Source: Candidatus Wallbacteria bacterium
GTDB lineage: Bacteria; Muiribacteriota; UBA6191; JACPRK01
Reading direction: 5' to 3'
DNA length: 64,000 nucleotides
NCBI GenBank assembly: GCA_016213845.1
Contig: JACQZN010000049.1
Coordinates: 15,574-79,573, forward strand
In this document: positions 1 through 64,000 of the stretch, piece after piece
How the letters are laid out: each line of letters begins with the position of its first letter
Numbering within the stretch: position 1 is the first letter of the stretch
Made by a program: the position numbers and the translations under genes
Notes under the pieces: model-generated
Seen by the model: the letters and a program-made list of their open reading frames with translations, nothing else
Database searches by the model: none
Told to the model about the DNA's origin: nothing

Positions 1-3000
1 ACCGAACCGAGCGCGGCTGCTGCAAAATCCGGCGCGCCCGCCAGCAGAGGTGGCGTCGAGATCGCGATGGAAGAGGCCGACGCCAGCGTGTTGTTGCGCC
101 GGTTCGCGTCCGGAACCCTCCGCTCGAAATCGGCGGAGACTCCGAGGAAGTAGTCGCCGGGCGGCACAGGCGGCATCGGGAAGGCCCCGGTCGCGAGCAC
201 GGTCTGCCCGCTCGAGAGCGCCGAGAGCGCCACCGAGCCGAGAGCGCTCCCGGCCTCAGGTCCGTCCAGCGGCCGCGTCGTCAGGAAAAACCGCACGAGG
301 AAAGGCGAAGCCACCCCCGAACCGCCGGAGTTGGCGACGGCAGCGACCGCCGTCACGCGGTCGCCCGGGAACCTCGGGGCCGGACTGAATCGCGCGAGCG
401 ACACCTGCAGCACGGACAGGTCGGGCAGCGCGGCCGGGCTCACCGGAAGCAAGAGCGCTGTCGGCGCGGAGGACCGGGCCACGTTGTCCAGCTCGCTCGG
501 CTCCGCGACGAAGTCGTTCGGGTCGACCAGCATCGCGACCGTGTAACTCCCCGGAGAAAGGAAGGACGGCACTCCGCGAGTGGCGGAGAGGCTCCGCACT
601 TCCCCGGGGGCCAATGCCCCGAGCAGTGCGGGCTCCCCAAGCGGCGGGTCCAGGATGCTCGACTCGCCGCCCGAGGTCAGGACGAAGACGATCGAGGCGT
701 CGGCCTGGGCCGGACCGTCGTTTCGGACGGTTCCGGTGACACTCAGCCCTCCCCCGAGCGACGCGGCGCCGCCCGCGACGACCGACACGGCCGCCAGGTT
801 GGTCAGCGCCGCGCTCCTCGCCAGTCGCGTCAGGACCGTTGCCGTTCCCAGATTGTCCAACTCGCTCGACTCCACGACGCTTCGTGCGGAATCCACTTCG
901 GCTCGGACGGCGTAGCTGCCAGGTCCCGCGGCGGCGGGCACCGGCGCGGTGGGGGAGAGCGCGATCGACTCGCCTGCCCCCGGCCCCGGCAGCTGCAGGG
1001 TGAGCAGCGGGAGTCTCGCAGCCGGATTCGAAGCCGGATCGCGCTCCTCGAGGAAGAAGGCCACGGCCACCGGACCCGACACAGGCACGGCCGAGGAGTT
1101 TGCGACCGTCGCGGCAAGTTGCATGACCTGGCCGGGCTGTGCGCTGACCGGCCCCGAGACCGCCGTGACCGTCAGATTGGGAAGCGACGCGGGCGGCGGC
1201 GGCTGAATCGTGACCGCCACCGCGAGGGCGGGCGAATCGTTGAAACGCGGCTGGTCGATCGCGGCCGAGGGATCGGCAATCGACTCGAGAGAGTAATTCG
1301 CTCCGCCCAGATTCGGGTCGGGCACCGGCACCGGGGGCACCACGACCTGCTGCGTCAGGGTCCGGACCTCTCCGGGCGCCAGGCCGGGCACCACCAAGCG
1401 GCCGAAGAGGTGAACGTTTCCGCCCGGGGGCGTGAAGAGGTTCAAGGCCAGCTCCACGTCCAGGGGCGAGGTGCCGCCGACGAGCGCCACCACCGAGGTG
1501 ACCGAGATCGTCTGGCCCACGGTGAGGTCGCGCGGGTTGCAGTCGACACTCCGCACCACCACGTCGGCGGGAGAAACGATGGTCACGGCCGCGCCTGCGG
1601 TCGCCACGTTGTTCCCCGGATCGGGGTCCGCGGCGGAAGCGCCGGAATCGACGACGACCCCTACGAAGTAGACACCCGTGGCAATCCCGCTGGGCACAGC
1701 GGCGCGGCCCGCGACCTGTGCGCTGCTCCCCTCGCCGGCGGTCGCCACCGAGAGCGGCGTGCCGAGCAGGATGTCCGTGCCAGCAGAGAAGTTGCGGTCG
1801 CGCGAGAGGAAGAATCGGGCCGTCGTGGAAGTCGACGCGGGCCCCAGGTTGGTGACGGTGGCCGAGAACTCGAGCGTGCCGTTTGCGGCAACGCGGGTGC
1901 TGGCCGTCACGGCCGTCACGGACAGATCGGCCGGTTCCCCCAGCAGCACAGGCGCAGCGCTGAACGTGAAGTTGTTGGCCTCGCTGGCTTCGAGGACGGC
2001 GCGCGCGCTGTCCGCCTCGCAGTAGGCGAATGCGGGGCCGGTCGCGATGTTCGACGGGAAGGTGCCCGTGACGGCGACGGTGGCGGCGGAACCTGCGGAG
2101 AGCGGCGGAACCTGTGCGAGGCCGAGCAAGACGTCGGTCGTGGCGCGGGAGGCCGAGCGCGCCAGCCAGAGTGATGCCCGGCTCGCGGGCGCCGGCGACC
2201 CGCCTGCGTTCCGCAGCACGGCCGAGAAGCCTGCCCGGGTGCCGAGCTGACCCGCAGACGGCGCCGTGAGAAGCTCGACGACCAGGTCGGCCAGCGTGGC
2301 GGGAGTCGTCACGGGGAAAGCCGCAGCGCTGGCCGCCGTGTTGTTCGTCTCGTCGGACTCCTGGACGCGGCCTGTGACGTCGGCGATCAGCCCGACACGG
2401 TAGCTGCCGGCGGGGAGCGCCGCCGGAACCGTGGCTGTGAGGGCGCACGGGACGGCTTGTCCCGAGGGCAGCGTCCCTACGAGGACCGTGCCCAGGAGCG
2501 CATCGGCCAGCGAGATCGTCGAGTCCGAGGAGAGGACGAAGCCGGCCTCGAAGGAGCCGGCGGCCTGCGAGCCCGAGTTGGTGACCACGCCGCTCACGAA
2601 GACGGGACGATCGACCTCCCCTGCCGAGGGCCCCGTGACGGAGCCAGAGACGAGGTCGGGATCACCGGCGTTGCCCTGCTTGGGGCTGACCGTGAAGGCG
2701 GCGGGCGTGCTGAGATTGTTCGCCTCGGAGGACTCGCGCACGAGGTCCTCGGGGTCGGCCCGCAACAGCAGCTGGTACTCGCCCGGCAATACCGGCGGGA
2801 TGGTGAGCGTGACGCGGGTAGAGATCGTGCCGGCGTCGACCGTCCCGGGTGCGGCCGTGAAGTTCAGGAACGCCGTCCGGCCTGCCTCCGGATCACGTGC
2901 GTCTGCCACCGCGTCGGGCGAAAGCAGGACGGCAGCCGTGGCGTGGAAGGCGCTGTTGCCGTCCACGATGCCGCTGAGAAGTCCGTCGAGCGTGATATCG

Positions 3001-3560
3001 GCCAGCACGACGTCGCTGGCCACGGCACCGGGCGGGGCCGAGATCGTGGCGTTGCCGAAGTCGGGGAGGTTGGCGTTGGCGGCGCGGTAGACGCCGACCA
3101 CGAAGTCGTAGCGCGTCATCGTGATCCCACTCGTGCAGCGGAACAGGTAGTCCGCGGCCGCGGGCGCGGTGAAGCTGATGGCGGACACCCGCCGCGAGAG
3201 CGCGTCCAGCCCCTGAAAGGCAGGCAGCGCTCGCGCGCCGGTGGCGTCGAAGAACGTGGCGCCGAACTGGGGACCGGGCGCAGAGACGGCCGTCACCCGC
3301 AACGTCACGACGTCGCCGAAGCGGGCGCGGACCTTGTAGAAGTCGACGTCCGAATCGGTCTCGAATGCCCCTCGGAAAGATCCGACCCCGAAGAGCGTGC
3401 CGGCACCCAGAAGAGTCGCTGTATCCGCTGTGTCGTTGCGGCCGGCGCCTTCGAGCTGCGAGTCGAGCGGCTGCGCCACAGCCAGCGGGGGCGCCCCGAA
3501 AAGCGCAAGGAGTAGAAGGACCCAGATGAAGGGCCAGCGGGCTCGAGCTTCGAGGTGCAT
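1..3560 (-). CDS. Large secreted protein with N-terminal PPC-like domain and at least 8 CARDB (Ig-like) repeats; 3' end runs off the window
   Basis: Missing from the ORF track because there is no stop in the window. ATG at 3560 with AGGAG upstream; signal peptide (WPFIWVLLLLALFGAPPLAVAQ); NDTADTA...DSDVDFYKV motif. Frame checked by hand at several points down to base 3. Repeats of ~125 aa carry (P/A)DLV starts and ESxExNN-type ends near 2720, 2345, 1975, 1610, 1235, 860, 490 and 95. Confidence 0.85.
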   Translation of the reverse strand, partial: MHLEARARWPFIWVLLLLALFGAPPLAVAQPLDSQLEGAGRNDTADTATLLGAGTLFGVGSFRGAFETDSDVDFYKVRARFGDVVTLRVTAVSAPGPQFGATFFDATGARALPAFQGLDALSRRVSAISFTAPAAADYLFRCTSGITMTRYDFVVGVYRAANANLPDFGNATISAPPGAVASDVVLADITLDGLLSGIVDGNSAFHATAAVLLSPDAVADARDPEAGRTAFLNFTAAPGTVDAGTISTRVTLTIPPVLPGEYQLLLRADPEDLVRESSEANNLSTPAAFTVSPKQGNAGDPDLVSGSVTGPSAGEVDRPVFVSGVVTNSGSQAAGSFEAGFVLSSDSTISLADALLGTVLVGTLPSGQAVPCALTATVPAALPAGSYRVGLIADVTGRVQESDETNNTAASAAAFPVTTPATLADLVVELLTAPSAGQLGTRAGFSAVLRNAGGSPAPASRASLWLARSASRATTDVLLGLAQVPPLSAGSAATVAVTGTFPSNIATGPAFAYCEADSARAVLEASEANNFTFSAAPVLLGEPADLSVTAVTASTRVAANGTLEFSATVTNLGPASTSTTARFFLSRDRNFSAGTDILLGTPLSVATAGEGSSAQVAGRAAVPSGIATGVYFVGVVVDSGASAADPDPGNNVATAGAAVTIVSPADVVVRSVDCNPRDLTVGQTISVTSVVALVGGTSPLDVELALNLFTPPGGNVHLFGRLVVPGLAPGEVRTLTQQVVVPPVPVPDPNLGGANYSLESIADPSAAIDQPRFNDSPALAVAVTIQPPPPASLPNLTVTAVSGPVSAQPGQVMQLAATVANSSAVPVSGPVAVAFFLEERDPASNPAARLPLLTLQLPGPGAGESIALSPTAPVPAAAGPGSYAVRAEVDSARSVVESSELDNLGTATVLTRLARSAALTNLAAVSVVAGGAASLGGGLSVTGTVRNDGPAQADASIVFVLTSGGESSILDPPLGEPALLGALAPGEVRSLSATRGVPSFLSPGSYTVAMLVDPNDFVAEPSELDNVARSSAPTALLLPVSPAALPDLSVLQVSLARFSPAPRFPGDRVTAVAAVANSGGSGVASPFLVRFFLTTRPLDGPEAGSALGSVALSALSSGQTVLATGAFPMPPVPPGDYFLGVSADFERRVPDANRRNNTLASASSIAISTPPLLAGAPDFAAAALGS

Positions 3561-3621
3561 GTCGGCCATCCTCCTACCGGGGCGCCTCGCCCGCCGGTCG
3601 CGGCCTCGCCCGTGCGGCCCC

Positions 3622-4110
3622 TCAAGGGCCGGGGAAACAGGCTCGGACGTCCTCGAACAGCTCTGGAGGCACCAGCCCCGAGATATCGCCCTGCAACCGG
3701 GCGATCTCCTTGACGATGCTGGACGAAAGGTAGTGGTACTTGGGCGACGTCATCATGAACACGGTCTCGATCTCCTGCGCAAGGTATCGATTCATCGAGG
3801 CCATTTGAAACTCGTACTCGAAGTCCGAAATGGCGCGCAGCCCGCGCACCAGCACGGCAGACCCGCGGCTTCTGGCGAAGCTCGTCAGGAGCCCTCCGAA
3901 GGTGGTCACGCTCACGTTGGGGAACGGCTTGACGATCTTCTCCAGCATCTCGAGCCGCTTCTCCTCGGGGAAGGCGAATCGCTTGGTGTTGGAGCTCTCG
4001 GAGATGGCGACGACCACACGAGCGAAGAGCTTGGAGGCGCGCTCGATGATGTCGAGATGACCCAGGGTCGCCGGATCGAAACTGCCGGGGTAGATGGCGG
4101 TGATGTCCAT
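3622..4110 (-). CDS. coaD: Phosphopantetheine adenylyltransferase
   Basis: YPGSFDPATLGHLDIIERA, RGLRAISDFEYEFQMA and SSSIVKE motifs; 162 aa. Confidence 0.97.
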   Translation of the reverse strand: MDITAIYPGSFDPATLGHLDIIERASKLFARVVVAISESSNTKRFAFPEEKRLEMLEKIVKPFPNVSVTTFGGLLTSFARSRGSAVLVRGLRAISDFEYEFQMASMNRYLAQEIETVFMMTSPKYHYLSSSIVKEIARLQGDISGLVPPELFEDVRACFPGP

Positions 4111-4139
4111 GGCTAGTAGAAGTCGGAAGGTGGGGGGAG

Positions 4140-4176
4140 AGTAGTCAGTAGACAGTAGTCAGAAGACAGTAGTCAG
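4140..4176 (+). repeat. Heptamer tandem repeat AGTAG(T/A)C x5
   Basis: agtagtc agtagac agtagtc agaagac agtagtc. Confidence 0.9.
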
Positions 4177-4336
4177 TCGTGAGCTTTGCGGGTCGCTGGT
4201 GGGGAAACTGGCACAAGGTCGAGCGTCCGCAGAACCGGGGCCTGGACGTCCTTCGGCGGGAGCGGGACGAGTGTTACCCCGGATGGATCAAGGTGCATGA
4301 CAGGCGGCCTCGGAGGGATCGTGACCGGCAGACTTC

Positions 4337-4362
4337 CTACTGGCTACTGACTACTGGCTACT
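4337..4362 (-). repeat. Heptamer tandem repeat CTACTG(G/A) x3.5, inverted relative to 4140-4176
   Basis: ctactgg ctactga ctactgg ctact; supplies the last codons and TAG stop of the HEAT gene. Confidence 0.9.
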
Positions 4363-6333
4363 CCCGTACGCCGGGCTCTCCGCCAGCGAGCGCACGAGTC
4401 GGCCGATGCCCTGGGTCGTGAGAATGCCGGCCATCAGCGTGCCGATCTCGCCCAGGGCGTAGGCTCCGCTCTTGCGCTCCTCGGCGCGGTTGCTGGAGAG
4501 CATCCCGTGGAGGGTCGTGACGACGCGCAGCTCGCCGAACTTCCAGATGGCCTTCACGGCGTTGGCCCGCACGCGGTGGTCGGGGTCGCGCAGGCACGTG
4601 GCGATGTGCGTGACACTCTGGCGGGTGAAGACATGCTCGAGCGCCTCGATGGCGTTGGCGCGCACGCGGGAGTCTTCGTGCTTGAGGAAATCGACGATGA
4701 GCCGGGTGCTCTCGTCGCCCGTGCCGGTGCGGGCAACGGCCAGCAGCGACGTGGCGATGACCTGATGATTCGACTCCTGCTTGAGGCAGGCGCGCAACCG
4801 GGAGTTGGCGGCCTTCACCTTCATGTTGCCGAGCGATTCGATGGCGTAGAGGCGGACCCAGATGTTGCGATCGTTGATGGCGCCGATGAGAGTCTGGGCG
4901 GCACCCGGGTCGCCCAGCTCGCGCAGGGCCTTGGCGGCGTTGACGCGCACGGCGGGGTCGGCGTCGCGCAGCCCCTTGATGAGGAAGTTGGCGCCATCCG
5001 GGGGCCGGAGCGCACCGATGGCGTAGCAGGCGCTGGCGCGGTGCCACTTGTTGGCGTCGGCCAGCATCGCAACGAGCGAGTCGAGCGCCCGGCGGTCCCC
5101 CAGCCGGCCGAGAGTGATGCACGCGTTGGCGCGGACACGGTTGTCGGGGTCGGCCAGCATCGGTCGCAAGATGCGCTGCTTGACCGGGTCGCTGACGTCG
5201 AGCGCGGAGATCGCCTCGACGGCGTTTGCGCGCACGCGCCGGTCGCGGTGGGCTGTGAAGGGCTCAAGCGTGTCGACCAGACGCGCGTCGCGGGTTCGGG
5301 CCAGAGCCATCACGAGGCTTGCCAGCTTCCGGGGATTCGCCTCGGTCTTGAGGAGCCCGCTGAAGCGCACGATGACGCGGGGGTGGCCCGGGGCAAGCCG
5401 GCCGAGCGCCTGGATGGTGGTCATCTCCAGGTACTCGTCCATGCGGCCGACGCGGTCGAGCAGGTAGTCGGCCCACGCCGGGTTCAAGCTCTCCCCCATC
5501 ACTCGCACGACGGCCGTCTGGACGCCGGGATCGGAACTCTCCAGGGCGTCCCTGAGGAACTCCTCGGCGGCTGGCGTGCGGATCTTGGCGACAGCCGCGA
5601 CGATGGCCTGCTTGAAGCCAGGTCTGGCGTCCTCGCGAAAGATGCGCACGAGCGGCCCTAGGGCCCGCGCGTCACCCATTTCGCCCAGGGCTAGCGGGAC
5701 GTTTTCGTCGGCGGCACCGCCCCTGAGCAGATCGATCAGGCGATCGATGGCCTCGCGGGCGTGGAGCTTTCCGAGCGCGGCGGCGGACTCGGAAGCAACC
5801 GCCAGGTCATGATGCTCGAGATTGTCGATCAGGAGCTGGACGCAGGGGCGGAGGATGGCGTGGGCGGTGCGCTGGAGGCGTTCGGAATCGCGAATGGTCA
5901 GGGCCGGCGTGTCGGCGGGTTCCGAGGGAGTCTCCGGACTCATCGCCTCGAGGTCGGAGAGCGGGACCAGCAACGACCCCCTGCTGCTGCCGGCGGACGG
6001 GGTGGGAGGGGCGGGGCCGACTCCCGTGAGCGAGCCGGTGGTGCTTGCGCTTCTGCTGGCGCGTGGTGTGCCTGCCAGCCCCGAGGGCGGGTCGAAGGCG
6101 TCGGGCGCAGCGAGCTCGCGCAGCTCCTCGGCGGGGTCGAGCTCCAGGACACGCAGGGCCTTCTTCACGAAGTGGCGAACGGCCAGGCTGCAATCCGAGA
6201 GCCCACGAGCCTTGAGGACCTCGACGGCTTCTGGGGTCCCGATACCGGCCAGCCGTCGAGCTCCCGCAAGCCGCACCCGCTCCTCCGGGGAGTCGAGCAT
6301 CTCCACGATCGGCCCGAGCTCCAGTTCGGTCAC
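4351..6333 (-). CDS. HEAT-repeat (PBS lyase-type) protein
   Basis: Many DxRVRANAxxAL repeats; Pro/Ser-rich linker after the N-terminal HEAT pair. Confidence 0.9.
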   Translation of the reverse strand: MTELELGPIVEMLDSPEERVRLAGARRLAGIGTPEAVEVLKARGLSDCSLAVRHFVKKALRVLELDPAEELRELAAPDAFDPPSGLAGTPRASRSASTTGSLTGVGPAPPTPSAGSSRGSLLVPLSDLEAMSPETPSEPADTPALTIRDSERLQRTAHAILRPCVQLLIDNLEHHDLAVASESAAALGKLHAREAIDRLIDLLRGGAADENVPLALGEMGDARALGPLVRIFREDARPGFKQAIVAAVAKIRTPAAEEFLRDALESSDPGVQTAVVRVMGESLNPAWADYLLDRVGRMDEYLEMTTIQALGRLAPGHPRVIVRFSGLLKTEANPRKLASLVMALARTRDARLVDTLEPFTAHRDRRVRANAVEAISALDVSDPVKQRILRPMLADPDNRVRANACITLGRLGDRRALDSLVAMLADANKWHRASACYAIGALRPPDGANFLIKGLRDADPAVRVNAAKALRELGDPGAAQTLIGAINDRNIWVRLYAIESLGNMKVKAANSRLRACLKQESNHQVIATSLLAVARTGTGDESTRLIVDFLKHEDSRVRANAIEALEHVFTRQSVTHIATCLRDPDHRVRANAVKAIWKFGELRVVTTLHGMLSSNRAEERKSGAYALGEIGTLMAGILTTQGIGRLVRSLAESPAYGSSQ

Positions 6334-7124
6334 GGTCCCGGCGCTCCCGTCGGCGCGACGCGCCGGTCGCCGCTCAGCTCGCGTTCGATGTCACTTGGCT
6401 TCGACTCCACGCGGGGCGGCTCGGGAATGCTCAGCTTGAGCTCGGGCTCCCGGCGGCCGCCGTCGTCCTTGCGACTCACCGGACTCGAAGGAGCCGTCGC
6501 ATCCACCGACACCGGGTCGGGGCCGGTCTCGGCGCCCGGCGGCGGCCAGACGAAGTCGGGGTGCTCCGAACGGAACTTGTCCAGAGCCAGGGCGAGCTGC
6601 CGCTTGTACTCGACGTGGAAAATCTTGTAGGCCTGGTAGGCCGCTTCCAGCTCCGGCGTCACGCCCGAACGGTTCGCGAGGAGCAGCCTCGAGAGGTTCT
6701 GGTAGGCCCGCACGTACTTCTGGCGAGCTACTTCGACGGAGCCAGCCGCGTAGCTCGTCGGCAGCAAGGTCTTGTCGAGCGAGGTCTCGGACTTGTAACA
6801 CTCCTCGATCCGGATCGCCGCCAGCCGGCTGTACGGGGAATCCGGATAGAGCCGGACCAGCTCGAAGTAGTAGTCGCGGGAGCGGTCGAAGTCGCGGTTG
6901 TTCTGGTAGGCCAGCCCGATCTTGTAGAGGAGCCGCCCCTGGCCCAGGAACTTCGCCTCGCCGTAGGACTTGATGAAGCTACCTGCTGCGTCGTCGTACT
7001 TGGCCGAGCGGAACTGCTCGTCCCCCTGGCTCTCGTAGTACCACTGGTTGCCCAGCAGGAAGATGAGAATCAGCAACAGGACCGTCAGGCCCAGGATGAT
7101 CCCCAGCAGGATGTTGCGATACAC
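6330..7124 (-). CDS. Membrane-anchored TPR protein
   Basis: N-terminal hydrophobic helix; TPR-like LLYKIGLAY...YFELVRLYPDSPY; 4-bp overlap with the HEAT gene. Confidence 0.8.
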   Translation of the reverse strand: MYRNILLGIILGLTVLLLILIFLLGNQWYYESQGDEQFRSAKYDDAAGSFIKSYGEAKFLGQGRLLYKIGLAYQNNRDFDRSRDYYFELVRLYPDSPYSRLAAIRIEECYKSETSLDKTLLPTSYAAGSVEVARQKYVRAYQNLSRLLLANRSGVTPELEAAYQAYKIFHVEYKRQLALALDKFRSEHPDFVWPPPGAETGPDPVSVDATAPSSPVSRKDDGGRREPELKLSIPEPPRVESKPSDIERELSGDRRVAPTGAPGP

Positions 7125-7169
7125 GGGCCCACTTCCAGTTCTCGCGGCGTCCGGTTCGAGGCCCCTATT

Positions 7170-8144
7170 CTAGCCCAGGACCTGGTAGCGGTCACCCACT
7201 CTTGCGACGTTGCCCTTCAGCAAATCGATCTCGACGGCCCGGCCGCCGTCCTCGACGACCGCGAATGGCACCCGAAACATGCCCAAGTTGATCAGTTCCA
7301 CCGAGCAGCTGGGCCTCACGGGGGGTGAGGGCGGCCCCTTCCGGTGGGTGCGCTCGTCCTGGATGCGCTTGATCTTCTCCTCGATTTCCTGCTCCTTCTC
7401 GAAGAAGTAGAGGTGGTAGTAGACGGAGCGCCGTTCCTCCTCGAGCTCCTTGGCGAGCTCGTCGAAGTAGCTCTCCATGACCTCTTGCCGCGCGCGATCC
7501 TGCTGGGCAAGCCACTGACGGATCTCGTCGAGCCGCCTCTGGGCGTGGCTGTCGAGCTCACGGACCGCCAGGTCGTGAACGCGTTCCAGCGCTTCCCGCA
7601 GCGGGCGCTCCACCGACCCCGACAGCCCCTCCCATGGATGCTCCGGCGCCAGCAGTCCGCCGGCCTCCAGGGCGGGGTGACCGCTCTTGAGGTCGAAGAC
7701 GAAGGCCGGATGCGAAACTTCGTCCTGGACGTGGCGGTAGACCAGCCGGAAGTTCAGGAGACCGAGCGGCCGGTAGACCAGCGCCGGTTCCGCATCGCCG
7801 ACTCCCCCCCCCGGGGTTCCGAGCACGGTGCGCGCGGCGTCGAGAGCGGCCGCCATCCCGATCCTGGGCTCGCACCGGACGTTGCAGAAGTGGCCCTGGG
7901 CCATTCCGTGCTCGACCAGCTTCGACAGGTCGCGGCAGCTCGACTCCTCGGCGGCCGGGTCGACGGCCTGGCTCAGGATCAGCGGGAACTCCACGCGCTT
8001 CCTCGAGGGCAGGATGTCCTGCATCGAAGAGCTCACCTCGAAGCCGAGAATGTCGTTCGTGACGTCGACGAGATCAGCGCCATGGAGCTCGCAGAACTGC
8101 TCGAGGAACCTCCTCAGGACCTGGCGGGGTTCAGTAGAGTGCAT
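7170..8144 (-). CDS. Hypothetical protein, YqhG-like partner of the SNF2 helicase
   Basis: Overlaps the SNF2 stop; YRP..L.NF...Y motif and a C-terminal coiled coil (ESYFDEL...EEKIKRI) resembling YqhG-type proteins; assigned mainly by synteny. Confidence 0.6.
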   Translation of the reverse strand: MHSTEPRQVLRRFLEQFCELHGADLVDVTNDILGFEVSSSMQDILPSRKRVEFPLILSQAVDPAAEESSCRDLSKLVEHGMAQGHFCNVRCEPRIGMAAALDAARTVLGTPGGGVGDAEPALVYRPLGLLNFRLVYRHVQDEVSHPAFVFDLKSGHPALEAGGLLAPEHPWEGLSGSVERPLREALERVHDLAVRELDSHAQRRLDEIRQWLAQQDRARQEVMESYFDELAKELEEERRSVYYHLYFFEKEQEIEEKIKRIQDERTHRKGPPSPPVRPSCSVELINLGMFRVPFAVVEDGGRAVEIDLLKGNVARVGDRYQVLG

Positions 8145-9852
8145 CCTGAGCCTTCTTCACCCGATCGTAGTCGCGCAGCGCCCGGGAGAAGTGCCGACCG
8201 AGCTTGTCGAAGTTGTACTTCAGCTCGCGCTTCGACTTCGACTGTACGACGATGTCCATGATCTTCTCTTCCAGGTCGATGCTCTGCTTGGTCAATCCGA
8301 GGATGATGTCGAGCTCTCCGACGACCAGTTTGAAGAGCCGGATCTTGTGCATCAGAAGCTCGACGACGTACTCCTCGATGCTGTCCCGGTAGAAGATGTT
8401 GAAGATGTCGACGTCGCGCTGCTGGCCCAGCCGGTGGACGCGGCCGATGCGCTGCTCCACCTTCATCGGATTCCAGGGCAGATCGAAATTGATCAGGTTC
8501 CGGCAGAACTGCAGGTTGCGCCCCTCGGCACCGGAGTCGGTACTGATGAGGACCCGGACGTCCTTGGCGAACTTGGCGATGATCTCGTCCTTGTGGCGGG
8601 GCGTGAGGCCTCCGTAAAACAGGATGTTGTCGATGTTCGCCTCGTTCATCACACGCGCCAGGTGCTCCTGGGTCTCGCGAAACTGCGTGAAGATGATGAT
8701 CTTGTCCTTCACGCTCTTGACGATGTCGACGGCCTTCTTGACCTTCGCCACCGTCTTGATCTTGAGCGCCATCCGCTTCAGATGCGCCAGCTGCTCGGCG
8801 AAGCCCGGGGGCAGAGAGGGGTTGACCAGGATGCGCTCCAGCGTGCTGATGAGCGACTGCGGGCTCGACGTCACCATTCGCTCCAGCAGGATGAGCGTAA
8901 GCCGGTTGATGCCCTTCTCGAAGTGGCTGACGCTGCCGTAGCTGGAGCTGATGAACTGGTTCAGGTAGCTGTACGTCTCGAGCTCCTGCTTGCCGAACTC
9001 GACGGGAATCAGGTGGACGTTGCGCTGCGTGAACGGAATTGAAGTCTCGCTGCGCCGATGGCGGATGACGACCTTCTCGAGCAACTCCTTGAGCTTGTCC
9101 GGATTCTTCGGGAGCTTGGAGTTGGACGTGATGGTGAACTGCTTGCGGAAGAGCTTGCGAGTCTGCAAGAAACCCGGCTTCAAAAGGAAGATCAGGTTGT
9201 ACAACTCTTCGAGCGAGTTCTGGATGGGAGTGGCGGTCAAGAGCAGGAGGAACTTCGTCGAGAGGCCCTGGACGAACTTCCAGTTGAGGCTCCGGTGGTT
9301 CTTGAGCTTGTGCGCTTCGTCGACGATGACCAGGTCGTAGGGGTTCGTCTGGAAATTCTTGCAGAACCGCTTCGCCTTCGCGCTATCGATACTGACAATG
9401 AGCTGGTCGGCGTCGTTCCACTTCTCCTTGTCCAGGTGAGTCTTGAAGTTGAAGCCGAACTTCGTCGTCATCTCCTCGCGCCACTGCAGCACGAGGCTGG
9501 CCGGCGTCAGGATCAGCACGCGCCGGACCAGCCCGCGGTGGAGGTACTCGCGCAGAACGAGGCCGGCCTCGACAGTCTTGCCCAGACCGACCTCATCGGC
9601 GAGCAGCCCCCGGCCGTGGAAGTCCTCGATGACGTGAACGACGGTCTCCACCTGGTGCGGGTAGAAGTAGATGCGGTCGACCTTCGCGCAACGCAGCAGC
9701 GTGCCGAACCCCCGGCTGTCAGCCAGCTTCTGCGCCGCCGCTCTCAAGAAAAACTGCTGCGGTGACGAGACCTTCTCGAACACGCTGCCCGCAAGAGGCT
9801 CTGCCCCGCTGACCGATTCCAGCTCTGGTGACTTGTTTTGATTTTGACGCAT
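8131..9852 (-). CDS. SNF2-family helicase (YqhH-like)
   Basis: LLADEVGLGKT, DEAH, TATP, STDSGAEGRNLQ and PWNPMKVEQRIGRVHRLGQ motifs; start trimmed to ATG 9852 because the longer ORF runs through repeats. Confidence 0.92.
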   Translation of the reverse strand: MRQNQNKSPELESVSGAEPLAGSVFEKVSSPQQFFLRAAAQKLADSRGFGTLLRCAKVDRIYFYPHQVETVVHVIEDFHGRGLLADEVGLGKTVEAGLVLREYLHRGLVRRVLILTPASLVLQWREEMTTKFGFNFKTHLDKEKWNDADQLIVSIDSAKAKRFCKNFQTNPYDLVIVDEAHKLKNHRSLNWKFVQGLSTKFLLLLTATPIQNSLEELYNLIFLLKPGFLQTRKLFRKQFTITSNSKLPKNPDKLKELLEKVVIRHRRSETSIPFTQRNVHLIPVEFGKQELETYSYLNQFISSSYGSVSHFEKGINRLTLILLERMVTSSPQSLISTLERILVNPSLPPGFAEQLAHLKRMALKIKTVAKVKKAVDIVKSVKDKIIIFTQFRETQEHLARVMNEANIDNILFYGGLTPRHKDEIIAKFAKDVRVLISTDSGAEGRNLQFCRNLINFDLPWNPMKVEQRIGRVHRLGQQRDVDIFNIFYRDSIEEYVVELLMHKIRLFKLVVGELDIILGLTKQSIDLEEKIMDIVVQSKSKRELKYNFDKLGRHFSRALRDYDRVKKAQDALY

Positions 9853-9956
9853 GCGCTCGCTTCCGCCTCGCGACCTCGGAAGCGGGATTTGCAATTGTAA
9901 TACAGCGACCCCGTCCGGAGCAATGGAAGTGGGCGGGGAGGTGGAAGATGGGAGGG

Positions 9957-9991
9957 AGTAGTCAGTAGACAGTAGACAGTAGACAGTAGGG
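9957..9991 (+). repeat. Heptamer tandem repeat AGTAG(T/A)C x5
   Basis: agtagtc agtagac agtagac agtagac agtaggg. Confidence 0.9.
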
Positions 9992-10036
9992 GGGGCGGGC
10001 ACGGTCGGCTCGGCCATCGGTGCCGGTGGCTCCTCG

Positions 10037-10271
10037 TCAGCTCGGTGACGGACGCCCCTGCCCCTGCCCCTGCCCGCGAAAACCCGGTACAGGTATACGC
10101 CACGCACCTTCCCCCGCCACGCACCTTCCCCTGCCCGCGAAAACCCGGTACAGGTATACGCCACGCACATTCTCTCAGCTCGGTGACGGACGCCCCTGCC
10201 CCTGCCCCTGCCCCTGCCCGCGAAAACCCGGTACAGGTACACGCCACGCGCATTCTCTTCGCATTCTCTTC
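10037..10271. repeat. Composite intergenic repeat: three copies of a 41-bp unit, two copies of an 18-bp unit, and (CCCCTG)n runs
   Basis: CCCCTGCCCGCGAAAACCCGGTACAGGTATACGCCACGCAC at 10067, 10128 and 10211 (2 mismatches in the last); TCAGCTCGGTGACGGACG at 10037 and 10175. Confidence 0.9.
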
Positions 10272-10364
10272 GCGGCGATTGCCGTGAACTTGGGCGCGCC
10301 GGGACTGGCCGGCGGTCAGCGGTCGGGCTGGCTGCGGGCGGTCTCTGCCTCCCCCGATGACGGG

Positions 10365-11306
10365 CTAGGAGCCCTTGCCCGGGTGCTCGGCCTTGGGCAG
10401 AGGGATCAGGATCTTCTCGCCGGGCTTCAGCGTCTCCTTCTTGTTGTTGTAGAGCTTGATCAAGGAAGGATCGCCCTTGCCGCCGTAAAACTTGTCGGCA
10501 ACCGAGGCGAACGTGTCGCCGGCCTGCACTTGGTAGAGCTTGAAGTCGTAGGAGGCGTAGTCCAGCTTGCCCTCGGCCGGAGCAGCCGCCTTCGGGGCCG
10601 CGGGCGCCTTTTCCTGGCCAGTCTTCGCGCCGGAATCGGCCGCGGCGGCGCTGTGCGCCGTGGCGCGGGCTGCCGGACGCGCTGCTCGCGGAGCCGTGGC
10701 CTTTGCCTCCGGATCTTGGGGGATGACCAGTTCCTGGCCGACGCGAATGCGATCCGTTGGAGCCAGTCCGTTGGCGTCGGCGATCAGGTAGAACTTCTGG
10801 CCCGAGCCGAAGAACTTCTTGGCGATCCGGGCCAGCGTGTCCCCTCGCTGCACCTTGTACATGTCGCCCTCGGGGGAATTGCGAAGTGCGGAGCGCGAGG
10901 GAGCGGCCGGTTGAGCCAGGGGCTCTGCCGGCCCGGAGGGCTCGACCTCCGTCCGGTGCCTGGGCTCGGCCACGCCGTACTTTTCGGGCCGAGGGCGCTC
11001 GGGGCCCGCCTCGTCGTCATCGCGGGAGACGCCTTTCATCTTGCCGAAAACCGACCGGATGCGCTCCAGGCGCTCATTTTTCTTGCCTTCGATGTCGGTG
11101 AAACGCTCGACCGGGGCCGCAGCGCTGTCGGCCTTGGCGGCGTCCACTTCGTCGGAGGACCCCTCCTGCTCCAAGGGGAGCTTCGTCGTCCGGGGCGGTG
11201 GGTCGAGGTCGATCACCTCGATCCCCTTCTTTCCAGTCTCTGCGGCCGCCAGCGAGAAGACCAGCGCCGTAGCAAATGCCAGCGATAGCAACCTTCGGGT
11301 GATCAC
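10365..11306 (-). CDS. Secreted protein with two LysM domains
   Basis: GTG at 11306 after AAGGAG; signal peptide; YKVQRGDTLARIAKKFFG and YQVQAGDTFASVADKFYG. Confidence 0.88.
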   Translation of the reverse strand: MITRRLLSLAFATALVFSLAAAETGKKGIEVIDLDPPPRTTKLPLEQEGSSDEVDAAKADSAAAPVERFTDIEGKKNERLERIRSVFGKMKGVSRDDDEAGPERPRPEKYGVAEPRHRTEVEPSGPAEPLAQPAAPSRSALRNSPEGDMYKVQRGDTLARIAKKFFGSGQKFYLIADANGLAPTDRIRVGQELVIPQDPEAKATAPRAARPAARATAHSAAAADSGAKTGQEKAPAAPKAAAPAEGKLDYASYDFKLYQVQAGDTFASVADKFYGGKGDPSLIKLYNNKKETLKPGEKILIPLPKAEHPGKGS

Positions 11307-11447
11307 GAACGACTCCTTTTTCTGATGAGTGGGGCTTTCCGTCACCGCCGCTTGCGAGCGAGTGACATGATCGTCATTTTTCGCGTTCATTTTATCACGA
11401 CACACCGGAGGATCGCGCGTCCAGAGAAAATTTTTTGAGCGGGACAT

Positions 11448-11456
11448 TGCTATACT
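11448..11456 (+). promoter_or_regulatory. Putative extended -10 promoter for the creatininase-family gene
   Basis: TG-c-TATACT in an AT-rich intergenic region, 15 nt before ATG 11471. Confidence 0.5.
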
Positions 11457-11470
11457 GCACCTGACGCGCG

Positions 11471-12397
11471 ATGCCGATCCACCGACTCGAAGAACTCACA
11501 TGGAGGCAGCTCGATCAGCTGCCGCGGGATCGCACCGCGATCCTCTTGCCGATCAGCCCCCTGGAGGAGCACGGGACCCATCTCCCTGTTGGGATGGATG
11601 GGTTCACCGCGGTGGCGCTCGCCGAGACCTGCGCCGACGAGTTCGTCACTCGCGATCCCGGCCGGCACGCCGTTCTCGCCCCTCTCGTTCCTCTGGGGAC
11701 GTGGACCTTCGACATGGTCGGGTCGGTGAAGGTGCGACAGCGCGTCGTGCGCGAGCTGGCCTCGGACCTGGGCGAGTCCTTTGCGCGCTACGGCTTCCGC
11801 CACATCGTGGTGACCAACGGCCACGGCGCGCCGGGACACATCGTGGCGCTGGAGGAAGCTTGCGACCGCATCACCCGGCGCTACAGGAGCAAGGGCGTGC
11901 AGATGGTCAGCCCATTCGGCCCGATGGTCTCGCGCTACTTCGAGGGCCAGTACGGCGCCGAGCTGGCGGCCGAGACCCAGGGCGAGCTCTCTGCCGAGCA
12001 AGCCGCCCACCTTCCGGACGACATCCACGCGGGGATGTTCGAGACGTCCCTGCTCCTGCACCTCAAGCCGCACCTCGTGGGGCCGGAGTACAGAACACTC
12101 CCACCGGTCCTGATGCCAAAGGAGAGTCTGGGCCTCACCTCTGCGCAGGTCGCCGGACAGGGGCTGGGTTATCTCGGCTACCCGGCCAGCGCCCGCGCCA
12201 GCTTCGGCGAGGCGGCGGTTCGCCTGGTCCGCCGGGAGCTGGGCGAGCTGCTCGACCGGATGGTGGCCGGCGAGGACGTGAGCGCGCTGGTCCACTCCAG
12301 CTATGGGCGCATACCCTACTTCCGGACCGACTTCTTGCGAGTGCTGCTCGGAGCGGCCCTCGCGCTCGTCCTGGCGATATGGCTGTTCTGGCGGTAG
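11471..12397 (+). CDS. Creatininase-family metalloamidohydrolase with C-terminal hydrophobic tail
   Basis: EEHGTHLP..D, NGHG and DIHAGMFETS metal-binding motifs. Confidence 0.88.
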   Translation: MPIHRLEELTWRQLDQLPRDRTAILLPISPLEEHGTHLPVGMDGFTAVALAETCADEFVTRDPGRHAVLAPLVPLGTWTFDMVGSVKVRQRVVRELASDLGESFARYGFRHIVVTNGHGAPGHIVALEEACDRITRRYRSKGVQMVSPFGPMVSRYFEGQYGAELAAETQGELSAEQAAHLPDDIHAGMFETSLLLHLKPHLVGPEYRTLPPVLMPKESLGLTSAQVAGQGLGYLGYPASARASFGEAAVRLVRRELGELLDRMVAGEDVSALVHSSYGRIPYFRTDFLRVLLGAALALVLAIWLFWR

Positions 12398-12417
12398 GAC
12401 CAGCACGGAATGGTGCG

Positions 12418-12446
12418 TTGACATGATCGCAGGCGCGCTCTATAGG
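12418..12446 (+). promoter_or_regulatory. Putative sigma70 promoter for the giant lipoprotein gene
   Basis: TTGACA-N17-TATAGG. Confidence 0.6.
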
Positions 12447-12546
12447 CAATGGCGGGCCCGCGGCGCCGTAGCCCGAGGCTCGTGTTCGGCCGTTTCCACC
12501 GGCACGAGACGCAGGCCCGAAAGTTGCTGAGGCGGCTCCCAGTCCC

Positions 12547-15500
12547 GTGAACAAGCTCTCCGGTCCGATCGCGCTCCTGCTGGCGTGGCTTGCCTTCGCC
12601 TCGACGACCGGGTGCGGCGGCGGTGGCGGCGGGAGCAGCTCCACGGCCGGAGGAGGCTCCGGCCCAGGGACGGCCGGCACCACCAGCGGCGCGGCGGTGA
12701 AGGGCCCGTTCTTGCGGGGAAGCCCGGTCAAGATTTTCCGGGTGACGGGTGGCCAGCAGGGTGACCTGATCGGCACCGGAACGGTAGGTGACGGCGGCAC
12801 CTTCAGCATCCGGCTCGCCGACGGCAGCTACTCGGGACCGCTGCTCTTCAGCGTGTCGGGGAGCTACTCGAGCGAGTCGGGCGGCACGGACACCATCTCG
12901 GAGACCAACCCGATCTTCGGCTTCCTGCCGAGCTACTCGGCCGGCACGACCGAAGCGAACATCTCCGTGACGCCGCTGACGCACCTGGCGCTGCAGCTGG
13001 CGCTGGGCCGCGGGCCGCTCGGCTCCGCGTCCATGCAGTCGGCTTCCGACGAGATCGGCACGCGCTTCGGCCTGACCAACATCGGCCGGACCGTGCCTGC
13101 CGACCCAACGGCCGCGGGCAGCCAGGACAGTCCCGCACTGCGGTACGGGCTCGTGCTGGCGGGGCTCACCCAGCAGGCCCAGATCAAGAGCGTGTCGACC
13201 GAAGCGCTCATCGCCAGCCTGGGCAGCGACGCGGCCGACGGCAGCCTGGACGGCCAGGCGGCCTCGGGGGCGCTGGCAGGGTACAGCTCTAGCTTCTTCA
13301 CCAGCGATCTGGCGGCGGGCGTGGACAGCTTCGTCCAGAGCACGAACAACCGCTCCAACGTCACCGAGACTCCGACGGAGCTCAAGCAGAGCCTGACGCG
13401 CGCGCTGGTCTCCATCGGCAACCTCGCACTGCCGTCGCTTGCGGCGAGGGGCCAGATCGTGACGGCGACGGTGCTGCTGGCCAACACGGGAGGCAACCCG
13501 GCGCGCATCGACGCCGTCACGCTCACGCCCAGCCAATCGGGCGTCTCGGTGACGGCATCGGCCTCCAACCCGGGCACGCTCGGCGCCGGGCAGAGCGCGG
13601 TCTTCACGTTCTCGATATCGATCGACTCGAACGCTCCTCCAGGTACACCGACTTTCCAGCTGCGCGTGGACGCGACCGACACAGTCACCAACCAGCCCGC
13701 TGGCGCCGCTCGTTCCAACGCGGGCTCTCTGGCGATCCAGGAGCCGTCGTCGGTCTCGATCGGCAACCTGCAGACTCCCGGGACGGTGGTGCGCGGCGGC
13801 AGTTTCAGCGTGCTGATGCCGGTGACGAACTCGGGCGGGGCCGCGGCGACCCTCGAATCGGCGGCGCTCACGTTCTCCGTCGCCGGATTCGGCGCGCAGG
13901 CCGATTCGGCCAATCCGGTCCGGGTGGAAGCCGGCGACTCGGTCGCCCTGCGCTTCATCGTGACGGTCGGCTCCGGTGTGGCGCCCGGCAATGTGACCAT
14001 CGACGCGCGGGTGACTTCGAGGGATACCGCCAGCAACGGCACGGGGGAGGCAGTGCTGGCAGGGGCGGGCGTCGTGAGAGTGCTGTCGCCGGCGGCGCTG
14101 GCCATCGGGACGATCCTGGGCTCGGGGCCGCTGGTGGCGGGGCAGACGATCGTGGTGAGCCTACCGGTGACGAACTCCGGCGAGTCGGTGGCGACGATCC
14201 AGTCGGTGACGCTCGGGTTCGGCACGACGGACCTCACGGTCACGCCGCTTTCCGGCAACCCGGGCTCGATCTCGCCTGGCATCACCAGCCTGTTCCGCTT
14301 CCGAGTGACCGCGGGCGCCAACACGGCCGGCCGCAGCTTCACGGCGAGCGCCACGGCCCAGGGCACCGACTCCTCGAGCGGCGCATCGGTCTCGGCCCCG
14401 CCGCGAGGGGATGCTGGAACGCTCGTCATCGTGCGGCCGGCCACGCTCTCAATCGGCTCGCTGGCGCTGCCTGCGTCGGTGAGCGTCGGCCAGACGTTCA
14501 CAGCGACGCTTTCCGTGACGAACACGGGCGAGTCGACGGCGGACATCGGGCTGGTGTCGGTGACGTTCGACAACCCGGGAGTCAACACGGTCGCGGGGGT
14601 CTCGAACCCTGGCTCGATTCTGCCGGGGGCCACGCAGACTTTCCGCGTGAGCGTGCTGGTGAGTAGCAACGCATCGCCCGGGCCGGTGGTCGGGTCGGTA
14701 GCGATCACGGCCGTCGATCGGTTGAGCGGCGCAAGCGCCTCGACCTCGCAGGCGAACCTGGCCACGGTCAATGTGCTGACACGCGCGGCGCTGGCGCCGC
14801 TGTCGGTGGCGATAGCCCCGCTCGTCTCCAAGGGCCAGACGACCGTGGCTACGCTGACGGTGCAGAACGCCGGCCAGGCACGGGCAACGATCACCGCGGC
14901 CAGCCTGACCTTCAGCGATCGCAACATCACCGCCGCGGCCCGCGCCGACAACCCGGCGTCGGTGGCAGGAAATGCGACAGCGCAGCTCAGGTTCGACGTG
15001 ACGATCGGCTCGGCCGCCGCAAGCGGCATCGCCACGATCGGGGCCAGCATCTCCGGCAAGGACGCCAACAGCAGCGCTCAGACCGGGGGCTCCGTGGCCG
15101 ACGCGGGCTCCACGCTGGTCCAGACACCCGCCGCGCTCTCCGTGAGCACGGTGAGCGGGCCGGCACGGCTCAGCCAGGGGCAGACGTTCACGGCCACGGC
15201 GACGATCGCCAACCTGGGCGAGGCAGCCGTGAGGCTCTCGGCTGCGTCCTTGACCTTCAGCAACCCCAACGTCACGGCGTCGGTCGCAAGCCCCAGTCCC
15301 TTGCCGACACTGGGCCAGGGGCAGAGCGTGCTCCTGCGCTTTTCGGGGACGGTCGGGGCCGCAGCCGCACCTGGGCCGATCACCGCCGTGTTCGAGGCAT
15401 CCGGCCGCGACGTGAACTCGAGCGCCACGGTTCGCGCCAGCCAGACGCAAGCGCTGTCCGCGACCGTCGACACGCCGGCGGCCGTTTCGGTCGTCAGCCT

Positions 15501-18500
15501 GGTGCCCAGCACCGGTACCGTGAGCCAGGGGCAACAGTTCACGGCCTCCCTGACACTGCGCAACAGCGGTTCGGCAACGGCCGTCTTGACGGCCATCTCG
15601 CTGGATTTCGGCTCGACGGGCCTGACGGCTCCGGCCGCCAGCACGCCCGTGAGCTTGGCCGGCAACGGCAGCCTTACCACCCTCGTGTTCCAGCTGTCGG
15701 CAGCAAGCGCGGCGGCGGGCGCGGCCTCGTTCTCCTCACGCGTGAAGGGATTCGATCAGAACAGCCTGACGGCGTTGACCGTGGCGGCGGGGAGCGCGGC
15801 AGTGCTGGTGCAGACACGGGCCGCTCTGCGAGTCTCGGGGCTCGCCTTTTCCCGGCCTGCCTTCACGATGACGCAGGCCCAGTCGGCCAGCATCACGCTG
15901 ACGCTCACCAACGATGGGCAGGCCGGCGCCGACGTCTCCTCGGCCCAGCTCCTCTTCGACCGGGCCGTCCTCTCGGCGGCCGGCCAGTCAGTGAACCAGC
16001 GAATCGCGGGCGGCGCCAGCAGGAGCTTCGTCTTCGGCGTGACGGCCTCCCCGACGCTGACGGCGGTGGTCAAGGTCGACGGAGACGCCACGGCGCTCGA
16101 CGCCAACAGCCGGGCGAGCGTGGCGGTGACGCGAGGCAACACGCTGACGATCACCGTGCAGCGCCCCGCGGGCCTGACCCTGGACAGGATCGACGTTCGG
16201 CGGACGGTGACGCTGGGTCAAGTGACGGCTGCGACGATGGTTTTCCGCAACTCGGGCGAGGCCGCGCTGACCTTGACGGCAGCCGACGTGGTCCGGAACC
16301 TGCCGCTGGTGAACCTCTCGAGCTTCTCGGGCTCGGTGGCGATCGCGGGCGGCCGGACGGCGCCTGCAGTCGTGAACATGACAGCCGTGGCGCTGGGCGC
16401 GGTGACGCTGACCTCGGCCACGGCACAGGCGACAGAGGACAACACGGGCAAGCGGCTGACGATCGTGAACGGGATGACGCTGCCGCCGACGATCACGGTG
16501 CAGGAGCCGCCCGGAATCCGCGTCGATCTGCCCCAGGTTCCGGCGTTCGTGTCGATCGGTCAGACGTTCAGCGTGACGGCGATGATCGCCAACACGGGAG
16601 AGGCGCCGCTCGTGCTGACGGCGGCGACCGCGGCCTTCCGGCCTCCGCCGACGCTTCCGGCGACGGTCGTGACGAACCTGGCGTCGCTCACGATCCCCGG
16701 ATTCACGACGGCTCCGGTGGTCTTCTCGGTGACGGTGCCGGTGACCGAGACCGCGGGCGTGCGGGACCTGGACCTGGACGCCACGGGCCAGGACGCAAAC
16801 ACGGGCCTGGCCTTGCCGACCGCGACCCGCAGCCCGGCGGCACAGGTGACGCTGCAGACGACGCCGCAGCTCTCGATCCTGCCGCTGGTCAAGCAGGGGA
16901 CGGCCAGCCGCGGACAGACCTTCACGGTGACGATCCCGGTGCGGAACCTGGGCCAGGCGACGGCCCGGGTGACGGCCGCAACGCTGGTTTGGAGCAAGAC
17001 GAAGGTGACTTCGGCACTGGCCGCGGGTCAGACGCTGGACGTCCCCGGCGGCACCACCGGCACCGTGGCCATGACCGTTACCGTCGCCTCGGATGCTCCA
17101 TTGGGTCCAGTGACGTCAGTGGCTACAGTGGATGCGATTGACGTCAACAGCCGGCTCGCCCTGCCGCGCCTGAGCTTCGCCAGCTCCGTCCCCACCACCA
17201 TCGAGGCGCCCGCCGCGCTCTCCATCGTCAGCTACAAGGGACCGAGCCGCGTCAGCCAGGGACAGAGCTTCACCGCCACTGTCGGCGTCAAGAACCTGGG
17301 CGGCGCCCTCGCGCGGATTCGCGACGCCACGCTGGTCTGGTCGCGCCCCGGTATCACGGCTACGCTGACCAGCCCGGCCACGCCCACCTTCGTCACCGGG
17401 GGAAGCTCCGTCACCACGACCGTCCTGCAGTTCACCTGCTTCGTCGACGCCGCCGCTCAGACGGGCCTCACCACTGGCGACGTCACCGTCAGCGCCAACG
17501 ACGCCAACGGCGAGCTGCTCGACATCACCGCCTTCGCCCCGCGCATCGCCAGCACCACCGTGCAGACGAAGGCGACGCCGCTCTTGGTCTCGCTCGGCAC
17601 TCCGCCCACCATCTCCCAGGGCCAGACCGCCCGAGTCTCGCTCACCGTCACCAACACCGGCGAGGCGCGCGTCCTGCTCGATCCACCCACGCTCTCCGTC
17701 CTCGGCAACACCATCGTCTTCAGCGCGCGGGCCTCCAACCCGACCAGCATCGCCGGGCTCGCCTCGGCGGCGCTCTCATTCGACCTGACGGTCTCGGCCT
17801 CGGCGACCCCGGGCACCACCGACATCTCCGTGCAGCTCTCCGCCCACGACGAGAACAACCCGGGCCCCACCATCGTCGCGTCCAATCCGAGCATCCGTCA
17901 GATCGTCATCCAGCGCCCCCCTCAGCTGACCCTGGGCGACCTCATCAGCGTGCCCGCCCACGTCTCCCGCGGCCAGCTCGTGAAGCTCTCTCTTCCCGTG
18001 ACCAACCCGCCGGACGCTGCCACGGCGCGCTTCAACGGGCCCAGCCTGGCCGGCTCGGCCGCCGGCGTCTCCACCGTGACCACGCCCCCTTCGCCCAGCG
18101 TGATTACCAGCGGCCAGACCACCAACCTCGTCTTCCTGACCTCGATCTCGTCTACGGCCACCACCGGCACCATCTTCCTCCAGGGCATCGTCCCGTTCAT
18201 CGACGCCAACACCGGCCTGCCCGCCGGCACCGTCACGCGCAACCCCGTTGGCCAGCTCGACGTCCAGCTCGGCGCCAAGCTCTCACTCGGCCAGTCAGGC
18301 GCGCGCACGTCCGTCACCCAGGGCCAGAGCTTCAGCGCGACCATCGCGGCACTCAACCAGTCGGGCGGCGCCGGCGCAGCAGCCACCGGCACAGCCGCGG
18401 TTCTCGTCAAGAGCGACTCCACTTTCTCCGCCACGCTGACGCAGCCGCCGGGAACCATCAACGGTGGCGACACTGCCAACTCCACCCTCAACATCGCCAC

Positions 18501-20946
18501 CACCAACCCAGCGACGACTCTGGGCACCAAGAGCGTCTTCATCACCTACACCGCCCGCGACGCCAACAGCGGGCTCATCACACCCGACACCACCGCGTCC
18601 CTCACGGTCAGCTTCATCGTCCAGCGCCGTCCCACGCTCACTGCCCAGTCGCCGACCATCCCCGCCACGATCTCCCGAGGCGAGCTGAAGGTTCCGGTGT
18701 CCATCTCGTTCACCAATGGCGCCACCGACAGCGCAACTGCGCTCGTGACAGCCGTCAGCTTCAAGTTCCTTGCGGGCGGCTCCACCGACGAGAGCGCGCG
18801 CTACACGCCGACTTTCGTGACCGCGCTGCCGCTGGCCATAGGCGGCGGGGCCACGGGGACGGTCAAGGCCCTCTTCGACGTCGGGGCAAACGCTTCCCTG
18901 GGCGCCCTATCGGTCACGGCAGACATCTCGGCCCAGGATGCCAACGACTCCGCGCCGTTGACGGTCCCCTCCCCCGCCGGCACCGGCAGCTCCGTGGTCG
19001 CCGCCAAGCCCGTGCTGAAGCTTGCGGGTCCCACCAACGCGCTCCCGGCCATCTTCCCGGCCCAGAGCACGCTCTCCACGGGGCAGACGGTCCAGTTCCG
19101 CATGGAGGTGCGCAACTTCGGCGCCGCCAACGCCAACATCACCGGCGGCAGCCTCTCCTTCTTCTCGGGCTTCGTCAACAAGACCTCCGAGTACACCGTC
19201 GCCCTGGTCTCGGGCGCCGGCACACTCGGCGTCGGCAGCACCGGAAACACCAGCGCAGCTACGCTCGTCTTCAACGTCACACCGTCATCGGGGGCGGCCG
19301 GCTTCGGGACGATCTCGGTCGGGGGAACGGTCGTCGCCACGGCTTCCTCGGGCGGCGCCGATGTCACCACGTCGATCACCCCGCCCGTCACGGGGGGCAC
19401 CTTCGTCCTGCAGAAGGCCGTCAGCCTGACGGCCCCGGACATCTTCTTCGACCCCATCCTGCCGACCGGCGTCGACCGGGCCAGCACCACGACTCCGGGC
19501 GACATCGCCTTCAGCCTGGTTTCGGTCCGTGTGAGAGTCAATAACTCCAACGGACCCAGCGGGGCCTCGATGCTGATCTCGGCAGCGACCCTCGAGCTCA
19601 AGACCGGCGCCGTCAGCGTCGACAGCGAGTACAGCGTCACCGGGCCCGCAGGCTTCCCGCTCACGCTCGCCGGCAACGCGACGGCCTTCCTCACCTTCAC
19701 CGTCGCTGCGAAGCCTACGGCACAGAAGGCCGTCATCGTCAGCGTCGTCCCGAAGATCACGGCCGCCGACGCAAACATCGGCTCCGCCTCGCAGGTCTCC
19801 GGGACTGCCGGCTCGTGGATCGTCCGAGACAAGGCCAAGGCCCTCGTCGGCCAGCCCGACTTCCAGACGGCCACCTCGGTTCCGCCTGCCGCAGGTCGCA
19901 TCAATGGCGCGCTCGCAGCCATCTCCGATGGCGTCCGGCTCTTCGTGGCCGACACGCAGAACAGCCGGGTCCTCATCTTCCCGAGCCTCACCGCCACTAC
20001 TCCCGTGACCTGCTTGGGCCAGGCCAGCTTCACCGCCGGCGCTGTGAACGGGGGCGGAGCGGCCGGTAGTTCCACCCTGAATGCACCTAGCGGCCTGGCG
20101 ATCTCGGGCACGAAGCTGGTCGTCATCGACGGCGGCAACAACCGAGGCCTGGTCTTCAACAACTACACGACGCTGCCTCAGTTCAGCGCCCCCGCCGACG
20201 CGGTCTTCGGCCAGGCCGACTTCACCAGCAACATCGCCAACCGCACCGGCGCAGTGAGCGCCGACGGTCTCTCCAACCCCAGGTCGGCCGTCGTTATCGC
20301 CGGCAAGCTGCTCGTCAGCGACAGCGGCAACAGCCGCGTGCTCCTCTACGACCAGATTCCCACCAATTCCAGCAACACGCCTACCGTCGTCATCGGCCAG
20401 ACCGGCATGACCGGCGGCAGCGTCAACATGGGCGGAGCAAACCCGAGCGCGGCCTCACTTGCGTTCCCGGCGGGCCTGGGCACCGACGGGCAGCGGCTCT
20501 TCGTCGCCGACCAGGGCAACGATCGGGTCCTGGTCTTCTCGCCGGTGCCGTCCGCCAACGGCGCCTCCGCCGGAAGCGTCCTCGGTCACGTCGACTTCGT
20601 CTCCGGCACCGCTTCCAAGCCGACCACCGACGGCGGCCTCAGCCGCCCGACTGGCGTCACCGCGGCCCTGGACAAGATCTTCGTGGCCGATCAGGGCAAC
20701 AACCGAGTGGTCGTCTTCCTCAACCCCTCGCCCCCGACGCTGCCGGCCATCGGCGCCACGGCGCTCGATCTCTTCGGCCAGTCCCGCTTCACGGAAAGCG
20801 GCGCCAACAACTCCGTCAGCGGCACGCGTGACGCCTTCAGCCTCTCCAGCCCTGCCGACGTCGCCACCACCTCCATCACGGACGCCGCACGCCTCTTCGT
20901 GGTCGACTCCGCCAACCACCGCATCCTGGTCGTGCCGGTGCCCTGA
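12547..20946 (+). CDS. Giant (2799 aa) surface lipoprotein: ~18 Ig-like repeats and C-terminal NHL repeats
   Basis: Signal peptide ending TTGC followed by a Gly/Ser linker; ~18 repeats with VS.GQ.F...V.N.G...A and DANS motifs; C-terminal LFVAD..N.RVL repeats with GQ.DF. Confidence 0.9.
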   Translation: MNKLSGPIALLLAWLAFASTTGCGGGGGGSSSTAGGGSGPGTAGTTSGAAVKGPFLRGSPVKIFRVTGGQQGDLIGTGTVGDGGTFSIRLADGSYSGPLLFSVSGSYSSESGGTDTISETNPIFGFLPSYSAGTTEANISVTPLTHLALQLALGRGPLGSASMQSASDEIGTRFGLTNIGRTVPADPTAAGSQDSPALRYGLVLAGLTQQAQIKSVSTEALIASLGSDAADGSLDGQAASGALAGYSSSFFTSDLAAGVDSFVQSTNNRSNVTETPTELKQSLTRALVSIGNLALPSLAARGQIVTATVLLANTGGNPARIDAVTLTPSQSGVSVTASASNPGTLGAGQSAVFTFSISIDSNAPPGTPTFQLRVDATDTVTNQPAGAARSNAGSLAIQEPSSVSIGNLQTPGTVVRGGSFSVLMPVTNSGGAAATLESAALTFSVAGFGAQADSANPVRVEAGDSVALRFIVTVGSGVAPGNVTIDARVTSRDTASNGTGEAVLAGAGVVRVLSPAALAIGTILGSGPLVAGQTIVVSLPVTNSGESVATIQSVTLGFGTTDLTVTPLSGNPGSISPGITSLFRFRVTAGANTAGRSFTASATAQGTDSSSGASVSAPPRGDAGTLVIVRPATLSIGSLALPASVSVGQTFTATLSVTNTGESTADIGLVSVTFDNPGVNTVAGVSNPGSILPGATQTFRVSVLVSSNASPGPVVGSVAITAVDRLSGASASTSQANLATVNVLTRAALAPLSVAIAPLVSKGQTTVATLTVQNAGQARATITAASLTFSDRNITAAARADNPASVAGNATAQLRFDVTIGSAAASGIATIGASISGKDANSSAQTGGSVADAGSTLVQTPAALSVSTVSGPARLSQGQTFTATATIANLGEAAVRLSAASLTFSNPNVTASVASPSPLPTLGQGQSVLLRFSGTVGAAAAPGPITAVFEASGRDVNSSATVRASQTQALSATVDTPAAVSVVSLVPSTGTVSQGQQFTASLTLRNSGSATAVLTAISLDFGSTGLTAPAASTPVSLAGNGSLTTLVFQLSAASAAAGAASFSSRVKGFDQNSLTALTVAAGSAAVLVQTRAALRVSGLAFSRPAFTMTQAQSASITLTLTNDGQAGADVSSAQLLFDRAVLSAAGQSVNQRIAGGASRSFVFGVTASPTLTAVVKVDGDATALDANSRASVAVTRGNTLTITVQRPAGLTLDRIDVRRTVTLGQVTAATMVFRNSGEAALTLTAADVVRNLPLVNLSSFSGSVAIAGGRTAPAVVNMTAVALGAVTLTSATAQATEDNTGKRLTIVNGMTLPPTITVQEPPGIRVDLPQVPAFVSIGQTFSVTAMIANTGEAPLVLTAATAAFRPPPTLPATVVTNLASLTIPGFTTAPVVFSVTVPVTETAGVRDLDLDATGQDANTGLALPTATRSPAAQVTLQTTPQLSILPLVKQGTASRGQTFTVTIPVRNLGQATARVTAATLVWSKTKVTSALAAGQTLDVPGGTTGTVAMTVTVASDAPLGPVTSVATVDAIDVNSRLALPRLSFASSVPTTIEAPAALSIVSYKGPSRVSQGQSFTATVGVKNLGGALARIRDATLVWSRPGITATLTSPATPTFVTGGSSVTTTVLQFTCFVDAAAQTGLTTGDVTVSANDANGELLDITAFAPRIASTTVQTKATPLLVSLGTPPTISQGQTARVSLTVTNTGEARVLLDPPTLSVLGNTIVFSARASNPTSIAGLASAALSFDLTVSASATPGTTDISVQLSAHDENNPGPTIVASNPSIRQIVIQRPPQLTLGDLISVPAHVSRGQLVKLSLPVTNPPDAATARFNGPSLAGSAAGVSTVTTPPSPSVITSGQTTNLVFLTSISSTATTGTIFLQGIVPFIDANTGLPAGTVTRNPVGQLDVQLGAKLSLGQSGARTSVTQGQSFSATIAALNQSGGAGAAATGTAAVLVKSDSTFSATLTQPPGTINGGDTANSTLNIATTNPATTLGTKSVFITYTARDANSGLITPDTTASLTVSFIVQRRPTLTAQSPTIPATISRGELKVPVSISFTNGATDSATALVTAVSFKFLAGGSTDESARYTPTFVTALPLAIGGGATGTVKALFDVGANASLGALSVTADISAQDANDSAPLTVPSPAGTGSSVVAAKPVLKLAGPTNALPAIFPAQSTLSTGQTVQFRMEVRNFGAANANITGGSLSFFSGFVNKTSEYTVALVSGAGTLGVGSTGNTSAATLVFNVTPSSGAAGFGTISVGGTVVATASSGGADVTTSITPPVTGGTFVLQKAVSLTAPDIFFDPILPTGVDRASTTTPGDIAFSLVSVRVRVNNSNGPSGASMLISAATLELKTGAVSVDSEYSVTGPAGFPLTLAGNATAFLTFTVAAKPTAQKAVIVSVVPKITAADANIGSASQVSGTAGSWIVRDKAKALVGQPDFQTATSVPPAAGRINGALAAISDGVRLFVADTQNSRVLIFPSLTATTPVTCLGQASFTAGAVNGGGAAGSSTLNAPSGLAISGTKLVVIDGGNNRGLVFNNYTTLPQFSAPADAVFGQADFTSNIANRTGAVSADGLSNPRSAVVIAGKLLVSDSGNSRVLLYDQIPTNSSNTPTVVIGQTGMTGGSVNMGGANPSAASLAFPAGLGTDGQRLFVADQGNDRVLVFSPVPSANGASAGSVLGHVDFVSGTASKPTTDGGLSRPTGVTAALDKIFVADQGNNRVVVFLNPSPPTLPAIGATALDLFGQSRFTESGANNSVSGTRDAFSLSSPADVATTSITDAARLFVVDSANHRILVVPVP

Positions 20947-21016
20947 GGTCCCAGCCGCTGCCGCGGCCACTCACCGGCTTGTCATGGGCGCAATCGGGGG
21001 CTATCCTGTGGACGCC

Positions 21017-22294
21017 ATGAACGCTGCGAAGCTCGTCCTCACCGCTCTGCTGTCTTTCGCCCTCTGCCAACCGGCGGTCCACGCCGGTGGATTTCCGTCG
21101 CTCTCCGGCCAGGCCTATCTGGAGCAGGCCGCCGCGGCCATCGAGGAGGCCCTCGACCGGGGCGATCCCGGGCTGGTCGAGGAGTTCGCGGCCTTGAGCG
21201 AATCCGGCGCCTACGCAACGGAGCCACTCGTCGGCAAGGCGTTGAAGCGGCGCGTGGTCCGGCTGGCGACCGCCCGGCTGGCGTCGACCGCCGACACGGC
21301 GTCCGCCGTGAAGCGCCGGCTCGCGGCGGCGCTGACGAGGCTCGAGAAGCCACCTCAGGCCCCGGCACCGGCGGGCAGTCACGCGCCCATCCGGCTGCCC
21401 GCAGACGAGGCAGCCCACATGCGACTGGCGGAGTGGTGGTACATCAACGGCCACCTGCGCGACGACGAGGGCCGGGAGTACGGCTACGAGCTGACCTTTT
21501 TCCATGTGCGGCCGGGGATCTTCTTCGTTCACACCGCCATCACCGACATCGCGGGCGGCAAGTTCCACCGGCGCCGCGAGTACCTTTCGCCCCTGGCCTG
21601 CCGGACCCCGACGGACCGCCTGGACGTCGTCTACGGCAAGACCCACGCGCTGACACGCGGTGAATCGGGCCGGGGCTACGCGATCCGCGCCACCACGGAC
21701 GGCGGCGCGCTGGCACTCTCATTGCGACCGCTCAAGGCCCCCATGATGGTCAACGGCGACGGGATCATCGACATGCCAGAGGGCACCTTCAGCTGGTACT
21801 ACTCGATGACCCGGCTGGCCACGGCGGGCGAGCTCGAGCTGGACGGGAAGAAGTTCCGGGTTGCCGGCCTGAGCTGGATGGATCACCAGTGGGGGAATTT
21901 CGTCACGCTGAGGATCGGGTGGGACTGGTTCTCCGTGCAACTCGACGACGGCAGCGACTTCAACATCTTCAGCTTCCGCAAAGGCAACAGCGCCCCGATC
22001 GCCCAGTACGTCAACCGCCTGGACGGCGCGGCGGTGCTGACCACCAGCCACCAGGTCGGGCTGGAGCGGCTCGCCTGGTGGAAGAGCCCCGAGACCGGAA
22101 AGGACTACGTGACGCGCTGGCGTCTGGCGGTCCCGGGGCATGCCCCGATCGATATCGAGTCCCGGCTCGACGGGCAGGAGCTTCCTCGCGCTCCGTTCGA
22201 TCCCGCTCCGGGATACTGGGAAGGCAAGTGCCGCCCGAGCAGCGGCGGGGTGGGCGGGGTCGCCTACTGCGAGCAGTTCGCCTACCCGCGGTAG
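21017..22294 (+). CDS. AttH/CrtC-like (lipocalin-fold hydratase family) secreted protein
   Basis: Signal peptide; AHMRLAEWWY, WYYS, WMDHQWG, GWDWFSVQLDDG and YWEG motifs; start trimmed from the 20459 ORF. Confidence 0.85.
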   Translation: MNAAKLVLTALLSFALCQPAVHAGGFPSLSGQAYLEQAAAAIEEALDRGDPGLVEEFAALSESGAYATEPLVGKALKRRVVRLATARLASTADTASAVKRRLAAALTRLEKPPQAPAPAGSHAPIRLPADEAAHMRLAEWWYINGHLRDDEGREYGYELTFFHVRPGIFFVHTAITDIAGGKFHRRREYLSPLACRTPTDRLDVVYGKTHALTRGESGRGYAIRATTDGGALALSLRPLKAPMMVNGDGIIDMPEGTFSWYYSMTRLATAGELELDGKKFRVAGLSWMDHQWGNFVTLRIGWDWFSVQLDDGSDFNIFSFRKGNSAPIAQYVNRLDGAAVLTTSHQVGLERLAWWKSPETGKDYVTRWRLAVPGHAPIDIESRLDGQELPRAPFDPAPGYWEGKCRPSSGGVGGVAYCEQFAYPR

Positions 22295-22307
22295 CGGGCG
22301 TCCGGTG

Positions 22308-22868
22308 TTACTGCCGGGCGGCCAGCACGCGCTCGGCGATGGCGTTGGCGCGGCCGCGGTAGGCGCTGCGGGCGCCGAGGACGTGGGTGGCGTGCCGCGA
22401 GGCGCCGGCCACCAGATCGCGGGCCCGGACGGAATCAGCCTCGGCCAGACCCTCGATCCCCTCGGGAACGCCGGCGGTGCCGTCGGCGACCACATCGACG
22501 CCGGTCGCCTTCTTCAGCTCGGCCAGCGCTGCCATGAAGGACTCGTAGGCCGTGTCGGCGGTCGCCTTCAGCGTCGCCAGCTCGGCGGCATATCCGCCCG
22601 CGGACTTGTTGCCTGCGCGCACTTCCTCGGCCAGCGCGGCCATCAGCCGGGAGTGCAGCTCGTCGAAGGCGGGAGCCTGGCGATCCGAGGCGAGGGCATA
22701 GTCGATCTTCTCGAGGGTGAAGTCCTGCGGGGCGGCCGTCTGGGTGTGGGCCGGCTCGGAGCCGGGCGTGAAGATGATGTCACCGCTGCTCGGCGGCTCG
22801 GCGGCGAAAGTGACGCCCAGGGAGAGCGCCAGGGCCGTGAAAGTCGGGAGCAATCGGGTGCGTGTCAT
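22308..22868 (-). CDS. Secreted alpha-helical hypothetical protein
   Basis: Signal peptide MTRTRLLPTFTALALSLGVTFA; typical codon bias. Confidence 0.7.
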   Translation of the reverse strand: MTRTRLLPTFTALALSLGVTFAAEPPSSGDIIFTPGSEPAHTQTAAPQDFTLEKIDYALASDRQAPAFDELHSRLMAALAEEVRAGNKSAGGYAAELATLKATADTAYESFMAALAELKKATGVDVVADGTAGVPEGIEGLAEADSVRARDLVAGASRHATHVLGARSAYRGRANAIAERVLAARQ

Positions 22869-22935
22869 CGAAAGGGCCTCCTCGCAAGTTGATGCCACCA
22901 GCGACTACGTCCCGGCTGGGCCGAAGGTTGCGCCC

Positions 22936-23853
22936 TCAGCGGCCGCGGAAGAAGTCGACGGTTCGGGCCAGTCCCTCGCGCAGGGAGGTCTTCGGCTCCC
23001 AGCCGAGCAGCTTCGCGGCCTTTGCGGCAGAAAGCGAGCTGCGCCGTTGCTCACCCGGCTTGGCCGGGGCGTGGACCTCGTCGGCCTTGCTCCCGGTCAG
23101 CTCGCGCAGGATGCGGAAGAGGTCGTTGACGTCGGTCTCGATACCGGTTCCGATGTTGTAGGCGCCGCTGGGCACAGACTGCAGCGCGCGCACGTTGGCC
23201 GCCGCGACGTCCTCGACGAAGACGTAGTCGCGCGTCTGGCCCCCGTCGCCGTTGATGACGGGCTGGTCGCCGGCCAGCAACTTCTCAGCGAAAATGGCGA
23301 CGACGCCGGCCTCGCCGTGGGGGTCCTGGCGGGGGCCGTAGACGTTGGCGTAGCGCAGCGCCACGTAGGACAGACCCGTGAGGGTGTGGAAGTAGTGGAG
23401 GTACCTCTCGAAAGCCAGCTTCGCGACCCCATAGGGGCTCAGGGGGTAGCACGGGTGGTCCTCGGAAGCCGGAAAGGACTCCTGCTCGCCGTAAATGGCA
23501 CCTCCGGTGGACGAGAAGATGAACTTGCGGCAGCCTGCGTCCACGGAGGCCTTCAGGACTCGCAGGCCTCCCAGGATGTTGATGTCGGCATCGAGCATCG
23601 GGTCCTCGACCGACTTGCGTACCTCCATCTGGGCAGCCAGGTGATTGACCACGTCGGGCGCCCACTCGGAGACGGCACGCACGGCCTCGGGCGACCGGAT
23701 GTCGCAGGGGAAGAAACGCGTCTGCGCCTGAAGATTGGAGCGCTTGCCATGGGAGAGATCGTCGATGACGGCGACCTCATGGCCGGCGGCCAGGTAGGCA
23801 TCCTGGATGTGGGAGCCGATGAACCCGGCGCCCCCGGTGATGAGGATCTTCAT
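22936..23853 (-). CDS. NAD-dependent epimerase (UDP-glucose 4-epimerase family)
   Basis: MKILITGGAGFIGSH, YGVAK, RYANVYGPRQ and GEAGVVAIF motifs; ATG 23853 overlaps the upstream stop. Confidence 0.92.
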   Translation of the reverse strand: MKILITGGAGFIGSHIQDAYLAAGHEVAVIDDLSHGKRSNLQAQTRFFPCDIRSPEAVRAVSEWAPDVVNHLAAQMEVRKSVEDPMLDADINILGGLRVLKASVDAGCRKFIFSSTGGAIYGEQESFPASEDHPCYPLSPYGVAKLAFERYLHYFHTLTGLSYVALRYANVYGPRQDPHGEAGVVAIFAEKLLAGDQPVINGDGGQTRDYVFVEDVAAANVRALQSVPSGAYNIGTGIETDVNDLFRILRELTGSKADEVHAPAKPGEQRRSSLSAAKAAKLLGWEPKTSLREGLARTVDFFRGR

Positions 23854-24929
23854 GGGAGCTCCGAACTCCTTTCCGGGTTGGCTGCGGGGAGCTTGCCCGA
23901 GGACAGTGGCGCAGGTCGATTGTAGACGGCCGCGCTGCCGAGCTTTACGAACACCAGGAGGGTACCGACGGCCGCGACACCTCCCGCCAACCAGGCGAGC
24001 TGGCTCGAGGCCACGTGTACGGTCACGGCCAGCAGCCCGTAACCGATCGAAAGGAGGTAGAGGGCCAGGACCGCCCTCTTGCGCGACAGTCCCAGGGCGA
24101 CCAGCCGGTGGGAACAGTGGTCCGCGCCACCGACGTACACCGGCCGTCCATTCGCCGTGCGGTGGATGGTGACCAGCGTGGTGTCGAGGATAGGCAGCGC
24201 CAGCACGAGCATGAGGATCAAGAAGTTGACGTGGTCGGAATGCGGCAGGCGCAGCTTCATCGTCAGCACGGCCAGCATGTAGCCGAGAAACAGGCTCCCC
24301 GCGTCGCCCATGAAGATGGACGCCGGTCCGATGAAGTTGTACCGCAGGAAGCCGATGCAGGCGCCGGCCAGGGCGATGGCCATCGAAGCCACGAGGAACT
24401 GTCCTCCCGCCGCCGCCAGGCCGAAGAGAAAGGCGCTTGCGATGGCCACGAGGCCGCTCGACAGCCCGTCCATGTTGTCGAGGAGGTTCACGGCGTTGGA
24501 CAGGCCGACCACCCACAAGACCGAGAGGAGCAGGTCGGCCGCAGGCACGCCGATGACGCGCAGCTGGATGCCGGCCAGGATGGCCAGTAGTGCCGCCACG
24601 AACTGGCCGGCCAGCTTCACCTTCGGCTCCATGCCCGAGTGGTCGTCCCAGAGACCCAGGAAGAGCAGTACGGTGGCCCCGGCCAGGATGGAGCCCGTCT
24701 GCTGGAAGAGCTGCGGGTTGGAGCCGACGGCCAGCATCACGGCAGCGACGAATCCGGCGTAGATGGCGAGGCCGCCGAGATAGGGGGTGACGATCTTGTG
24801 GATCTTGCGACCGCCGGGCTTGTCGACGATGTCGAGATGCAACGCCAGCGACCGCGCGAGCGGCGTGGCGAAGATCGACAGCCCCAGGGACGCGGCGAAG
24901 ACGAGCGCGTAGACGAGACCCAGTGTCAG
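23850..24929 (-). CDS. MraY/WecA-family polyprenyl-phosphate HexNAc-1-phosphate transferase
   Basis: DKPGGRKIH..TPYLGG, GLWDD, NAVNLLDNMDGL, IFMGDAGS and DHCSHRL motifs; probable CTG start at 24929 after GGAGG (ORF track starts at 24842). Confidence 0.88.
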   Translation of the reverse strand: MTLGLVYALVFAASLGLSIFATPLARSLALHLDIVDKPGGRKIHKIVTPYLGGLAIYAGFVAAVMLAVGSNPQLFQQTGSILAGATVLLFLGLWDDHSGMEPKVKLAGQFVAALLAILAGIQLRVIGVPAADLLLSVLWVVGLSNAVNLLDNMDGLSSGLVAIASAFLFGLAAAGGQFLVASMAIALAGACIGFLRYNFIGPASIFMGDAGSLFLGYMLAVLTMKLRLPHSDHVNFLILMLVLALPILDTTLVTIHRTANGRPVYVGGADHCSHRLVALGLSRKRAVLALYLLSIGYGLLAVTVHVASSQLAWLAGGVAAVGTLLVFVKLGSAAVYNRPAPLSSGKLPAANPERSSELP

Positions 24930-24959
24930 GGCGCTGCCTCCGAACGACTCGAGCTCAAC

Positions 24960-25937
24960 CTATCGGTGCTGGACATAGTTTTCGCGGCACCACTCGATCG
25001 TCTTGCGGAGCCCGTCTTCCAGCTTCACCGCCGGCTGCCACTCGAGCAGCTCCCGGGCGCGCTCCATGGAGGGCAGACGCCGGGAGGTGTCCTCGAAGGC
25101 CTTGCCGAAGGCCTCATCGTAGGAGATGAAGCGAGGCTCGGACTTCGAGTCGGTCAGTCGGAGAATCAGCCTGGCCAGATCCAGGATGCGAGTCTCCTCC
25201 GTGGCGCCGACATTGAAGGCCGTGCCGAGCGCCGTCGCGCGCTCGCCGGCCAGCAGGGTGCCGTCGATGGTATCGCTGACGAACGTGAAGCAGCGGCTCT
25301 GCAGGCCGTCGCCGTGCACGGTGAGGGGCTGGCCGGTGAGAGCCTGGCGGATGAACTGTGCGACGACGCTTCCGTATCCCCCCTCGTCGATGCGGGGACC
25401 GTAGCTGTTGAAGTAGCGAACGATCGAGACCGGCAATCCCTTGTCGGAGTAGGCGAACGCAATGTGCTCGTCGATCCCCTTGGAGGTCGAGTACGACCAG
25501 CGGTGCACTCGGGTGGAGCCCAGGACGCGGTCGTCGTCTTCCCGGAAGGGGAACTTCGTCGTCTTGCCGTAGATCTCGGAAGTCGACGCCAGCAACACGC
25601 GCTTCCAGTACTTGAAGGCGTACTTGAAGACGATCTCGGTCCCCTGCACGTTCGTGAGAACGCCGGCCAGCGGGTTGACCACGACGTGCTTGACGCCGAC
25701 CGTGGCTGCCAGGTGATAGACGGTGTCGACCGTCTCGATCATCCGATCCATCAGCTCTTCGTTGAGGATGGAATCGTTGACGAAGTGGAAGGCTCGGTTG
25801 GCGAGGTGGCCGGCGATGTTGCGGATGTTGCCGGTGGTCAGGTTGTCGACGACCCAGACCTCGTCGCCGCGCCCGAGCAGTCGATCGACCAGGTGAGATC
25901 CGATGTATCCGGCACCGCCGGTGACGAGGATTTTCAT
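24960..25937 (-). CDS. NAD-dependent epimerase/dehydratase (UDP-glucuronate decarboxylase-like)
   Basis: GGAGYIGSH, ASTSEIYGK, RWSYSTSK, GDGLQSRCF. Confidence 0.92.
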   Translation of the reverse strand: MKILVTGGAGYIGSHLVDRLLGRGDEVWVVDNLTTGNIRNIAGHLANRAFHFVNDSILNEELMDRMIETVDTVYHLAATVGVKHVVVNPLAGVLTNVQGTEIVFKYAFKYWKRVLLASTSEIYGKTTKFPFREDDDRVLGSTRVHRWSYSTSKGIDEHIAFAYSDKGLPVSIVRYFNSYGPRIDEGGYGSVVAQFIRQALTGQPLTVHGDGLQSRCFTFVSDTIDGTLLAGERATALGTAFNVGATEETRILDLARLILRLTDSKSEPRFISYDEAFGKAFEDTSRRLPSMERARELLEWQPAVKLEDGLRKTIEWCRENYVQHR

Positions 25938-25979
25938 GGCTAGAAAGGCCCGACTGGAGAGGCCACCCGGGCGTCACAT

Positions 25980-26008
25980 ACGTTAATGGCGGTGCTGCGA
26001 GAAGTCAA
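25980..26008 (-). promoter_or_regulatory. Putative sigma70 promoter for the epimerase/WecA operon
   Basis: TTGACT-N17-TAACGT on the minus strand. Confidence 0.5.
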
Positions 26009-26018
26009 TTTCGCTCGG

Positions 26019-26074
26019 CGTCAGGGATCAGGCGTCAGGCGTCAGGGATCAGGCGTCAGGCGTCAGGGATCAGG
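26019..26074 (+). repeat. Heptamer tandem repeat (CG/GA)TCAGG x8 with a 21-bp higher-order period
   Basis: cgtcagg gatcagg cgtcagg cgtcagg gatcagg cgtcagg cgtcagg gatcagg. Confidence 0.92.
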
Positions 26075-26236
26075 GACAGGCTTCGGGGGGGGGCGCGTGG
26101 ACGAAGGGAAGCGTCGTTGTGCTGGGGTGTCGGGTTCCGGTACCGACCTGGCGCCAGGTGGGGAAGGGGCGGAAACCGGCCAACTGTGGTCTAATGAAGT
26201 CCGGGCGTGTAGAGCGTCCGGAGGAGGTCGAAGGTC

Positions 26237-26671
26237 ATGTCGCTCATTGGCTACCTGCTACAGCTGGCTGTAAACGCGGGTGCGTTTCTGCTCATAGCCA
26301 GATTGCTTCCTGGATTCACGGTGAAGCGCAAGGAAACGGCCTTCGTCATGGCCTTCGTCTACAGTCTGCTGGCGGGGATTGCCAACAAGCTCGCGGAAGT
26401 GTTCCTGCTGAGCGTGCTGGTGTCAGCGGTCGGCATGATGGTGACGATCCCTATCCTGGGCTGGATCGCCGGTGCGCTGTTGCTGGTGTCGCTGCCGCTA
26501 CTGACGCTGGTCGTCTCCTTCGCCTCGGCCATCCTGGTACTGGTTGTGACCGACGAGGTCATCGAGGACTTCGAGATGGACAGCATGGCAACCACGGTGA
26601 TCGCCGCGGCGATGCTGGGACTGGTCGGCGGGGTCGGCCGCTGGATGCTGAAGCTCCTGCTGGGGTTCTGA
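26237..26671 (+). CDS. 4-TM membrane protein, YvlD/holin superfamily IV-like
   Basis: LAVNAGAFLLIARLLPGF.V...TA and terminal D.VIEDFEMDS...A.I pattern; GGAGG RBS. Confidence 0.75.
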   Translation: MSLIGYLLQLAVNAGAFLLIARLLPGFTVKRKETAFVMAFVYSLLAGIANKLAEVFLLSVLVSAVGMMVTIPILGWIAGALLLVSLPLLTLVVSFASAILVLVVTDEVIEDFEMDSMATTVIAAAMLGLVGGVGRWMLKLLLGF

Positions 26672-26744
26672 GGTCCCGGGTTCATCCTGGCCGTCCGGAC
26701 GGCCGATACTCGACGTGGTGCTATGTGCGCCCGTGGAGGTTGTC

Positions 26745-28544
26745 ATGCCATCCGGACGGACCCATTTGCGACTCGGAGAGATCTTCGCCCAGGACGGTCG
26801 GCTGTCGACGCTGACCCTCAGAGCGCTGCTGCGGGAGCAGGAGCAGGCGGCCAGCTCACGGCGGGAGCGGCCGCGGATAGGCGAGCTGTTGCTGCGCTAC
26901 CAGCTGGTCGACGAGGTCGACATCGCCCGCGCGCTCTCGGCGCAACGGGGCTGCGCGTACCTGGAGCCCGACCCGGCCAACGTGCGGCCGGACCTATTCG
27001 GAGACATCCCACAGGCGCTGCTGGACACGTACCGGTTCGTGCCGCTGGGGCGGGACGATCAAGTCCTGACGATTGGCGTCTGCGACTTCGAGGAGCCGGA
27101 CTTGCCGGACCTTTTGAGGAGCGTGACAGGGCTCGGCATCACCTTCGGCGTCATGACGGGCCAGCGGCTCCGCGAGCTGCAACAGGCGTATCGCATCGCG
27201 GCCAGCGCTCTGCGGGACCGCGTGGAGATCGTCGGCACTTCGCCGGCCGCGGGCGCAGCGCTGGCGGTGGCGTCGTCGGCGTCGACGGTGCCGGCGCGCG
27301 AACACTCAGAGGAGCCGACGTCTGCGGCCCCGCCGGTCCTCCGCCCCGCCACGCAGCACCTGCCGCTACCAGAGCCGATCGAGATTCCATTTCCGAAGGC
27401 GGTCGACGACCTGCTGCACCGGCTGCTCTCGACGGCCGTGCGGGAACGCTACACGAACATCTCCTTTGCGCCCGGCGACGCGCCGGTGAGGGTTGTGGCC
27501 CGGCGGGCAGGCGGCAGGTCCGACCGGACTCACGTCAGCGCCGAGGCACGCGCGCGGGTGCGACGCTCACTGGCAACGGCCTTCGGCCTGGAAGAGCACG
27601 CGCTTCGGGGCCCCATCCACAGGCGGGTGCGGTGGGCCCACGAGGACGGCGTCGCGCTCTTCGAAGCGGTCCTCTTCGGCCCCGAGAGCCCGCAGGTCGA
27701 CCTCAGCCTGATCGCCGCCCGGGAGGAGTCCTGGAGCCTGGAGGATGCGGGCGTGACGGTGCCCGCCGTGGCCCTGATCCAGGCGTACTTGCGGGAGCAG
27801 CCCCGCCTGTTGATCGTCTCGGGACGGGCGCTCTGCGATTCCCAGCGGCTGTGGGTAGCGCTCTTGGCGCAGCTGGCCGGCGAGGGCCGCAAGGTGCTCT
27901 CCTTCGAGCGACAGCACGACACGGAGATTCCCGGAGTCTTCCACCACCAGATCCGGCCGAGCGATGCCCGGCAAGCGCTCTTCACCGAAGCGGGCCGCAG
28001 CGCGTTCCTGGCGTCGCAGTCCGATGTGCTGGCCGTGCGGACCGAGGAGCTTCCACCGGACACGCAGTTCCTGCTGGAGCTGCCCCGACAGGACGTCCTG
28101 GTCACGCTCTCGGTCACGGCCGCTTCACCATTCGCGGCACTGCGACAGCTGGAGCAGGCAGGGCGCGCGCCGCTCACGAGTGGCCTCTACCTCACGGCGT
28201 ACCGGGTCGCCAGACTTTGCCCCTTCTGCCGGGAAGGCTACCCGATTGCCGCTGCCGGACTGCCGCGCGGGTTCCAGGCGCTGGCCGGCAAGATTGCCTA
28301 CCGATCGCCCGGCTGCGAGTCGTGCCAGTTCAGCGGCCGATTCGGCTGGCAGCACTTCTACGAGGTGCTCAGGCTCGACGGCGATCGCCTCGACCGCGAC
28401 GGCGTCGACTTCTACGCCCGTCCACTGAAGGAGTACCTGCTCGAGGAGGGACTCTACGTCCCCGCGATCCCGGACGTCCGCCGCGCGCTCCTGGCCGGCA
28501 GCATCGGAATCGACGACTACTTGGAGCTGGCGAGGCGGCCGTGA
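26745..28544 (+). CDS. GspE/PilB-like protein with MshEN-type N-terminus and degenerate ATPase domain
   Basis: RLGEIF and RIGELLL...ALSAQ motifs; T2SSE_N-like domain; CPFC...GCESC Zn motif; Walker A position reads SGRALCDS; ATG 26745 after GGAGG. Confidence 0.8.
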   Translation: MPSGRTHLRLGEIFAQDGRLSTLTLRALLREQEQAASSRRERPRIGELLLRYQLVDEVDIARALSAQRGCAYLEPDPANVRPDLFGDIPQALLDTYRFVPLGRDDQVLTIGVCDFEEPDLPDLLRSVTGLGITFGVMTGQRLRELQQAYRIAASALRDRVEIVGTSPAAGAALAVASSASTVPAREHSEEPTSAAPPVLRPATQHLPLPEPIEIPFPKAVDDLLHRLLSTAVRERYTNISFAPGDAPVRVVARRAGGRSDRTHVSAEARARVRRSLATAFGLEEHALRGPIHRRVRWAHEDGVALFEAVLFGPESPQVDLSLIAAREESWSLEDAGVTVPAVALIQAYLREQPRLLIVSGRALCDSQRLWVALLAQLAGEGRKVLSFERQHDTEIPGVFHHQIRPSDARQALFTEAGRSAFLASQSDVLAVRTEELPPDTQFLLELPRQDVLVTLSVTAASPFAALRQLEQAGRAPLTSGLYLTAYRVARLCPFCREGYPIAAAGLPRGFQALAGKIAYRSPGCESCQFSGRFGWQHFYEVLRLDGDRLDRDGVDFYARPLKEYLLEEGLYVPAIPDVRRALLAGSIGIDDYLELARRP

Positions 28545-28553
28545 GGGGGGGGA

Positions 28554-28588
28554 AGTAGACAGTAGCCAGTAGCCAGTAGACAGTAGGG
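28554..28588 (+). repeat. Heptamer tandem repeat AGTAG(A/C)C x5
   Basis: agtagac agtagcc agtagcc agtagac agtaggg, directly after the stop codon. Confidence 0.9.
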
Positions 28589-28759
28589 AGACATGGGGGC
28601 AACCCTGACGGCGCGCGGGTTGCCGCGCCAAAGGCTGGGCTGGGGCCCGCGCATCTTTCGACCTGCTCAGGACGAGAGGCCGATCGATTGGCTGGGAGAT
28701 TGTGAGCGGCCTCGGTGCCTCCCCCACTTGCTGCTATTCCCTTCCAACTTCCACCTTCC

Positions 28760-28799
28760 CTACTGGCTACTGTCTACTGACTACTGGCTACTGGCTACT
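28760..28799 (-). repeat. Heptamer tandem repeat CTACTGN x5.5, inverted relative to 28554-28588
   Basis: ctactgg ctactgt ctactga ctactgg ctactgg ctact. Confidence 0.9.
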
Positions 28800-28818
28800 C
28801 CTGCAGTATGCTGCAGCC

Positions 28819-29535
28819 ATGCAGCCAGTCACCGCGCTCTGCGCGCGAGAGCTGAAGGCGGCAGCGCGCAGCCCGGGGACGTGGCTGGTGCTGGCGGGGT
28901 TCCAGGCGCTGACGGGGCTTCTCTTTCTGCTCATCCTGTCGAACACGGGGAGCACGGTTCTGGCGGCGCTCTACTACGACGTCGGGGTGCTCTTTCTCTT
29001 CATGGCTCCGATGCTCACGGCGTCGAGCTTCGGAGCGGAGTGGCGGGATGGCACGATGGAGCTCTTGCTGACGAGCTCGCTGGCACCCCGACACATCGTG
29101 GCCGCCAAGTTCGCTGGGGCGCTGGGGGTGCTCTGGGCAGCGGCGCTATCGGCACTGCAGTATCCGTTCTGGGCCTCGCTCTTCGGCAGGATCGACTCCG
29201 GGGCGAGCGCGGCCGGATTGGCCGGCTGCCTGCTCCTGGCGTCGACGCTGGCGGCGATCGGCACCTTCGCGGCCGCAGCCACTCGTTCCACCGCCGCGGC
29301 CGCCGTGCTCGGATTTGCCGCCTCGATGTTCTTCTGGTTCCTGCACAGCCTGGGCCTGCTCCTGGGAGGCGCCGCGGGCGGCGCAGCGGACCGCTTCAGC
29401 CTCTACCTGCGCTTCAGCCCCTTCACGCGCGGGATGTTCGACACGGCCGACGCGGCTTTTTTCGTCCTGATGACAGCAGCGTTCCTGGCGCTGGCCGCCA
29501 CGGGGCTCGAGGCAGTCCGCTCCGCGCGCAGCTGA
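28819..29535 (+). CDS. ABC-2 type permease, GldF-like
   Basis: ARELK....SP, PMLT..SF..EWRDGTMELLLT and IVAAKF motifs; 6 hydrophobic helices. Confidence 0.85.
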   Translation: MQPVTALCARELKAAARSPGTWLVLAGFQALTGLLFLLILSNTGSTVLAALYYDVGVLFLFMAPMLTASSFGAEWRDGTMELLLTSSLAPRHIVAAKFAGALGVLWAAALSALQYPFWASLFGRIDSGASAAGLAGCLLLASTLAAIGTFAAAATRSTAAAAVLGFAASMFFWFLHSLGLLLGGAAGGAADRFSLYLRFSPFTRGMFDTADAAFFVLMTAAFLALAATGLEAVRSARS

Positions 29536-29571
29536 GCCGCAGACCCGATGAGCGGATGACCCGGTGACCCC

Positions 29572-31032
29572 ATGAAATCTCGAGCGCTGGGTCTGGTACT
29601 TCTGGCTGCGCTGTTCCTGCTCCTCGCCGGGACCGTGGCAGCCTCGGCGGGCCTCTCCGGGAAGCTCTTCATCGCCTCCGGACTGGCGCTGGCTGCAGGA
29701 GCCGCGGCAGCATCGAGGGGCCCAGGCGGCTGGCCGGGCCTCACGCGGAGCCTGCTCCTGGGACTCTACACGCTCCTGGTCCTGGCAATCCTGGCAGTCT
29801 CAGACGGCCTGCTGGAGAACCACCGGGCGCGTTACGACTGGACCGGTGCGCGCGCCTTCACACTGACGCCCGCCACGCTTCGCGTGCTGCGCGAGCTCGA
29901 CGAGGACGTCGCCGTCACCGCCGTCTTCTCCGCGACCTCGCCAGGCCGCCACATGGCGCGCGATCTCCTCAAGCTCTACGAGCTGGCGTCCGGGAGAATC
30001 CGGATCAGGACGCTCGATCCCGACCTGCATCCCTCCGAGGCCCGGCGCCACGGAGACGCCGCAGGGGGCGGCCTCGTCGTCGAGCGCGGCAACCGACGCC
30101 GCGTGGTGCGCCGCCCCGCCGAACGCGAGCTCACGATGGCCATCCACGGCCTGGGTAAGGCAGCCCGGGCCCGGGTCGCATTCGCGTGCTTCCCGGGCGA
30201 GGGTACCGCGACGGATCGGGGTGTCCTCGGCTACGCACTTGCCGCCGCGGCGCTCGAGAAGGAGAACTTCCAAGTAGTCTCGATGGACCCGACGGACCCA
30301 TCGACGTCTACGACTCCCGTGACCTTGATCGTCCCGTACGGCCGACGCGACCTCCCGTCGCGCGCTCCCGACGCAATCGAGGCGCTCAGGACGCGCGGCA
30401 CCTCCGTCCTCGTCGCCGTCGAGCCCGGCGAGCCGCGGCCCGTGCTGGCGGGCCTGGTCGCGAGCTGGGGACTGCTCTGGCAGCGCGCCAAAGCGTCCGA
30501 TCCTTCCAGCCACCTGGAGAACGACCCCGGCACGCTCGTGGTCCGTTGCCGCAGCGACCACCCCGCAACCCAGGGGCTGGCCGAAGCCTTGCTGCCGGGC
30601 GCCACGCCTTTCGCGCTCCCCTCGGAGGACGACATCGCCACCTGGCAGCCTCTGGCGGCGCTCTCCCCCAGGGCCTCGTCGACGTTGCCGGACGGGGGCG
30701 CAGGACCCGCCGGCGCCCTGGTCGTCCTGGCCGCTGCGGAGCGCCGAACGGGACCCGAGCCGGGACGCCGGGCCGTCATCGGAGACACCGACTTCTTCAC
30801 CAACGGCGCGCTCTCACGGTGGCCGGTCAACCGGGAGCTGCTCGTGAACCTGGTCAACTGGCTCTCCGAACGTGAAGAGCTCCTGGGCCCGTGGCCCCAG
30901 CCCGAGGGCCCGCCGCAAGTCATCCTGACGGATCGCCAGTTGCGAGCCATCGCCGCCATCGTGCTTGTCGGCATGCCCGGGCTCTTCTGCCTGATCGCTC
31001 TCGGTGTCTGGCTGGAGGGGCGGCGGCGGTGA
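29572..31032 (+). CDS. GldG-like ABC auxiliary component
   Basis: RYDWT....FTL...T..VL..L, DPD..P, VIGDTDF and NREL.VN.VNWL motifs; C-terminal TM helix. Confidence 0.82.
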   Translation: MKSRALGLVLLAALFLLLAGTVAASAGLSGKLFIASGLALAAGAAAASRGPGGWPGLTRSLLLGLYTLLVLAILAVSDGLLENHRARYDWTGARAFTLTPATLRVLRELDEDVAVTAVFSATSPGRHMARDLLKLYELASGRIRIRTLDPDLHPSEARRHGDAAGGGLVVERGNRRRVVRRPAERELTMAIHGLGKAARARVAFACFPGEGTATDRGVLGYALAAAALEKENFQVVSMDPTDPSTSTTPVTLIVPYGRRDLPSRAPDAIEALRTRGTSVLVAVEPGEPRPVLAGLVASWGLLWQRAKASDPSSHLENDPGTLVVRCRSDHPATQGLAEALLPGATPFALPSEDDIATWQPLAALSPRASSTLPDGGAGPAGALVVLAAAERRTGPEPGRRAVIGDTDFFTNGALSRWPVNRELLVNLVNWLSEREELLGPWPQPEGPPQVILTDRQLRAIAAIVLVGMPGLFCLIALGVWLEGRRR

Positions 31033-31568
31033 CGTTGGGCCGGCGGGCGGCTGCCGCGGCGGTCCTGTTGGCGGCGCTGGGGCTGTACTACTGGCTGGAC
31101 ACCGGGCGAACGACATGGGCGGTGCCGGAGCCGGCCGCCGGAGTCACCAAGCTCACGGTGGAGCTCGCCGGCGCCCGCATCGAGCTCGAGCGCAGCCAGG
31201 CGAGCTGGAGGGCCATCAGCCCCGCCGCCGTGGCGCCGGAGCGCAGCGGTCCTGGATATCGTGGCCTGGCTTCCCCACAATCCGGCGAGGTACCCGCCCG
31301 GGTGGACTGGGTGCTGGGGCAACTCTGCCGGCACGACTTCCCTACCTTGCCGGCAAGCGAAGTCTCGGGGCCCGCCTTCGGGCTCGACCCGCCAGCCCTC
31401 CGTTTGACAATCGTCGGCGCTCGCACCTATCATCTGGCGATCGGCGGCACCAACCCCGCCCGAGACAGCCGCTACTTCAGGCTCGAAGAGCCCGCGCGGG
31501 CAGGCCTTCTGCCCCGCGCCCTGGTGGGCGAGATCGCCGCCCTGGCCGGTGGCGGCCCCGAACATTGA
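31029..31568 (+). CDS. DUF4340-like protein
   Basis: N-terminal TM; FGLDPP and LAIGGTNP...RY motifs; GTGA overlap with the GldG-like gene. Confidence 0.7.
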   Translation: MTLGRRAAAAAVLLAALGLYYWLDTGRTTWAVPEPAAGVTKLTVELAGARIELERSQASWRAISPAAVAPERSGPGYRGLASPQSGEVPARVDWVLGQLCRHDFPTLPASEVSGPAFGLDPPALRLTIVGARTYHLAIGGTNPARDSRYFRLEEPARAGLLPRALVGEIAALAGGGPEH

Positions 31569-31581
31569 GGAGCGCCCCGGA

Positions 31582-32667
31582 ATGAAGATCGGCATCATCG
31601 GACTACCCCAGTCGGGAAAGTCGACCTGCTTCGACCTGTTGCAGGGACCTGGCGCCTCGCGTGCCGCCGAGGAGCCCGGCAAGGGACGGATCGGCGTCAT
31701 CAAGGTCCCCGACGCCCGCATCGACCGGCTCTCGAAGCTCTTCAACCCGAAGAAGACCACCTTCTCCGACATCGAGTTCGTCGACTTCGCAGCCATCCAG
31801 CGGGCCGCCTCGGGAGGCAGCGCGTTCAGCTCCCGGATGTTGAGCGAGATCAAGACCGTCGACGGTCTGCTGCAAGTCGTGCGGTGTTTCGCCGACGACA
31901 ACGTCTACCACGTCGAGGAGTCGATAGACCCCACGCGGGACTTCAAGCTCCTTACCGGAGAGTTGCACCTGGCCGACCTGATCCAGGTCGAGCAGAGGCT
32001 GGAGAAGCTGGGCACGAGCGCCGCCAAGGGGCAGAAGAAGGACGCCCGCGAGCAGGCGCTTCTCGAGAAGATCAAGGCCGCACTCGACGCCGAGCAGCCC
32101 GCCAGCTCGGTGGAGCTTGCCCCCGATGACGAGCCGCTCATGCGCAGTGCCGCCATGCTGACGGCCAAGCCGTTGGTCACCGTGCTGAACCTGGACGAGG
32201 GCCAGCTCAGGGACAAGGCCGACCCGATGCTCTCGCGCTTCTCGAGCCAGCTTCCGGATGTACCGGCCATCCGGCTCTGCGCGCGCATCGAATCCGAGAT
32301 CGCAGCCCTCGACACCGAGGAGGAGCGACAGGCCTTCCTCGAGGACCTCGGGATGACCGAGCCGGCCAGGACGCGACTTATCCGGACTTGCTACGAGATG
32401 CTCCAGTACATCAGCTTCTTCACGGTCGGCGAGGACGAGGTGCGCGCCTGGACGATCCGCAAAGGAATGAACGCCCAGCGCTCCGCCGGCAAGATCCACA
32501 GCGACCTCGAGAAGGGCTTCATCCGCGCCGAGGTGATCAGCTACGACGACCTATCGAGGCTCGAGGGTTCTTACGCCGCCGCCAAGAAGGAGGGGGTCAT
32601 GCGGTTGGAAGGCAAGGAGTACATCGTGCAGGACGGCGACGTGTTGAACATCCGGTTCAATGTCTGA
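31582..32667 (+). CDS. ychF: Redox-regulated Obg-like ATPase YchF
   Basis: IGIIGLPQSGKST, VPDARIDRL, FFTVGEDEVRAWTI, AGKIHSDLEKGFIRAEV, EGKEYIVQDGDV..RFNV. Confidence 0.96.
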   Translation: MKIGIIGLPQSGKSTCFDLLQGPGASRAAEEPGKGRIGVIKVPDARIDRLSKLFNPKKTTFSDIEFVDFAAIQRAASGGSAFSSRMLSEIKTVDGLLQVVRCFADDNVYHVEESIDPTRDFKLLTGELHLADLIQVEQRLEKLGTSAAKGQKKDAREQALLEKIKAALDAEQPASSVELAPDDEPLMRSAAMLTAKPLVTVLNLDEGQLRDKADPMLSRFSSQLPDVPAIRLCARIESEIAALDTEEERQAFLEDLGMTEPARTRLIRTCYEMLQYISFFTVGEDEVRAWTIRKGMNAQRSAGKIHSDLEKGFIRAEVISYDDLSRLEGSYAAAKKEGVMRLEGKEYIVQDGDVLNIRFNV

Positions 32668-32669
32668 GG

Positions 32670-32704
32670 GAGAATCGAGAATCGAGAATTGAGAATTGAG
32701 AAGA
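32670..32704 (+). repeat. Heptamer tandem repeat GAGAAT(C/T) x5
   Basis: gagaatc gagaatc gagaatt gagaatt gagaaga after the ychF stop. Confidence 0.88.
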
Positions 32705-32756
32705 GGGAAGGTGGAATGTGGAGGGCCACTCTGGGGAGAAGGGCGGGGGGCGTTCT

Positions 32757-32789
32757 CCCCTCGTGGTTCGGCAGGCTCACCACGAACGG
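32757..32789. repeat. REP-like palindrome between convergent genes
   Basis: TCGTGGT-tcggcaggctc-ACCACGA stem-loop; resembles the CCGTTCGTGGTGAGCCTGTCGAACCACG-type extragenic palindrome. Confidence 0.6.
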
Positions 32790-32807
32790 ATTCAAACAGC
32801 CCGAGAT

Positions 32808-32832
32808 GACTGGCTACTGACTACTGGCTACT
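32808..32832 (-). repeat. Heptamer tandem repeat CTACTG(G/A)
   Basis: gactgg ctactga ctactgg ctact, just downstream of the minus-strand pilin gene stop. Confidence 0.85.
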
Positions 32833-32837
32833 TCCCC

Positions 32838-33380
32838 CTACGGCTCCGGTAGCGGATTCCAGGTCTTATCGGTCCTCAGGTTCTTGAGGAAGAGCACCTT
32901 GGCGAAATCGGTCGGGGCATTGTCCGCCTCGATCTCGAAGCGCACGCTGACATGGATGTTCGAGGCGCTGCGCAAGGTGCCAGGCTTCACGTCGAAGGCC
33001 TTCAGTTTGTCGAGTCCGAACTTGCGGTGCTCTTTGTCGGCCGCCGGACCCGAGGTCTCCAGGCGCCGATGGATGGTCCCGCCTTCGCGTTTGTAGGTGA
33101 CCCGGACAGGGACGGAGCGATAGGGGTTTCGCTCGACCTTGAGGATGTCGAGCTTCAGCTCCCCGGCGGCGGCGTTCCAGACCGGGGACTTCCGAAGTGC
33201 CTGCACATCGAGCTTGAGGGATTGAAAGAGAAGGTTGGCCTCCCCGATGTACTCGAGCTTGCCTTCGCCTCGAACCATTCCGCGGCGGCTGCTCACCAGG
33301 AGCGTATAGAGCACGGCCATCAGCATCACGGCCACGCCGAACGCCAGCAGCGCCTCCACCAGCGAGAACCCGCGCCTCAC
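32838..33380 (-). CDS. Prepilin-type minor pilin (PilW/GspJ-like)
   Basis: MRRG|FSLVEALLAFGVAVMLM class III signal peptide. Confidence 0.85.
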   Translation of the reverse strand: MRRGFSLVEALLAFGVAVMLMAVLYTLLVSSRRGMVRGEGKLEYIGEANLLFQSLKLDVQALRKSPVWNAAAGELKLDILKVERNPYRSVPVRVTYKREGGTIHRRLETSGPAADKEHRKFGLDKLKAFDVKPGTLRSASNIHVSVRFEIEADNAPTDFAKVLFLKNLRTDKTWNPLPEP

Positions 33381-33832
33381 CGATCCACCTTCGTCTTGAG
33401 CGCCACCAGCTCGATGCGGCGCTTCTCCTCGTCGCCCCCGCCTTGCCAGACGACCTTGATGCGCACCGTCTTCACGCGGAACTTTCCCTTCCCGTCAATC
33501 GTCGCAGAGACATCCTCCTTGGGATCGACCTCGACCGTACGCGTGTAGAGCGGCGAGCCGACCGGCATGTTCGTCGCAATCTCGCCCGGCAGAGCGGCGT
33601 CGACCTCCTCGTACCCGAGCGCGCCGACGGCCTCGACGACGTCGTCGGCCAGGAGGAAGGCCTTCGTCTGGTGCAGCGTCTGGGCCGTCCCCTGGTGGCC
33701 GGCGATCAGCAGCCCGAGAAGCGGCATGAGCGCGATCGACAGGAAGATGACGGCGACCACGATCTCGGTCAGGCTGACGCCCGCCCTGCCGGGTCGCCGC
33801 CCGCCCATCACATCCGCTCGAGCACGCCTCAT
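33377..33832 (-). CDS. Prepilin-type minor pilin (PilV/GspI-like)
   Basis: RAG|VSLTEIVVAVIFLSIAL; A..LA motif and C-terminal V.IKVVW strand; ATG overlaps the upstream TGA. Confidence 0.82.
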   Translation of the reverse strand: MRRARADVMGGRRPGRAGVSLTEIVVAVIFLSIALMPLLGLLIAGHQGTAQTLHQTKAFLLADDVVEAVGALGYEEVDAALPGEIATNMPVGSPLYTRTVEVDPKEDVSATIDGKGKFRVKTVRIKVVWQGGGDEEKRRIELVALKTKVDR

Positions 33833-36063
33833 TGCACCATCAGGAAGTCGTCGGAGTGGTCGACACAGAGCGACCATCCCGGATCGATCTTCTTGGACTC
33901 CTTGAGCCACGGCCCCACTTTGAAGTTCGGGTTGTACTGCAAGAAGGACACGGACTTGGCCTGGAAGCTCTTTTGAAAATCGATTCCCTGGGCGATGATC
34001 GCCCCGAAGAGCTGCAGTCCCTTCGGCGCCTCGATCAACCCCTTCGGCGCCACCAGGATCGCCTGCACCGCGTGGCGGTCCGCGATCCGGATGTTTCCCT
34101 TCCGCGCCACCAGCATCAGCGGCGGCTTGTCGGGGTCTCCCGGCCCGTCCCCTCCCACCAACGGCGAGGCCACGTCGAACTCATCGGCGACGAGCACCCC
34201 ACCGCGCTTGATGTGGTGGATTGCCCCGAGCGGGAAGGGGCCGTCCTTCTCCCAGACCAGCACGGTCCCCAGATCCAGCGTGTCGCCTCCGACCAGGTAC
34301 CCCTCGTCGGCCAGGAAGCGCGTTGGGTTGTCGGCCTCTCCCGAGCGGCGGCAGACTTTCAACATGTCGGGGAACGAGGTCGCCAGGCTGTTCACCACGC
34401 TCTCGAGCTCAGCCTCGCCGATGCCGTCCTGCTCGGCGTCGGGCAAGAGTCCCGCGACCAGCTTCGTCCTGGGATCGGAGTCGTCCTTCGGAGTGAAAAA
34501 CTCCTTTGGAACCTTCGACACCCCGACCCCCTTCTGCACGGGGAAGGCCTCGTGGTTCTCGCTGGAGAGAAACAGCATGCCCTGGTTGTAGGGTCGCGTC
34601 GCCACGCGAGAGGCCATCTGCGAGTAGACTTGCGGGCTCACCGAGGGATCGGCTGCCAGCGTCCGCGTGGCGGGATCGACGAACAAGAACTTGCCCGGAT
34701 TGTAGATGTCGGCCGCGCCAGCGACGTCGTCGAAGGTCCCCGCCGACACCGGCACCGCCGCCCTGAACTGCGCCATCGGGATCGGATCGGGCGGCATCGG
34801 CAGCAGCGTGAAGAAGGCCGCGGCCGTGGTGTCGTCCACCGCGGTCTTCAAGCTCGCCGCCGTCAGCCGCAGCAGCCCCGCCGAGACTTTTCCCAGCACC
34901 AGCGTCGGGCTGATCCGGTTCCTGGGCGCGCCCATCAAGTGCAGGACGCTGGAGAGCAGCTTCTGCGTGACGTCGGGTGGCCCGAACGCCTTGCGCGAGC
35001 TGTCGAGCTCCGGCCCGTCGAGCCGCGAGATCCCCATGTCCCAGAACCGGACCGACCAGGGCGAGCCCGCCGGCAACTTGGCATTGACGTCGTCGTCGAT
35101 GTAGCTGCGCTGAGCAGTCTTGGGGCCGGGACCGGCCGCCTCGTGAAAGAACAGGAAGTCCTCGCCCGCCTGGGCCGCGTTGTCGGTTTCGTCGTGGCTG
35201 AACGCGTGATTCAAGATCAGGTCCCCGCGCGCTCCGAGATAGACCCAGCCCTGGCTGGCCAGCCGCTCGCCCGTCAGGCCCTTGAAGGCGCTGGCGTCGT
35301 CGACCTCGCCGTTGTTCAGCACCAGCGGGCCCTTGCCGTCCGCCACGAGCCCGTGGAAATCGGTGTTCGCGGAGTTGATCAGCTCGGGGCTGCAGGCCGG
35401 GTTGGTCGGGTCCGAAAGAAACAGCGTGAAGTGGTTGAAGAGCGGCAAGAGCGGCGAAACGACCCGATACTCCATGAACCCGAGTAGCCTTCGCGAAACA
35501 CCCTCCAGCAGAGCTCCGACCTTGAAGACGCTCTCCACCTCGATGAAGAGGCGCCCGTACTTCTGGCGCACGTCCTGCAATCCCTTGGTCCAGCCATGCG
35601 GATCGAAGGCGAGCGAATCGTCCGGCAGCGCATAGAATCGCGCCTTGAGTGTGCCGACGTTCGCGACGCCGCCCTCGAAGGATTGCGCCACCCGATCGAC
35701 CAGCGGCAGGTAGTCGGTCTTGAAGTCGATTTCCCCCAGCGGGATCGGCTTTCCAGAGCTCCACGCCGGGTCGTCCATCGACTTCATCAGCGCCTTCGAG
35801 ATGGCAGATTCCGGGTCGAGCAACCCGGCCTGCACCTCGGCCTTCGAAAGTTCCATCGCTGCCCGGGCCAGCGTGTAGGCGAACTCTCCGAAGAGCTGGC
35901 GGTACTGCAGCAGCCGTCGCCCACGCATGAAGGAGAAGTAGCTGAAGACGCCAATCGTCAGGACCAGAAGGACGAAGAAGACGACGATGGTGGCGATACC
36001 GCGCCTCGTGGGCCGGAATCTTCTCTCGCCACCGGAAGCGTGTTGGCTATCGCGTCGTGACAC
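33829..36063 (-). CDS. Large PilX/GspK-like pilin with extended C-terminal domain
   Basis: RRG|IATIVVFFVLLVL (no Glu5) followed by A.TLARAAMELS; ~745 aa; GTG start after GGAGG. Confidence 0.75.
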   Translation of the reverse strand: MSRRDSQHASGGERRFRPTRRGIATIVVFFVLLVLTIGVFSYFSFMRGRRLLQYRQLFGEFAYTLARAAMELSKAEVQAGLLDPESAISKALMKSMDDPAWSSGKPIPLGEIDFKTDYLPLVDRVAQSFEGGVANVGTLKARFYALPDDSLAFDPHGWTKGLQDVRQKYGRLFIEVESVFKVGALLEGVSRRLLGFMEYRVVSPLLPLFNHFTLFLSDPTNPACSPELINSANTDFHGLVADGKGPLVLNNGEVDDASAFKGLTGERLASQGWVYLGARGDLILNHAFSHDETDNAAQAGEDFLFFHEAAGPGPKTAQRSYIDDDVNAKLPAGSPWSVRFWDMGISRLDGPELDSSRKAFGPPDVTQKLLSSVLHLMGAPRNRISPTLVLGKVSAGLLRLTAASLKTAVDDTTAAAFFTLLPMPPDPIPMAQFRAAVPVSAGTFDDVAGAADIYNPGKFLFVDPATRTLAADPSVSPQVYSQMASRVATRPYNQGMLFLSSENHEAFPVQKGVGVSKVPKEFFTPKDDSDPRTKLVAGLLPDAEQDGIGEAELESVVNSLATSFPDMLKVCRRSGEADNPTRFLADEGYLVGGDTLDLGTVLVWEKDGPFPLGAIHHIKRGGVLVADEFDVASPLVGGDGPGDPDKPPLMLVARKGNIRIADRHAVQAILVAPKGLIEAPKGLQLFGAIIAQGIDFQKSFQAKSVSFLQYNPNFKVGPWLKESKKIDPGWSLCVDHSDDFLMVQ

Positions 36064-36466
36064 TCGAACGGGGGACCTCCGTGCGCGCGGACAGCCCCGA
36101 GACGGGATCGAAGGGTGTCGGACCCGACGGCGCCGCAGGTGTCGTGGCGCCCGTCCCCGCGCCACCGTCCTCCTTGAGGATGCGCGCTCGCTCGGCCGGG
36201 TCGGTCACACCGCGCAGCTTTTGCAGCGTCGCCTTCGACGGAAGCGTGATGACTGTACCGTTGGGAATGGTCCGGGTGTTGGAGATGTTGTTCGCCTTCT
36301 GGAGATCGACCCAGAAAGACGGGTCCCCGTACTTCACACGGGCTATCTCCCAGAGCGTGTCCCCTTCCTTCATCGTGTAGGTTTCGGCAAGCGCCTCTGG
36401 CGTGACGAGCACGGCCAGGACCAGGACGGATGCCAGCAAGGCGACCGGCGAGCGCGGAGCAATCAT
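36047..36466 (-). CDS. Small secreted LysM protein
   Basis: GGAGG RBS; signal peptide; YTMKEGDTLWEIARVKYGDP..W..L..AN (C-terminal part of the 1147-aa shadow ORF). Confidence 0.88.
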   Translation of the reverse strand: MIAPRSPVALLASVLVLAVLVTPEALAETYTMKEGDTLWEIARVKYGDPSFWVDLQKANNISNTRTIPNGTVITLPSKATLQKLRGVTDPAERARILKEDGGAGTGATTPAAPSGPTPFDPVSGLSARTEVPRSSVTTR

Positions 36467-36601
36467 CGAACACCTCCGGTTCAGACTTGGGGGTTCCCGC
36501 TCAGTATATGCCCCTGCAGCTCGCCGGTTCATGAAATCGCACGGGCGGCACCCGTGTTCCCCTGGCAAAGGAGTCCCCCAAGGAGGTAGATCATCTCTAC
36601 G

Positions 36602-37900
36602 ATGCGGTTGCGGCAACTGAGCGTGGGGGCCAAGCTCGGGATCGCCCTGGCGACGATCTATGGATGCGCGCTGGCGGCTGTCCTGGTGGCGGTGCTCTCG
36701 CACCACGAAGCGACGCTCTCGGAGAGGTGCCGGGAGGAGCGGCGGGCCGTGCTGGGGACCCTGGCACACCTGGCACAGCGTCCCTTCGCCCCATCGGAGG
36801 AGCGTGAGCTGGGACAGATGCTGGCGACACAGGAAGAGGCCTGGCGCGCCACCAGCTTCAGCGTGCGCTGCTCGGTCGTCGGGATCGGGTTGCTCTCCGT
36901 GGCCGTGGGGCTCTTCGGCGCGCTGCTGCTGGCGCGGCTGGTCACCGCTCCCATCTCGCGGCTGCGCGAGGACATGCTGGAGCTGGCCCGCGGAGGCTTG
37001 CCGCCGGTGCCGCCCCCGTGCCAGCCGTCGCGCTTCGAGGTGATCAGCTGCGAGCGCGCCGGAGCAGCCCCCGCGGCCCGCGGGTTCCTCGAGGGGCTCC
37101 TGGCAGACCAGGGGGATGAGCTCTACCAGCTCCGACAGGGATTCCAGTTGATGGTGTACGAACTGCAGCAGCGCATGGCGGAGCTCGAGCAGAGCACCAA
37201 GGAGCGGGAAGTCGCCAAGCGGCTGGGCGAGATCGGGGCCCTGGCCGCCACGGTGGCGCACGAGATGCGCAACCCGCTCAACACCATCGAAGGCGCCGTG
37301 TACCACCTGAAGCGGACCTATTCGCAGAACTCGGACATCGCCGAGTATGCCCAGCTGGTCCAGGAACAGGTTGAGCGCCTCACCAGCGTCAGCGCACACC
37401 TGCTCGACGCCACGCGCCCGCTGGCGCCCGACCGCCAGCCGACCGACCTCAACAGCCTGGTGCGCGACACGGCGCTCAGGCTGGTCAGCGAATCGGCCGC
37501 CCAGAAGGTGAGCCTCGAGTTCCGCTTCGCCCCGGAGCTCCCGTGCGTACCGGTGGATCGCATCCAGATGAAGCAGGTGGTCGAGAACCTGGTGGAAAAC
37601 TCGCTGCAGGCGATGCCCGACGGCGGCAAGGTCGTCCTCGAGACGGCCGTCCACGAATCGGGCGACATCCTGCTGCGGGTAGCCGACGACGGTCCCGGAA
37701 TCCGCATGGAGCTCCGCGAGCGCGTCTTCGACCCGTTCTTCACCACGCGAACGACGGGAACGGGGTTGGGTCTCTACATCGTCAGCCGCATCGTCGGAAC
37801 GCACGGCGGCTCCGTGAAGCTCGACGGCTCTCCCGGACCGGGCGCCCGCTTCGAGATTCGCCTGCCCGGCCCCGAGCTGGCCGTGGCCGCGGCCGGGTAA
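36602..37900 (+). CDS. Membrane sensor histidine kinase with HAMP domain
   Basis: 2 TM helices; AHEMRNPL, NLVENSLQAM, DDGPGI, FDPFFTT and GTGLGL motifs. Confidence 0.93.
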   Translation: MRLRQLSVGAKLGIALATIYGCALAAVLVAVLSHHEATLSERCREERRAVLGTLAHLAQRPFAPSEERELGQMLATQEEAWRATSFSVRCSVVGIGLLSVAVGLFGALLLARLVTAPISRLREDMLELARGGLPPVPPPCQPSRFEVISCERAGAAPAARGFLEGLLADQGDELYQLRQGFQLMVYELQQRMAELEQSTKEREVAKRLGEIGALAATVAHEMRNPLNTIEGAVYHLKRTYSQNSDIAEYAQLVQEQVERLTSVSAHLLDATRPLAPDRQPTDLNSLVRDTALRLVSESAAQKVSLEFRFAPELPCVPVDRIQMKQVVENLVENSLQAMPDGGKVVLETAVHESGDILLRVADDGPGIRMELRERVFDPFFTTRTTGTGLGLYIVSRIVGTHGGSVKLDGSPGPGARFEIRLPGPELAVAAAG

Positions 37901-37906
37901 ACCGTC

Positions 37907-39301
<1,395 letters not shown>

Positions 39302-39326
39302 GCCGTGTGACAGGAACGTGACGGTC

Positions 39327-39500
39327 GAGGGGAGCATCGAAGTTCCCCTCAAAGTCGGACCCGCGGAGGCGGAAATCGGGGGCTGGCTCCGAAACCCCGC
39401 ATGAAATCTGCCCCATGCCGAACCGGTTGCTTGGGGTTTCGGTGCCTGCACCTGATTTTCGCCGACTTTGCCGGAGCCCTGGGAGCGCATCGAAGTTCCC
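39327..39500. other. Structured intergenic element: two similar hairpins flanking a long multibranch stem
   Basis: GAGGGGAGC-ATCGAA-GTTCCCCTC (39327-39350) and GGGAGC-GCATCGAA-GTTCCC (39481-39500); CAAAGTCGG/CCGACTTTG and CCGAAACCCC/GGGGTTTCGG stems. Confidence 0.65.
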
Positions 39501-39563
39501 TTCCCATCCGAGGGCCCGACAGGTCATAATGAAAGGGATAGGGAGGGCGTTCGAGCGCCCCAC

Positions 39564-40730
39564 TTGGCAGAGGAGAAACGACATAGCCTTCTGGTCGTTG
39601 ACGACGAGAAGGAGATCACGGCCTCGCTCGTCGGGCTGTTTCGGCGCGAGTTCCGGGTCATCCCGGCAAACTCCGCCGCGGAAGCGCTCGAAGCGCTCGA
39701 GCGCGAAGAGGTCCACGTCCTCATGACGGACCAGCGAATGCCCGGCACGACCGGAACGGCCTTCCTGGCTTCGCTGGCGGACCGCCACCCCGACATGGTG
39801 CGCATCCTGCTCACCGGCTATGCCGACGTGCAGGCCGCCATTGACGCCATCAACTCCGGACAGGTTTACCGGTACATCACAAAGCCCTGGAACCCCGAGG
39901 AGCTGACCGCCATCGTCCGGCAGGCCGTTCAGCGCCACACGCTGATCCGGGAACGCGCCCAGCTCATCACCGATCTGCAGGCCGCCAACGAAGAGCTCCG
40001 CGAGCTCGACCGCGTCCGTCGGGCGTTCATGGAGGTCGCCGGCCACGAGCTCAAGACCCCCATCACCGTGCTCCTGGGCTACACGCACCTCATCCAGAGC
40101 GGGTGCTATGGCGCCCTCCCAGACACGGCGAAGCCCGCGCTCGGCAACATCACCAAGACCCTCGCCCACCTCAACGAGCTCGTGATGCGCATGCTCAAGC
40201 TGCTCAAGGCCCAGATGCCCTCCGGCGCCATGAGCTGGGAAGAGCTGCCGTTGGCAGACGTCGTCCGAGAGACCCAAGGGATGATCCAGCTCTTCTTGGA
40301 CCTGCGCAAGCAGTCGCTTCGCGTCCGGCTGGACCCGCCAGACCTGCGGGTGCGCGGCGACCACCACAAGCTGGTCGACATCCTCGTGAACCTCTTGACC
40401 AACTCCATCAAGTTCAGCAAGGACGGAGCCGAGCTCGAGCTCGAGGCCGTCGCCGAGCCCGGCGGACATGTCCGCGTCACGGTCGCCGATCCGGGCGTGG
40501 GCATTTCCGACGAGGACCTGCCCCATGTCTTCGACCACTTCTTCGCCAGCTTCGACGTCGGCCACCACTCGACCGGGGACTACCAGTTCGGCAGGCGCGG
40601 CGTGGGCCTGGGGCTGGCCATCGTGAAGCGCTTCGTGGAGCTGCACGGCGGCACGCTGGCGCTCCAGTCGAAAAAGGACGCCGGCACCCGGGTGAGCTTC
40701 ACGGTGCCGATGGCCCGGCCCACGGCCTGA
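39564..40730 (+). CDS. Hybrid REC-histidine kinase (cytoplasmic)
   Basis: LLVVDDE, TDQRMP, KPW, GHELKTP, NSIKFS and GVGLGL motifs; start uncertain (TTG 39468 or 39564). Confidence 0.9.
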   Translation: MAEEKRHSLLVVDDEKEITASLVGLFRREFRVIPANSAAEALEALEREEVHVLMTDQRMPGTTGTAFLASLADRHPDMVRILLTGYADVQAAIDAINSGQVYRYITKPWNPEELTAIVRQAVQRHTLIRERAQLITDLQAANEELRELDRVRRAFMEVAGHELKTPITVLLGYTHLIQSGCYGALPDTAKPALGNITKTLAHLNELVMRMLKLLKAQMPSGAMSWEELPLADVVRETQGMIQLFLDLRKQSLRVRLDPPDLRVRGDHHKLVDILVNLLTNSIKFSKDGAELELEAVAEPGGHVRVTVADPGVGISDEDLPHVFDHFFASFDVGHHSTGDYQFGRRGVGLGLAIVKRFVELHGGTLALQSKKDAGTRVSFTVPMARPTA

Positions 40731-40802
40731 CCCGAATGGAAGCGGCCGGGCCCATTGGGGACCCGGCCGCAGCTGCTCGATGGCTCGAGACGTGGAGCGC
40801 CG

Positions 40803-41390
40803 TCAGTTGTCGGTGACGACGATGACGCGCTGGTACTTCAGGAAGTCCCACTTCGCCGCCGCGTCGACTACCGCAGCCGCGGAGGCATCGTCCAGGATGC
40901 CGTCTGAGTTGAAATCGGAGCCGATGGCTGCCAGTTTGACCACCAGCGGGTTCTCGCCGGCCTGGGGGGCCTCGGTGGCCGACTTCATGTCGCCGGCGTA
41001 GGTGATGACGCCATTCTCCTGGGCGTACTCGAAGTTGCTCTCGAAGTTGCCGTAGACGAGCTGCCCGCTCTGGGAGTAGAACCGCGGCCCCATGCCGCGG
41101 GACAGTTGGGTGCCGCGAGCGTCGATGATGAGCCCGGTGTGGGCGCCCTCGGGCGGGATGCCGATCGAGCCACCCGGCCGCGCGGCGGTGGCGATCTTCA
41201 TCTTCGAACCCTTGGACTTGCGGGCCGCCTTCTTCTTCATGGCGTGCGCGCTGGACTTCTTCGACTTGGCCTTGTCCGGGCCAAGCCCCTCGAAGGCCGG
41301 CGTCGCGGCCCACGCGACGGGCTGCGTCACGAGCGCCAAGGCCAGCAACTTCGAAATTGTCGTTCGATTCAGTTTCAGCAAGCCAAACAC
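40803..41390 (-). CDS. Secreted protein with a Lys-rich N-terminus and a TGLIIDARG domain (as seen C-terminally in some LPP20-like lipoproteins)
   Basis: Signal peptide; HTGLIIDARG...RGMGP...G..VYG and AGENPL motifs. Confidence 0.65.
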   Translation of the reverse strand: MFGLLKLNRTTISKLLALALVTQPVAWAATPAFEGLGPDKAKSKKSSAHAMKKKAARKSKGSKMKIATAARPGGSIGIPPEGAHTGLIIDARGTQLSRGMGPRFYSQSGQLVYGNFESNFEYAQENGVITYAGDMKSATEAPQAGENPLVVKLAAIGSDFNSDGILDDASAAAVVDAAAKWDFLKYQRVIVVTDN

Positions 41391-41460
41391 GATTGAACCT
41401 CCTCTTCCTCCATCTTCTCGATATCGACAGCCGAACCGCCAAGACTTAGGTCGGCGACCG

Positions 41461-42207
41461 TCACTTCTCCATCTCCTGGATCAGCTGCTCGAGGTCGACC
41501 GTCACCGAGCCCGCCGCGGGGGCCGGACGCCGCCGCGCCGGCGAGCGCAACTTCACGGGCGGATGTGCCAGCTCCGCGGTGGCCCGCGCACGGGCCGCCA
41601 CCGGCGCGGACGGCTCCTCGAAGGCCGCCAGCGTTGGGTCGTCCACCTCATCCGGCTGCCCGGCTACTGGCGCGCGGTCGTGCTGAGCCATCCTTTCGCG
41701 GACAGTGGCCAGGAGCTGCTCGCGGCGACGGGGGTCGGCCTGCGACTCCACGGTGGTCACCAGCTGGGTGCGCGCCTGTTCGAGCTCCTCGCGAAGAGAC
41801 TTGTAGAGCACTTCCGAGCTCGAGAGCAGCCCCGCGAGGCGTTCGAAGTAGCGGCGAATCTGCTCGCCATCTTCGGGAAATCGCTCCTGGAGACTTGCCC
41901 GGAGCTCGTCCACCTTGTCGACCTTGCTCCGCAGCGACTGCATCGTGCGAGCGGAGCCACCCCCGATGACCTGCAGGTCGGCCGCGACGCGGGACGCCGA
42001 GGGCGGGCCCTTGTCGAGCCGTGCGCCGAGCTGAACCTGGTCGATGCGGCTCTGGTAGTCGACGAGCTGCTGGTGGCTTGCCCGGAAGTCTTTCTCGATA
42101 TCGCCGAGGATGTCGAGCACTTCGCTCGCCACGGCGACGCCTGTCGTCAGGCAGCAGCAGGCCGCGGCGATGCCGAGTCTGCCGATGAACGAACGCGCTG
42201 GGGGCAT
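41461..42207 (-). CDS. Secreted coiled-coil hypothetical protein
   Basis: Signal peptide, helical charged body, typical codon bias. Confidence 0.65.
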   Translation of the reverse strand: MPPARSFIGRLGIAAACCCLTTGVAVASEVLDILGDIEKDFRASHQQLVDYQSRIDQVQLGARLDKGPPSASRVAADLQVIGGGSARTMQSLRSKVDKVDELRASLQERFPEDGEQIRRYFERLAGLLSSSEVLYKSLREELEQARTQLVTTVESQADPRRREQLLATVRERMAQHDRAPVAGQPDEVDDPTLAAFEEPSAPVAARARATAELAHPPVKLRSPARRRPAPAAGSVTVDLEQLIQEMEK

Positions 42208-42481
42208 ACGGAGCTCCTTTCCGCGAAACGGCCGGGCACGAGCCGACAGGGCCGAGTCGCCATCCTACGTATCGGAGCCGCTTTCAGGCTCAGTTGAGGC
42301 CCGCGGCGAACGTTGCCAAGGGGCAGGCGGCGCGCAGGCCGCATCGGTGCTTGCGCGGGGCCTCGAGCAGCCCGGACGGGCGGCAGCAGAAAACCTCGCG
42401 GGTGTTACAATCCGCCGGCCGTGATCGCGTGTCCTGTCGGGTCGAGGGCGGCGTGCCTCGCCGGGAGGACGCCGGCGCCGA

Positions 42482-43915
42482 TCACGCCGCGGGGGAGACG
42501 CCGTCGGAGGCTTCGACCTGCGGACGGGCCGGCAGCAGCTCCGGCGTCAGGCCGCGCTTGCTGAACGCCATCGAGGCCAGCGTCACGGCGTCGGCCTCGA
42601 GAATGTCGTCGGGGACGCATTGCCCGGTCGTCATGTAGCTGGCGCCCTCGCGGTGCCCCGCGAGCAGGGAGACGACGGAGCCGAAACAGGAGGTTTCGTC
42701 GGTCTTGGTGACCAGCACCTTCTGGAAGCCAAGCTCCTTGAACCCGGCGGTGATTCCCCGCAGGTCGGAGAGCTTCGTCAAGGCGCTGACCAGCAGGTGC
42801 GTCTCGATCGGCATGCCGAACTCGAGGAACTTCTTCAGATCGAGCAGGTCCTCGCGATTGCGGGGGCTGCGGCCCACCGTGTCGATCAGGATGACGTCCT
42901 TGTTGCGGAAGCCGTGGACCAGCTCGATCATCTCCTCGGGCTTGAAGACGACCTTGACCGGGACCTCGACGATCTCGGCGTACTTCTTGAGCTGCTCCGG
43001 AGCCGCGATCCGGTAGGTGTCGATGGTGATGAAGGCGACGTCGAGCCTGTGGTTGAACATCAGGCCGCCGGCAAGCTTGGCCAGGGTCGTGGTCTTGCCG
43101 ACGCCGGTTGGGCCGACCAGGGCGACGAGCTTGCCCTTCTGACCGCCGACGAGCCCGAGTCCACCGGCCACGGAGAGCCGGGAGGCCAGGTACTCGACGG
43201 CGCGCTCGCGGACCCGGGAAGGCTGGCGCAGCTCCCGCTCGGAGAGGGCCTCCACGAGGTACTGGCGCACCTCGCAGATGAGGTCGTCGGCCAGCTCATT
43301 GGCGCGCAGAGTCTGCATCGCCAGCTCGACGTACTGCAGGTCCCGGGCGGGGGCCGGGTCCCGGATGAGGATCATCGGTCCGACCGAGCCGCTGTCCGTG
43401 GCGAGGGCGTCGGAGGGAGAGCCGGAACAATCCGTTCCGGTCGGTCCCTCGGGGCTCGACGAGGGCGGTGCAGAAACCGGTCCGGCGGGCGGTTCCGCCG
43501 GTGACGCCTTGAGCTGACTCAAGACATCCTTCAAGTCTTTCAACTCCGAGAGGACGGAGAGCTGCTGCTTGATCTGGAGGATCTCGTCCTTCATCAGGAC
43601 CAGCTCCTGCGACGGGGGGGGCGGGGCGAGCTGCGCCGGCGGGTCCGACCGCAACTGCGGAGAGGGGGCAATCTCGGCGACGCCGGAGCTGAGCAGCTGC
43701 CGGGCGGCCTCGACGGTCGGATGGGAGCGCGCCTCGCCGCTGGACCGATCGGCGCGCACGCCGACCACCTCGATCCATTCCCGGCGGAAGAAGCCGAAGA
43801 TGCCGCCTCGCTTGTGGGCGGCGGCGTGGACGATCTCGACCTCGGGCCCGAGCTCCTTGCGGAGCTTCTCGTAGGCTTCCTGTCGCGTGGGCGCGGTGAC
43901 TCTCCGGATCAGCAT
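42482..43915 (-). CDS. flhF: SRP-like GTPase FlhF
   Basis: N-terminal EA..K.RKELG.E..I; GPTGVGKTTTLAKLA, DTYRIAAPEQL, DTVGRS, TKTDE, GQ.VPDD. Confidence 0.93.
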   Translation of the reverse strand: MLIRRVTAPTRQEAYEKLRKELGPEVEIVHAAAHKRGGIFGFFRREWIEVVGVRADRSSGEARSHPTVEAARQLLSSGVAEIAPSPQLRSDPPAQLAPPPPSQELVLMKDEILQIKQQLSVLSELKDLKDVLSQLKASPAEPPAGPVSAPPSSSPEGPTGTDCSGSPSDALATDSGSVGPMILIRDPAPARDLQYVELAMQTLRANELADDLICEVRQYLVEALSERELRQPSRVRERAVEYLASRLSVAGGLGLVGGQKGKLVALVGPTGVGKTTTLAKLAGGLMFNHRLDVAFITIDTYRIAAPEQLKKYAEIVEVPVKVVFKPEEMIELVHGFRNKDVILIDTVGRSPRNREDLLDLKKFLEFGMPIETHLLVSALTKLSDLRGITAGFKELGFQKVLVTKTDETSCFGSVVSLLAGHREGASYMTTGQCVPDDILEADAVTLASMAFSKRGLTPELLPARPQVEASDGVSPAA

Positions 43916-43950
43916 GGCGGGTGTTCTCCTGCGAAACTGGCTCGGCGGGT

Positions 43951-44910
43951 TCAGGACCTGCGGAAGAGGCCGGCGAGGCGCTCGAAAAATCCTGGCTGGT
44001 TCGCGGGGGCGGGCGGGGCCGGCGAGTCGAACAGGCCGGCGACTATGTTGGTGATGCAGACCGAAGCGTACGAGTTCGGATAGAGCATCACCACGGGCTT
44101 CTGGCGCCGCACGCTGAGGCTGACGTTCTCGTCCTCGAGGACGAAGCCGGCGTAGTCGACCCTGAGCTGCAGATGCTCGCGCGCCACCTTGCTGAAGCGC
44201 CGCGCAACCAGCAGCCCCTCCTCGGGGTCCTTGACCTTGTTGACGACGATCGACGTCCTCGGCACGCTCGACCCCTCCATCGCCAGCGTCTTGAGGACGC
44301 CATAGGCGTCGGCCATCGCGGTCGGCTCGGGGGTGGTGACGAGCAGGACTTCGTCGGCCGCGCGCACGAAGGAGAGGACGTTGCGGGAGAGCCCCGCCCC
44401 GGTGTCGATGAGCAGCACGTCGGAGTAGGACTCCAGGCGTCGCAGGTTTTGCAGCAGCTCGCCCATCGCCCGGTCGTCGAGGTCGGCCAGCTCGGCCATA
44501 CCGCTGCCTCCGGCGATGAACTTCACGCCCGGAGGTCCGCTCACCAGGATTCCCGGCAAGTCGCGCTTGCCCTTGAGGACGTGGTACAGCGTGTACTGGG
44601 GACGCACACCGAAGAGCACGTCCAGGTTGGCCATGCCGAGGTCGGCGTCGAAAGCCAGAACGGACTTGCCAAGCCGCGTCATCGCGACGGCCAGGTTTGC
44701 GACCATGCTGCTCTTGCCGACGCCGCCCTTGCCGCTCGTCACGGTGATGACGCGGGCGCGCTTTGCCTGGACAGGCTCGACCGCCTGTGGCGCTGGCGGG
44801 GCAGGCCGCACCGAGGGCAGGGCGCGGAGCCCAGGAGCGGGATCGCGCCGACGGGGCGCCATCATCGCGTGCGAGCTGGCCTGGGTTCGGCTGGGCTGGG
44901 TCATGGTCAT
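43951..44910 (-). CDS. flhG: MinD-like ATPase FlhG/FleN (paralog without DQAxxLR)
   Basis: [37 protein letters not shown]; C-terminal amphipathic GFFERLAGLF. Confidence 0.9.
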   Translation of the reverse strand: MTMTQPSRTQASSHAMMAPRRRDPAPGLRALPSVRPAPPAPQAVEPVQAKRARVITVTSGKGGVGKSSMVANLAVAMTRLGKSVLAFDADLGMANLDVLFGVRPQYTLYHVLKGKRDLPGILVSGPPGVKFIAGGSGMAELADLDDRAMGELLQNLRRLESYSDVLLIDTGAGLSRNVLSFVRAADEVLLVTTPEPTAMADAYGVLKTLAMEGSSVPRTSIVVNKVKDPEEGLLVARRFSKVAREHLQLRVDYAGFVLEDENVSLSVRRQKPVVMLYPNSYASVCITNIVAGLFDSPAPPAPANQPGFFERLAGLFRRS

Positions 44911-45054
44911 CGTTGTCCGTCCCTTGCTGGGCGGGTCACGGGTGCCCGTGGAGTGTTCGTGTCGGAATTGGTTCCGTCCGGGGGTGGGATTCCAGGTAGG
45001 CCGAGGGAGGCGACTGCCGGGGCTGCGAGCCGCGTGAGCTGCGCTGGTGGGGGG

Positions 45055-45936
45055 TCAGTGAAACCAGCCGGCGAGCCGTTCCAGGAAGCCTCTGAACCCT
45101 CCGTGGCCGGTCTGCTCGCCCTCCAGCAGCTTGGCGCCGATCTCCCGTATGCCAGCTGCCGCGCTACTGTCCGGGTAGGCCAGAATCAGCGCCTTCTGCT
45201 CGCGCACGGCGCTGCCAACGGCGGAGTCCTCGCGCACCGAACCGATCGCCTTCAGGTTCGCGGCCAGAAATCGCTTCACCACAAGCCCGAGCTTGTCGTG
45301 AACCGCCTTGGCTTCGAAATCGCGGCGCACCCGGTTGACCACCAGTCGCACGTCGACACCCGGGTTGGAAGCGTAGAGCGCCTTGATGATGCCGTAGGCG
45401 TCCGCCATCGCGGGCGGCTCGGGCACGGTCACCACCAGCACCGTGTCGGCAGCCAGCGCGAAGCCGAGCACGTTCTTGCTGATGCCGGCGGCCGTATCGA
45501 TCAGCACGAAATCGGCGTCCTGCGCCACCCGATGAAAGGCCGTCAGGAGCCTCTCCCGCGCAGCGTCGCCGAGGTCCGCAAGCTCCGCGACGCCGTTGCC
45601 CCCGGGGATGATGCGGATGCCCTCCGGCCCTTCCACCATCACTTCTTGCAGCGTCCGCGCCCCGGACAGCACGTCCATCACGCTGAACACCGCGTGCAGC
45701 CCGAGCGCCACCGTCACGTTCGCCAGACCCAGGTCCGCGTCCATGATCAGCACCCGCTTGCCCCTCTTCGCCAGGGAGAGCGCCAGGTTGATCGTGAGGT
45801 TGGTCTTGCCGACGCCGCCCTTGCCGCTCGTCATCGCCAGGACCCTGGGGCCTCGAGCCGGTGCCGCAAAGCCCGGAACCGAGGCCGATACGGGCTGGCG
45901 CGCCAGCTCTCGGAGTTTGACAGCTTGGTCTCTCAT
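45055..45936 (-). CDS. flhG: MinD-like ATPase FlhG/FleN (paralog with DQAxxLR)
   Basis: MRDQAVKLR; [34 protein letters not shown]; [10 protein letters not shown]; start could extend to 45999. Confidence 0.9.
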
Positions 45937-46023
45937 CGGCCCTGCAGTTCCCTCGATGCCCCGAAAACCGTTGGGCTCCGGACGAATCGCACTCATCATA
46001 TCACAAGATCTCGCCCAACGGCA

Positions 46024-47979
46024 CTAGATTTGTTCGGTCGCGCCCACGATCGCCAGCGCCGGCCGGCCTTCCGCGGGCCCGCCGATCCGCCTCCGCAGCT
46101 CCGGCCTCACCTCGCGGGAGATCTCCCGGCGCGACAGCACCGCCAGCTCCGGGAGCCAGTGTCCGAACAGGTTCCTCACGTGCCGGCGCAGCGTCGGCTT
46201 CGTCAAGAGCACCGGGCGCAGCCCGTCCTTCTCGAAGGCCTCGCAGCCGTCCGTCAACATCCCCAGGAGCGACTGGAGCCTTTGAGGTGAGATGGCCAGG
46301 AAGTCCTCCTGGGCGACATAGGCACCCTCGAGCTCCTTCTCCAGATCATCGGCCAGCACCATCACCGGCAAGCTCCCCGCCGCCGTCCGGAGGTGGCCGG
46401 AGACCTGCCGGGCCAGCGCGGCGCGCACGCATTCCGTCAGGAGCGCAGGCTGCTTGGCCAGCTCCTTGGCGCTCGCGACGGCCTCCAGGATGCCGGCGGC
46501 GTCGCGGATGCCGACTCCCTCGGCGAGCAGCCCGCGCAAGACGGCCAGGAGCGCGCCCCGATCCACACCGTCCACCGCCTCGAAGAGCGCCGGCTTCGCC
46601 CGTCTCACTTGACTCAACAGGTCTTCCAACTCCTGACGACCCATGAGCTCGTCCGCGTAGGCTCGCACCTTCTTGGCGACGAAGGCGGCGATCCGGCCCT
46701 CGACCGGCTCTCCGGCCTCCCGGCTCCCCGGGAGACGCCCCTCCCCGACCTGCTGCCCACGCAGGTCGAGCGTGTAGCTCAGTCGCGTGAGCCCCTCGTC
46801 GACGGTGACGCTGATAGGCGGCACGGCCAGCCCCAGCTCGTCCCTGATCTGGCGCCGCACCTGCGACAGCTCGGCGTCCAGCCGGCCGCCCTTCTCCTGG
46901 AGAGCCTCGAAAACGCCTTGCGATAGCCGGACCTCTAGCGGCCGGAACCCGAGCTCCCTGGGGGCCGCGGCGGCCGTCACCTCGAGCTGGTCGGGCTCGA
47001 CGGAGAGTCCCTTCCAGGCGGCCCAGCCGAAGATCCCCGCCAGCGCGACCAGCGGCAGCCCGGCCACGCCGGCCGAAAGGCCGCAAACGGCGAGCAGACT
47101 GCCGACCACGCCCGCAGCCCCGGCCATCGGGCGGGTGCTCGAGAAAACCTGGGCGACTGTTTCGCCGGCGACGCTCTGGCCGCTGGCGCTCTTGGTGATG
47201 AGCAGTCCTGTGGCGAAGCTGATCAAGAGCGACGGCACCAGCGAGGCGAGCCCGTCGCCGACGGAAAGCAATGCGAACGTTGAGGCGACGCGGGCCCAGT
47301 CGCCGCTGTCATTCGACCAGCCGAAGACCAGCCCGGCGCCCAGGTTCACACCGAAGATGGCGATGCTGGCGATGGTCTCGTTCTTTACCCAGCGCGAGGC
47401 CCCGTCCATGTGGCCGAAGAAGTCCGATTCGCGGTGGACCTGGTCGACCCGTTCCTCGGCCTCGGCGGCGGTGATCTGGTGGCTGTCGAGCTGGGCCTGG
47501 ACCGCCATGAGCTTGTGGGGGAGACCGTCGAGCCGGAACCTGGCGGCAACCTCCGCCACGCGCTCGGAGCCCTTGGAGATGACCTGATACTGGATGCAGA
47601 CGAGGATGAAGAAGAGCACCAGTCCGACGGCCAGACTGCCGCCGACGACGAAGCCGCCGAAGGCGCGGATCAGGATTCCCTCGAACTCCGCCCCTTGCGT
47701 CAGGATGAGGCGGGTAGAGGCGACGTTCAGGCTCAGGCGGAGAAAGGTGAGCACCAGCAAGAGCGTGGGGAAGCACGACAGGTCCAGCGTGCGGCGCACG
47801 GAGCTGACCATCAGCAGGCACATCACTGCCATCGCCAGGTTCAGCACCAGGGCCACGTCCAGGAGTCTGGCCGGAATCGGGACGACCAGCACCAGGATGA
47901 TGCCGACCAGACCCAAAGGTACGAGTGACTCCGCTTGCCGCTGAAGCGCGGCGGCGTCCACGCCACATCTGTTGCTCAT
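46024..47979 (-). CDS. flhA: Divergent FlhA export gate protein
   Basis: FPTLLL..T..RLSLNVASTRLIL, RVAEVAARF.LD.LP.K, FFGHMDGA, LSVGDGL, LL.EGVGIRD, PELAVLS..EI. Confidence 0.92.
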   Translation of the reverse strand: MSNRCGVDAAALQRQAESLVPLGLVGIILVLVVPIPARLLDVALVLNLAMAVMCLLMVSSVRRTLDLSCFPTLLLVLTFLRLSLNVASTRLILTQGAEFEGILIRAFGGFVVGGSLAVGLVLFFILVCIQYQVISKGSERVAEVAARFRLDGLPHKLMAVQAQLDSHQITAAEAEERVDQVHRESDFFGHMDGASRWVKNETIASIAIFGVNLGAGLVFGWSNDSGDWARVASTFALLSVGDGLASLVPSLLISFATGLLITKSASGQSVAGETVAQVFSSTRPMAGAAGVVGSLLAVCGLSAGVAGLPLVALAGIFGWAAWKGLSVEPDQLEVTAAAAPRELGFRPLEVRLSQGVFEALQEKGGRLDAELSQVRRQIRDELGLAVPPISVTVDEGLTRLSYTLDLRGQQVGEGRLPGSREAGEPVEGRIAAFVAKKVRAYADELMGRQELEDLLSQVRRAKPALFEAVDGVDRGALLAVLRGLLAEGVGIRDAAGILEAVASAKELAKQPALLTECVRAALARQVSGHLRTAAGSLPVMVLADDLEKELEGAYVAQEDFLAISPQRLQSLLGMLTDGCEAFEKDGLRPVLLTKPTLRRHVRNLFGHWLPELAVLSRREISREVRPELRRRIGGPAEGRPALAIVGATEQI

Positions 47980-47995
47980 CGATTGCCTCCCCGGT

Positions 47996-48808
47996 TCAGG
48001 TTCGCGGGGCGCCGATGGCGCTCCCGGGTGTCGAGTTCACGATGGAGTTCGGAGTCCGGAGCTTTGCCCGCGCGCGCGGTCCGGGCTCCGCGGCGGTGCG
48101 CCGCTCGATGGCCTCGAGGATCTGTCCCCGCACGTGCGGGTCGCCCTCTGCCATCTTGAAGTCGTCCTTCACCTCGACGCGCGTCATCCGCTGCGAGGCA
48201 GCGAAGCTGGCGCGCGCCAGGAGGTGTTCGGCCGTACCGAACGCCAGCCAGGTCACCGTCAGCCAGAGCGCGAGCCGCAGTGCGCCGGCCAGCACGCCAG
48301 CCAGCTCCTGGGCCGGCGTGATCGCGGGGAATGCCGCCCAGACAAGGGCGGCGACGGCCGCGAGCTTGGCCGCGATCCAGGCTGTGTTGGCAGCCAGGTT
48401 GGGCAGCGCCAGGCGGGTCCAGGGCAGCTGGCCCAGGCGATCCAGCCTAGGGGCGAGCCGCGCTGCGGCGAAGAGCCTGGAGCCCAGGGCCAGTCGTACC
48501 GTGGCGCTGGCAGCGAACCCGGCCAGCGCCGCCGGCACGAGTAGCCTGCCCACTGGGGAAACGAAGGTCTCGAGTTGCGGTAGCCCGCCTTCGGCCGCAG
48601 CCGAAAGCCCATTGTTGGCCGCGTTCAGAAGTTCGTCGAAGGCGGCCGGACCGGCGGCGCGCATCGCCAGGAGCGCAGCCAGGAACGCCAGCGGATGGGC
48701 CAGATTCGACGCCTCGGCCTGCTCGCCGGCGGTGGCCGCGCGGCGCAGCCTTCGCTGGGTCGGCTCCTCCGTGCGGCTGTCGTCCAGCAGCGGCAGGAGA
48801 TCGATCAT
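47996..48808 (-). CDS. flhB: Divergent, C-terminally truncated FlhB (270 aa)
   Basis: RTEEPT.RRL N-terminus; RMTRVEVKDDFK.AEGDP.VR; no NPTH motif or downstream domain; ATG overlaps the fliR stop. Confidence 0.85.
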   Translation of the reverse strand: MIDLLPLLDDSRTEEPTQRRLRRAATAGEQAEASNLAHPLAFLAALLAMRAAGPAAFDELLNAANNGLSAAAEGGLPQLETFVSPVGRLLVPAALAGFAASATVRLALGSRLFAAARLAPRLDRLGQLPWTRLALPNLAANTAWIAAKLAAVAALVWAAFPAITPAQELAGVLAGALRLALWLTVTWLAFGTAEHLLARASFAASQRMTRVEVKDDFKMAEGDPHVRGQILEAIERRTAAEPGPRARAKLRTPNSIVNSTPGSAIGAPRT

Positions 48809-49593
48809 CGCGTCGCCTCCAGTCCGGTCGAGAGCTGCGTCGGCTCGGTCAGCGCGGCGAGCGCGGCCGGCGAGTAGACCATCGGAGCGGCAACAGCCAG
48901 GATCACGAGCATCGCCAGCGCCCGGACGCCGCCGAACGCGTCGCCCGCAGCCTCGAGCCCGGCCACGCGCGCCCCCATGGCCAGCGCCAGGTCTGCCGCG
49001 AACACCACGGCCATCAACGGCAGCACCGCGGCTGCCGCCACGTGCAGGTAGGCGCCGCCCAACCCTTCGACGGCGGCCAGCATCGCGCCTGCCGTCGGCC
49101 AGCTGCCCGGCGCGAGGAGCTGGAAGCTGCGCCCCAGGGCGGCGACGACGGCGCCGTCGGCCCCGCACTCCAGAGCGGCCGCGATTGCGGCCATCGCCGC
49201 GACGTGCCCGGCGACGCTGGCGCGGCCGCCGTCCAGGAGCGAGCAGCTCGAGGACGGCGCTGGGAGTGCCGAGGCGGCGAACAGCTCGCCCGCGTGCCGC
49301 AGAGCCTCCACGATCAGCCGCACGGGCAGCGCCAGCAAGAGCCCGATCATGAGCTCGGCGATCGCGGCCGCCAGAAGCGCCGGCGCCGACCCGGCGACCA
49401 GAGCAGGCTGCCGGCCCGACACGAGCGACGCCGCGACGGCCAGGATCAGGGCGGCGCGTACCGACGACGGCAAAACACCGCCCAGCGGTGGCGCCGCGGC
49501 GGCGACGGCTCCGGCCGTTCTGCAGGCGCAGACGATCCAGGTCTGCGCCGTCGGGGACGCGACGATCCAGGCGAGCAGGTCGAGGTCGGACAT
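48805..49593 (-). CDS. fliR: Divergent FliR
   Basis: P..VRAAL, ELMIGLLL......AL..AGE, ALGRSF..L and LP......DLAL....RVA motifs; lies between fliQ and flhB. Confidence 0.78.
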   Translation of the reverse strand: MSDLDLLAWIVASPTAQTWIVCACRTAGAVAAAAPPLGGVLPSSVRAALILAVAASLVSGRQPALVAGSAPALLAAAIAELMIGLLLALPVRLIVEALRHAGELFAASALPAPSSSCSLLDGGRASVAGHVAAMAAIAAALECGADGAVVAALGRSFQLLAPGSWPTAGAMLAAVEGLGGAYLHVAAAAVLPLMAVVFAADLALAMGARVAGLEAAGDAFGGVRALAMLVILAVAAPMVYSPAALAALTEPTQLSTGLEATR

Positions 49594-49617
49594 GGAGATG
49601 ACGGAGGGTCTAGCGTG

Positions 49618-49887
49618 TCAAAGGATGAATCGGGTAAAGTCGCCCAGGATCTCGACGGTAAGGCGGACCAGCTGGCCGAACAGGCCAGGGCCGAAGGCGC
49701 ACGCCACGGCGGCGACGCCGATGAGCTTCGGCACGAAGGCCAGGTTCGGCTCGTGAACGGACGTGGCCGTCTGCGCCAGCGAAGCCACGAGCCCGATGGC
49801 CGCGGCCATGCCGGCCAGGGGCAGCGCAAGCCTGAAGGCCATCTCCAGGTTCTGTCCGAACAGTCCCAGGATCAGATACTCGTCCAC
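49618..49887 (-). CDS. fliQ: FliQ
   Basis: GTG after GGAGG; 89 aa; GLVASLAQTATSVHEPNLAFVPKL. Confidence 0.88.
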   Translation of the reverse strand: MDEYLILGLFGQNLEMAFRLALPLAGMAAAIGLVASLAQTATSVHEPNLAFVPKLIGVAAVACAFGPGLFGQLVRLTVEILGDFTRFIL

Positions 49888-49955
49888 GTGAATCCTCCGA
49901 TAGGCCGCGGGCCAGGGCGACGGCGACGGGACCGGCCGTCGAGCCTGCCGGCGGA

Positions 49956-50648
49956 TCAGATCCGGATCGACTTGACCAGCGAGGCGACGACCAGGTGCCA
50001 GCCGTCGGCCAGCACGAACAGCAGCAGCTTGAAAGGGATGGCCAGCGAAGCCGGGTTGACGGCGGCCAGTCCAAGCGACGTCACGGTCGTTGCGACCACG
50101 AGGTCGATGACCAGGAAGGGAAGGAAGATGGCGATTCCGATCTGGAAGGCGGTCTTCAGCTCGGAGATCACGAAGGCGGGCACCAGCGCCGAGAGGCAGA
50201 CGTCCTCGCAGGACCTGGGCCTGGCCTGCCCGGCAAGGCTGGTGAAGAGCATCAGGTCGCTCTCGCGCGTCTGGTTGAGCATGAAGCGGCGGAGCGGGCC
50301 GAGCGCGTTCGTGACGGCGCCGGCAGCGTCGGTCTTGCCGGAAAGGTAAGGCGCGACGGCCTTGTCGGCGATCTGGGCGGTGACCGGCGCCATCGTGTAG
50401 AGCGTCAAGAAGAAAGCCAGCGCGGTCAAGATCCTGTCCGGCGGCGCCTCGCCGACTCCCAGCGCCTGCCGAAGGAAGGTGAGGACGAGCAGGATGCGCG
50501 TGAAGCTCGTGAGCAGGGCGAGCATCGCCGGCAGCGCCGAGAAGACGAAGCCCGCAAGAGCAATCGCCATCCAGAGTTGCTGGCCGTCCATCGACTGGAT
50601 CAGCGCCCTGAGGCCGTCGACCGATGGTGCGAGTGCGGCGATGCTCAT
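49956..50648 (-). CDS. fliP: FliP with altered gate residues
   Basis: TSFTRI..VL.FLRQALG, PAFVISELKTAFQIG..IFLPFLVIDLVVA, PFKLLLFVLADGW. Confidence 0.93.
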   Translation of the reverse strand: MSIAALAPSVDGLRALIQSMDGQQLWMAIALAGFVFSALPAMLALLTSFTRILLVLTFLRQALGVGEAPPDRILTALAFFLTLYTMAPVTAQIADKAVAPYLSGKTDAAGAVTNALGPLRRFMLNQTRESDLMLFTSLAGQARPRSCEDVCLSALVPAFVISELKTAFQIGIAIFLPFLVIDLVVATTVTSLGLAAVNPASLAIPFKLLLFVLADGWHLVVASLVKSIRI

Positions 50649-50953
50649 GCGGCTTCCTCCCCGTCCACGCTACGCAGGAGGCGGCCGGTCGAGGCCTCGC
50701 GGCCGAGTTTTTCGATGAGCTCAGCGCGGCCGTTGCCGACGCTGAGCAAGAGCTCGCGACCATCGATTTCCACGGTGACCAGGCGAACACCCTGCCCCAG
50801 CACGAGGCTGCCGGTGACCTTCATACGAGCGCCCCGAGCGGCGGCTCCTCCGCGCGTCCGCAGATATAGACCAACGACCGGCACGGCCACGACGACGGCC
50901 GCGAGCGCAATCAGCGATCGCCACATGGGTAGGACCTCCGCCTCTGTCAGCAC
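50645..50953 (-). CDS. fliO: FliO/FliZ
   Basis: Single TM, then MKV..SL.LG....L..VEI.GRELLL.V; ATGA overlap with fliP. Confidence 0.8.
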   Translation of the reverse strand: MLTEAEVLPMWRSLIALAAVVVAVPVVGLYLRTRGGAAARGARMKVTGSLVLGQGVRLVTVEIDGRELLLSVGNGRAELIEKLGREASTGRLLRSVDGEEAA

Positions 50954-50977
50954 GGTGCACTCCGTCCGCCAGGCGAC

Positions 50978-51976
50978 TCAGGCCCGGACCGCGGGCCGAC
51001 CCCTCGACCCGCTCGTTTCAGGCGTCAAAGGATTCAACCACTCCGCCGGGCTGGCGACCTCCACCAGCCTCAAGGCCAGGTAACCGTCCTCGACGACCAC
51101 CTCGCCCCGGGCCATCTCGCGCCCCAGCGCCGAGAGCGTGGCCAGCTCACCGGCCAGCCTGTCGAGCCGGATGACCTGACCGGCCCTGAGCGCGGCCAGC
51201 TCCACGAGCGGAAGGACGCTCCCGCCAATCTCCGCAGCCAGCCGGACAGAAGTGTCTTCGACTTCTTCCACCTGCTCGAGCGCATCGAGAGCAGCCGGCT
51301 CGGCCACAATCGGTTGCGGAGCTGCCACCTGGGCGGCGACCGCCGCCTGCGGTCTCACCAGCGCCGCCAGATCGCGCACCAGCGACGCCTCGCCGTAGAG
51401 CCGCAGGCGTGCCGGCCCTCCCGCACGCCTCTCCAGGTCGAAGTCGAGCGCGACCATCCCCCTATCGCCCTGGGCTGCGACCGGCCAGCATCCCGATCCG
51501 ACGCTCCACGGAGCCATTTCCACGGCGACGTTCTTCTGGAGCTCCACTCGAAAGGCGACCTCGATGTCGCGCGCAACCGAATCCATCAGCACGGCGATGG
51601 TCTCCTCGGAGCGAACCGGCCGCGTGGTGGCCACGAGCGCCAGCGCGGCCCGGGCGCGGAACTGCCCCGTCAGCTCCAGGACGACCGCCCACACACCGCT
51701 CTCCGCACAGCACTGGCGCGCAACCGACGGCGCCACCAGACCAAGCTCCGGAGGCAGCGGCTCGGCCACCCCGCCGACCGCGGCGCTCACCCGTGCAGCG
51801 GCGGCACCGAAAATCCTGTGCGCCGCCCGCGAGGCGTCGGAGAAGTCGGCCGGCGCGAACAGGGCCTGGGACACGAGAGCGATACCGTCTCCATCCTCCG
51901 ATAGCCCTCTCAGCTCCGAGTCGGAAAGGAAAGCCCTGCTCACGGTCACCTCGCTACTCAATCGGCCCTGGGACAC
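50978..51976 (-). CDS. FliY/FliN-like C-ring protein: degenerate CheC-like N-domain plus SpoA domain
   Basis: C-terminal V.L.AEIG......EL..L..GQVIRLDRLAGE....ARGEVVV SpoA motif. Confidence 0.8.
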   Translation of the reverse strand: MSQGRLSSEVTVSRAFLSDSELRGLSEDGDGIALVSQALFAPADFSDASRAAHRIFGAAAARVSAAVGGVAEPLPPELGLVAPSVARQCCAESGVWAVVLELTGQFRARAALALVATTRPVRSEETIAVLMDSVARDIEVAFRVELQKNVAVEMAPWSVGSGCWPVAAQGDRGMVALDFDLERRAGGPARLRLYGEASLVRDLAALVRPQAAVAAQVAAPQPIVAEPAALDALEQVEEVEDTSVRLAAEIGGSVLPLVELAALRAGQVIRLDRLAGELATLSALGREMARGEVVVEDGYLALRLVEVASPAEWLNPLTPETSGSRGRPAVRA

Positions 51977-52078
51977 CCTCTACTCGTGGTGTTCCGGCCC
52001 TACTGCCCGCCACCGGCGCCGCACCACGCCTGCATGGCGGCGGGGATGTTAGCACCGGGGTACTGGCGAAGCAACATA

Positions 52079-52107
52079 AATGTGACGTTTTCCTAATTTT
52101 TTGTCAA
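52079..52107 (-). promoter_or_regulatory. Putative sigma70 promoter for the export-gate operon
   Basis: TTGACA-N17-CACATT on the minus strand, inside a strongly AT-rich patch (52070-52130). Confidence 0.55.
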
Positions 52108-52367
52108 TAGGTTGCCGAAAAATAGTTGCACGCGAGGTCGCCCACGGAGGATTGGCCGCCGCCGCCCCGGAAAAATCCCCTATTCATCGGGATCCCTGCC
52201 CAACCCGCAAGGCGGGGAAAGGACCCGCGGGCGCCTCCAGAGCCGCCACCAGGACGGGCCGTCATGATCCCTGGACCCTCATCCGGAGATGAAACCTCGA
52301 CGGTTCGCTCCCAGAGCGAATTCTCGACGCCATGAGGGCGCCGGAGTTCGACCAGGCGCGGTCCGGC

Positions 52368-53867
52368 CTACTTTGCGGCCGGTTTGGTCCCGCTCAGACC
52401 ATCCAGCAGCGACTGGACCTGCTTCTTCGTCTCGGCGTCCGGGTTCAGCTTCAGGGCGGCCTCGAGCTCCTGGCGCGCCACCGTCTTGGCCGAGGCGTCG
52501 CCCGCGATGGCCTGGTCGATCTTCACGCGCGCGAGCGCCAGCCTCACCTTCGGGTTCTTCCCATCCACGGCCACCGCGCCCTGGTAGTACGCAAGCGCCT
52601 CGGCCAGCACACTCGCGGACTTGTCCTTCTTCCACTTCTCGAAGCTCTCGGAGCCCTTTTTCAAGTAGTCCGCAGCAGTCAGGCCCTTGGCCTGCCCTCT
52701 GGAGATGTCGGCCAGCTCCTTTTCACGGGCGGCCTCGCGGCGCTTTTCCGCCTGCTGCGCTTGCGCCAGGGCCAGCTGCTTGCTCAGCGCCTGGATCTGC
52801 TCGACCTTCAGCGTCGCGAAGCCGTGAAGATCGTCACCCGGGCGCGTCAGTCGGGCCACTTCTTCGTAGGCCTTCAGCGCGTCGTCGTTGCGCGAGTCGA
52901 GCTCGGCGAACCACCCGATCATGAAGTGGAACTGAGGGTTCTTCGGGTCGGCCTTGGTGCGGGATTCGTAGTAGCTCTGACTCAGGGCCCTGAGCCCGAA
53001 GTCGTCCCTGGCCAGCAGCCCGTTGTTGGCCTGCAGCGCAGCCACGTAGAGCGGAATCGCGCGCTGGTAGTTCTTCTGCTTGGCCAGCGCCACCGACTGC
53101 TCGAACTTCTGCTCCGGCGTCAGTTTGGACAGATCGGCATCGGGTGGCGCGACCGTGGCGGGGGTCGACCTCGCCGCGGACGTCGCAGGTTGCTCGGCCG
53201 CTCCCGAACCGCCGGGGCCCTGGGCATCGGCCGCCTCCACCTTGCCGCCGAAGGCCGCCTTCCCCGCCGCCGGGTCGGGCGTTGCCGCGACTGGGTCGGC
53301 CGCACCCAGATCCCGCTCCAGCTCGTCGAGACCGTCTCCTCCGCCGGCCGGCGTTGCTGGCGGAGAGGACCGCGAGCTCGCGGCTACCGGTGTGGCCGAG
53401 GAGCCTCCCTGCGCTCCCCCGGCCTGCGCGGTCGAGGCTGCCCGAGCGGGTCTGGGAACAACTGCGACGATGGCGTCCAGCCGCTTCTCCAGCGCGGCCA
53501 GCTTCTCCTGCCCGGCCTTTCCGGACGACCGCATCCGCTCCAGGAGCTTCTCGGCCAGAAGTTTCTTTCCCGACTTCTCGTAGACATCGAAAAGTCGCTC
53601 CAGGGCGCGCTCGTTCTCGGGGTCCAGCGTCAGCGCATTCTCGAAGTCGATCCCGGCCTCGTCGAGCCTGCCGGCGGCCAGGTTCTTCTCCCCGGCCTCC
53701 ATCGAGTCCTTCAGATTCTCCTCGAATGCATACTCCGGCGCGGACGACCCGGAGGTCGCAGTGGTTGCGCTCGGCGCTGCGCCGGCTTCGAACCCGCCCG
53801 ATTCTGCGGCCGAAACCCGGGCCAGCGCCAGCATCGCCACGAACAGCCCGATCCCTGGTGTGCGCAT
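52368..53867 (-). CDS. Secreted TPR protein
   Basis: Signal peptide MRTPGIGLFVAMLALARVSAAE; TPR-like FENALTLDPEN and LEAALKLNPD; Ala/Pro linker. Confidence 0.85.
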   Translation of the reverse strand: MRTPGIGLFVAMLALARVSAAESGGFEAGAAPSATTATSGSSAPEYAFEENLKDSMEAGEKNLAAGRLDEAGIDFENALTLDPENERALERLFDVYEKSGKKLLAEKLLERMRSSGKAGQEKLAALEKRLDAIVAVVPRPARAASTAQAGGAQGGSSATPVAASSRSSPPATPAGGGDGLDELERDLGAADPVAATPDPAAGKAAFGGKVEAADAQGPGGSGAAEQPATSAARSTPATVAPPDADLSKLTPEQKFEQSVALAKQKNYQRAIPLYVAALQANNGLLARDDFGLRALSQSYYESRTKADPKNPQFHFMIGWFAELDSRNDDALKAYEEVARLTRPGDDLHGFATLKVEQIQALSKQLALAQAQQAEKRREAAREKELADISRGQAKGLTAADYLKKGSESFEKWKKDKSASVLAEALAYYQGAVAVDGKNPKVRLALARVKIDQAIAGDASAKTVARQELEAALKLNPDAETKKQVQSLLDGLSGTKPAAK

Positions 53868-53926
53868 CCTCTTTCCACCTCTACCCCGCCATGGACAGCG
53901 CCGCCAGCGGGGCGTTCCGGCCTGTC

Positions 53927-55108
53927 TCAGAACTGGAGCTGGAGTCCAGCGAACAGCCGGGAGCGATAGCCTTGCGGGATGGTCGATTGCAGGTTGATGG
54001 CGCCACTGAGATCCACCACCCAGTTGTTGCTCAGCTTCAACTTGAAGCCTGCCGACGCGTCGACGTTCTCGCCGTTGCTCTGCCAGTCGAATCCGTTGAG
54101 CTCCAGCACCAGGTCGAGCTTGCGGTTGGCCTGGAGGTCGACGCCAAGGTTGTAGAAAGTGATGTCGGGCACCCCCGAGTTGGTGCGGTCGAGGCCGTTG
54201 ACGAAGAGCGCGCCGAACTCCCCGTGGATGCCGGTGTTGCGCATGCGCTTGGTGAAGTTGAAGGCACCGACGTAGTCGACGCCGCTCGAGCCGAAGCGCG
54301 TCACGACCTTCTTGGCGCCGTTGCGCATCCCAAGCGTGGCGGCGAAGCTCACCTTCGACTCCGGGTTGTCGTAGAAGCGGTACTTGGTGAGCGCGCCGAA
54401 GTCCATCAGGCCGAACGTGTTGAAGTCCGGGATCAGGGGGAAGTTGCGGCCTTCCTCGTCGACGATGCTGTACTGGATCGAGATCTCCAGATCGTGAGCC
54501 GGAACGAAGGCGTAGGCAAACGGGAAGATCAGCTGCTCTATCTTCTGGTTGGGTAACAACGGAGCGCCGAAGCTGCGCTTGAAGACGGTGTAGTCGACGC
54601 CTGAGCGGAAGTGTATGAAGCCCTTCGCGGGGACCTCCGCCGTTATGGTTTGCCCCAGACCCGTCAATCCCCGCTGCGAGAGCGTGAAGAAACGCGGGTG
54701 CACGTGGCGGGGGGCGAAGACGAAGTCCTCCACGTCGTCGAAACCGCGTTCCTCCTTGCGCGCCTCCTTGCCTCGGTACGGCTCCGTCGGCCCCTCGAAG
54801 GACTGCGAGCGCTTCGGATACGCTTGCGACAGTGTCCGGTTCTCGAACCCCGTCGGACGCGGGAGCTGGCGCTCCTCGGCCAGGCCCGGGATGACGGGCG
54901 GCGGGATCGCCCTGGGGCTTTGTTGCACGGGCGGCGGCTCCAGCTGGCGGCTCTGGTCGAGCGCCTGCTCCAGGTGGTCGCCGAACCCGTACTTCTTGAG
55001 CTCCTCGTTGGAGACGGCCAGGACCGGCGCCGTCGCGGATAGCGCGATCGCCGCAGCCAGTACGGGCAACAGCGGCCCCGGGCGCCATGGGCGTCGAGGA
55101 TGAGTCAC
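53927..55108 (-). CDS. Putative outer-membrane beta-barrel protein
   Basis: Signal peptide; alternating aromatic beta-strands; GLTGL motif; C-terminal LFAGLQLQF (BAM-type signal). Confidence 0.78.
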   Translation of the reverse strand: MTHPRRPWRPGPLLPVLAAAIALSATAPVLAVSNEELKKYGFGDHLEQALDQSRQLEPPPVQQSPRAIPPPVIPGLAEERQLPRPTGFENRTLSQAYPKRSQSFEGPTEPYRGKEARKEERGFDDVEDFVFAPRHVHPRFFTLSQRGLTGLGQTITAEVPAKGFIHFRSGVDYTVFKRSFGAPLLPNQKIEQLIFPFAYAFVPAHDLEISIQYSIVDEEGRNFPLIPDFNTFGLMDFGALTKYRFYDNPESKVSFAATLGMRNGAKKVVTRFGSSGVDYVGAFNFTKRMRNTGIHGEFGALFVNGLDRTNSGVPDITFYNLGVDLQANRKLDLVLELNGFDWQSNGENVDASAGFKLKLSNNWVVDLSGAINLQSTIPQGYRSRLFAGLQLQF

Positions 55109-55142
55109 GTCATGACTATCGGCACTTGCCGTTACAGCGAGA

Positions 55143-56564
55143 GTGCCGCTAGTGTTGCCCGCGGGAGTCCACTTGGTTTCAATCGTCATCCCAGTCCTCA
55201 ACGAAGCGGCCGCCGCCGGCGCATGCCTCGACAGGCTGCGCCACTGGTGCCCCCCCAACGAGCTCATCGTGGCCGACGGCGGCAGCACGGACGGCACGCT
55301 GCAAGAGGTGGCGCGCCGCCCATGGGCCACGCTGGTCGACTGCCCGGCGGGTCGAGGCGCCCAGATGAACGCCGCCGCCGCACGTGCCCGCCACGAGACG
55401 CTGCTCTTTCTCCACGCGGATACCACGTTGCCCGAGGATGCCTTCGACGCCATCGCGCGGGCGCTCGAATCCCCCGACGTGGTCGGCGGCGGATTTCTCA
55501 AGCGCTATGACCCGGCCCCCCCGGTGCTCCTGGCCACCGAATGGCTTCTCAACCACGTGCGAGCCTCGCTCATGCGCGACCTGGTCGGGACCAACGCCAT
55601 CTTCGTGCGCGCACGGGACTTCCGGGCGCTCGGCGGGTATCGCGAGTGGCCGTTGCTGGAGGACGTCGACTTCTGCGACAGACTGAAGCGGCGCGGGCGG
55701 CTGGCCATCCTGCCCGGGCCGGTGCGGGTCTCGCCACGGAAGTACGTGAAGGAAGGAGCCTGGAGGCGCACGTGGGTCAACGCCCGGGTGATGTTCGGGT
55801 ACCGCGTGTTGAGCGAATCCCCGGAAGCACTGGCCCGGCTCTACGGGCGACCGGTTCGGCGCCCGCAGGCGTCAGCGGCTTCCATCAGCTTCGTCATCCC
55901 GACGCTGAACGAGGAAAAATGCCTCGCCAGATGTCTCGAGTCGATTGACCCGGCGGCGACCCAGGGAGTCGAGGTCATCGTCGCCGACGGCGGCAGCACG
56001 GACAGCACCGAGCAGATCGCCCGGCAGAGACCGGCAGTGCGCTTTCTGGCCTGCCCGGGGCGGGGCCGGGCACTTCAGCTCAACGCGGGCGCCCGGCTCG
56101 CCTCGGGGAGCATCCTGGCGTTCTTGCATGCCGACTCCGTGCTGCCCGCGGGCGCCGTCGAGCGGATCCGCTCCCTGATGACCTCGCCGGACCCGCCCGC
56201 GGCCGGCGCCTTCGAGATCGAGCTCGAGGCTTCGGGCTGGCGATACCGCCTGATCGAGCGGCTGTCGAACCTGCGCAACCGCTGGATGCAGACACCGTAC
56301 GGCGACCAGTGCCTCTTCCTGGAGCGCGAGACATTCCTGGGGGCGGGAGGATTCCCCGAGCAACCGTTCCTCGAGGACCTAGCGCTGGGCCTGGCGCTTC
56401 GCCGGGTGGGAACCATCCGCTTTCTCGGCTCGCCGCCGGTGCTGACTTCGGCGAGGAGATTCACCACGCTCGGCCCCCTCGTGACGGCGTCGCGCAACGC
56501 GCTGATCGCTCTCCTCTACCGGCTGGGAGTGAGCGCATCGACCTTGCAGCGTCTCTACGGATGA
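55143..56564 (+). CDS. Tandem double GT2 glycosyltransferase (two TIGR04283-like domains)
   Basis: Two complete copies of S.VIP.LNE...IVADGGSTD.T...GR..Q.NA.A...FLHAD...LED...S.R. Confidence 0.88.
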   Translation: MPLVLPAGVHLVSIVIPVLNEAAAAGACLDRLRHWCPPNELIVADGGSTDGTLQEVARRPWATLVDCPAGRGAQMNAAAARARHETLLFLHADTTLPEDAFDAIARALESPDVVGGGFLKRYDPAPPVLLATEWLLNHVRASLMRDLVGTNAIFVRARDFRALGGYREWPLLEDVDFCDRLKRRGRLAILPGPVRVSPRKYVKEGAWRRTWVNARVMFGYRVLSESPEALARLYGRPVRRPQASAASISFVIPTLNEEKCLARCLESIDPAATQGVEVIVADGGSTDSTEQIARQRPAVRFLACPGRGRALQLNAGARLASGSILAFLHADSVLPAGAVERIRSLMTSPDPPAAGAFEIELEASGWRYRLIERLSNLRNRWMQTPYGDQCLFLERETFLGAGGFPEQPFLEDLALGLALRRVGTIRFLGSPPVLTSARRFTTLGPLVTASRNALIALLYRLGVSASTLQRLYG

Positions 56565-56629
56565 GCGCCAGGCGCACTTTGCTATGATGAATCTTCGAGG
56601 TGAAAACACTCTCGAGAGGCCGGACCCGG

Positions 56630-57721
56630 ATGCCGCGAGCGGCGGCGATGGCGGCGGCCCTGACGCTGATGGCTCCCCAGATGGGCTGGACCTCCCCCAA
56701 GGACTGGGAGCTCGCTTTCGAGCTCTCGAGCGGCAGCGCGGTGAACGCTCCGTGGAGGGCGGGGGCCCGGGAGCTTTCGGCGCGCGCCCAGCAGGCTGGC
56801 ACGCCGGGGATCTGGACCAGCCCCGCCATCGAGGCTGCCGTCCCGTTCTCTGCCGCTGTCGTCTCGTGGAACGCTCGCACGCCTCCCGGGACCCGGCTGC
56901 GGGTCGAGGCGCGCGCCTTTCGCGAGGGCGGCTGGAGCCCCTGGTGCCGTCTGGCGACCTGGTCGGGTGACGCGCCAGAAGCGCCGATCCGGCGGCGGCC
57001 GCCGCCCTGGGCGGAACCCTCGGGCCAGGGTGTCCGGCTGGACGTCGACACGCTGCTTGCGAGGCCTCCCGGAGCCACAGCCCTGCAGTGCCGGCTTTCG
57101 TTCTTCGGCTCCCCTGCGGGCCCACGGCCGCGGGTTCGCGCCCTTTGCGCGGTGCTGACAGCAACCGGCGCAGCCCAGGGCCGGGCGGAGACGGCTACGG
57201 ACCTGGCGCCGATCGAGCTGGACGTACCCTATCGGTCCCAACGGGCCGAGGAACGGTCGATCGCGTCGCGCATCTGCTGCCCGACCTCGCTGTCGATGGC
57301 GATGGCCTGGCTCGGGAAGGCACTCCCCACGAAGTCGGTGGCGCTGCGCTGCTATGACCCGGCCCACGACCTCTTCGGCAACTGGTCCTTCGCCGCCGCG
57401 GCGGCCGGGGAGCTCGGCTTCGACGCGCGCGTCACGCGGCTGCGGGACTGGGCGGCCGTACGCAGGTACCTGGAGCGGGGAGTACCCGTCATCGTCAGCA
57501 TCGGATTCGAGGCGGGCGGCCTGGACGGCTCGCCGATGAAAAACGGGACGGCGGGGCACCTCATTCTCGTGCGCGGGTTCACCTCCGACGGCCGCGTGCT
57601 GGTCAACGACCCAGCGGGCGCCGACGCGGTCACGGGGCAGCTCGCCTACCGTGCAGACCAGCTTCTGGCTGCGTGGAGGAATGGCGCCGCCATCGTCGTC
57701 GAGCCACCCGCGGACCGCTGA
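56630..57721 (+). CDS. C39-like cysteine peptidase, probably secreted
   Basis: LDVPYRSQ, ICCPTS, GNWSF, GHLILVRGF and VNDPA motifs. Confidence 0.88.
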   Translation: MPRAAAMAAALTLMAPQMGWTSPKDWELAFELSSGSAVNAPWRAGARELSARAQQAGTPGIWTSPAIEAAVPFSAAVVSWNARTPPGTRLRVEARAFREGGWSPWCRLATWSGDAPEAPIRRRPPPWAEPSGQGVRLDVDTLLARPPGATALQCRLSFFGSPAGPRPRVRALCAVLTATGAAQGRAETATDLAPIELDVPYRSQRAEERSIASRICCPTSLSMAMAWLGKALPTKSVALRCYDPAHDLFGNWSFAAAAAGELGFDARVTRLRDWAAVRRYLERGVPVIVSIGFEAGGLDGSPMKNGTAGHLILVRGFTSDGRVLVNDPAGADAVTGQLAYRADQLLAAWRNGAAIVVEPPADR

Positions 57722-58842
57722 TGGCGAGGTCCGGCATACTGCTGGCCGGCCGCTTCGACGCCTTCGAGAAGCGGGGCGGCGACACGGTGCAGATGCTCGA
57801 GACCGCCGCAGCACTGGTGCGGCGCGGCCGGGTCGCGCGCGTCACGACCGAGCTGGAGCCCCAGTTGGGCGGCGTCGAGCTCGTGCACCTCTTCAACTGG
57901 ACCCGCATCGGTGAGACGGCCCATCGACTGGCACTGGCCAGGCGGGCCGGAGTGCCGTGCGTGGTGACCCCCATCCATCAGGAGCTGGCGGAGTACGACG
58001 CCCGCGGGCGACGCGGCATCGGCCGCTGGGCGGCTCGCTGGCTGGGGCGCGAGGGGCTCGAACAAGCGCGGGTCGTGGCGCACGCGACGAGGAACCCGGC
58101 CATGCGACGCGTCGCGGCGCGGCAGCTGGCGGGCGGATATGGCGCGTTGCAGCGGCAGGTGCTGGCCGGCTGCCGGGCCGTCATCTTCGCTTCCGAGGGA
58201 GAGCGGCGCGCCCTCGAGGCCGCCGGCGCAGAGCCGGCGCTGGCGCGCGTCGTACCGCTCGGCATCTCGCCCGAGTTTCGCGACGCGACGCCCCAGACGT
58301 GGCACGCGCGACATCCGGCGCGGGACTTCGTGCTCTGTGCTGCTCGGGTGGAAGATCTCAAGAACCAGCTCGCCCTGCTCGAGGCGCTCCGCGGAATCTC
58401 CGTGCCGATCGTCTTCGCCGGTGACCTCAACCCCTCGCACCGAGCCTACGGGCGCGACTTCGTGCGCGCCGTCGCCGCTCGACCGGACACGTTTCATCTT
58501 CCGGCTCTGGATAGACCCTCGCTGGCCTCCGCCATGGCCGCCGCCCGAGTCCACGCGCTGCCGAGCTGGGTAGAGAACGTCGGCCTGGCCTCGCTGGAGG
58601 CCGCCGCCGCTGGCGCTGCCGTGGTCAGCACCGACCGTGGGCATCTGCGCGAGTACCTGGGCGACCAGGCACGATACTGCGACCCGGGCGATCTCGGGTC
58701 GATCCGACGGGCGGTCCTGGCAGCCCTGGAAGACGGCAGGCAGGAGGCGCTCCGCGAGCCCACGGCCGCCCGCTTCAGCTGGGACCACACGGCCGAGCTG
58801 CTCGATTCCCTGTACGAACAGGTCCTCGGCGTCGTTGCATGA
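57721..58842 (+). CDS. GT4-family glycosyltransferase
   Basis: GGDTVQM, VHLFN, RVEDLKNQL and LPSWVENVGLASLEAAAAG motifs. Confidence 0.9.
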   Translation: MARSGILLAGRFDAFEKRGGDTVQMLETAAALVRRGRVARVTTELEPQLGGVELVHLFNWTRIGETAHRLALARRAGVPCVVTPIHQELAEYDARGRRGIGRWAARWLGREGLEQARVVAHATRNPAMRRVAARQLAGGYGALQRQVLAGCRAVIFASEGERRALEAAGAEPALARVVPLGISPEFRDATPQTWHARHPARDFVLCAARVEDLKNQLALLEALRGISVPIVFAGDLNPSHRAYGRDFVRAVAARPDTFHLPALDRPSLASAMAAARVHALPSWVENVGLASLEAAAAGAAVVSTDRGHLREYLGDQARYCDPGDLGSIRRAVLAALEDGRQEALREPTAARFSWDHTAELLDSLYEQVLGVVA

Positions 58843-60950
58843 CGGCCGACTTTGAGGTTGGATCCTGCCTGCCCGAAGCCCAGAACGTGCAGCTCTCCGT
58901 AGTCATCGTCAACTTCGACACCTCCGCCTACCTGCGCGAGGCCATCCGCTCCGTGCTACGCGAGAGCGAGGGGCTCTCCTCCGAGTGCATCGTCGTCGAC
59001 AATCACTCCCCGGACGGCTCCGCGGCGATGGTGCGCCGGGAGTTCCCGCAGGTCCGGCTCATCGCCAACTCGGTCAACGTCGGATTCTCCACCGGCGTCA
59101 ATCAGGGAATCACCGCTTCCCGCGGCCGCTACCTGCTGGTGCTCAACGCCGACACCGTCGCCCTCGAAGGCTCGCTCCGGGAGCTACTCGACTTCGCCGA
59201 CGAGCATCCCGAGTGCGGCATCACCGGTCCTCGTCTCGAGTACCCCGACGGCCGGCTGCAGCCCAGCTGCCGCACGTTTTACAGCTTCAAGACGCTGATG
59301 CTGCGCCGCACGGCCCTCGGCAAGCTCTTCCCCGAGGCCCCGGAAATCCGGCGCCACCTGATGCTCGACTGGCACCACGATTCCGTGCGCGAGGTCGACT
59401 GGGTGCTGGGCGCAGCAATGCTGGTGCGGCGGCGGGCACTGGAGCAGATCGGCTGGATGGACGAGCGCTACTTCCTCTACCTGGAGGACGTCGACTGGTG
59501 CTACCGCATGAAGCAGGCAGGCTGGAAGGTCCTCTTCTGCCCGCGCGCTCGCATCGTCCACCACTATCGCCAAGGCAGCCGCGACGCCGGCCTTCTCAAC
59601 CCGGATCTCTGGATTCACCTGGAGAGCGCGGTCCGCTATTACGACAAGTGGGGCGAAGCCGCCTACCTCCTCAAGCGCTATCTCTCCCCGCTGCGGCTAC
59701 CGGCTTCGCTTGCGGCGGACGGGCTCCTGCTCACCTGGGCGCTCTGGGGATTGACCGATCTCCCGTGGTCGATGGCGCCGCCCGCAGTGGTGCTGCTCAC
59801 GGCCTGGTGGCTCGGCCACTACCGGCTGCGCGGCAACGAGGGAATCGCGGAGCTGGTCTGGCGCGCGCTGGGCAACGTGCTGATCGGGCTCCTGGCATCG
59901 GGGCTCTTCTACTGGACCACGCGCGTGCCGGTCCCGCACATGTTCCGTTCGCGGCTGGCGCTGGTGAAGGCGCTGCCCAGCGCTGTGCTGGCGCTCTCGC
60001 TGTCTCGATGGGGCATCCTGACGATAAAACGGTGGCTGACCCGCAGGCGCCTGACGCTGCGCCGGGCCGTCATCGTCGGCACCGGCGAGCGGGCGGCGGC
60101 GCTGGCCGAGGCGCTCGAGGCAGACCCCAACCTGGGATATGACGTCGCCGGCTTCGTCGGCACTCCTGGGGCCGCCGCGCCCATTCTGGGTGGACCCGAG
60201 GAGCTGCCGGACCTGGCCAGCGCGGTTCGCGCGCAGGAGGTCATCTTCGTCCAGGGCGACGGCGGCTTGGAACCGCTGATGGGGCCCGTGGTCGCCTGCC
60301 GCAAGGTCCCGCTGGACGTGAAGATCGTGCTCGCCTCCCCCGAGGCCTACTTGCTTTCGGGCAGCCTGATCGACCTCGGCGACTTTTCCGCCATCGACCT
60401 GCCAGGAACGCCGCTCGACGATCTGTCGCGGGCGATGAAGCGCGGGATGGACCTGTTCGTTTCCGGCGCTGCGCTCTGCGTGCTGGCGCCGGCGCTGGGA
60501 GCGATCGCCGCCTGCCTGCGCGCCACCGACGGGGGACCCGCACTCGTCGAGATCGAGCACGTCGGCGCCGACGAGCGCCCGTTCCGGCTCCTGCGATTCC
60601 GCACGACCCCCGAGGGCGAGGCGACCGAGCGAGGCGCCTCGGCGCTGCAGCGATTGCTGCTGCGGACACGCCTCGACAAGCTGCCGGAGCTGCTCAACGT
60701 GTTGGCCGGCGACATGAGCCTGGTCGGCCCCAGGCCGCCGCTCCCCGAGGAGGTCGCCGGCTACCGCGACTGGCACCACTCGCGCTTTTCGGAGCGCCCA
60801 GGCATCACGGGCCTGTGGCAAGTGGAGAAGACCCGCAAGTGGCGCTTCGACCAGATGGTGCGCCTGGACCTCTACTACGTGCTCCATCGCAGCCTGGCGC
60901 TGGACCTGCAGATCCTGCTGAAGACCTTCGTGATGATGCTGGCCGGGTGA
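58839..60950 (+). CDS. Fusion of GT2 (WbbL-like) with a WcaJ/WbaP-like polyprenyl phosphoglycosyltransferase
   Basis: N-terminal VVDN.S.DGS, N.GF..G.N, LNAD and DERYFLYLEDVDWC; 4 TM helices; IVGTGE Rossmann-like motif; LDKLPEL.NVL.GDMSLVGPRP, RPGITGLWQV, LDLYY. Confidence 0.9.
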   Translation: MTADFEVGSCLPEAQNVQLSVVIVNFDTSAYLREAIRSVLRESEGLSSECIVVDNHSPDGSAAMVRREFPQVRLIANSVNVGFSTGVNQGITASRGRYLLVLNADTVALEGSLRELLDFADEHPECGITGPRLEYPDGRLQPSCRTFYSFKTLMLRRTALGKLFPEAPEIRRHLMLDWHHDSVREVDWVLGAAMLVRRRALEQIGWMDERYFLYLEDVDWCYRMKQAGWKVLFCPRARIVHHYRQGSRDAGLLNPDLWIHLESAVRYYDKWGEAAYLLKRYLSPLRLPASLAADGLLLTWALWGLTDLPWSMAPPAVVLLTAWWLGHYRLRGNEGIAELVWRALGNVLIGLLASGLFYWTTRVPVPHMFRSRLALVKALPSAVLALSLSRWGILTIKRWLTRRRLTLRRAVIVGTGERAAALAEALEADPNLGYDVAGFVGTPGAAAPILGGPEELPDLASAVRAQEVIFVQGDGGLEPLMGPVVACRKVPLDVKIVLASPEAYLLSGSLIDLGDFSAIDLPGTPLDDLSRAMKRGMDLFVSGAALCVLAPALGAIAACLRATDGGPALVEIEHVGADERPFRLLRFRTTPEGEATERGASALQRLLLRTRLDKLPELLNVLAGDMSLVGPRPPLPEEVAGYRDWHHSRFSERPGITGLWQVEKTRKWRFDQMVRLDLYYVLHRSLALDLQILLKTFVMMLAG

Positions 60951-61094
60951 GGCGGGCGAAGGGTCCGGCGAGTGCGGGGGCCCGTTGCGCTCCTGACAAG
61001 GCCGCAGCCCGGCCGTTCCCTGAGGCTCCCGCTACGGAGCGACTGCTGCGCGTCACACTCGGAGTGAAGCGATTCGGCTAGACTGCAATCGAAG

Positions 61095-64000
61095 ATGGCT
61101 CGTATTCTCGTCGTCGACGACAGCATCGAGTCCCGCCAACTACTTCGCGAGTTGCTGAGCTGGGCCGGCCACGACGTGTTCGAGGCCGACGACGGGGCCG
61201 TCGCGCTGGAGCGACTCCGGGACCACCCGGTCGATCTCGTCGTGAGCGATATCCTGATGCCCGTCCTCTCTGGACCGGAGCTGGTCGCACGCATGCGCGC
61301 CTTGCCTGCCTTCAGAGGGATTCCCGTCGTCTTCTGGACGGCGAGCTACCTGGAGGACGAGGCCCAAGCATTGGCCCAGGAGTGCGGAGCGGCCTGCGTG
61401 ATCATGAAGTCGGGGGACTTGCCGAAGACGCTGGAGAGGATCGTTGGCGCTCTGCCGGCCGGCGTAGCGCCTGTCAGCCCGCGGGGCCGTCCCGACAAAG
61501 TCGAGCCGGTTCCCAGGTCGGCCGAGATCGCGTCGTCGCGCCTTCGGGATGGCCCGAGCACTCGTCTGTTGGACCTGATCGACCGGATCCGCGAGATCTC
61601 CGCGGCCAGCGGCCCGCAAGCCGTGCTCGACCAGGCGTGCCGCGGAGCGCGGTTGCTCGTCGCCTCCGGACGAGTGCACTGCTGCGTGGACTGGGGCGGC
61701 CGGACGATCAGTTCGGATTCGATGCCCGATGCACCCGATGCGGAGGTACCACTTGGCCTGGACCTGAAAGCCCTGTGTCACTCGGGGCGCATCGGCAGCG
61801 CGATTCGCCTTCCCGGAGACGAGGACTCCACAGGTTCCATCGCACTGCTGGACCGCTCGAGGGGTCAGAATTCCCTTCTGGGCGTGCCGTTCGCCACCGG
61901 GGGCGCAGGCCACGGAGTCCTGCTCTTCCTGCAGAAGCTGGGGCTGCCCGAATTCACGTCGAACGACGTGGAGATGGCGCGCATTCTGGCGAACCACCTG
62001 GGCGTCACGCTCGACCGACTCTGGCTGCTGGAGAGTATTCAGCGCTCGGAAGAGCGTCATCGAAGCCTCCTCGAGCAGGTTCCGGCCATGCTCTACTGAG
62101 TCGAGGGGCCGGACCTGAGGCAGTCGACCTACGTCAGTCCACACATCGAGACCATGCTGGGCTGCACACCCGCGGAGTGGATGGAGTCGGCCCGGGCGCT
62201 CTGGCTCGAGTTCCTGTCGCCGCTCGACCGCGACCGGGTCCAGGCCGAGATCTGCGGTGAGGGCGGTACCAGAGGCAGCTGGGATGTCGAGTACCGCATG
62301 CAGCCGCGGAGCGGTGGCGAGATCTGGGTGCGGGACACGGCCCGGATCATCACACGACCTGACGGCTCACGGGAGATCGTCGGTATCGCGCGCGATATCA
62401 CGGACTGGAAGGCCGGCGAGCAAGCGCTGCGCCGGCGCGCGCGGCAAGACGAAGCGCTGGTTCGCATCGCGAAAATGGCCCTATCGGGCCGCAGTCCGGC
62501 CGTCCTCAGCGACGAAGCCGTGAGGCTCGTTCGGGATACGTTGGAGACAGACTCTGCATTGCTGCTGGAGCGCGTGCCCGAATGTGAGTATGCGATCGTG
62601 CGCGCCTCGGCGGGGCTGCCGCCCGGGAGGCCCGCGCCCGACGTTGCTCCGATACCCCCAGGCAGCCAGCTCCACTTCGTCATCCACTCGGCCAGTCCGG
62701 TCTCGACGGAGGACCTGAAATCGGAGACGCGCTTTGCGCCCAGCCCGACGCTGCTCGAGATGGGAGTCAGGGGCTACCTCGGCGTCGGCCTGGGAGGGGG
62801 CCGGGGAAGCCTCTCCGTGAGTAGCGTCCGCTGCCGCCGTTTCAGCCTGGAGGATGCCGCCTTCCTGCAGTCGGTGGCCGGAATTTTCTCCATGGGGTTG
62901 CAGCGCGAGCGGGCGGAGAAGCAGCTCTCTGCTCTGACGGAACAGCTCCAAGCGCTTGTCGCGTCCACCTCACTGTTGATGAACCTGGCTTCCGTCTCCG
63001 ACGCGGCCACTGTTTCGGAAGTGCTTCGCAACACCGGCGGAGACGATGCAGGCGGGCCCGTCAGTGTGGAGGAATTGCTCTCACGGCTTTCCGCGTCGGC
63101 GAAACTGCTCTCGCCGGCGGCACTCTCCCGTCCCGCAACGGCGGCCCGGCAAGCGCTCGCTGGCGGCGACGGTTTCGTCGCTTCTTCGCCTTCCATGCAG
63201 AGACTGCTGGAACAAGTGGCCATGGTCAGCCGTACGAGAGCGCCCGTGTTGCTACTCGGGGAGACTGGCACTGGCAAGGAGCGCATCGCGCGGCTGCTGC
63301 ACGAGAACAGCCCGCGTACTGCGGGTCCGTTCGTGCCGGTAGACTGCTGCGCCCTGGCAGAGAGTGTGCTCGATAGCGAGCTGTTCGGGCACGCCGCGGG
63401 CGCCTTCACCGGAGCGGCAAAGGCCCGGAGTGGCCTCATCGAGGCCGCAGCCGGTGGAACGCTCTTCCTCGACGAGATAGGTGACATCACGGCGGCCGTG
63501 CAATCCAAGCTGCTGAGAGTGCTTCAGAAGTCCGAGGTGCGGCGCATTGGCGAGAACCTGGGCCGCAAGATCGACGTGCGCTTCGTAGCCGCCACTAACC
63601 GAGACCTGGTAGCCCTGGTGCGCGAGAAGAAGTTCCGCGAGGACCTCTACTACCGCTTGAATGTCGTCACGCTGCGCCTGCCTCCGGTCCGCGAACGCCG
63701 GGAGGACATCCCGCTCTTGCTGTCCCACTTTCTCGACAGGGCAACTACTGAATGCGGCAAGCCCGCGCGCGGATTCAGTAAGGCCGCCTTGCATCGCGCC
63801 ATGAACCACCCGTGGCCCGGCAACGTGCGCGAGGTCGAGAATCGCATTCGGAGCGCCACCATCCTGGGCGGTGGGGAGAGGATCGACGAGCTCGACCTCT
63901 TCCCGGTCGTGGGACCCGAGCGCCTGCAGTTGGGGCGGGCGGCCTCCGGCGACGTCACGCTCGACCTGGAGTCGGCGGGGCTACAGCACGTCTTGCGCGT
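61095..64000 (+). pseudogene. REC-GAF-PAS-GAF-sigma54 AAA+ activator interrupted by one in-frame TGA (62097-62099); runs off the window end
   Basis: The same frame continues after the TGA: VPAMLY*VEGPDLRQSTYVSPHIETMLG...EYR...WVRD...RDITDWK (PAS), then GAF, GETGTGKE, SELFGH, GAFTGA and WPGNVRE. Confidence 0.75.

Follow-up and report, generated by a model that had tools for sequence, protein, structure and literature searches.

What does an FlhA protein do once the subdomain that docks its chaperones is gone? In canonical FlhA, the hydrophobic dimple on which FlgN, FliS, and FliT chaperone-substrate complexes dock is half made up of subdomain D2, to which the linker of the neighbouring subunit binds during the hook-to-filament switch. 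The window, which is the whole 64,000-nt stretch of DNA analyzed here, carries a 651-aa open reading frame on its minus strand (46024..47979), and the original prediction was that this frame encodes an FlhA lacking D2. All the strings quoted for it were present: SYTLDLRGQQVGEGRL at residues 401–416 is followed by PGSREAGEPVEG (417–428) and RIAAFVAKKVRAYADELMGRQE (429–450), and the protein also holds RLSLN, RVAEVAARFRLD, MDGA, GDGL, RWVKNE, and VQAQ. The organism belongs to an uncultured groundwater lineage.

The protein is a member of the FHIPEP superfamily, with 524.9 bits on PF00771 against a gathering cut-off of 29.1, and its gene is the sole FHIPEP gene of the genome. The flagellar FlhA equivalog TIGR01398 was the top model at 471.5 bits, although this score is under its cut-off of 772.1, and the injectisome model TIGR01399 (SctV) gave 378.8 bits against a cut-off of 692.25, so the protein is not assigned to SctV. 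A locus search of genome contigs returned 9 distant loci only (32–34% identity; Syntrophus, Smithella, and Desulfococcus types) and no close relatives. NF004571 (NCBIfam, 584 positions) aligned with the protein in one stretch; we take it to be a chlamydial flagellar-type FlhA model, hence the idea that the chlamydial flagellar-type FlhA may also lack D2.

The FHIPEP profile was matched at positions 1–402 and 457–656 of 657 inside one open frame. Using phmmer against the PDB, query residues 21–418 aligned with residues 25–435 of a 692-aa FlhA chain and 436–634 with 494–691, so that 17 query residues stand opposite 58 chain residues. The numbering of this chain agrees with the Salmonella residues named in PMC9431611, and the limits of D2 are given as residues 435–483 in the accessible text of PMC7911332. 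On a 697-aa chain the query stops at 416 and restarts at 430 (chain 433 and 488), and on a 702-aa chain it stops at 417 and restarts at 430 (chain 430 and 485). An AlphaFold2 model of residues 330–651 (pLDDT 91.5, pTM 0.88) runs from a strand (80–86) through a loop (87–96) into a helix (97–111) with no additional domain. Model residues 16–304 were superposed by VIA-align on residues 360–690 of 6ch2_C (Z 29.0, rmsd 2.4, 284 aligned), which leaves about 42 residues of 6ch2_C without a counterpart; the model fits D1, D3, and D4 but contains no D2. In place of the D1-D2-D3-D4 arrangement with its D1/D2 dimple, the alignments and the model loop show the linker PGSREAGEPVEG (residues 417–428; 46696..46731, minus strand). 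The absence of D2, replaced by a linker of about 8–12 residues, is confirmed, and alignments, Pfam coverage, and the model all bear out the clean in-frame excision that had been proposed.

The FHIPEP loop had been described as largely keeping its charged residues, and this agrees with our alignments. The equivalents of R147, R154, and D158 are R140, R147, and D151, and that of R391 is R375, all of which are invariant, while D208 is conservatively replaced by Glu201. R147, R154, and D158 are listed as required for FlhA function in the available part of PMC7911332, and Arg-391 is named as a gate-activation node in that of 10.64898/2026.05.20.726703. The changes from KFVxGD to RWVKNE and from IDAD to VQAQ, also pointed out earlier, are real and occur in relatives too. 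The D456 and F459 positions are absent, and Ala432 occupies that of T490. Where D1 starts, the conserved GYXLI motif, whose role is described in PMC9431611, was not found: the protein reads EVRLSQGVF against canonical E(V/L)GY.LI, and the motif is gone in all 5 clade FlhA sequences aligned. Judged by the conserved residues only, ion coupling may be retained; the VQAQ change and the GYXLI loss could equally mean an engine that works differently or not at all.

The genes around flhA, all on the minus strand, encode a flagellar export core. FlhB (47996..48808; PF01312, TIGR00328) has 270 aa and consists of the transmembrane part and the linker without the C-terminal NPTH switch domain; positions 2–234 of 335 in PF01312 and 1–241 of 348 in TIGR00328 were matched, and the protein stops about 45 aa past the MTxxEVK..EGDP linker. 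FliR (48805..49593; PF01311, with TIGR01400 as top match), FliQ (49618..49890; TIGR01402, E 1.3e-11), FliP (49956..50648; PF00813, and TIGR01103 at 227.4 above its cut-off of 217.45), and FliO (50645..50953; TIGR03500, E 3.9e-9) are followed by a 332-aa FliN-like protein with a C-terminal FliMN_C domain (50978..51976; PF01052 at residues 237–308, TIGR02480), which has an orthologue at the equivalent position in genome G062. Directly upstream of the cluster lies a TPR protein (52368..53897; TPR family matches, start codon uncertain) that shares 35% identity over 289 aa (E 8e-49) with the same-position TPR protein of G062, a member of another family. On the other side of flhA are two MinD/FlhG-like ATPases recognized by family matches (45055..45999, in the same order in G065 and G061, and 43951..44910) and the SRP-type GTPase FlhF (42482..43915; TIGR03499 at 187.6, above its cut-off of 174.15). 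The genome also encodes FliF, FliH, and FliI, on contig C78, with an intact FliH-FliI ATPase (TIGR03497, 565 bits).

All retained parts score higher on flagellar than on injectisome models, including FliO and FlhF, which are flagellum-specific, and the equivalog scores are under the cut-off for every part except FliP and FlhF. The 134-aa ORF after fliI, a FliJ candidate, had no significant family match, nor did the ORFs at 40803–41390, 41461–42207, and 53927–55501. A sigma-54 activator and kinases are encoded at 36602–40730. A scan for sigma-54 promoters (TGGCAC-N5-TTGC, allowing at most 2 mismatches) found 53 sites where chance would give 57, none of them convincingly upstream of the cluster.

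The rest of the flagellum was sought by Pfam searches (E ≤ 0.001) in metagenome-assembled genomes of families f1–f4 (n = 8, completeness 70–100%, one of them 100%). Flg_bb_rod, flagellin, FliS, FliE, FlgN, and FliK were found in 0/8 of these genomes. The flagellated sister family f5 (n = 10) had Flg_bb_rod, flagellin, FliS, and FliE in 10/10, FlgN in 9/10, and FliK in 7/10. The source genome (G000, 83.9% complete) gave 0 matches for rod, hook, flagellin, FlgN, and FliS, so the client genes were not found there. What it holds is an orphan flagellar export core: FliOPQR, FlhB, FlhA, FliHI, and FliF are present, and flagellin and axial genes were not found. No FlhA or FlhB was found in G064 and G067, which are 72% and 78% complete. 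The original prediction that late-substrate docking is lost is right in that the dimple positions are gone, but more than an end to docking sets the protein apart from a flagellar FlhA, as no axial genes were found in the 8 genomes. In the same way, its clean D2 excision stands, but it covered neither the loss of the FlhB C-terminal domain, nor that of GYXLI, nor the missing flagellum genes.

The source genome is an incomplete assembly of 135 contigs, which would suit an ordinary flagellar FlhA whose deletion arose by assembly or binning, with the flagellar genes lying in unassembled parts of the genome. However, a separate study yielded a 4727-nt contig that spans flhA completely and differs by 6 substitutions, with no gaps, and a ~90%-identical contig from another study crosses 46664–46875 with 0 gaps. 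No indels were listed in any of 4 sequencing runs. The same junction occurs in three genomes (G000, G065, and G066) and in the metagenomic proteins P0002 and P0020, and the six flagellar gene families are absent from all eight relatives, including the complete one, but present in nearly all sisters. An artefact is already contradicted by these observations and is extremely improbable; independent contigs bridge the junction without gaps, and the deletion, for which an assembly error had been named as the counter-case, stands.

The D2 deletion is also found in G065 (72% identity) and G066 (54%), which belong to the same family. G061 and G062 represent two other families, and their FlhA proteins keep a segment of D2 length in which the EPxFG and T490 positions are degenerate. 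G000, G065, and G066 lack the FlhB C-terminal domain, which G062 has, but with NPTH replaced. From these sequences, the state of FlhA D2 across families reads as a graded series, paralleled by FlhB. For flhA of G000 and G065, which are of the same genus, dN/dS was 0.21 for the full gene and 0.19 for its C-domain, and it was 0.37–0.66 in more distant pairs, where dS is saturating. By this measure (dN/dS ~0.2), flhA is under purifying selection. Gene order is kept in G065, G066, G061, and G062, and in several genomes, drawn from four families with protein divergence up to ~65%, at least 12 genes keep an uninterrupted reading frame.

The explanation we favour, and consider probable, is a flagellum-derived export core that has no substrate-class switch and was retained for a role other than motility, with the clients of D2 vanishing before D2 itself. 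Of this explanation, the anatomy and how it is conserved were observed, as were the gene absences. FlhA would serve as the gate of an export apparatus reduced by the loss of its axial structure and its substrate-ordering devices. The engine would be kept, namely FliPQR, FliH/FliI, the FliF ring, the FliN-like protein, and the transmembrane parts of FlhB and of FlhA, the latter including the charged loop, together with the placement factors FlhF and the two FlhG/MinD-like ATPases. After the loss of clients, D2 would have degenerated and then been excised in frame, giving a D1-D3-D4 cytoplasmic domain, and the FlhB C-terminal switch domain would have been lost in parallel. We infer that the machine still assembles its ring and exports at least one non-flagellar protein without class switching, for which secretion in Lysobacter enzymogenes OH11 may serve, by analogy, as a precedent. 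However, no conduit past the inner membrane is known for a core that lacks FliE and a rod, which counts against an export core.

A core that functions without being a secretion machine would be an envelope or polar scaffold or a regulator, along the lines of the pilus-twitching and nanotube-platform proposals. The nanotube model is disputed, which weakens such a role; the intact, strongly conserved FliH-FliI ATPase also speaks against it, and unless there is translocation it is hard to see why FliPQR and the charged FlhA loop residues were retained. On the other hand, FlhF and both MinD-like placement ATPases are kept, the losses of FlhB_C, D2, and GYXLI strip the known substrate-handling surfaces, twitching in Lysobacter depends on FT3SS-like genes according to the accessible text of PMC7277350, and orphan CORE genes are proposed as nanotube platforms in that of PMC6456723. 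We regard a scaffold as unlikely. The cluster could also be a non-functional relic heading for loss, with the D2 and FlhB_C deletions as early decay. Nothing is left of the downstream flagellar regulon, several conserved motifs are degenerate, most equivalog scores fall short, and G064 and G067 yielded no FlhA or FlhB, but those two genomes are also among the incomplete ones. The frames stay intact in four families despite their divergence, dN/dS is 0.2, the deletions are clean and in frame in a confidently folded model, and synteny is kept between families, including the TPR gene. Decay is accordingly a slightly less probable account than a scaffold, and we doubt both.

Returning to the export core, a more specific form of it is offered tentatively and is rather less than an even bet: families f1–f4 may carry an unrecognised type III exporter that has shed rod, hook, filament, and FlhB_C, plus FlhA-D2 in f1, and that uses neither chaperone docking nor class switching as it carries non-flagellar cargo over the inner membrane. 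A new partner might be the TPR protein, which is co-conserved and membrane-anchored. If true, this exporter would be a living example of the postulated stripped-down flagellum-injectisome intermediate, and the four families would record the order in which its modules were lost. FlhA D2 and the FlhB C-terminal domain are textbook modules for ordered, chaperone-guided export, and both are naturally removed here. Together with sister families that have the modules but with decayed motifs, they make a natural deletion series that separates the engine parts of the type III gate from the substrate-sorting parts. The clade sequences are material for minimal-gate tests and point to an unexplored secretion or envelope function.

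Further D2-less homologues, which the original prediction had suggested looking for, were found, with 12/12 collinear matches of other FHIPEP C-domains aligned without a D2 segment. One group consists of rare metagenomic SctV-type proteins of 624–659 aa, of which P0048 scores 747 on TIGR01399, over the cut-off; the SctV-type P0025 has 6 metagenomic homologues. The other consists of soluble FlhB_C + FlhA_C fusions of 425–466 aa, and the same domain pair is seen in an 86-member Atlas cluster that is found most often in Spirochaetota. P0049 comes from a Chloroflexota MAG. The D2-less proteins are 22–36% identical to the present one, belong to other sequence groups, and none has VQAQ or RWVKNE; with this low identity and separate grouping, they look like independent losses. 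In the literature covered, which leaves out most subscription journals, no natural D2-less FlhA or SctV was described, and no natural D2-less FlhA paired with an FlhB without its C-terminal domain was found. Orphan flagellar cores are already known; for the pairing of FlhA(deltaD2) with FlhB(deltaC) we found no paper.

Among the known orphan cores, the FT3SS-like system of Lysobacter enzymogenes OH11, which lacks flagella, reportedly secretes proteins other than flagellar ones (accessible text of PMC7688988), FT3SS-like genes are required for twitching in a non-flagellated bacterium (PMC7277350, in part), and orphan CORE sets occur in Myxococci, Chloracidobacterium, and Succinatimonas (available part of PMC6456723). 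As here, a flagellar export core is kept in a bacterium without flagellin; support for an activity of the present core comes from purifying selection and synteny. Lysobacter is reported to export the hook cap FlgD and so keeps some axial genes, unlike the present clade, and the accessible texts mention no FlhA or FlhB domain loss, whereas the reduction here reaches the gate proteins.

Canonical FlhA structures from Salmonella, Bacillus, Helicobacter, and Vibrio (3a5i, 6ch1-3, 3mix, 3myd, and 7amy) superpose on D1, D3, and D4 with Z of 28–30, and the FHIPEP transmembrane domain with its R147, R154, and D158 equivalents and the neighbours flhB, fliPQR, fliO, flhF, and flhG are also alike. Unlike canonical FlhA, the protein without D2 lacks the D456/F459 dimple, has Ala at the T490 position, VQAQ for IDAD, and no GYXLI, stays under the TIGR01398 cut-off, and comes from a genome in which no axial-protein, FlgN, or FliS genes were detected. 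The SctV proteins (YscV, CdsV, EscV, InvA, MxiA, and SsaV) share the overall fold (Z 24–29), but their solved chains are ~40 residues longer than the model over an equal range, consistent with a retained D2 equivalent, and the present protein scores higher as FlhA and has FliO and FlhF as partners. The injectisome remains the known precedent for co-opting a flagellum-derived, non-motility type III system.

The original prediction held that the FlhA encoded in the window lacks D2, one of the subdomains of the cytoplasmic part, and this was borne out by PDB alignments, Pfam coverage, and superposition of an AlphaFold2 model. The FHIPEP protein of 651 aa is encoded by the ORF at 46024–47979 (minus strand), in which all the quoted strings were found, and flhA is the sole FHIPEP gene of the source genome. 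The 12-residue segment PGSREAGEPVEG (residues 417–428, nt 46696–46731) connects the final strand of D1 with the helix RIAAFVAKKVRAYADELMG. A phmmer search against PDB sequences paired residues 21–418 with 25–435 and residues 436–634 with 494–691 of a 692-aa FlhA chain, whose numbering agrees with the Salmonella residues named in PMC9431611, and two further full-length FlhA chains were split at the same site. Pfam FHIPEP profile positions 1–402 and 457–656 were matched inside a single open frame. PMC7911332 places D1 at 362–434 and 484–503 and D2 at 435–483; by these limits, the absent block is D2, and the following helix (D1, 484–503) is kept. The T490 position is Ala432 in the window's FlhA.

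Residues 330–651 were modeled with AlphaFold2 using a 150-row alignment as input, and the model was confident (pLDDT 91.5, pTM 0.88), with a strand at 80–86, a 10-residue loop, and a helix at 97–111. Comparison with FlhA_C and SctV_C structures gave a TM of about 0.8 and Z of 24–30, and the solved chains contained ~40 extra residues over the range covered by the model. Residues 360–690 of 6ch2_C paired with model residues 16–304 (284 residues aligned, rmsd 2.4).

As an artefact check, contigs from four public runs were compared with the flhA gene. Along its full 1956 bases, the gene is matched without a gap by a 4727-nt contig from another study, which differs by 6 substitutions; 46664–46875 is spanned, also without a gap, by a contig of roughly 90% identity from a further study, and no indels in flhA were reported among the contigs of the four runs. 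The deletion stands, as independent contigs cross the junction gap-free, and an artefact or an ordinary flagellum is a very improbable explanation. Orthologues in G065 (same genus, 72% identity; NCBI protein P0002 is of this type) and G066 (same family, other genus, 54%) share the deletion, and the metagenomic protein P0020 (47–48% identity) is also without D2.

Other D2-less homologues were found: among the best 150 of 2739 representative matches to the C-domain, 18 have coordinates that run collinearly with the query through the junction. The segment was absent in 12/12 aligned proteins chosen from these 18 and present in 6/6 canonical controls; by these alignments, D2 loss is not unique to the window's FlhA. 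The D2-less proteins comprise the close relatives P0002 and P0020; SctV-type metagenome proteins (P0025, P0048, which scores above the SctV cut-off, P0157, and fragments); and P0046, P0049, P0132, and P0075, in which an FlhB_C-like domain is fused to a D2-less FlhA_C. These fusions are soluble proteins of 425–466 aa with no transmembrane part; one is labelled as coming from a Chloroflexota MAG, and the domain pair also occurs in an 86-member Atlas cluster that is most common in Spirochaetota. D2 thus appears to be an insertion in D1 that has proved dispensable more than once.

The genes on the same strand as flhA are a FliN-like gene, fliO, fliP, fliQ, fliR, flhB, two MinD/FlhG-like ATPase genes, and flhF; a second contig of the genome (C78) carries fliF, fliH, fliI, and a 134-aa ORF of no assigned family. 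Flagellar models outscore injectisome models for every retained part, FliP and FlhF exceed equivalog cut-offs, and the retained set includes both FliO and FlhF, which are flagellum-specific. FlhB (270 aa; 47996–48808, minus strand) matches Pfam positions 2–234 of 335 and stops about 45 residues past the MTxxEVK..EGDP linker; therefore, the NPTH autocleavage/switch domain is absent. No separate FlhB_C gene was found, and the C-terminal domain is wholly absent also in G065, G066, and G063, another genome of the phylum. The gene immediately upstream of the FliN-like one (52368–53897, minus strand) encodes a TPR protein whose N-terminus is hydrophobic. This protein is orthologous to the same-position protein of G062 (family f4; 35% over 289 aa, E 8e-49), so it travels with the reduced system and is a candidate accessory part.

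On the opposite strand, a histidine kinase, a sigma-54-dependent response regulator, and a hybrid kinase-receiver adjoin the cluster (36602–40730, plus strand); a scan for sigma-54 promoters gave none convincing for the cluster. The flanking ORFs at 40803–41390, 41461–42207, and 53927–55501 (all minus strand) have coding-like composition and no significant family match, with only a weak ZapG-like match for 41461–42207. The composition-based ORF list also contains a 2799-aa ORF with high third-position GC (12547–20946, plus strand).

In the source genome (83.9% complete), Flg_bb_rod, Flagellin_N, FliS, and FliG_C were without a match at E≤0.001. The class-wide comparison covered 18 genomes, eight from families f1–f4 (70–100% complete; the source genome belongs to f1) and 10 from the flagellated sister family f5. 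Flg_bb_rod, flagellin, FliS, FliE, FlgN, and FliK were each found in 0/8 genomes of f1–f4; in f5, the first four were present in 10/10, FlgN in 9/10, and FliK in 7/10. Across the phylum, 78/87 genomes have rod/hook proteins and 83/87 have an FlhA match, which outside f1 is in every case interrupted by an insertion the size of D2. Therefore, a clade within a flagellated phylum lost the whole axial structure and kept the export core. Separately, G005 (family f8, 97% complete) has an FlhA match in a 699-aa frame, likewise interrupted by a D2-sized insertion, and no Flg_bb_rod match, and may have lost the axial structure independently.

An alignment (A4) shows that a D2-length segment is still present in FlhA of G061 (f3, 100% complete) and G062, where DPLGH or GPGGQ stands in place of EPxFG and a residue other than Thr occupies the T490 position, and is gone in f1. 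In all five FlhA sequences of the series, GYXLI is missing, the two Asp of IDAD are replaced by Q, S, or E, and the D208 position is Glu; no variation occurs at the equivalents of R147, R154, D158, and R391. FlhB parallels FlhA, the C-terminal domain being kept in G062 with NPTH replaced and the f1 proteins ending ahead of it. For FliG, a FliG-like gene of its own (319 aa) follows fliF in G061; no separate FliG was found in the source genome, and all that is left in f1 is a weak FliG_C-like stretch that closes a long FliF ORF. In the 530-aa FliF of the source genome (L007, a locus cut from C78, 13044–14636; C78 30344–31936, plus strand), it spans residues 436–524 (E 0.0098), and G065, G066, and G063 have weak FliG_C matches inside long ORFs, so that FliF and FliG_C may be fused in f1.

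The hook-length ruler has FlhB_C as its switch partner. According to PMC9431611, the D1/D2 interface dimple docks chaperone-substrate complexes, the linker of the neighbouring subunit binds D1 and D2 and stabilizes the open form for filament-type export, and the GYXLI motif drives open-close motions. The dimple and D2, the linker contact, GYXLI, and FlhB_C all act in exporting axial proteins in order and by substrate class. Because axial proteins, chaperones, and ruler are gone, D2, GYXLI, and FlhB_C would be left clientless; these modules probably decayed in f3 and f4 and were excised in f1, with the engine (FliPQR, the transmembrane parts of FlhB and FlhA, the charged loop, and FliHI) retained. 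The original interpretation, that ion coupling may persist while late-substrate docking is lost through excision of one domain, is correct within its limits, but the wider picture is one of reduction across the whole system.

The system is probably a flagellum-derived, switchless export core with a putative non-flagellar role. We regard a non-secretory scaffold or regulatory role of the retained core as unlikely; such roles have been proposed for Lysobacter twitching (PMC7277350) and for nanotubes (section 12 of PMC6456723). Slightly less likely again is that the cluster is a decaying relic: all system genes are intact in several genomes, and the flhA dN/dS between the source genome and G065 is 0.21 overall, 0.18 in the transmembrane half, and 0.19 in the C-domain (Nei-Gojobori), which supports purifying selection, D2-less domain included. 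More distant pairs gave 0.37–0.66 with dS near saturation.

The system belongs with the orphan flagellar export cores and is a case in which nature has usefully taken the type III gate apart. No description of a natural D2-less FlhA, or of its pairing with an FlhB without the C-terminal domain, was found in the literature searched. Non-flagellated bacteria with orphan flagellar cores are already documented; section 12 of PMC6456723 lists Myxococci, Chloracidobacterium, and Succinatimonas. In the Lysobacter enzymogenes OH11 system, as PMC7688988 describes it, non-flagellar proteins are reportedly secreted and FlgD is still exported.
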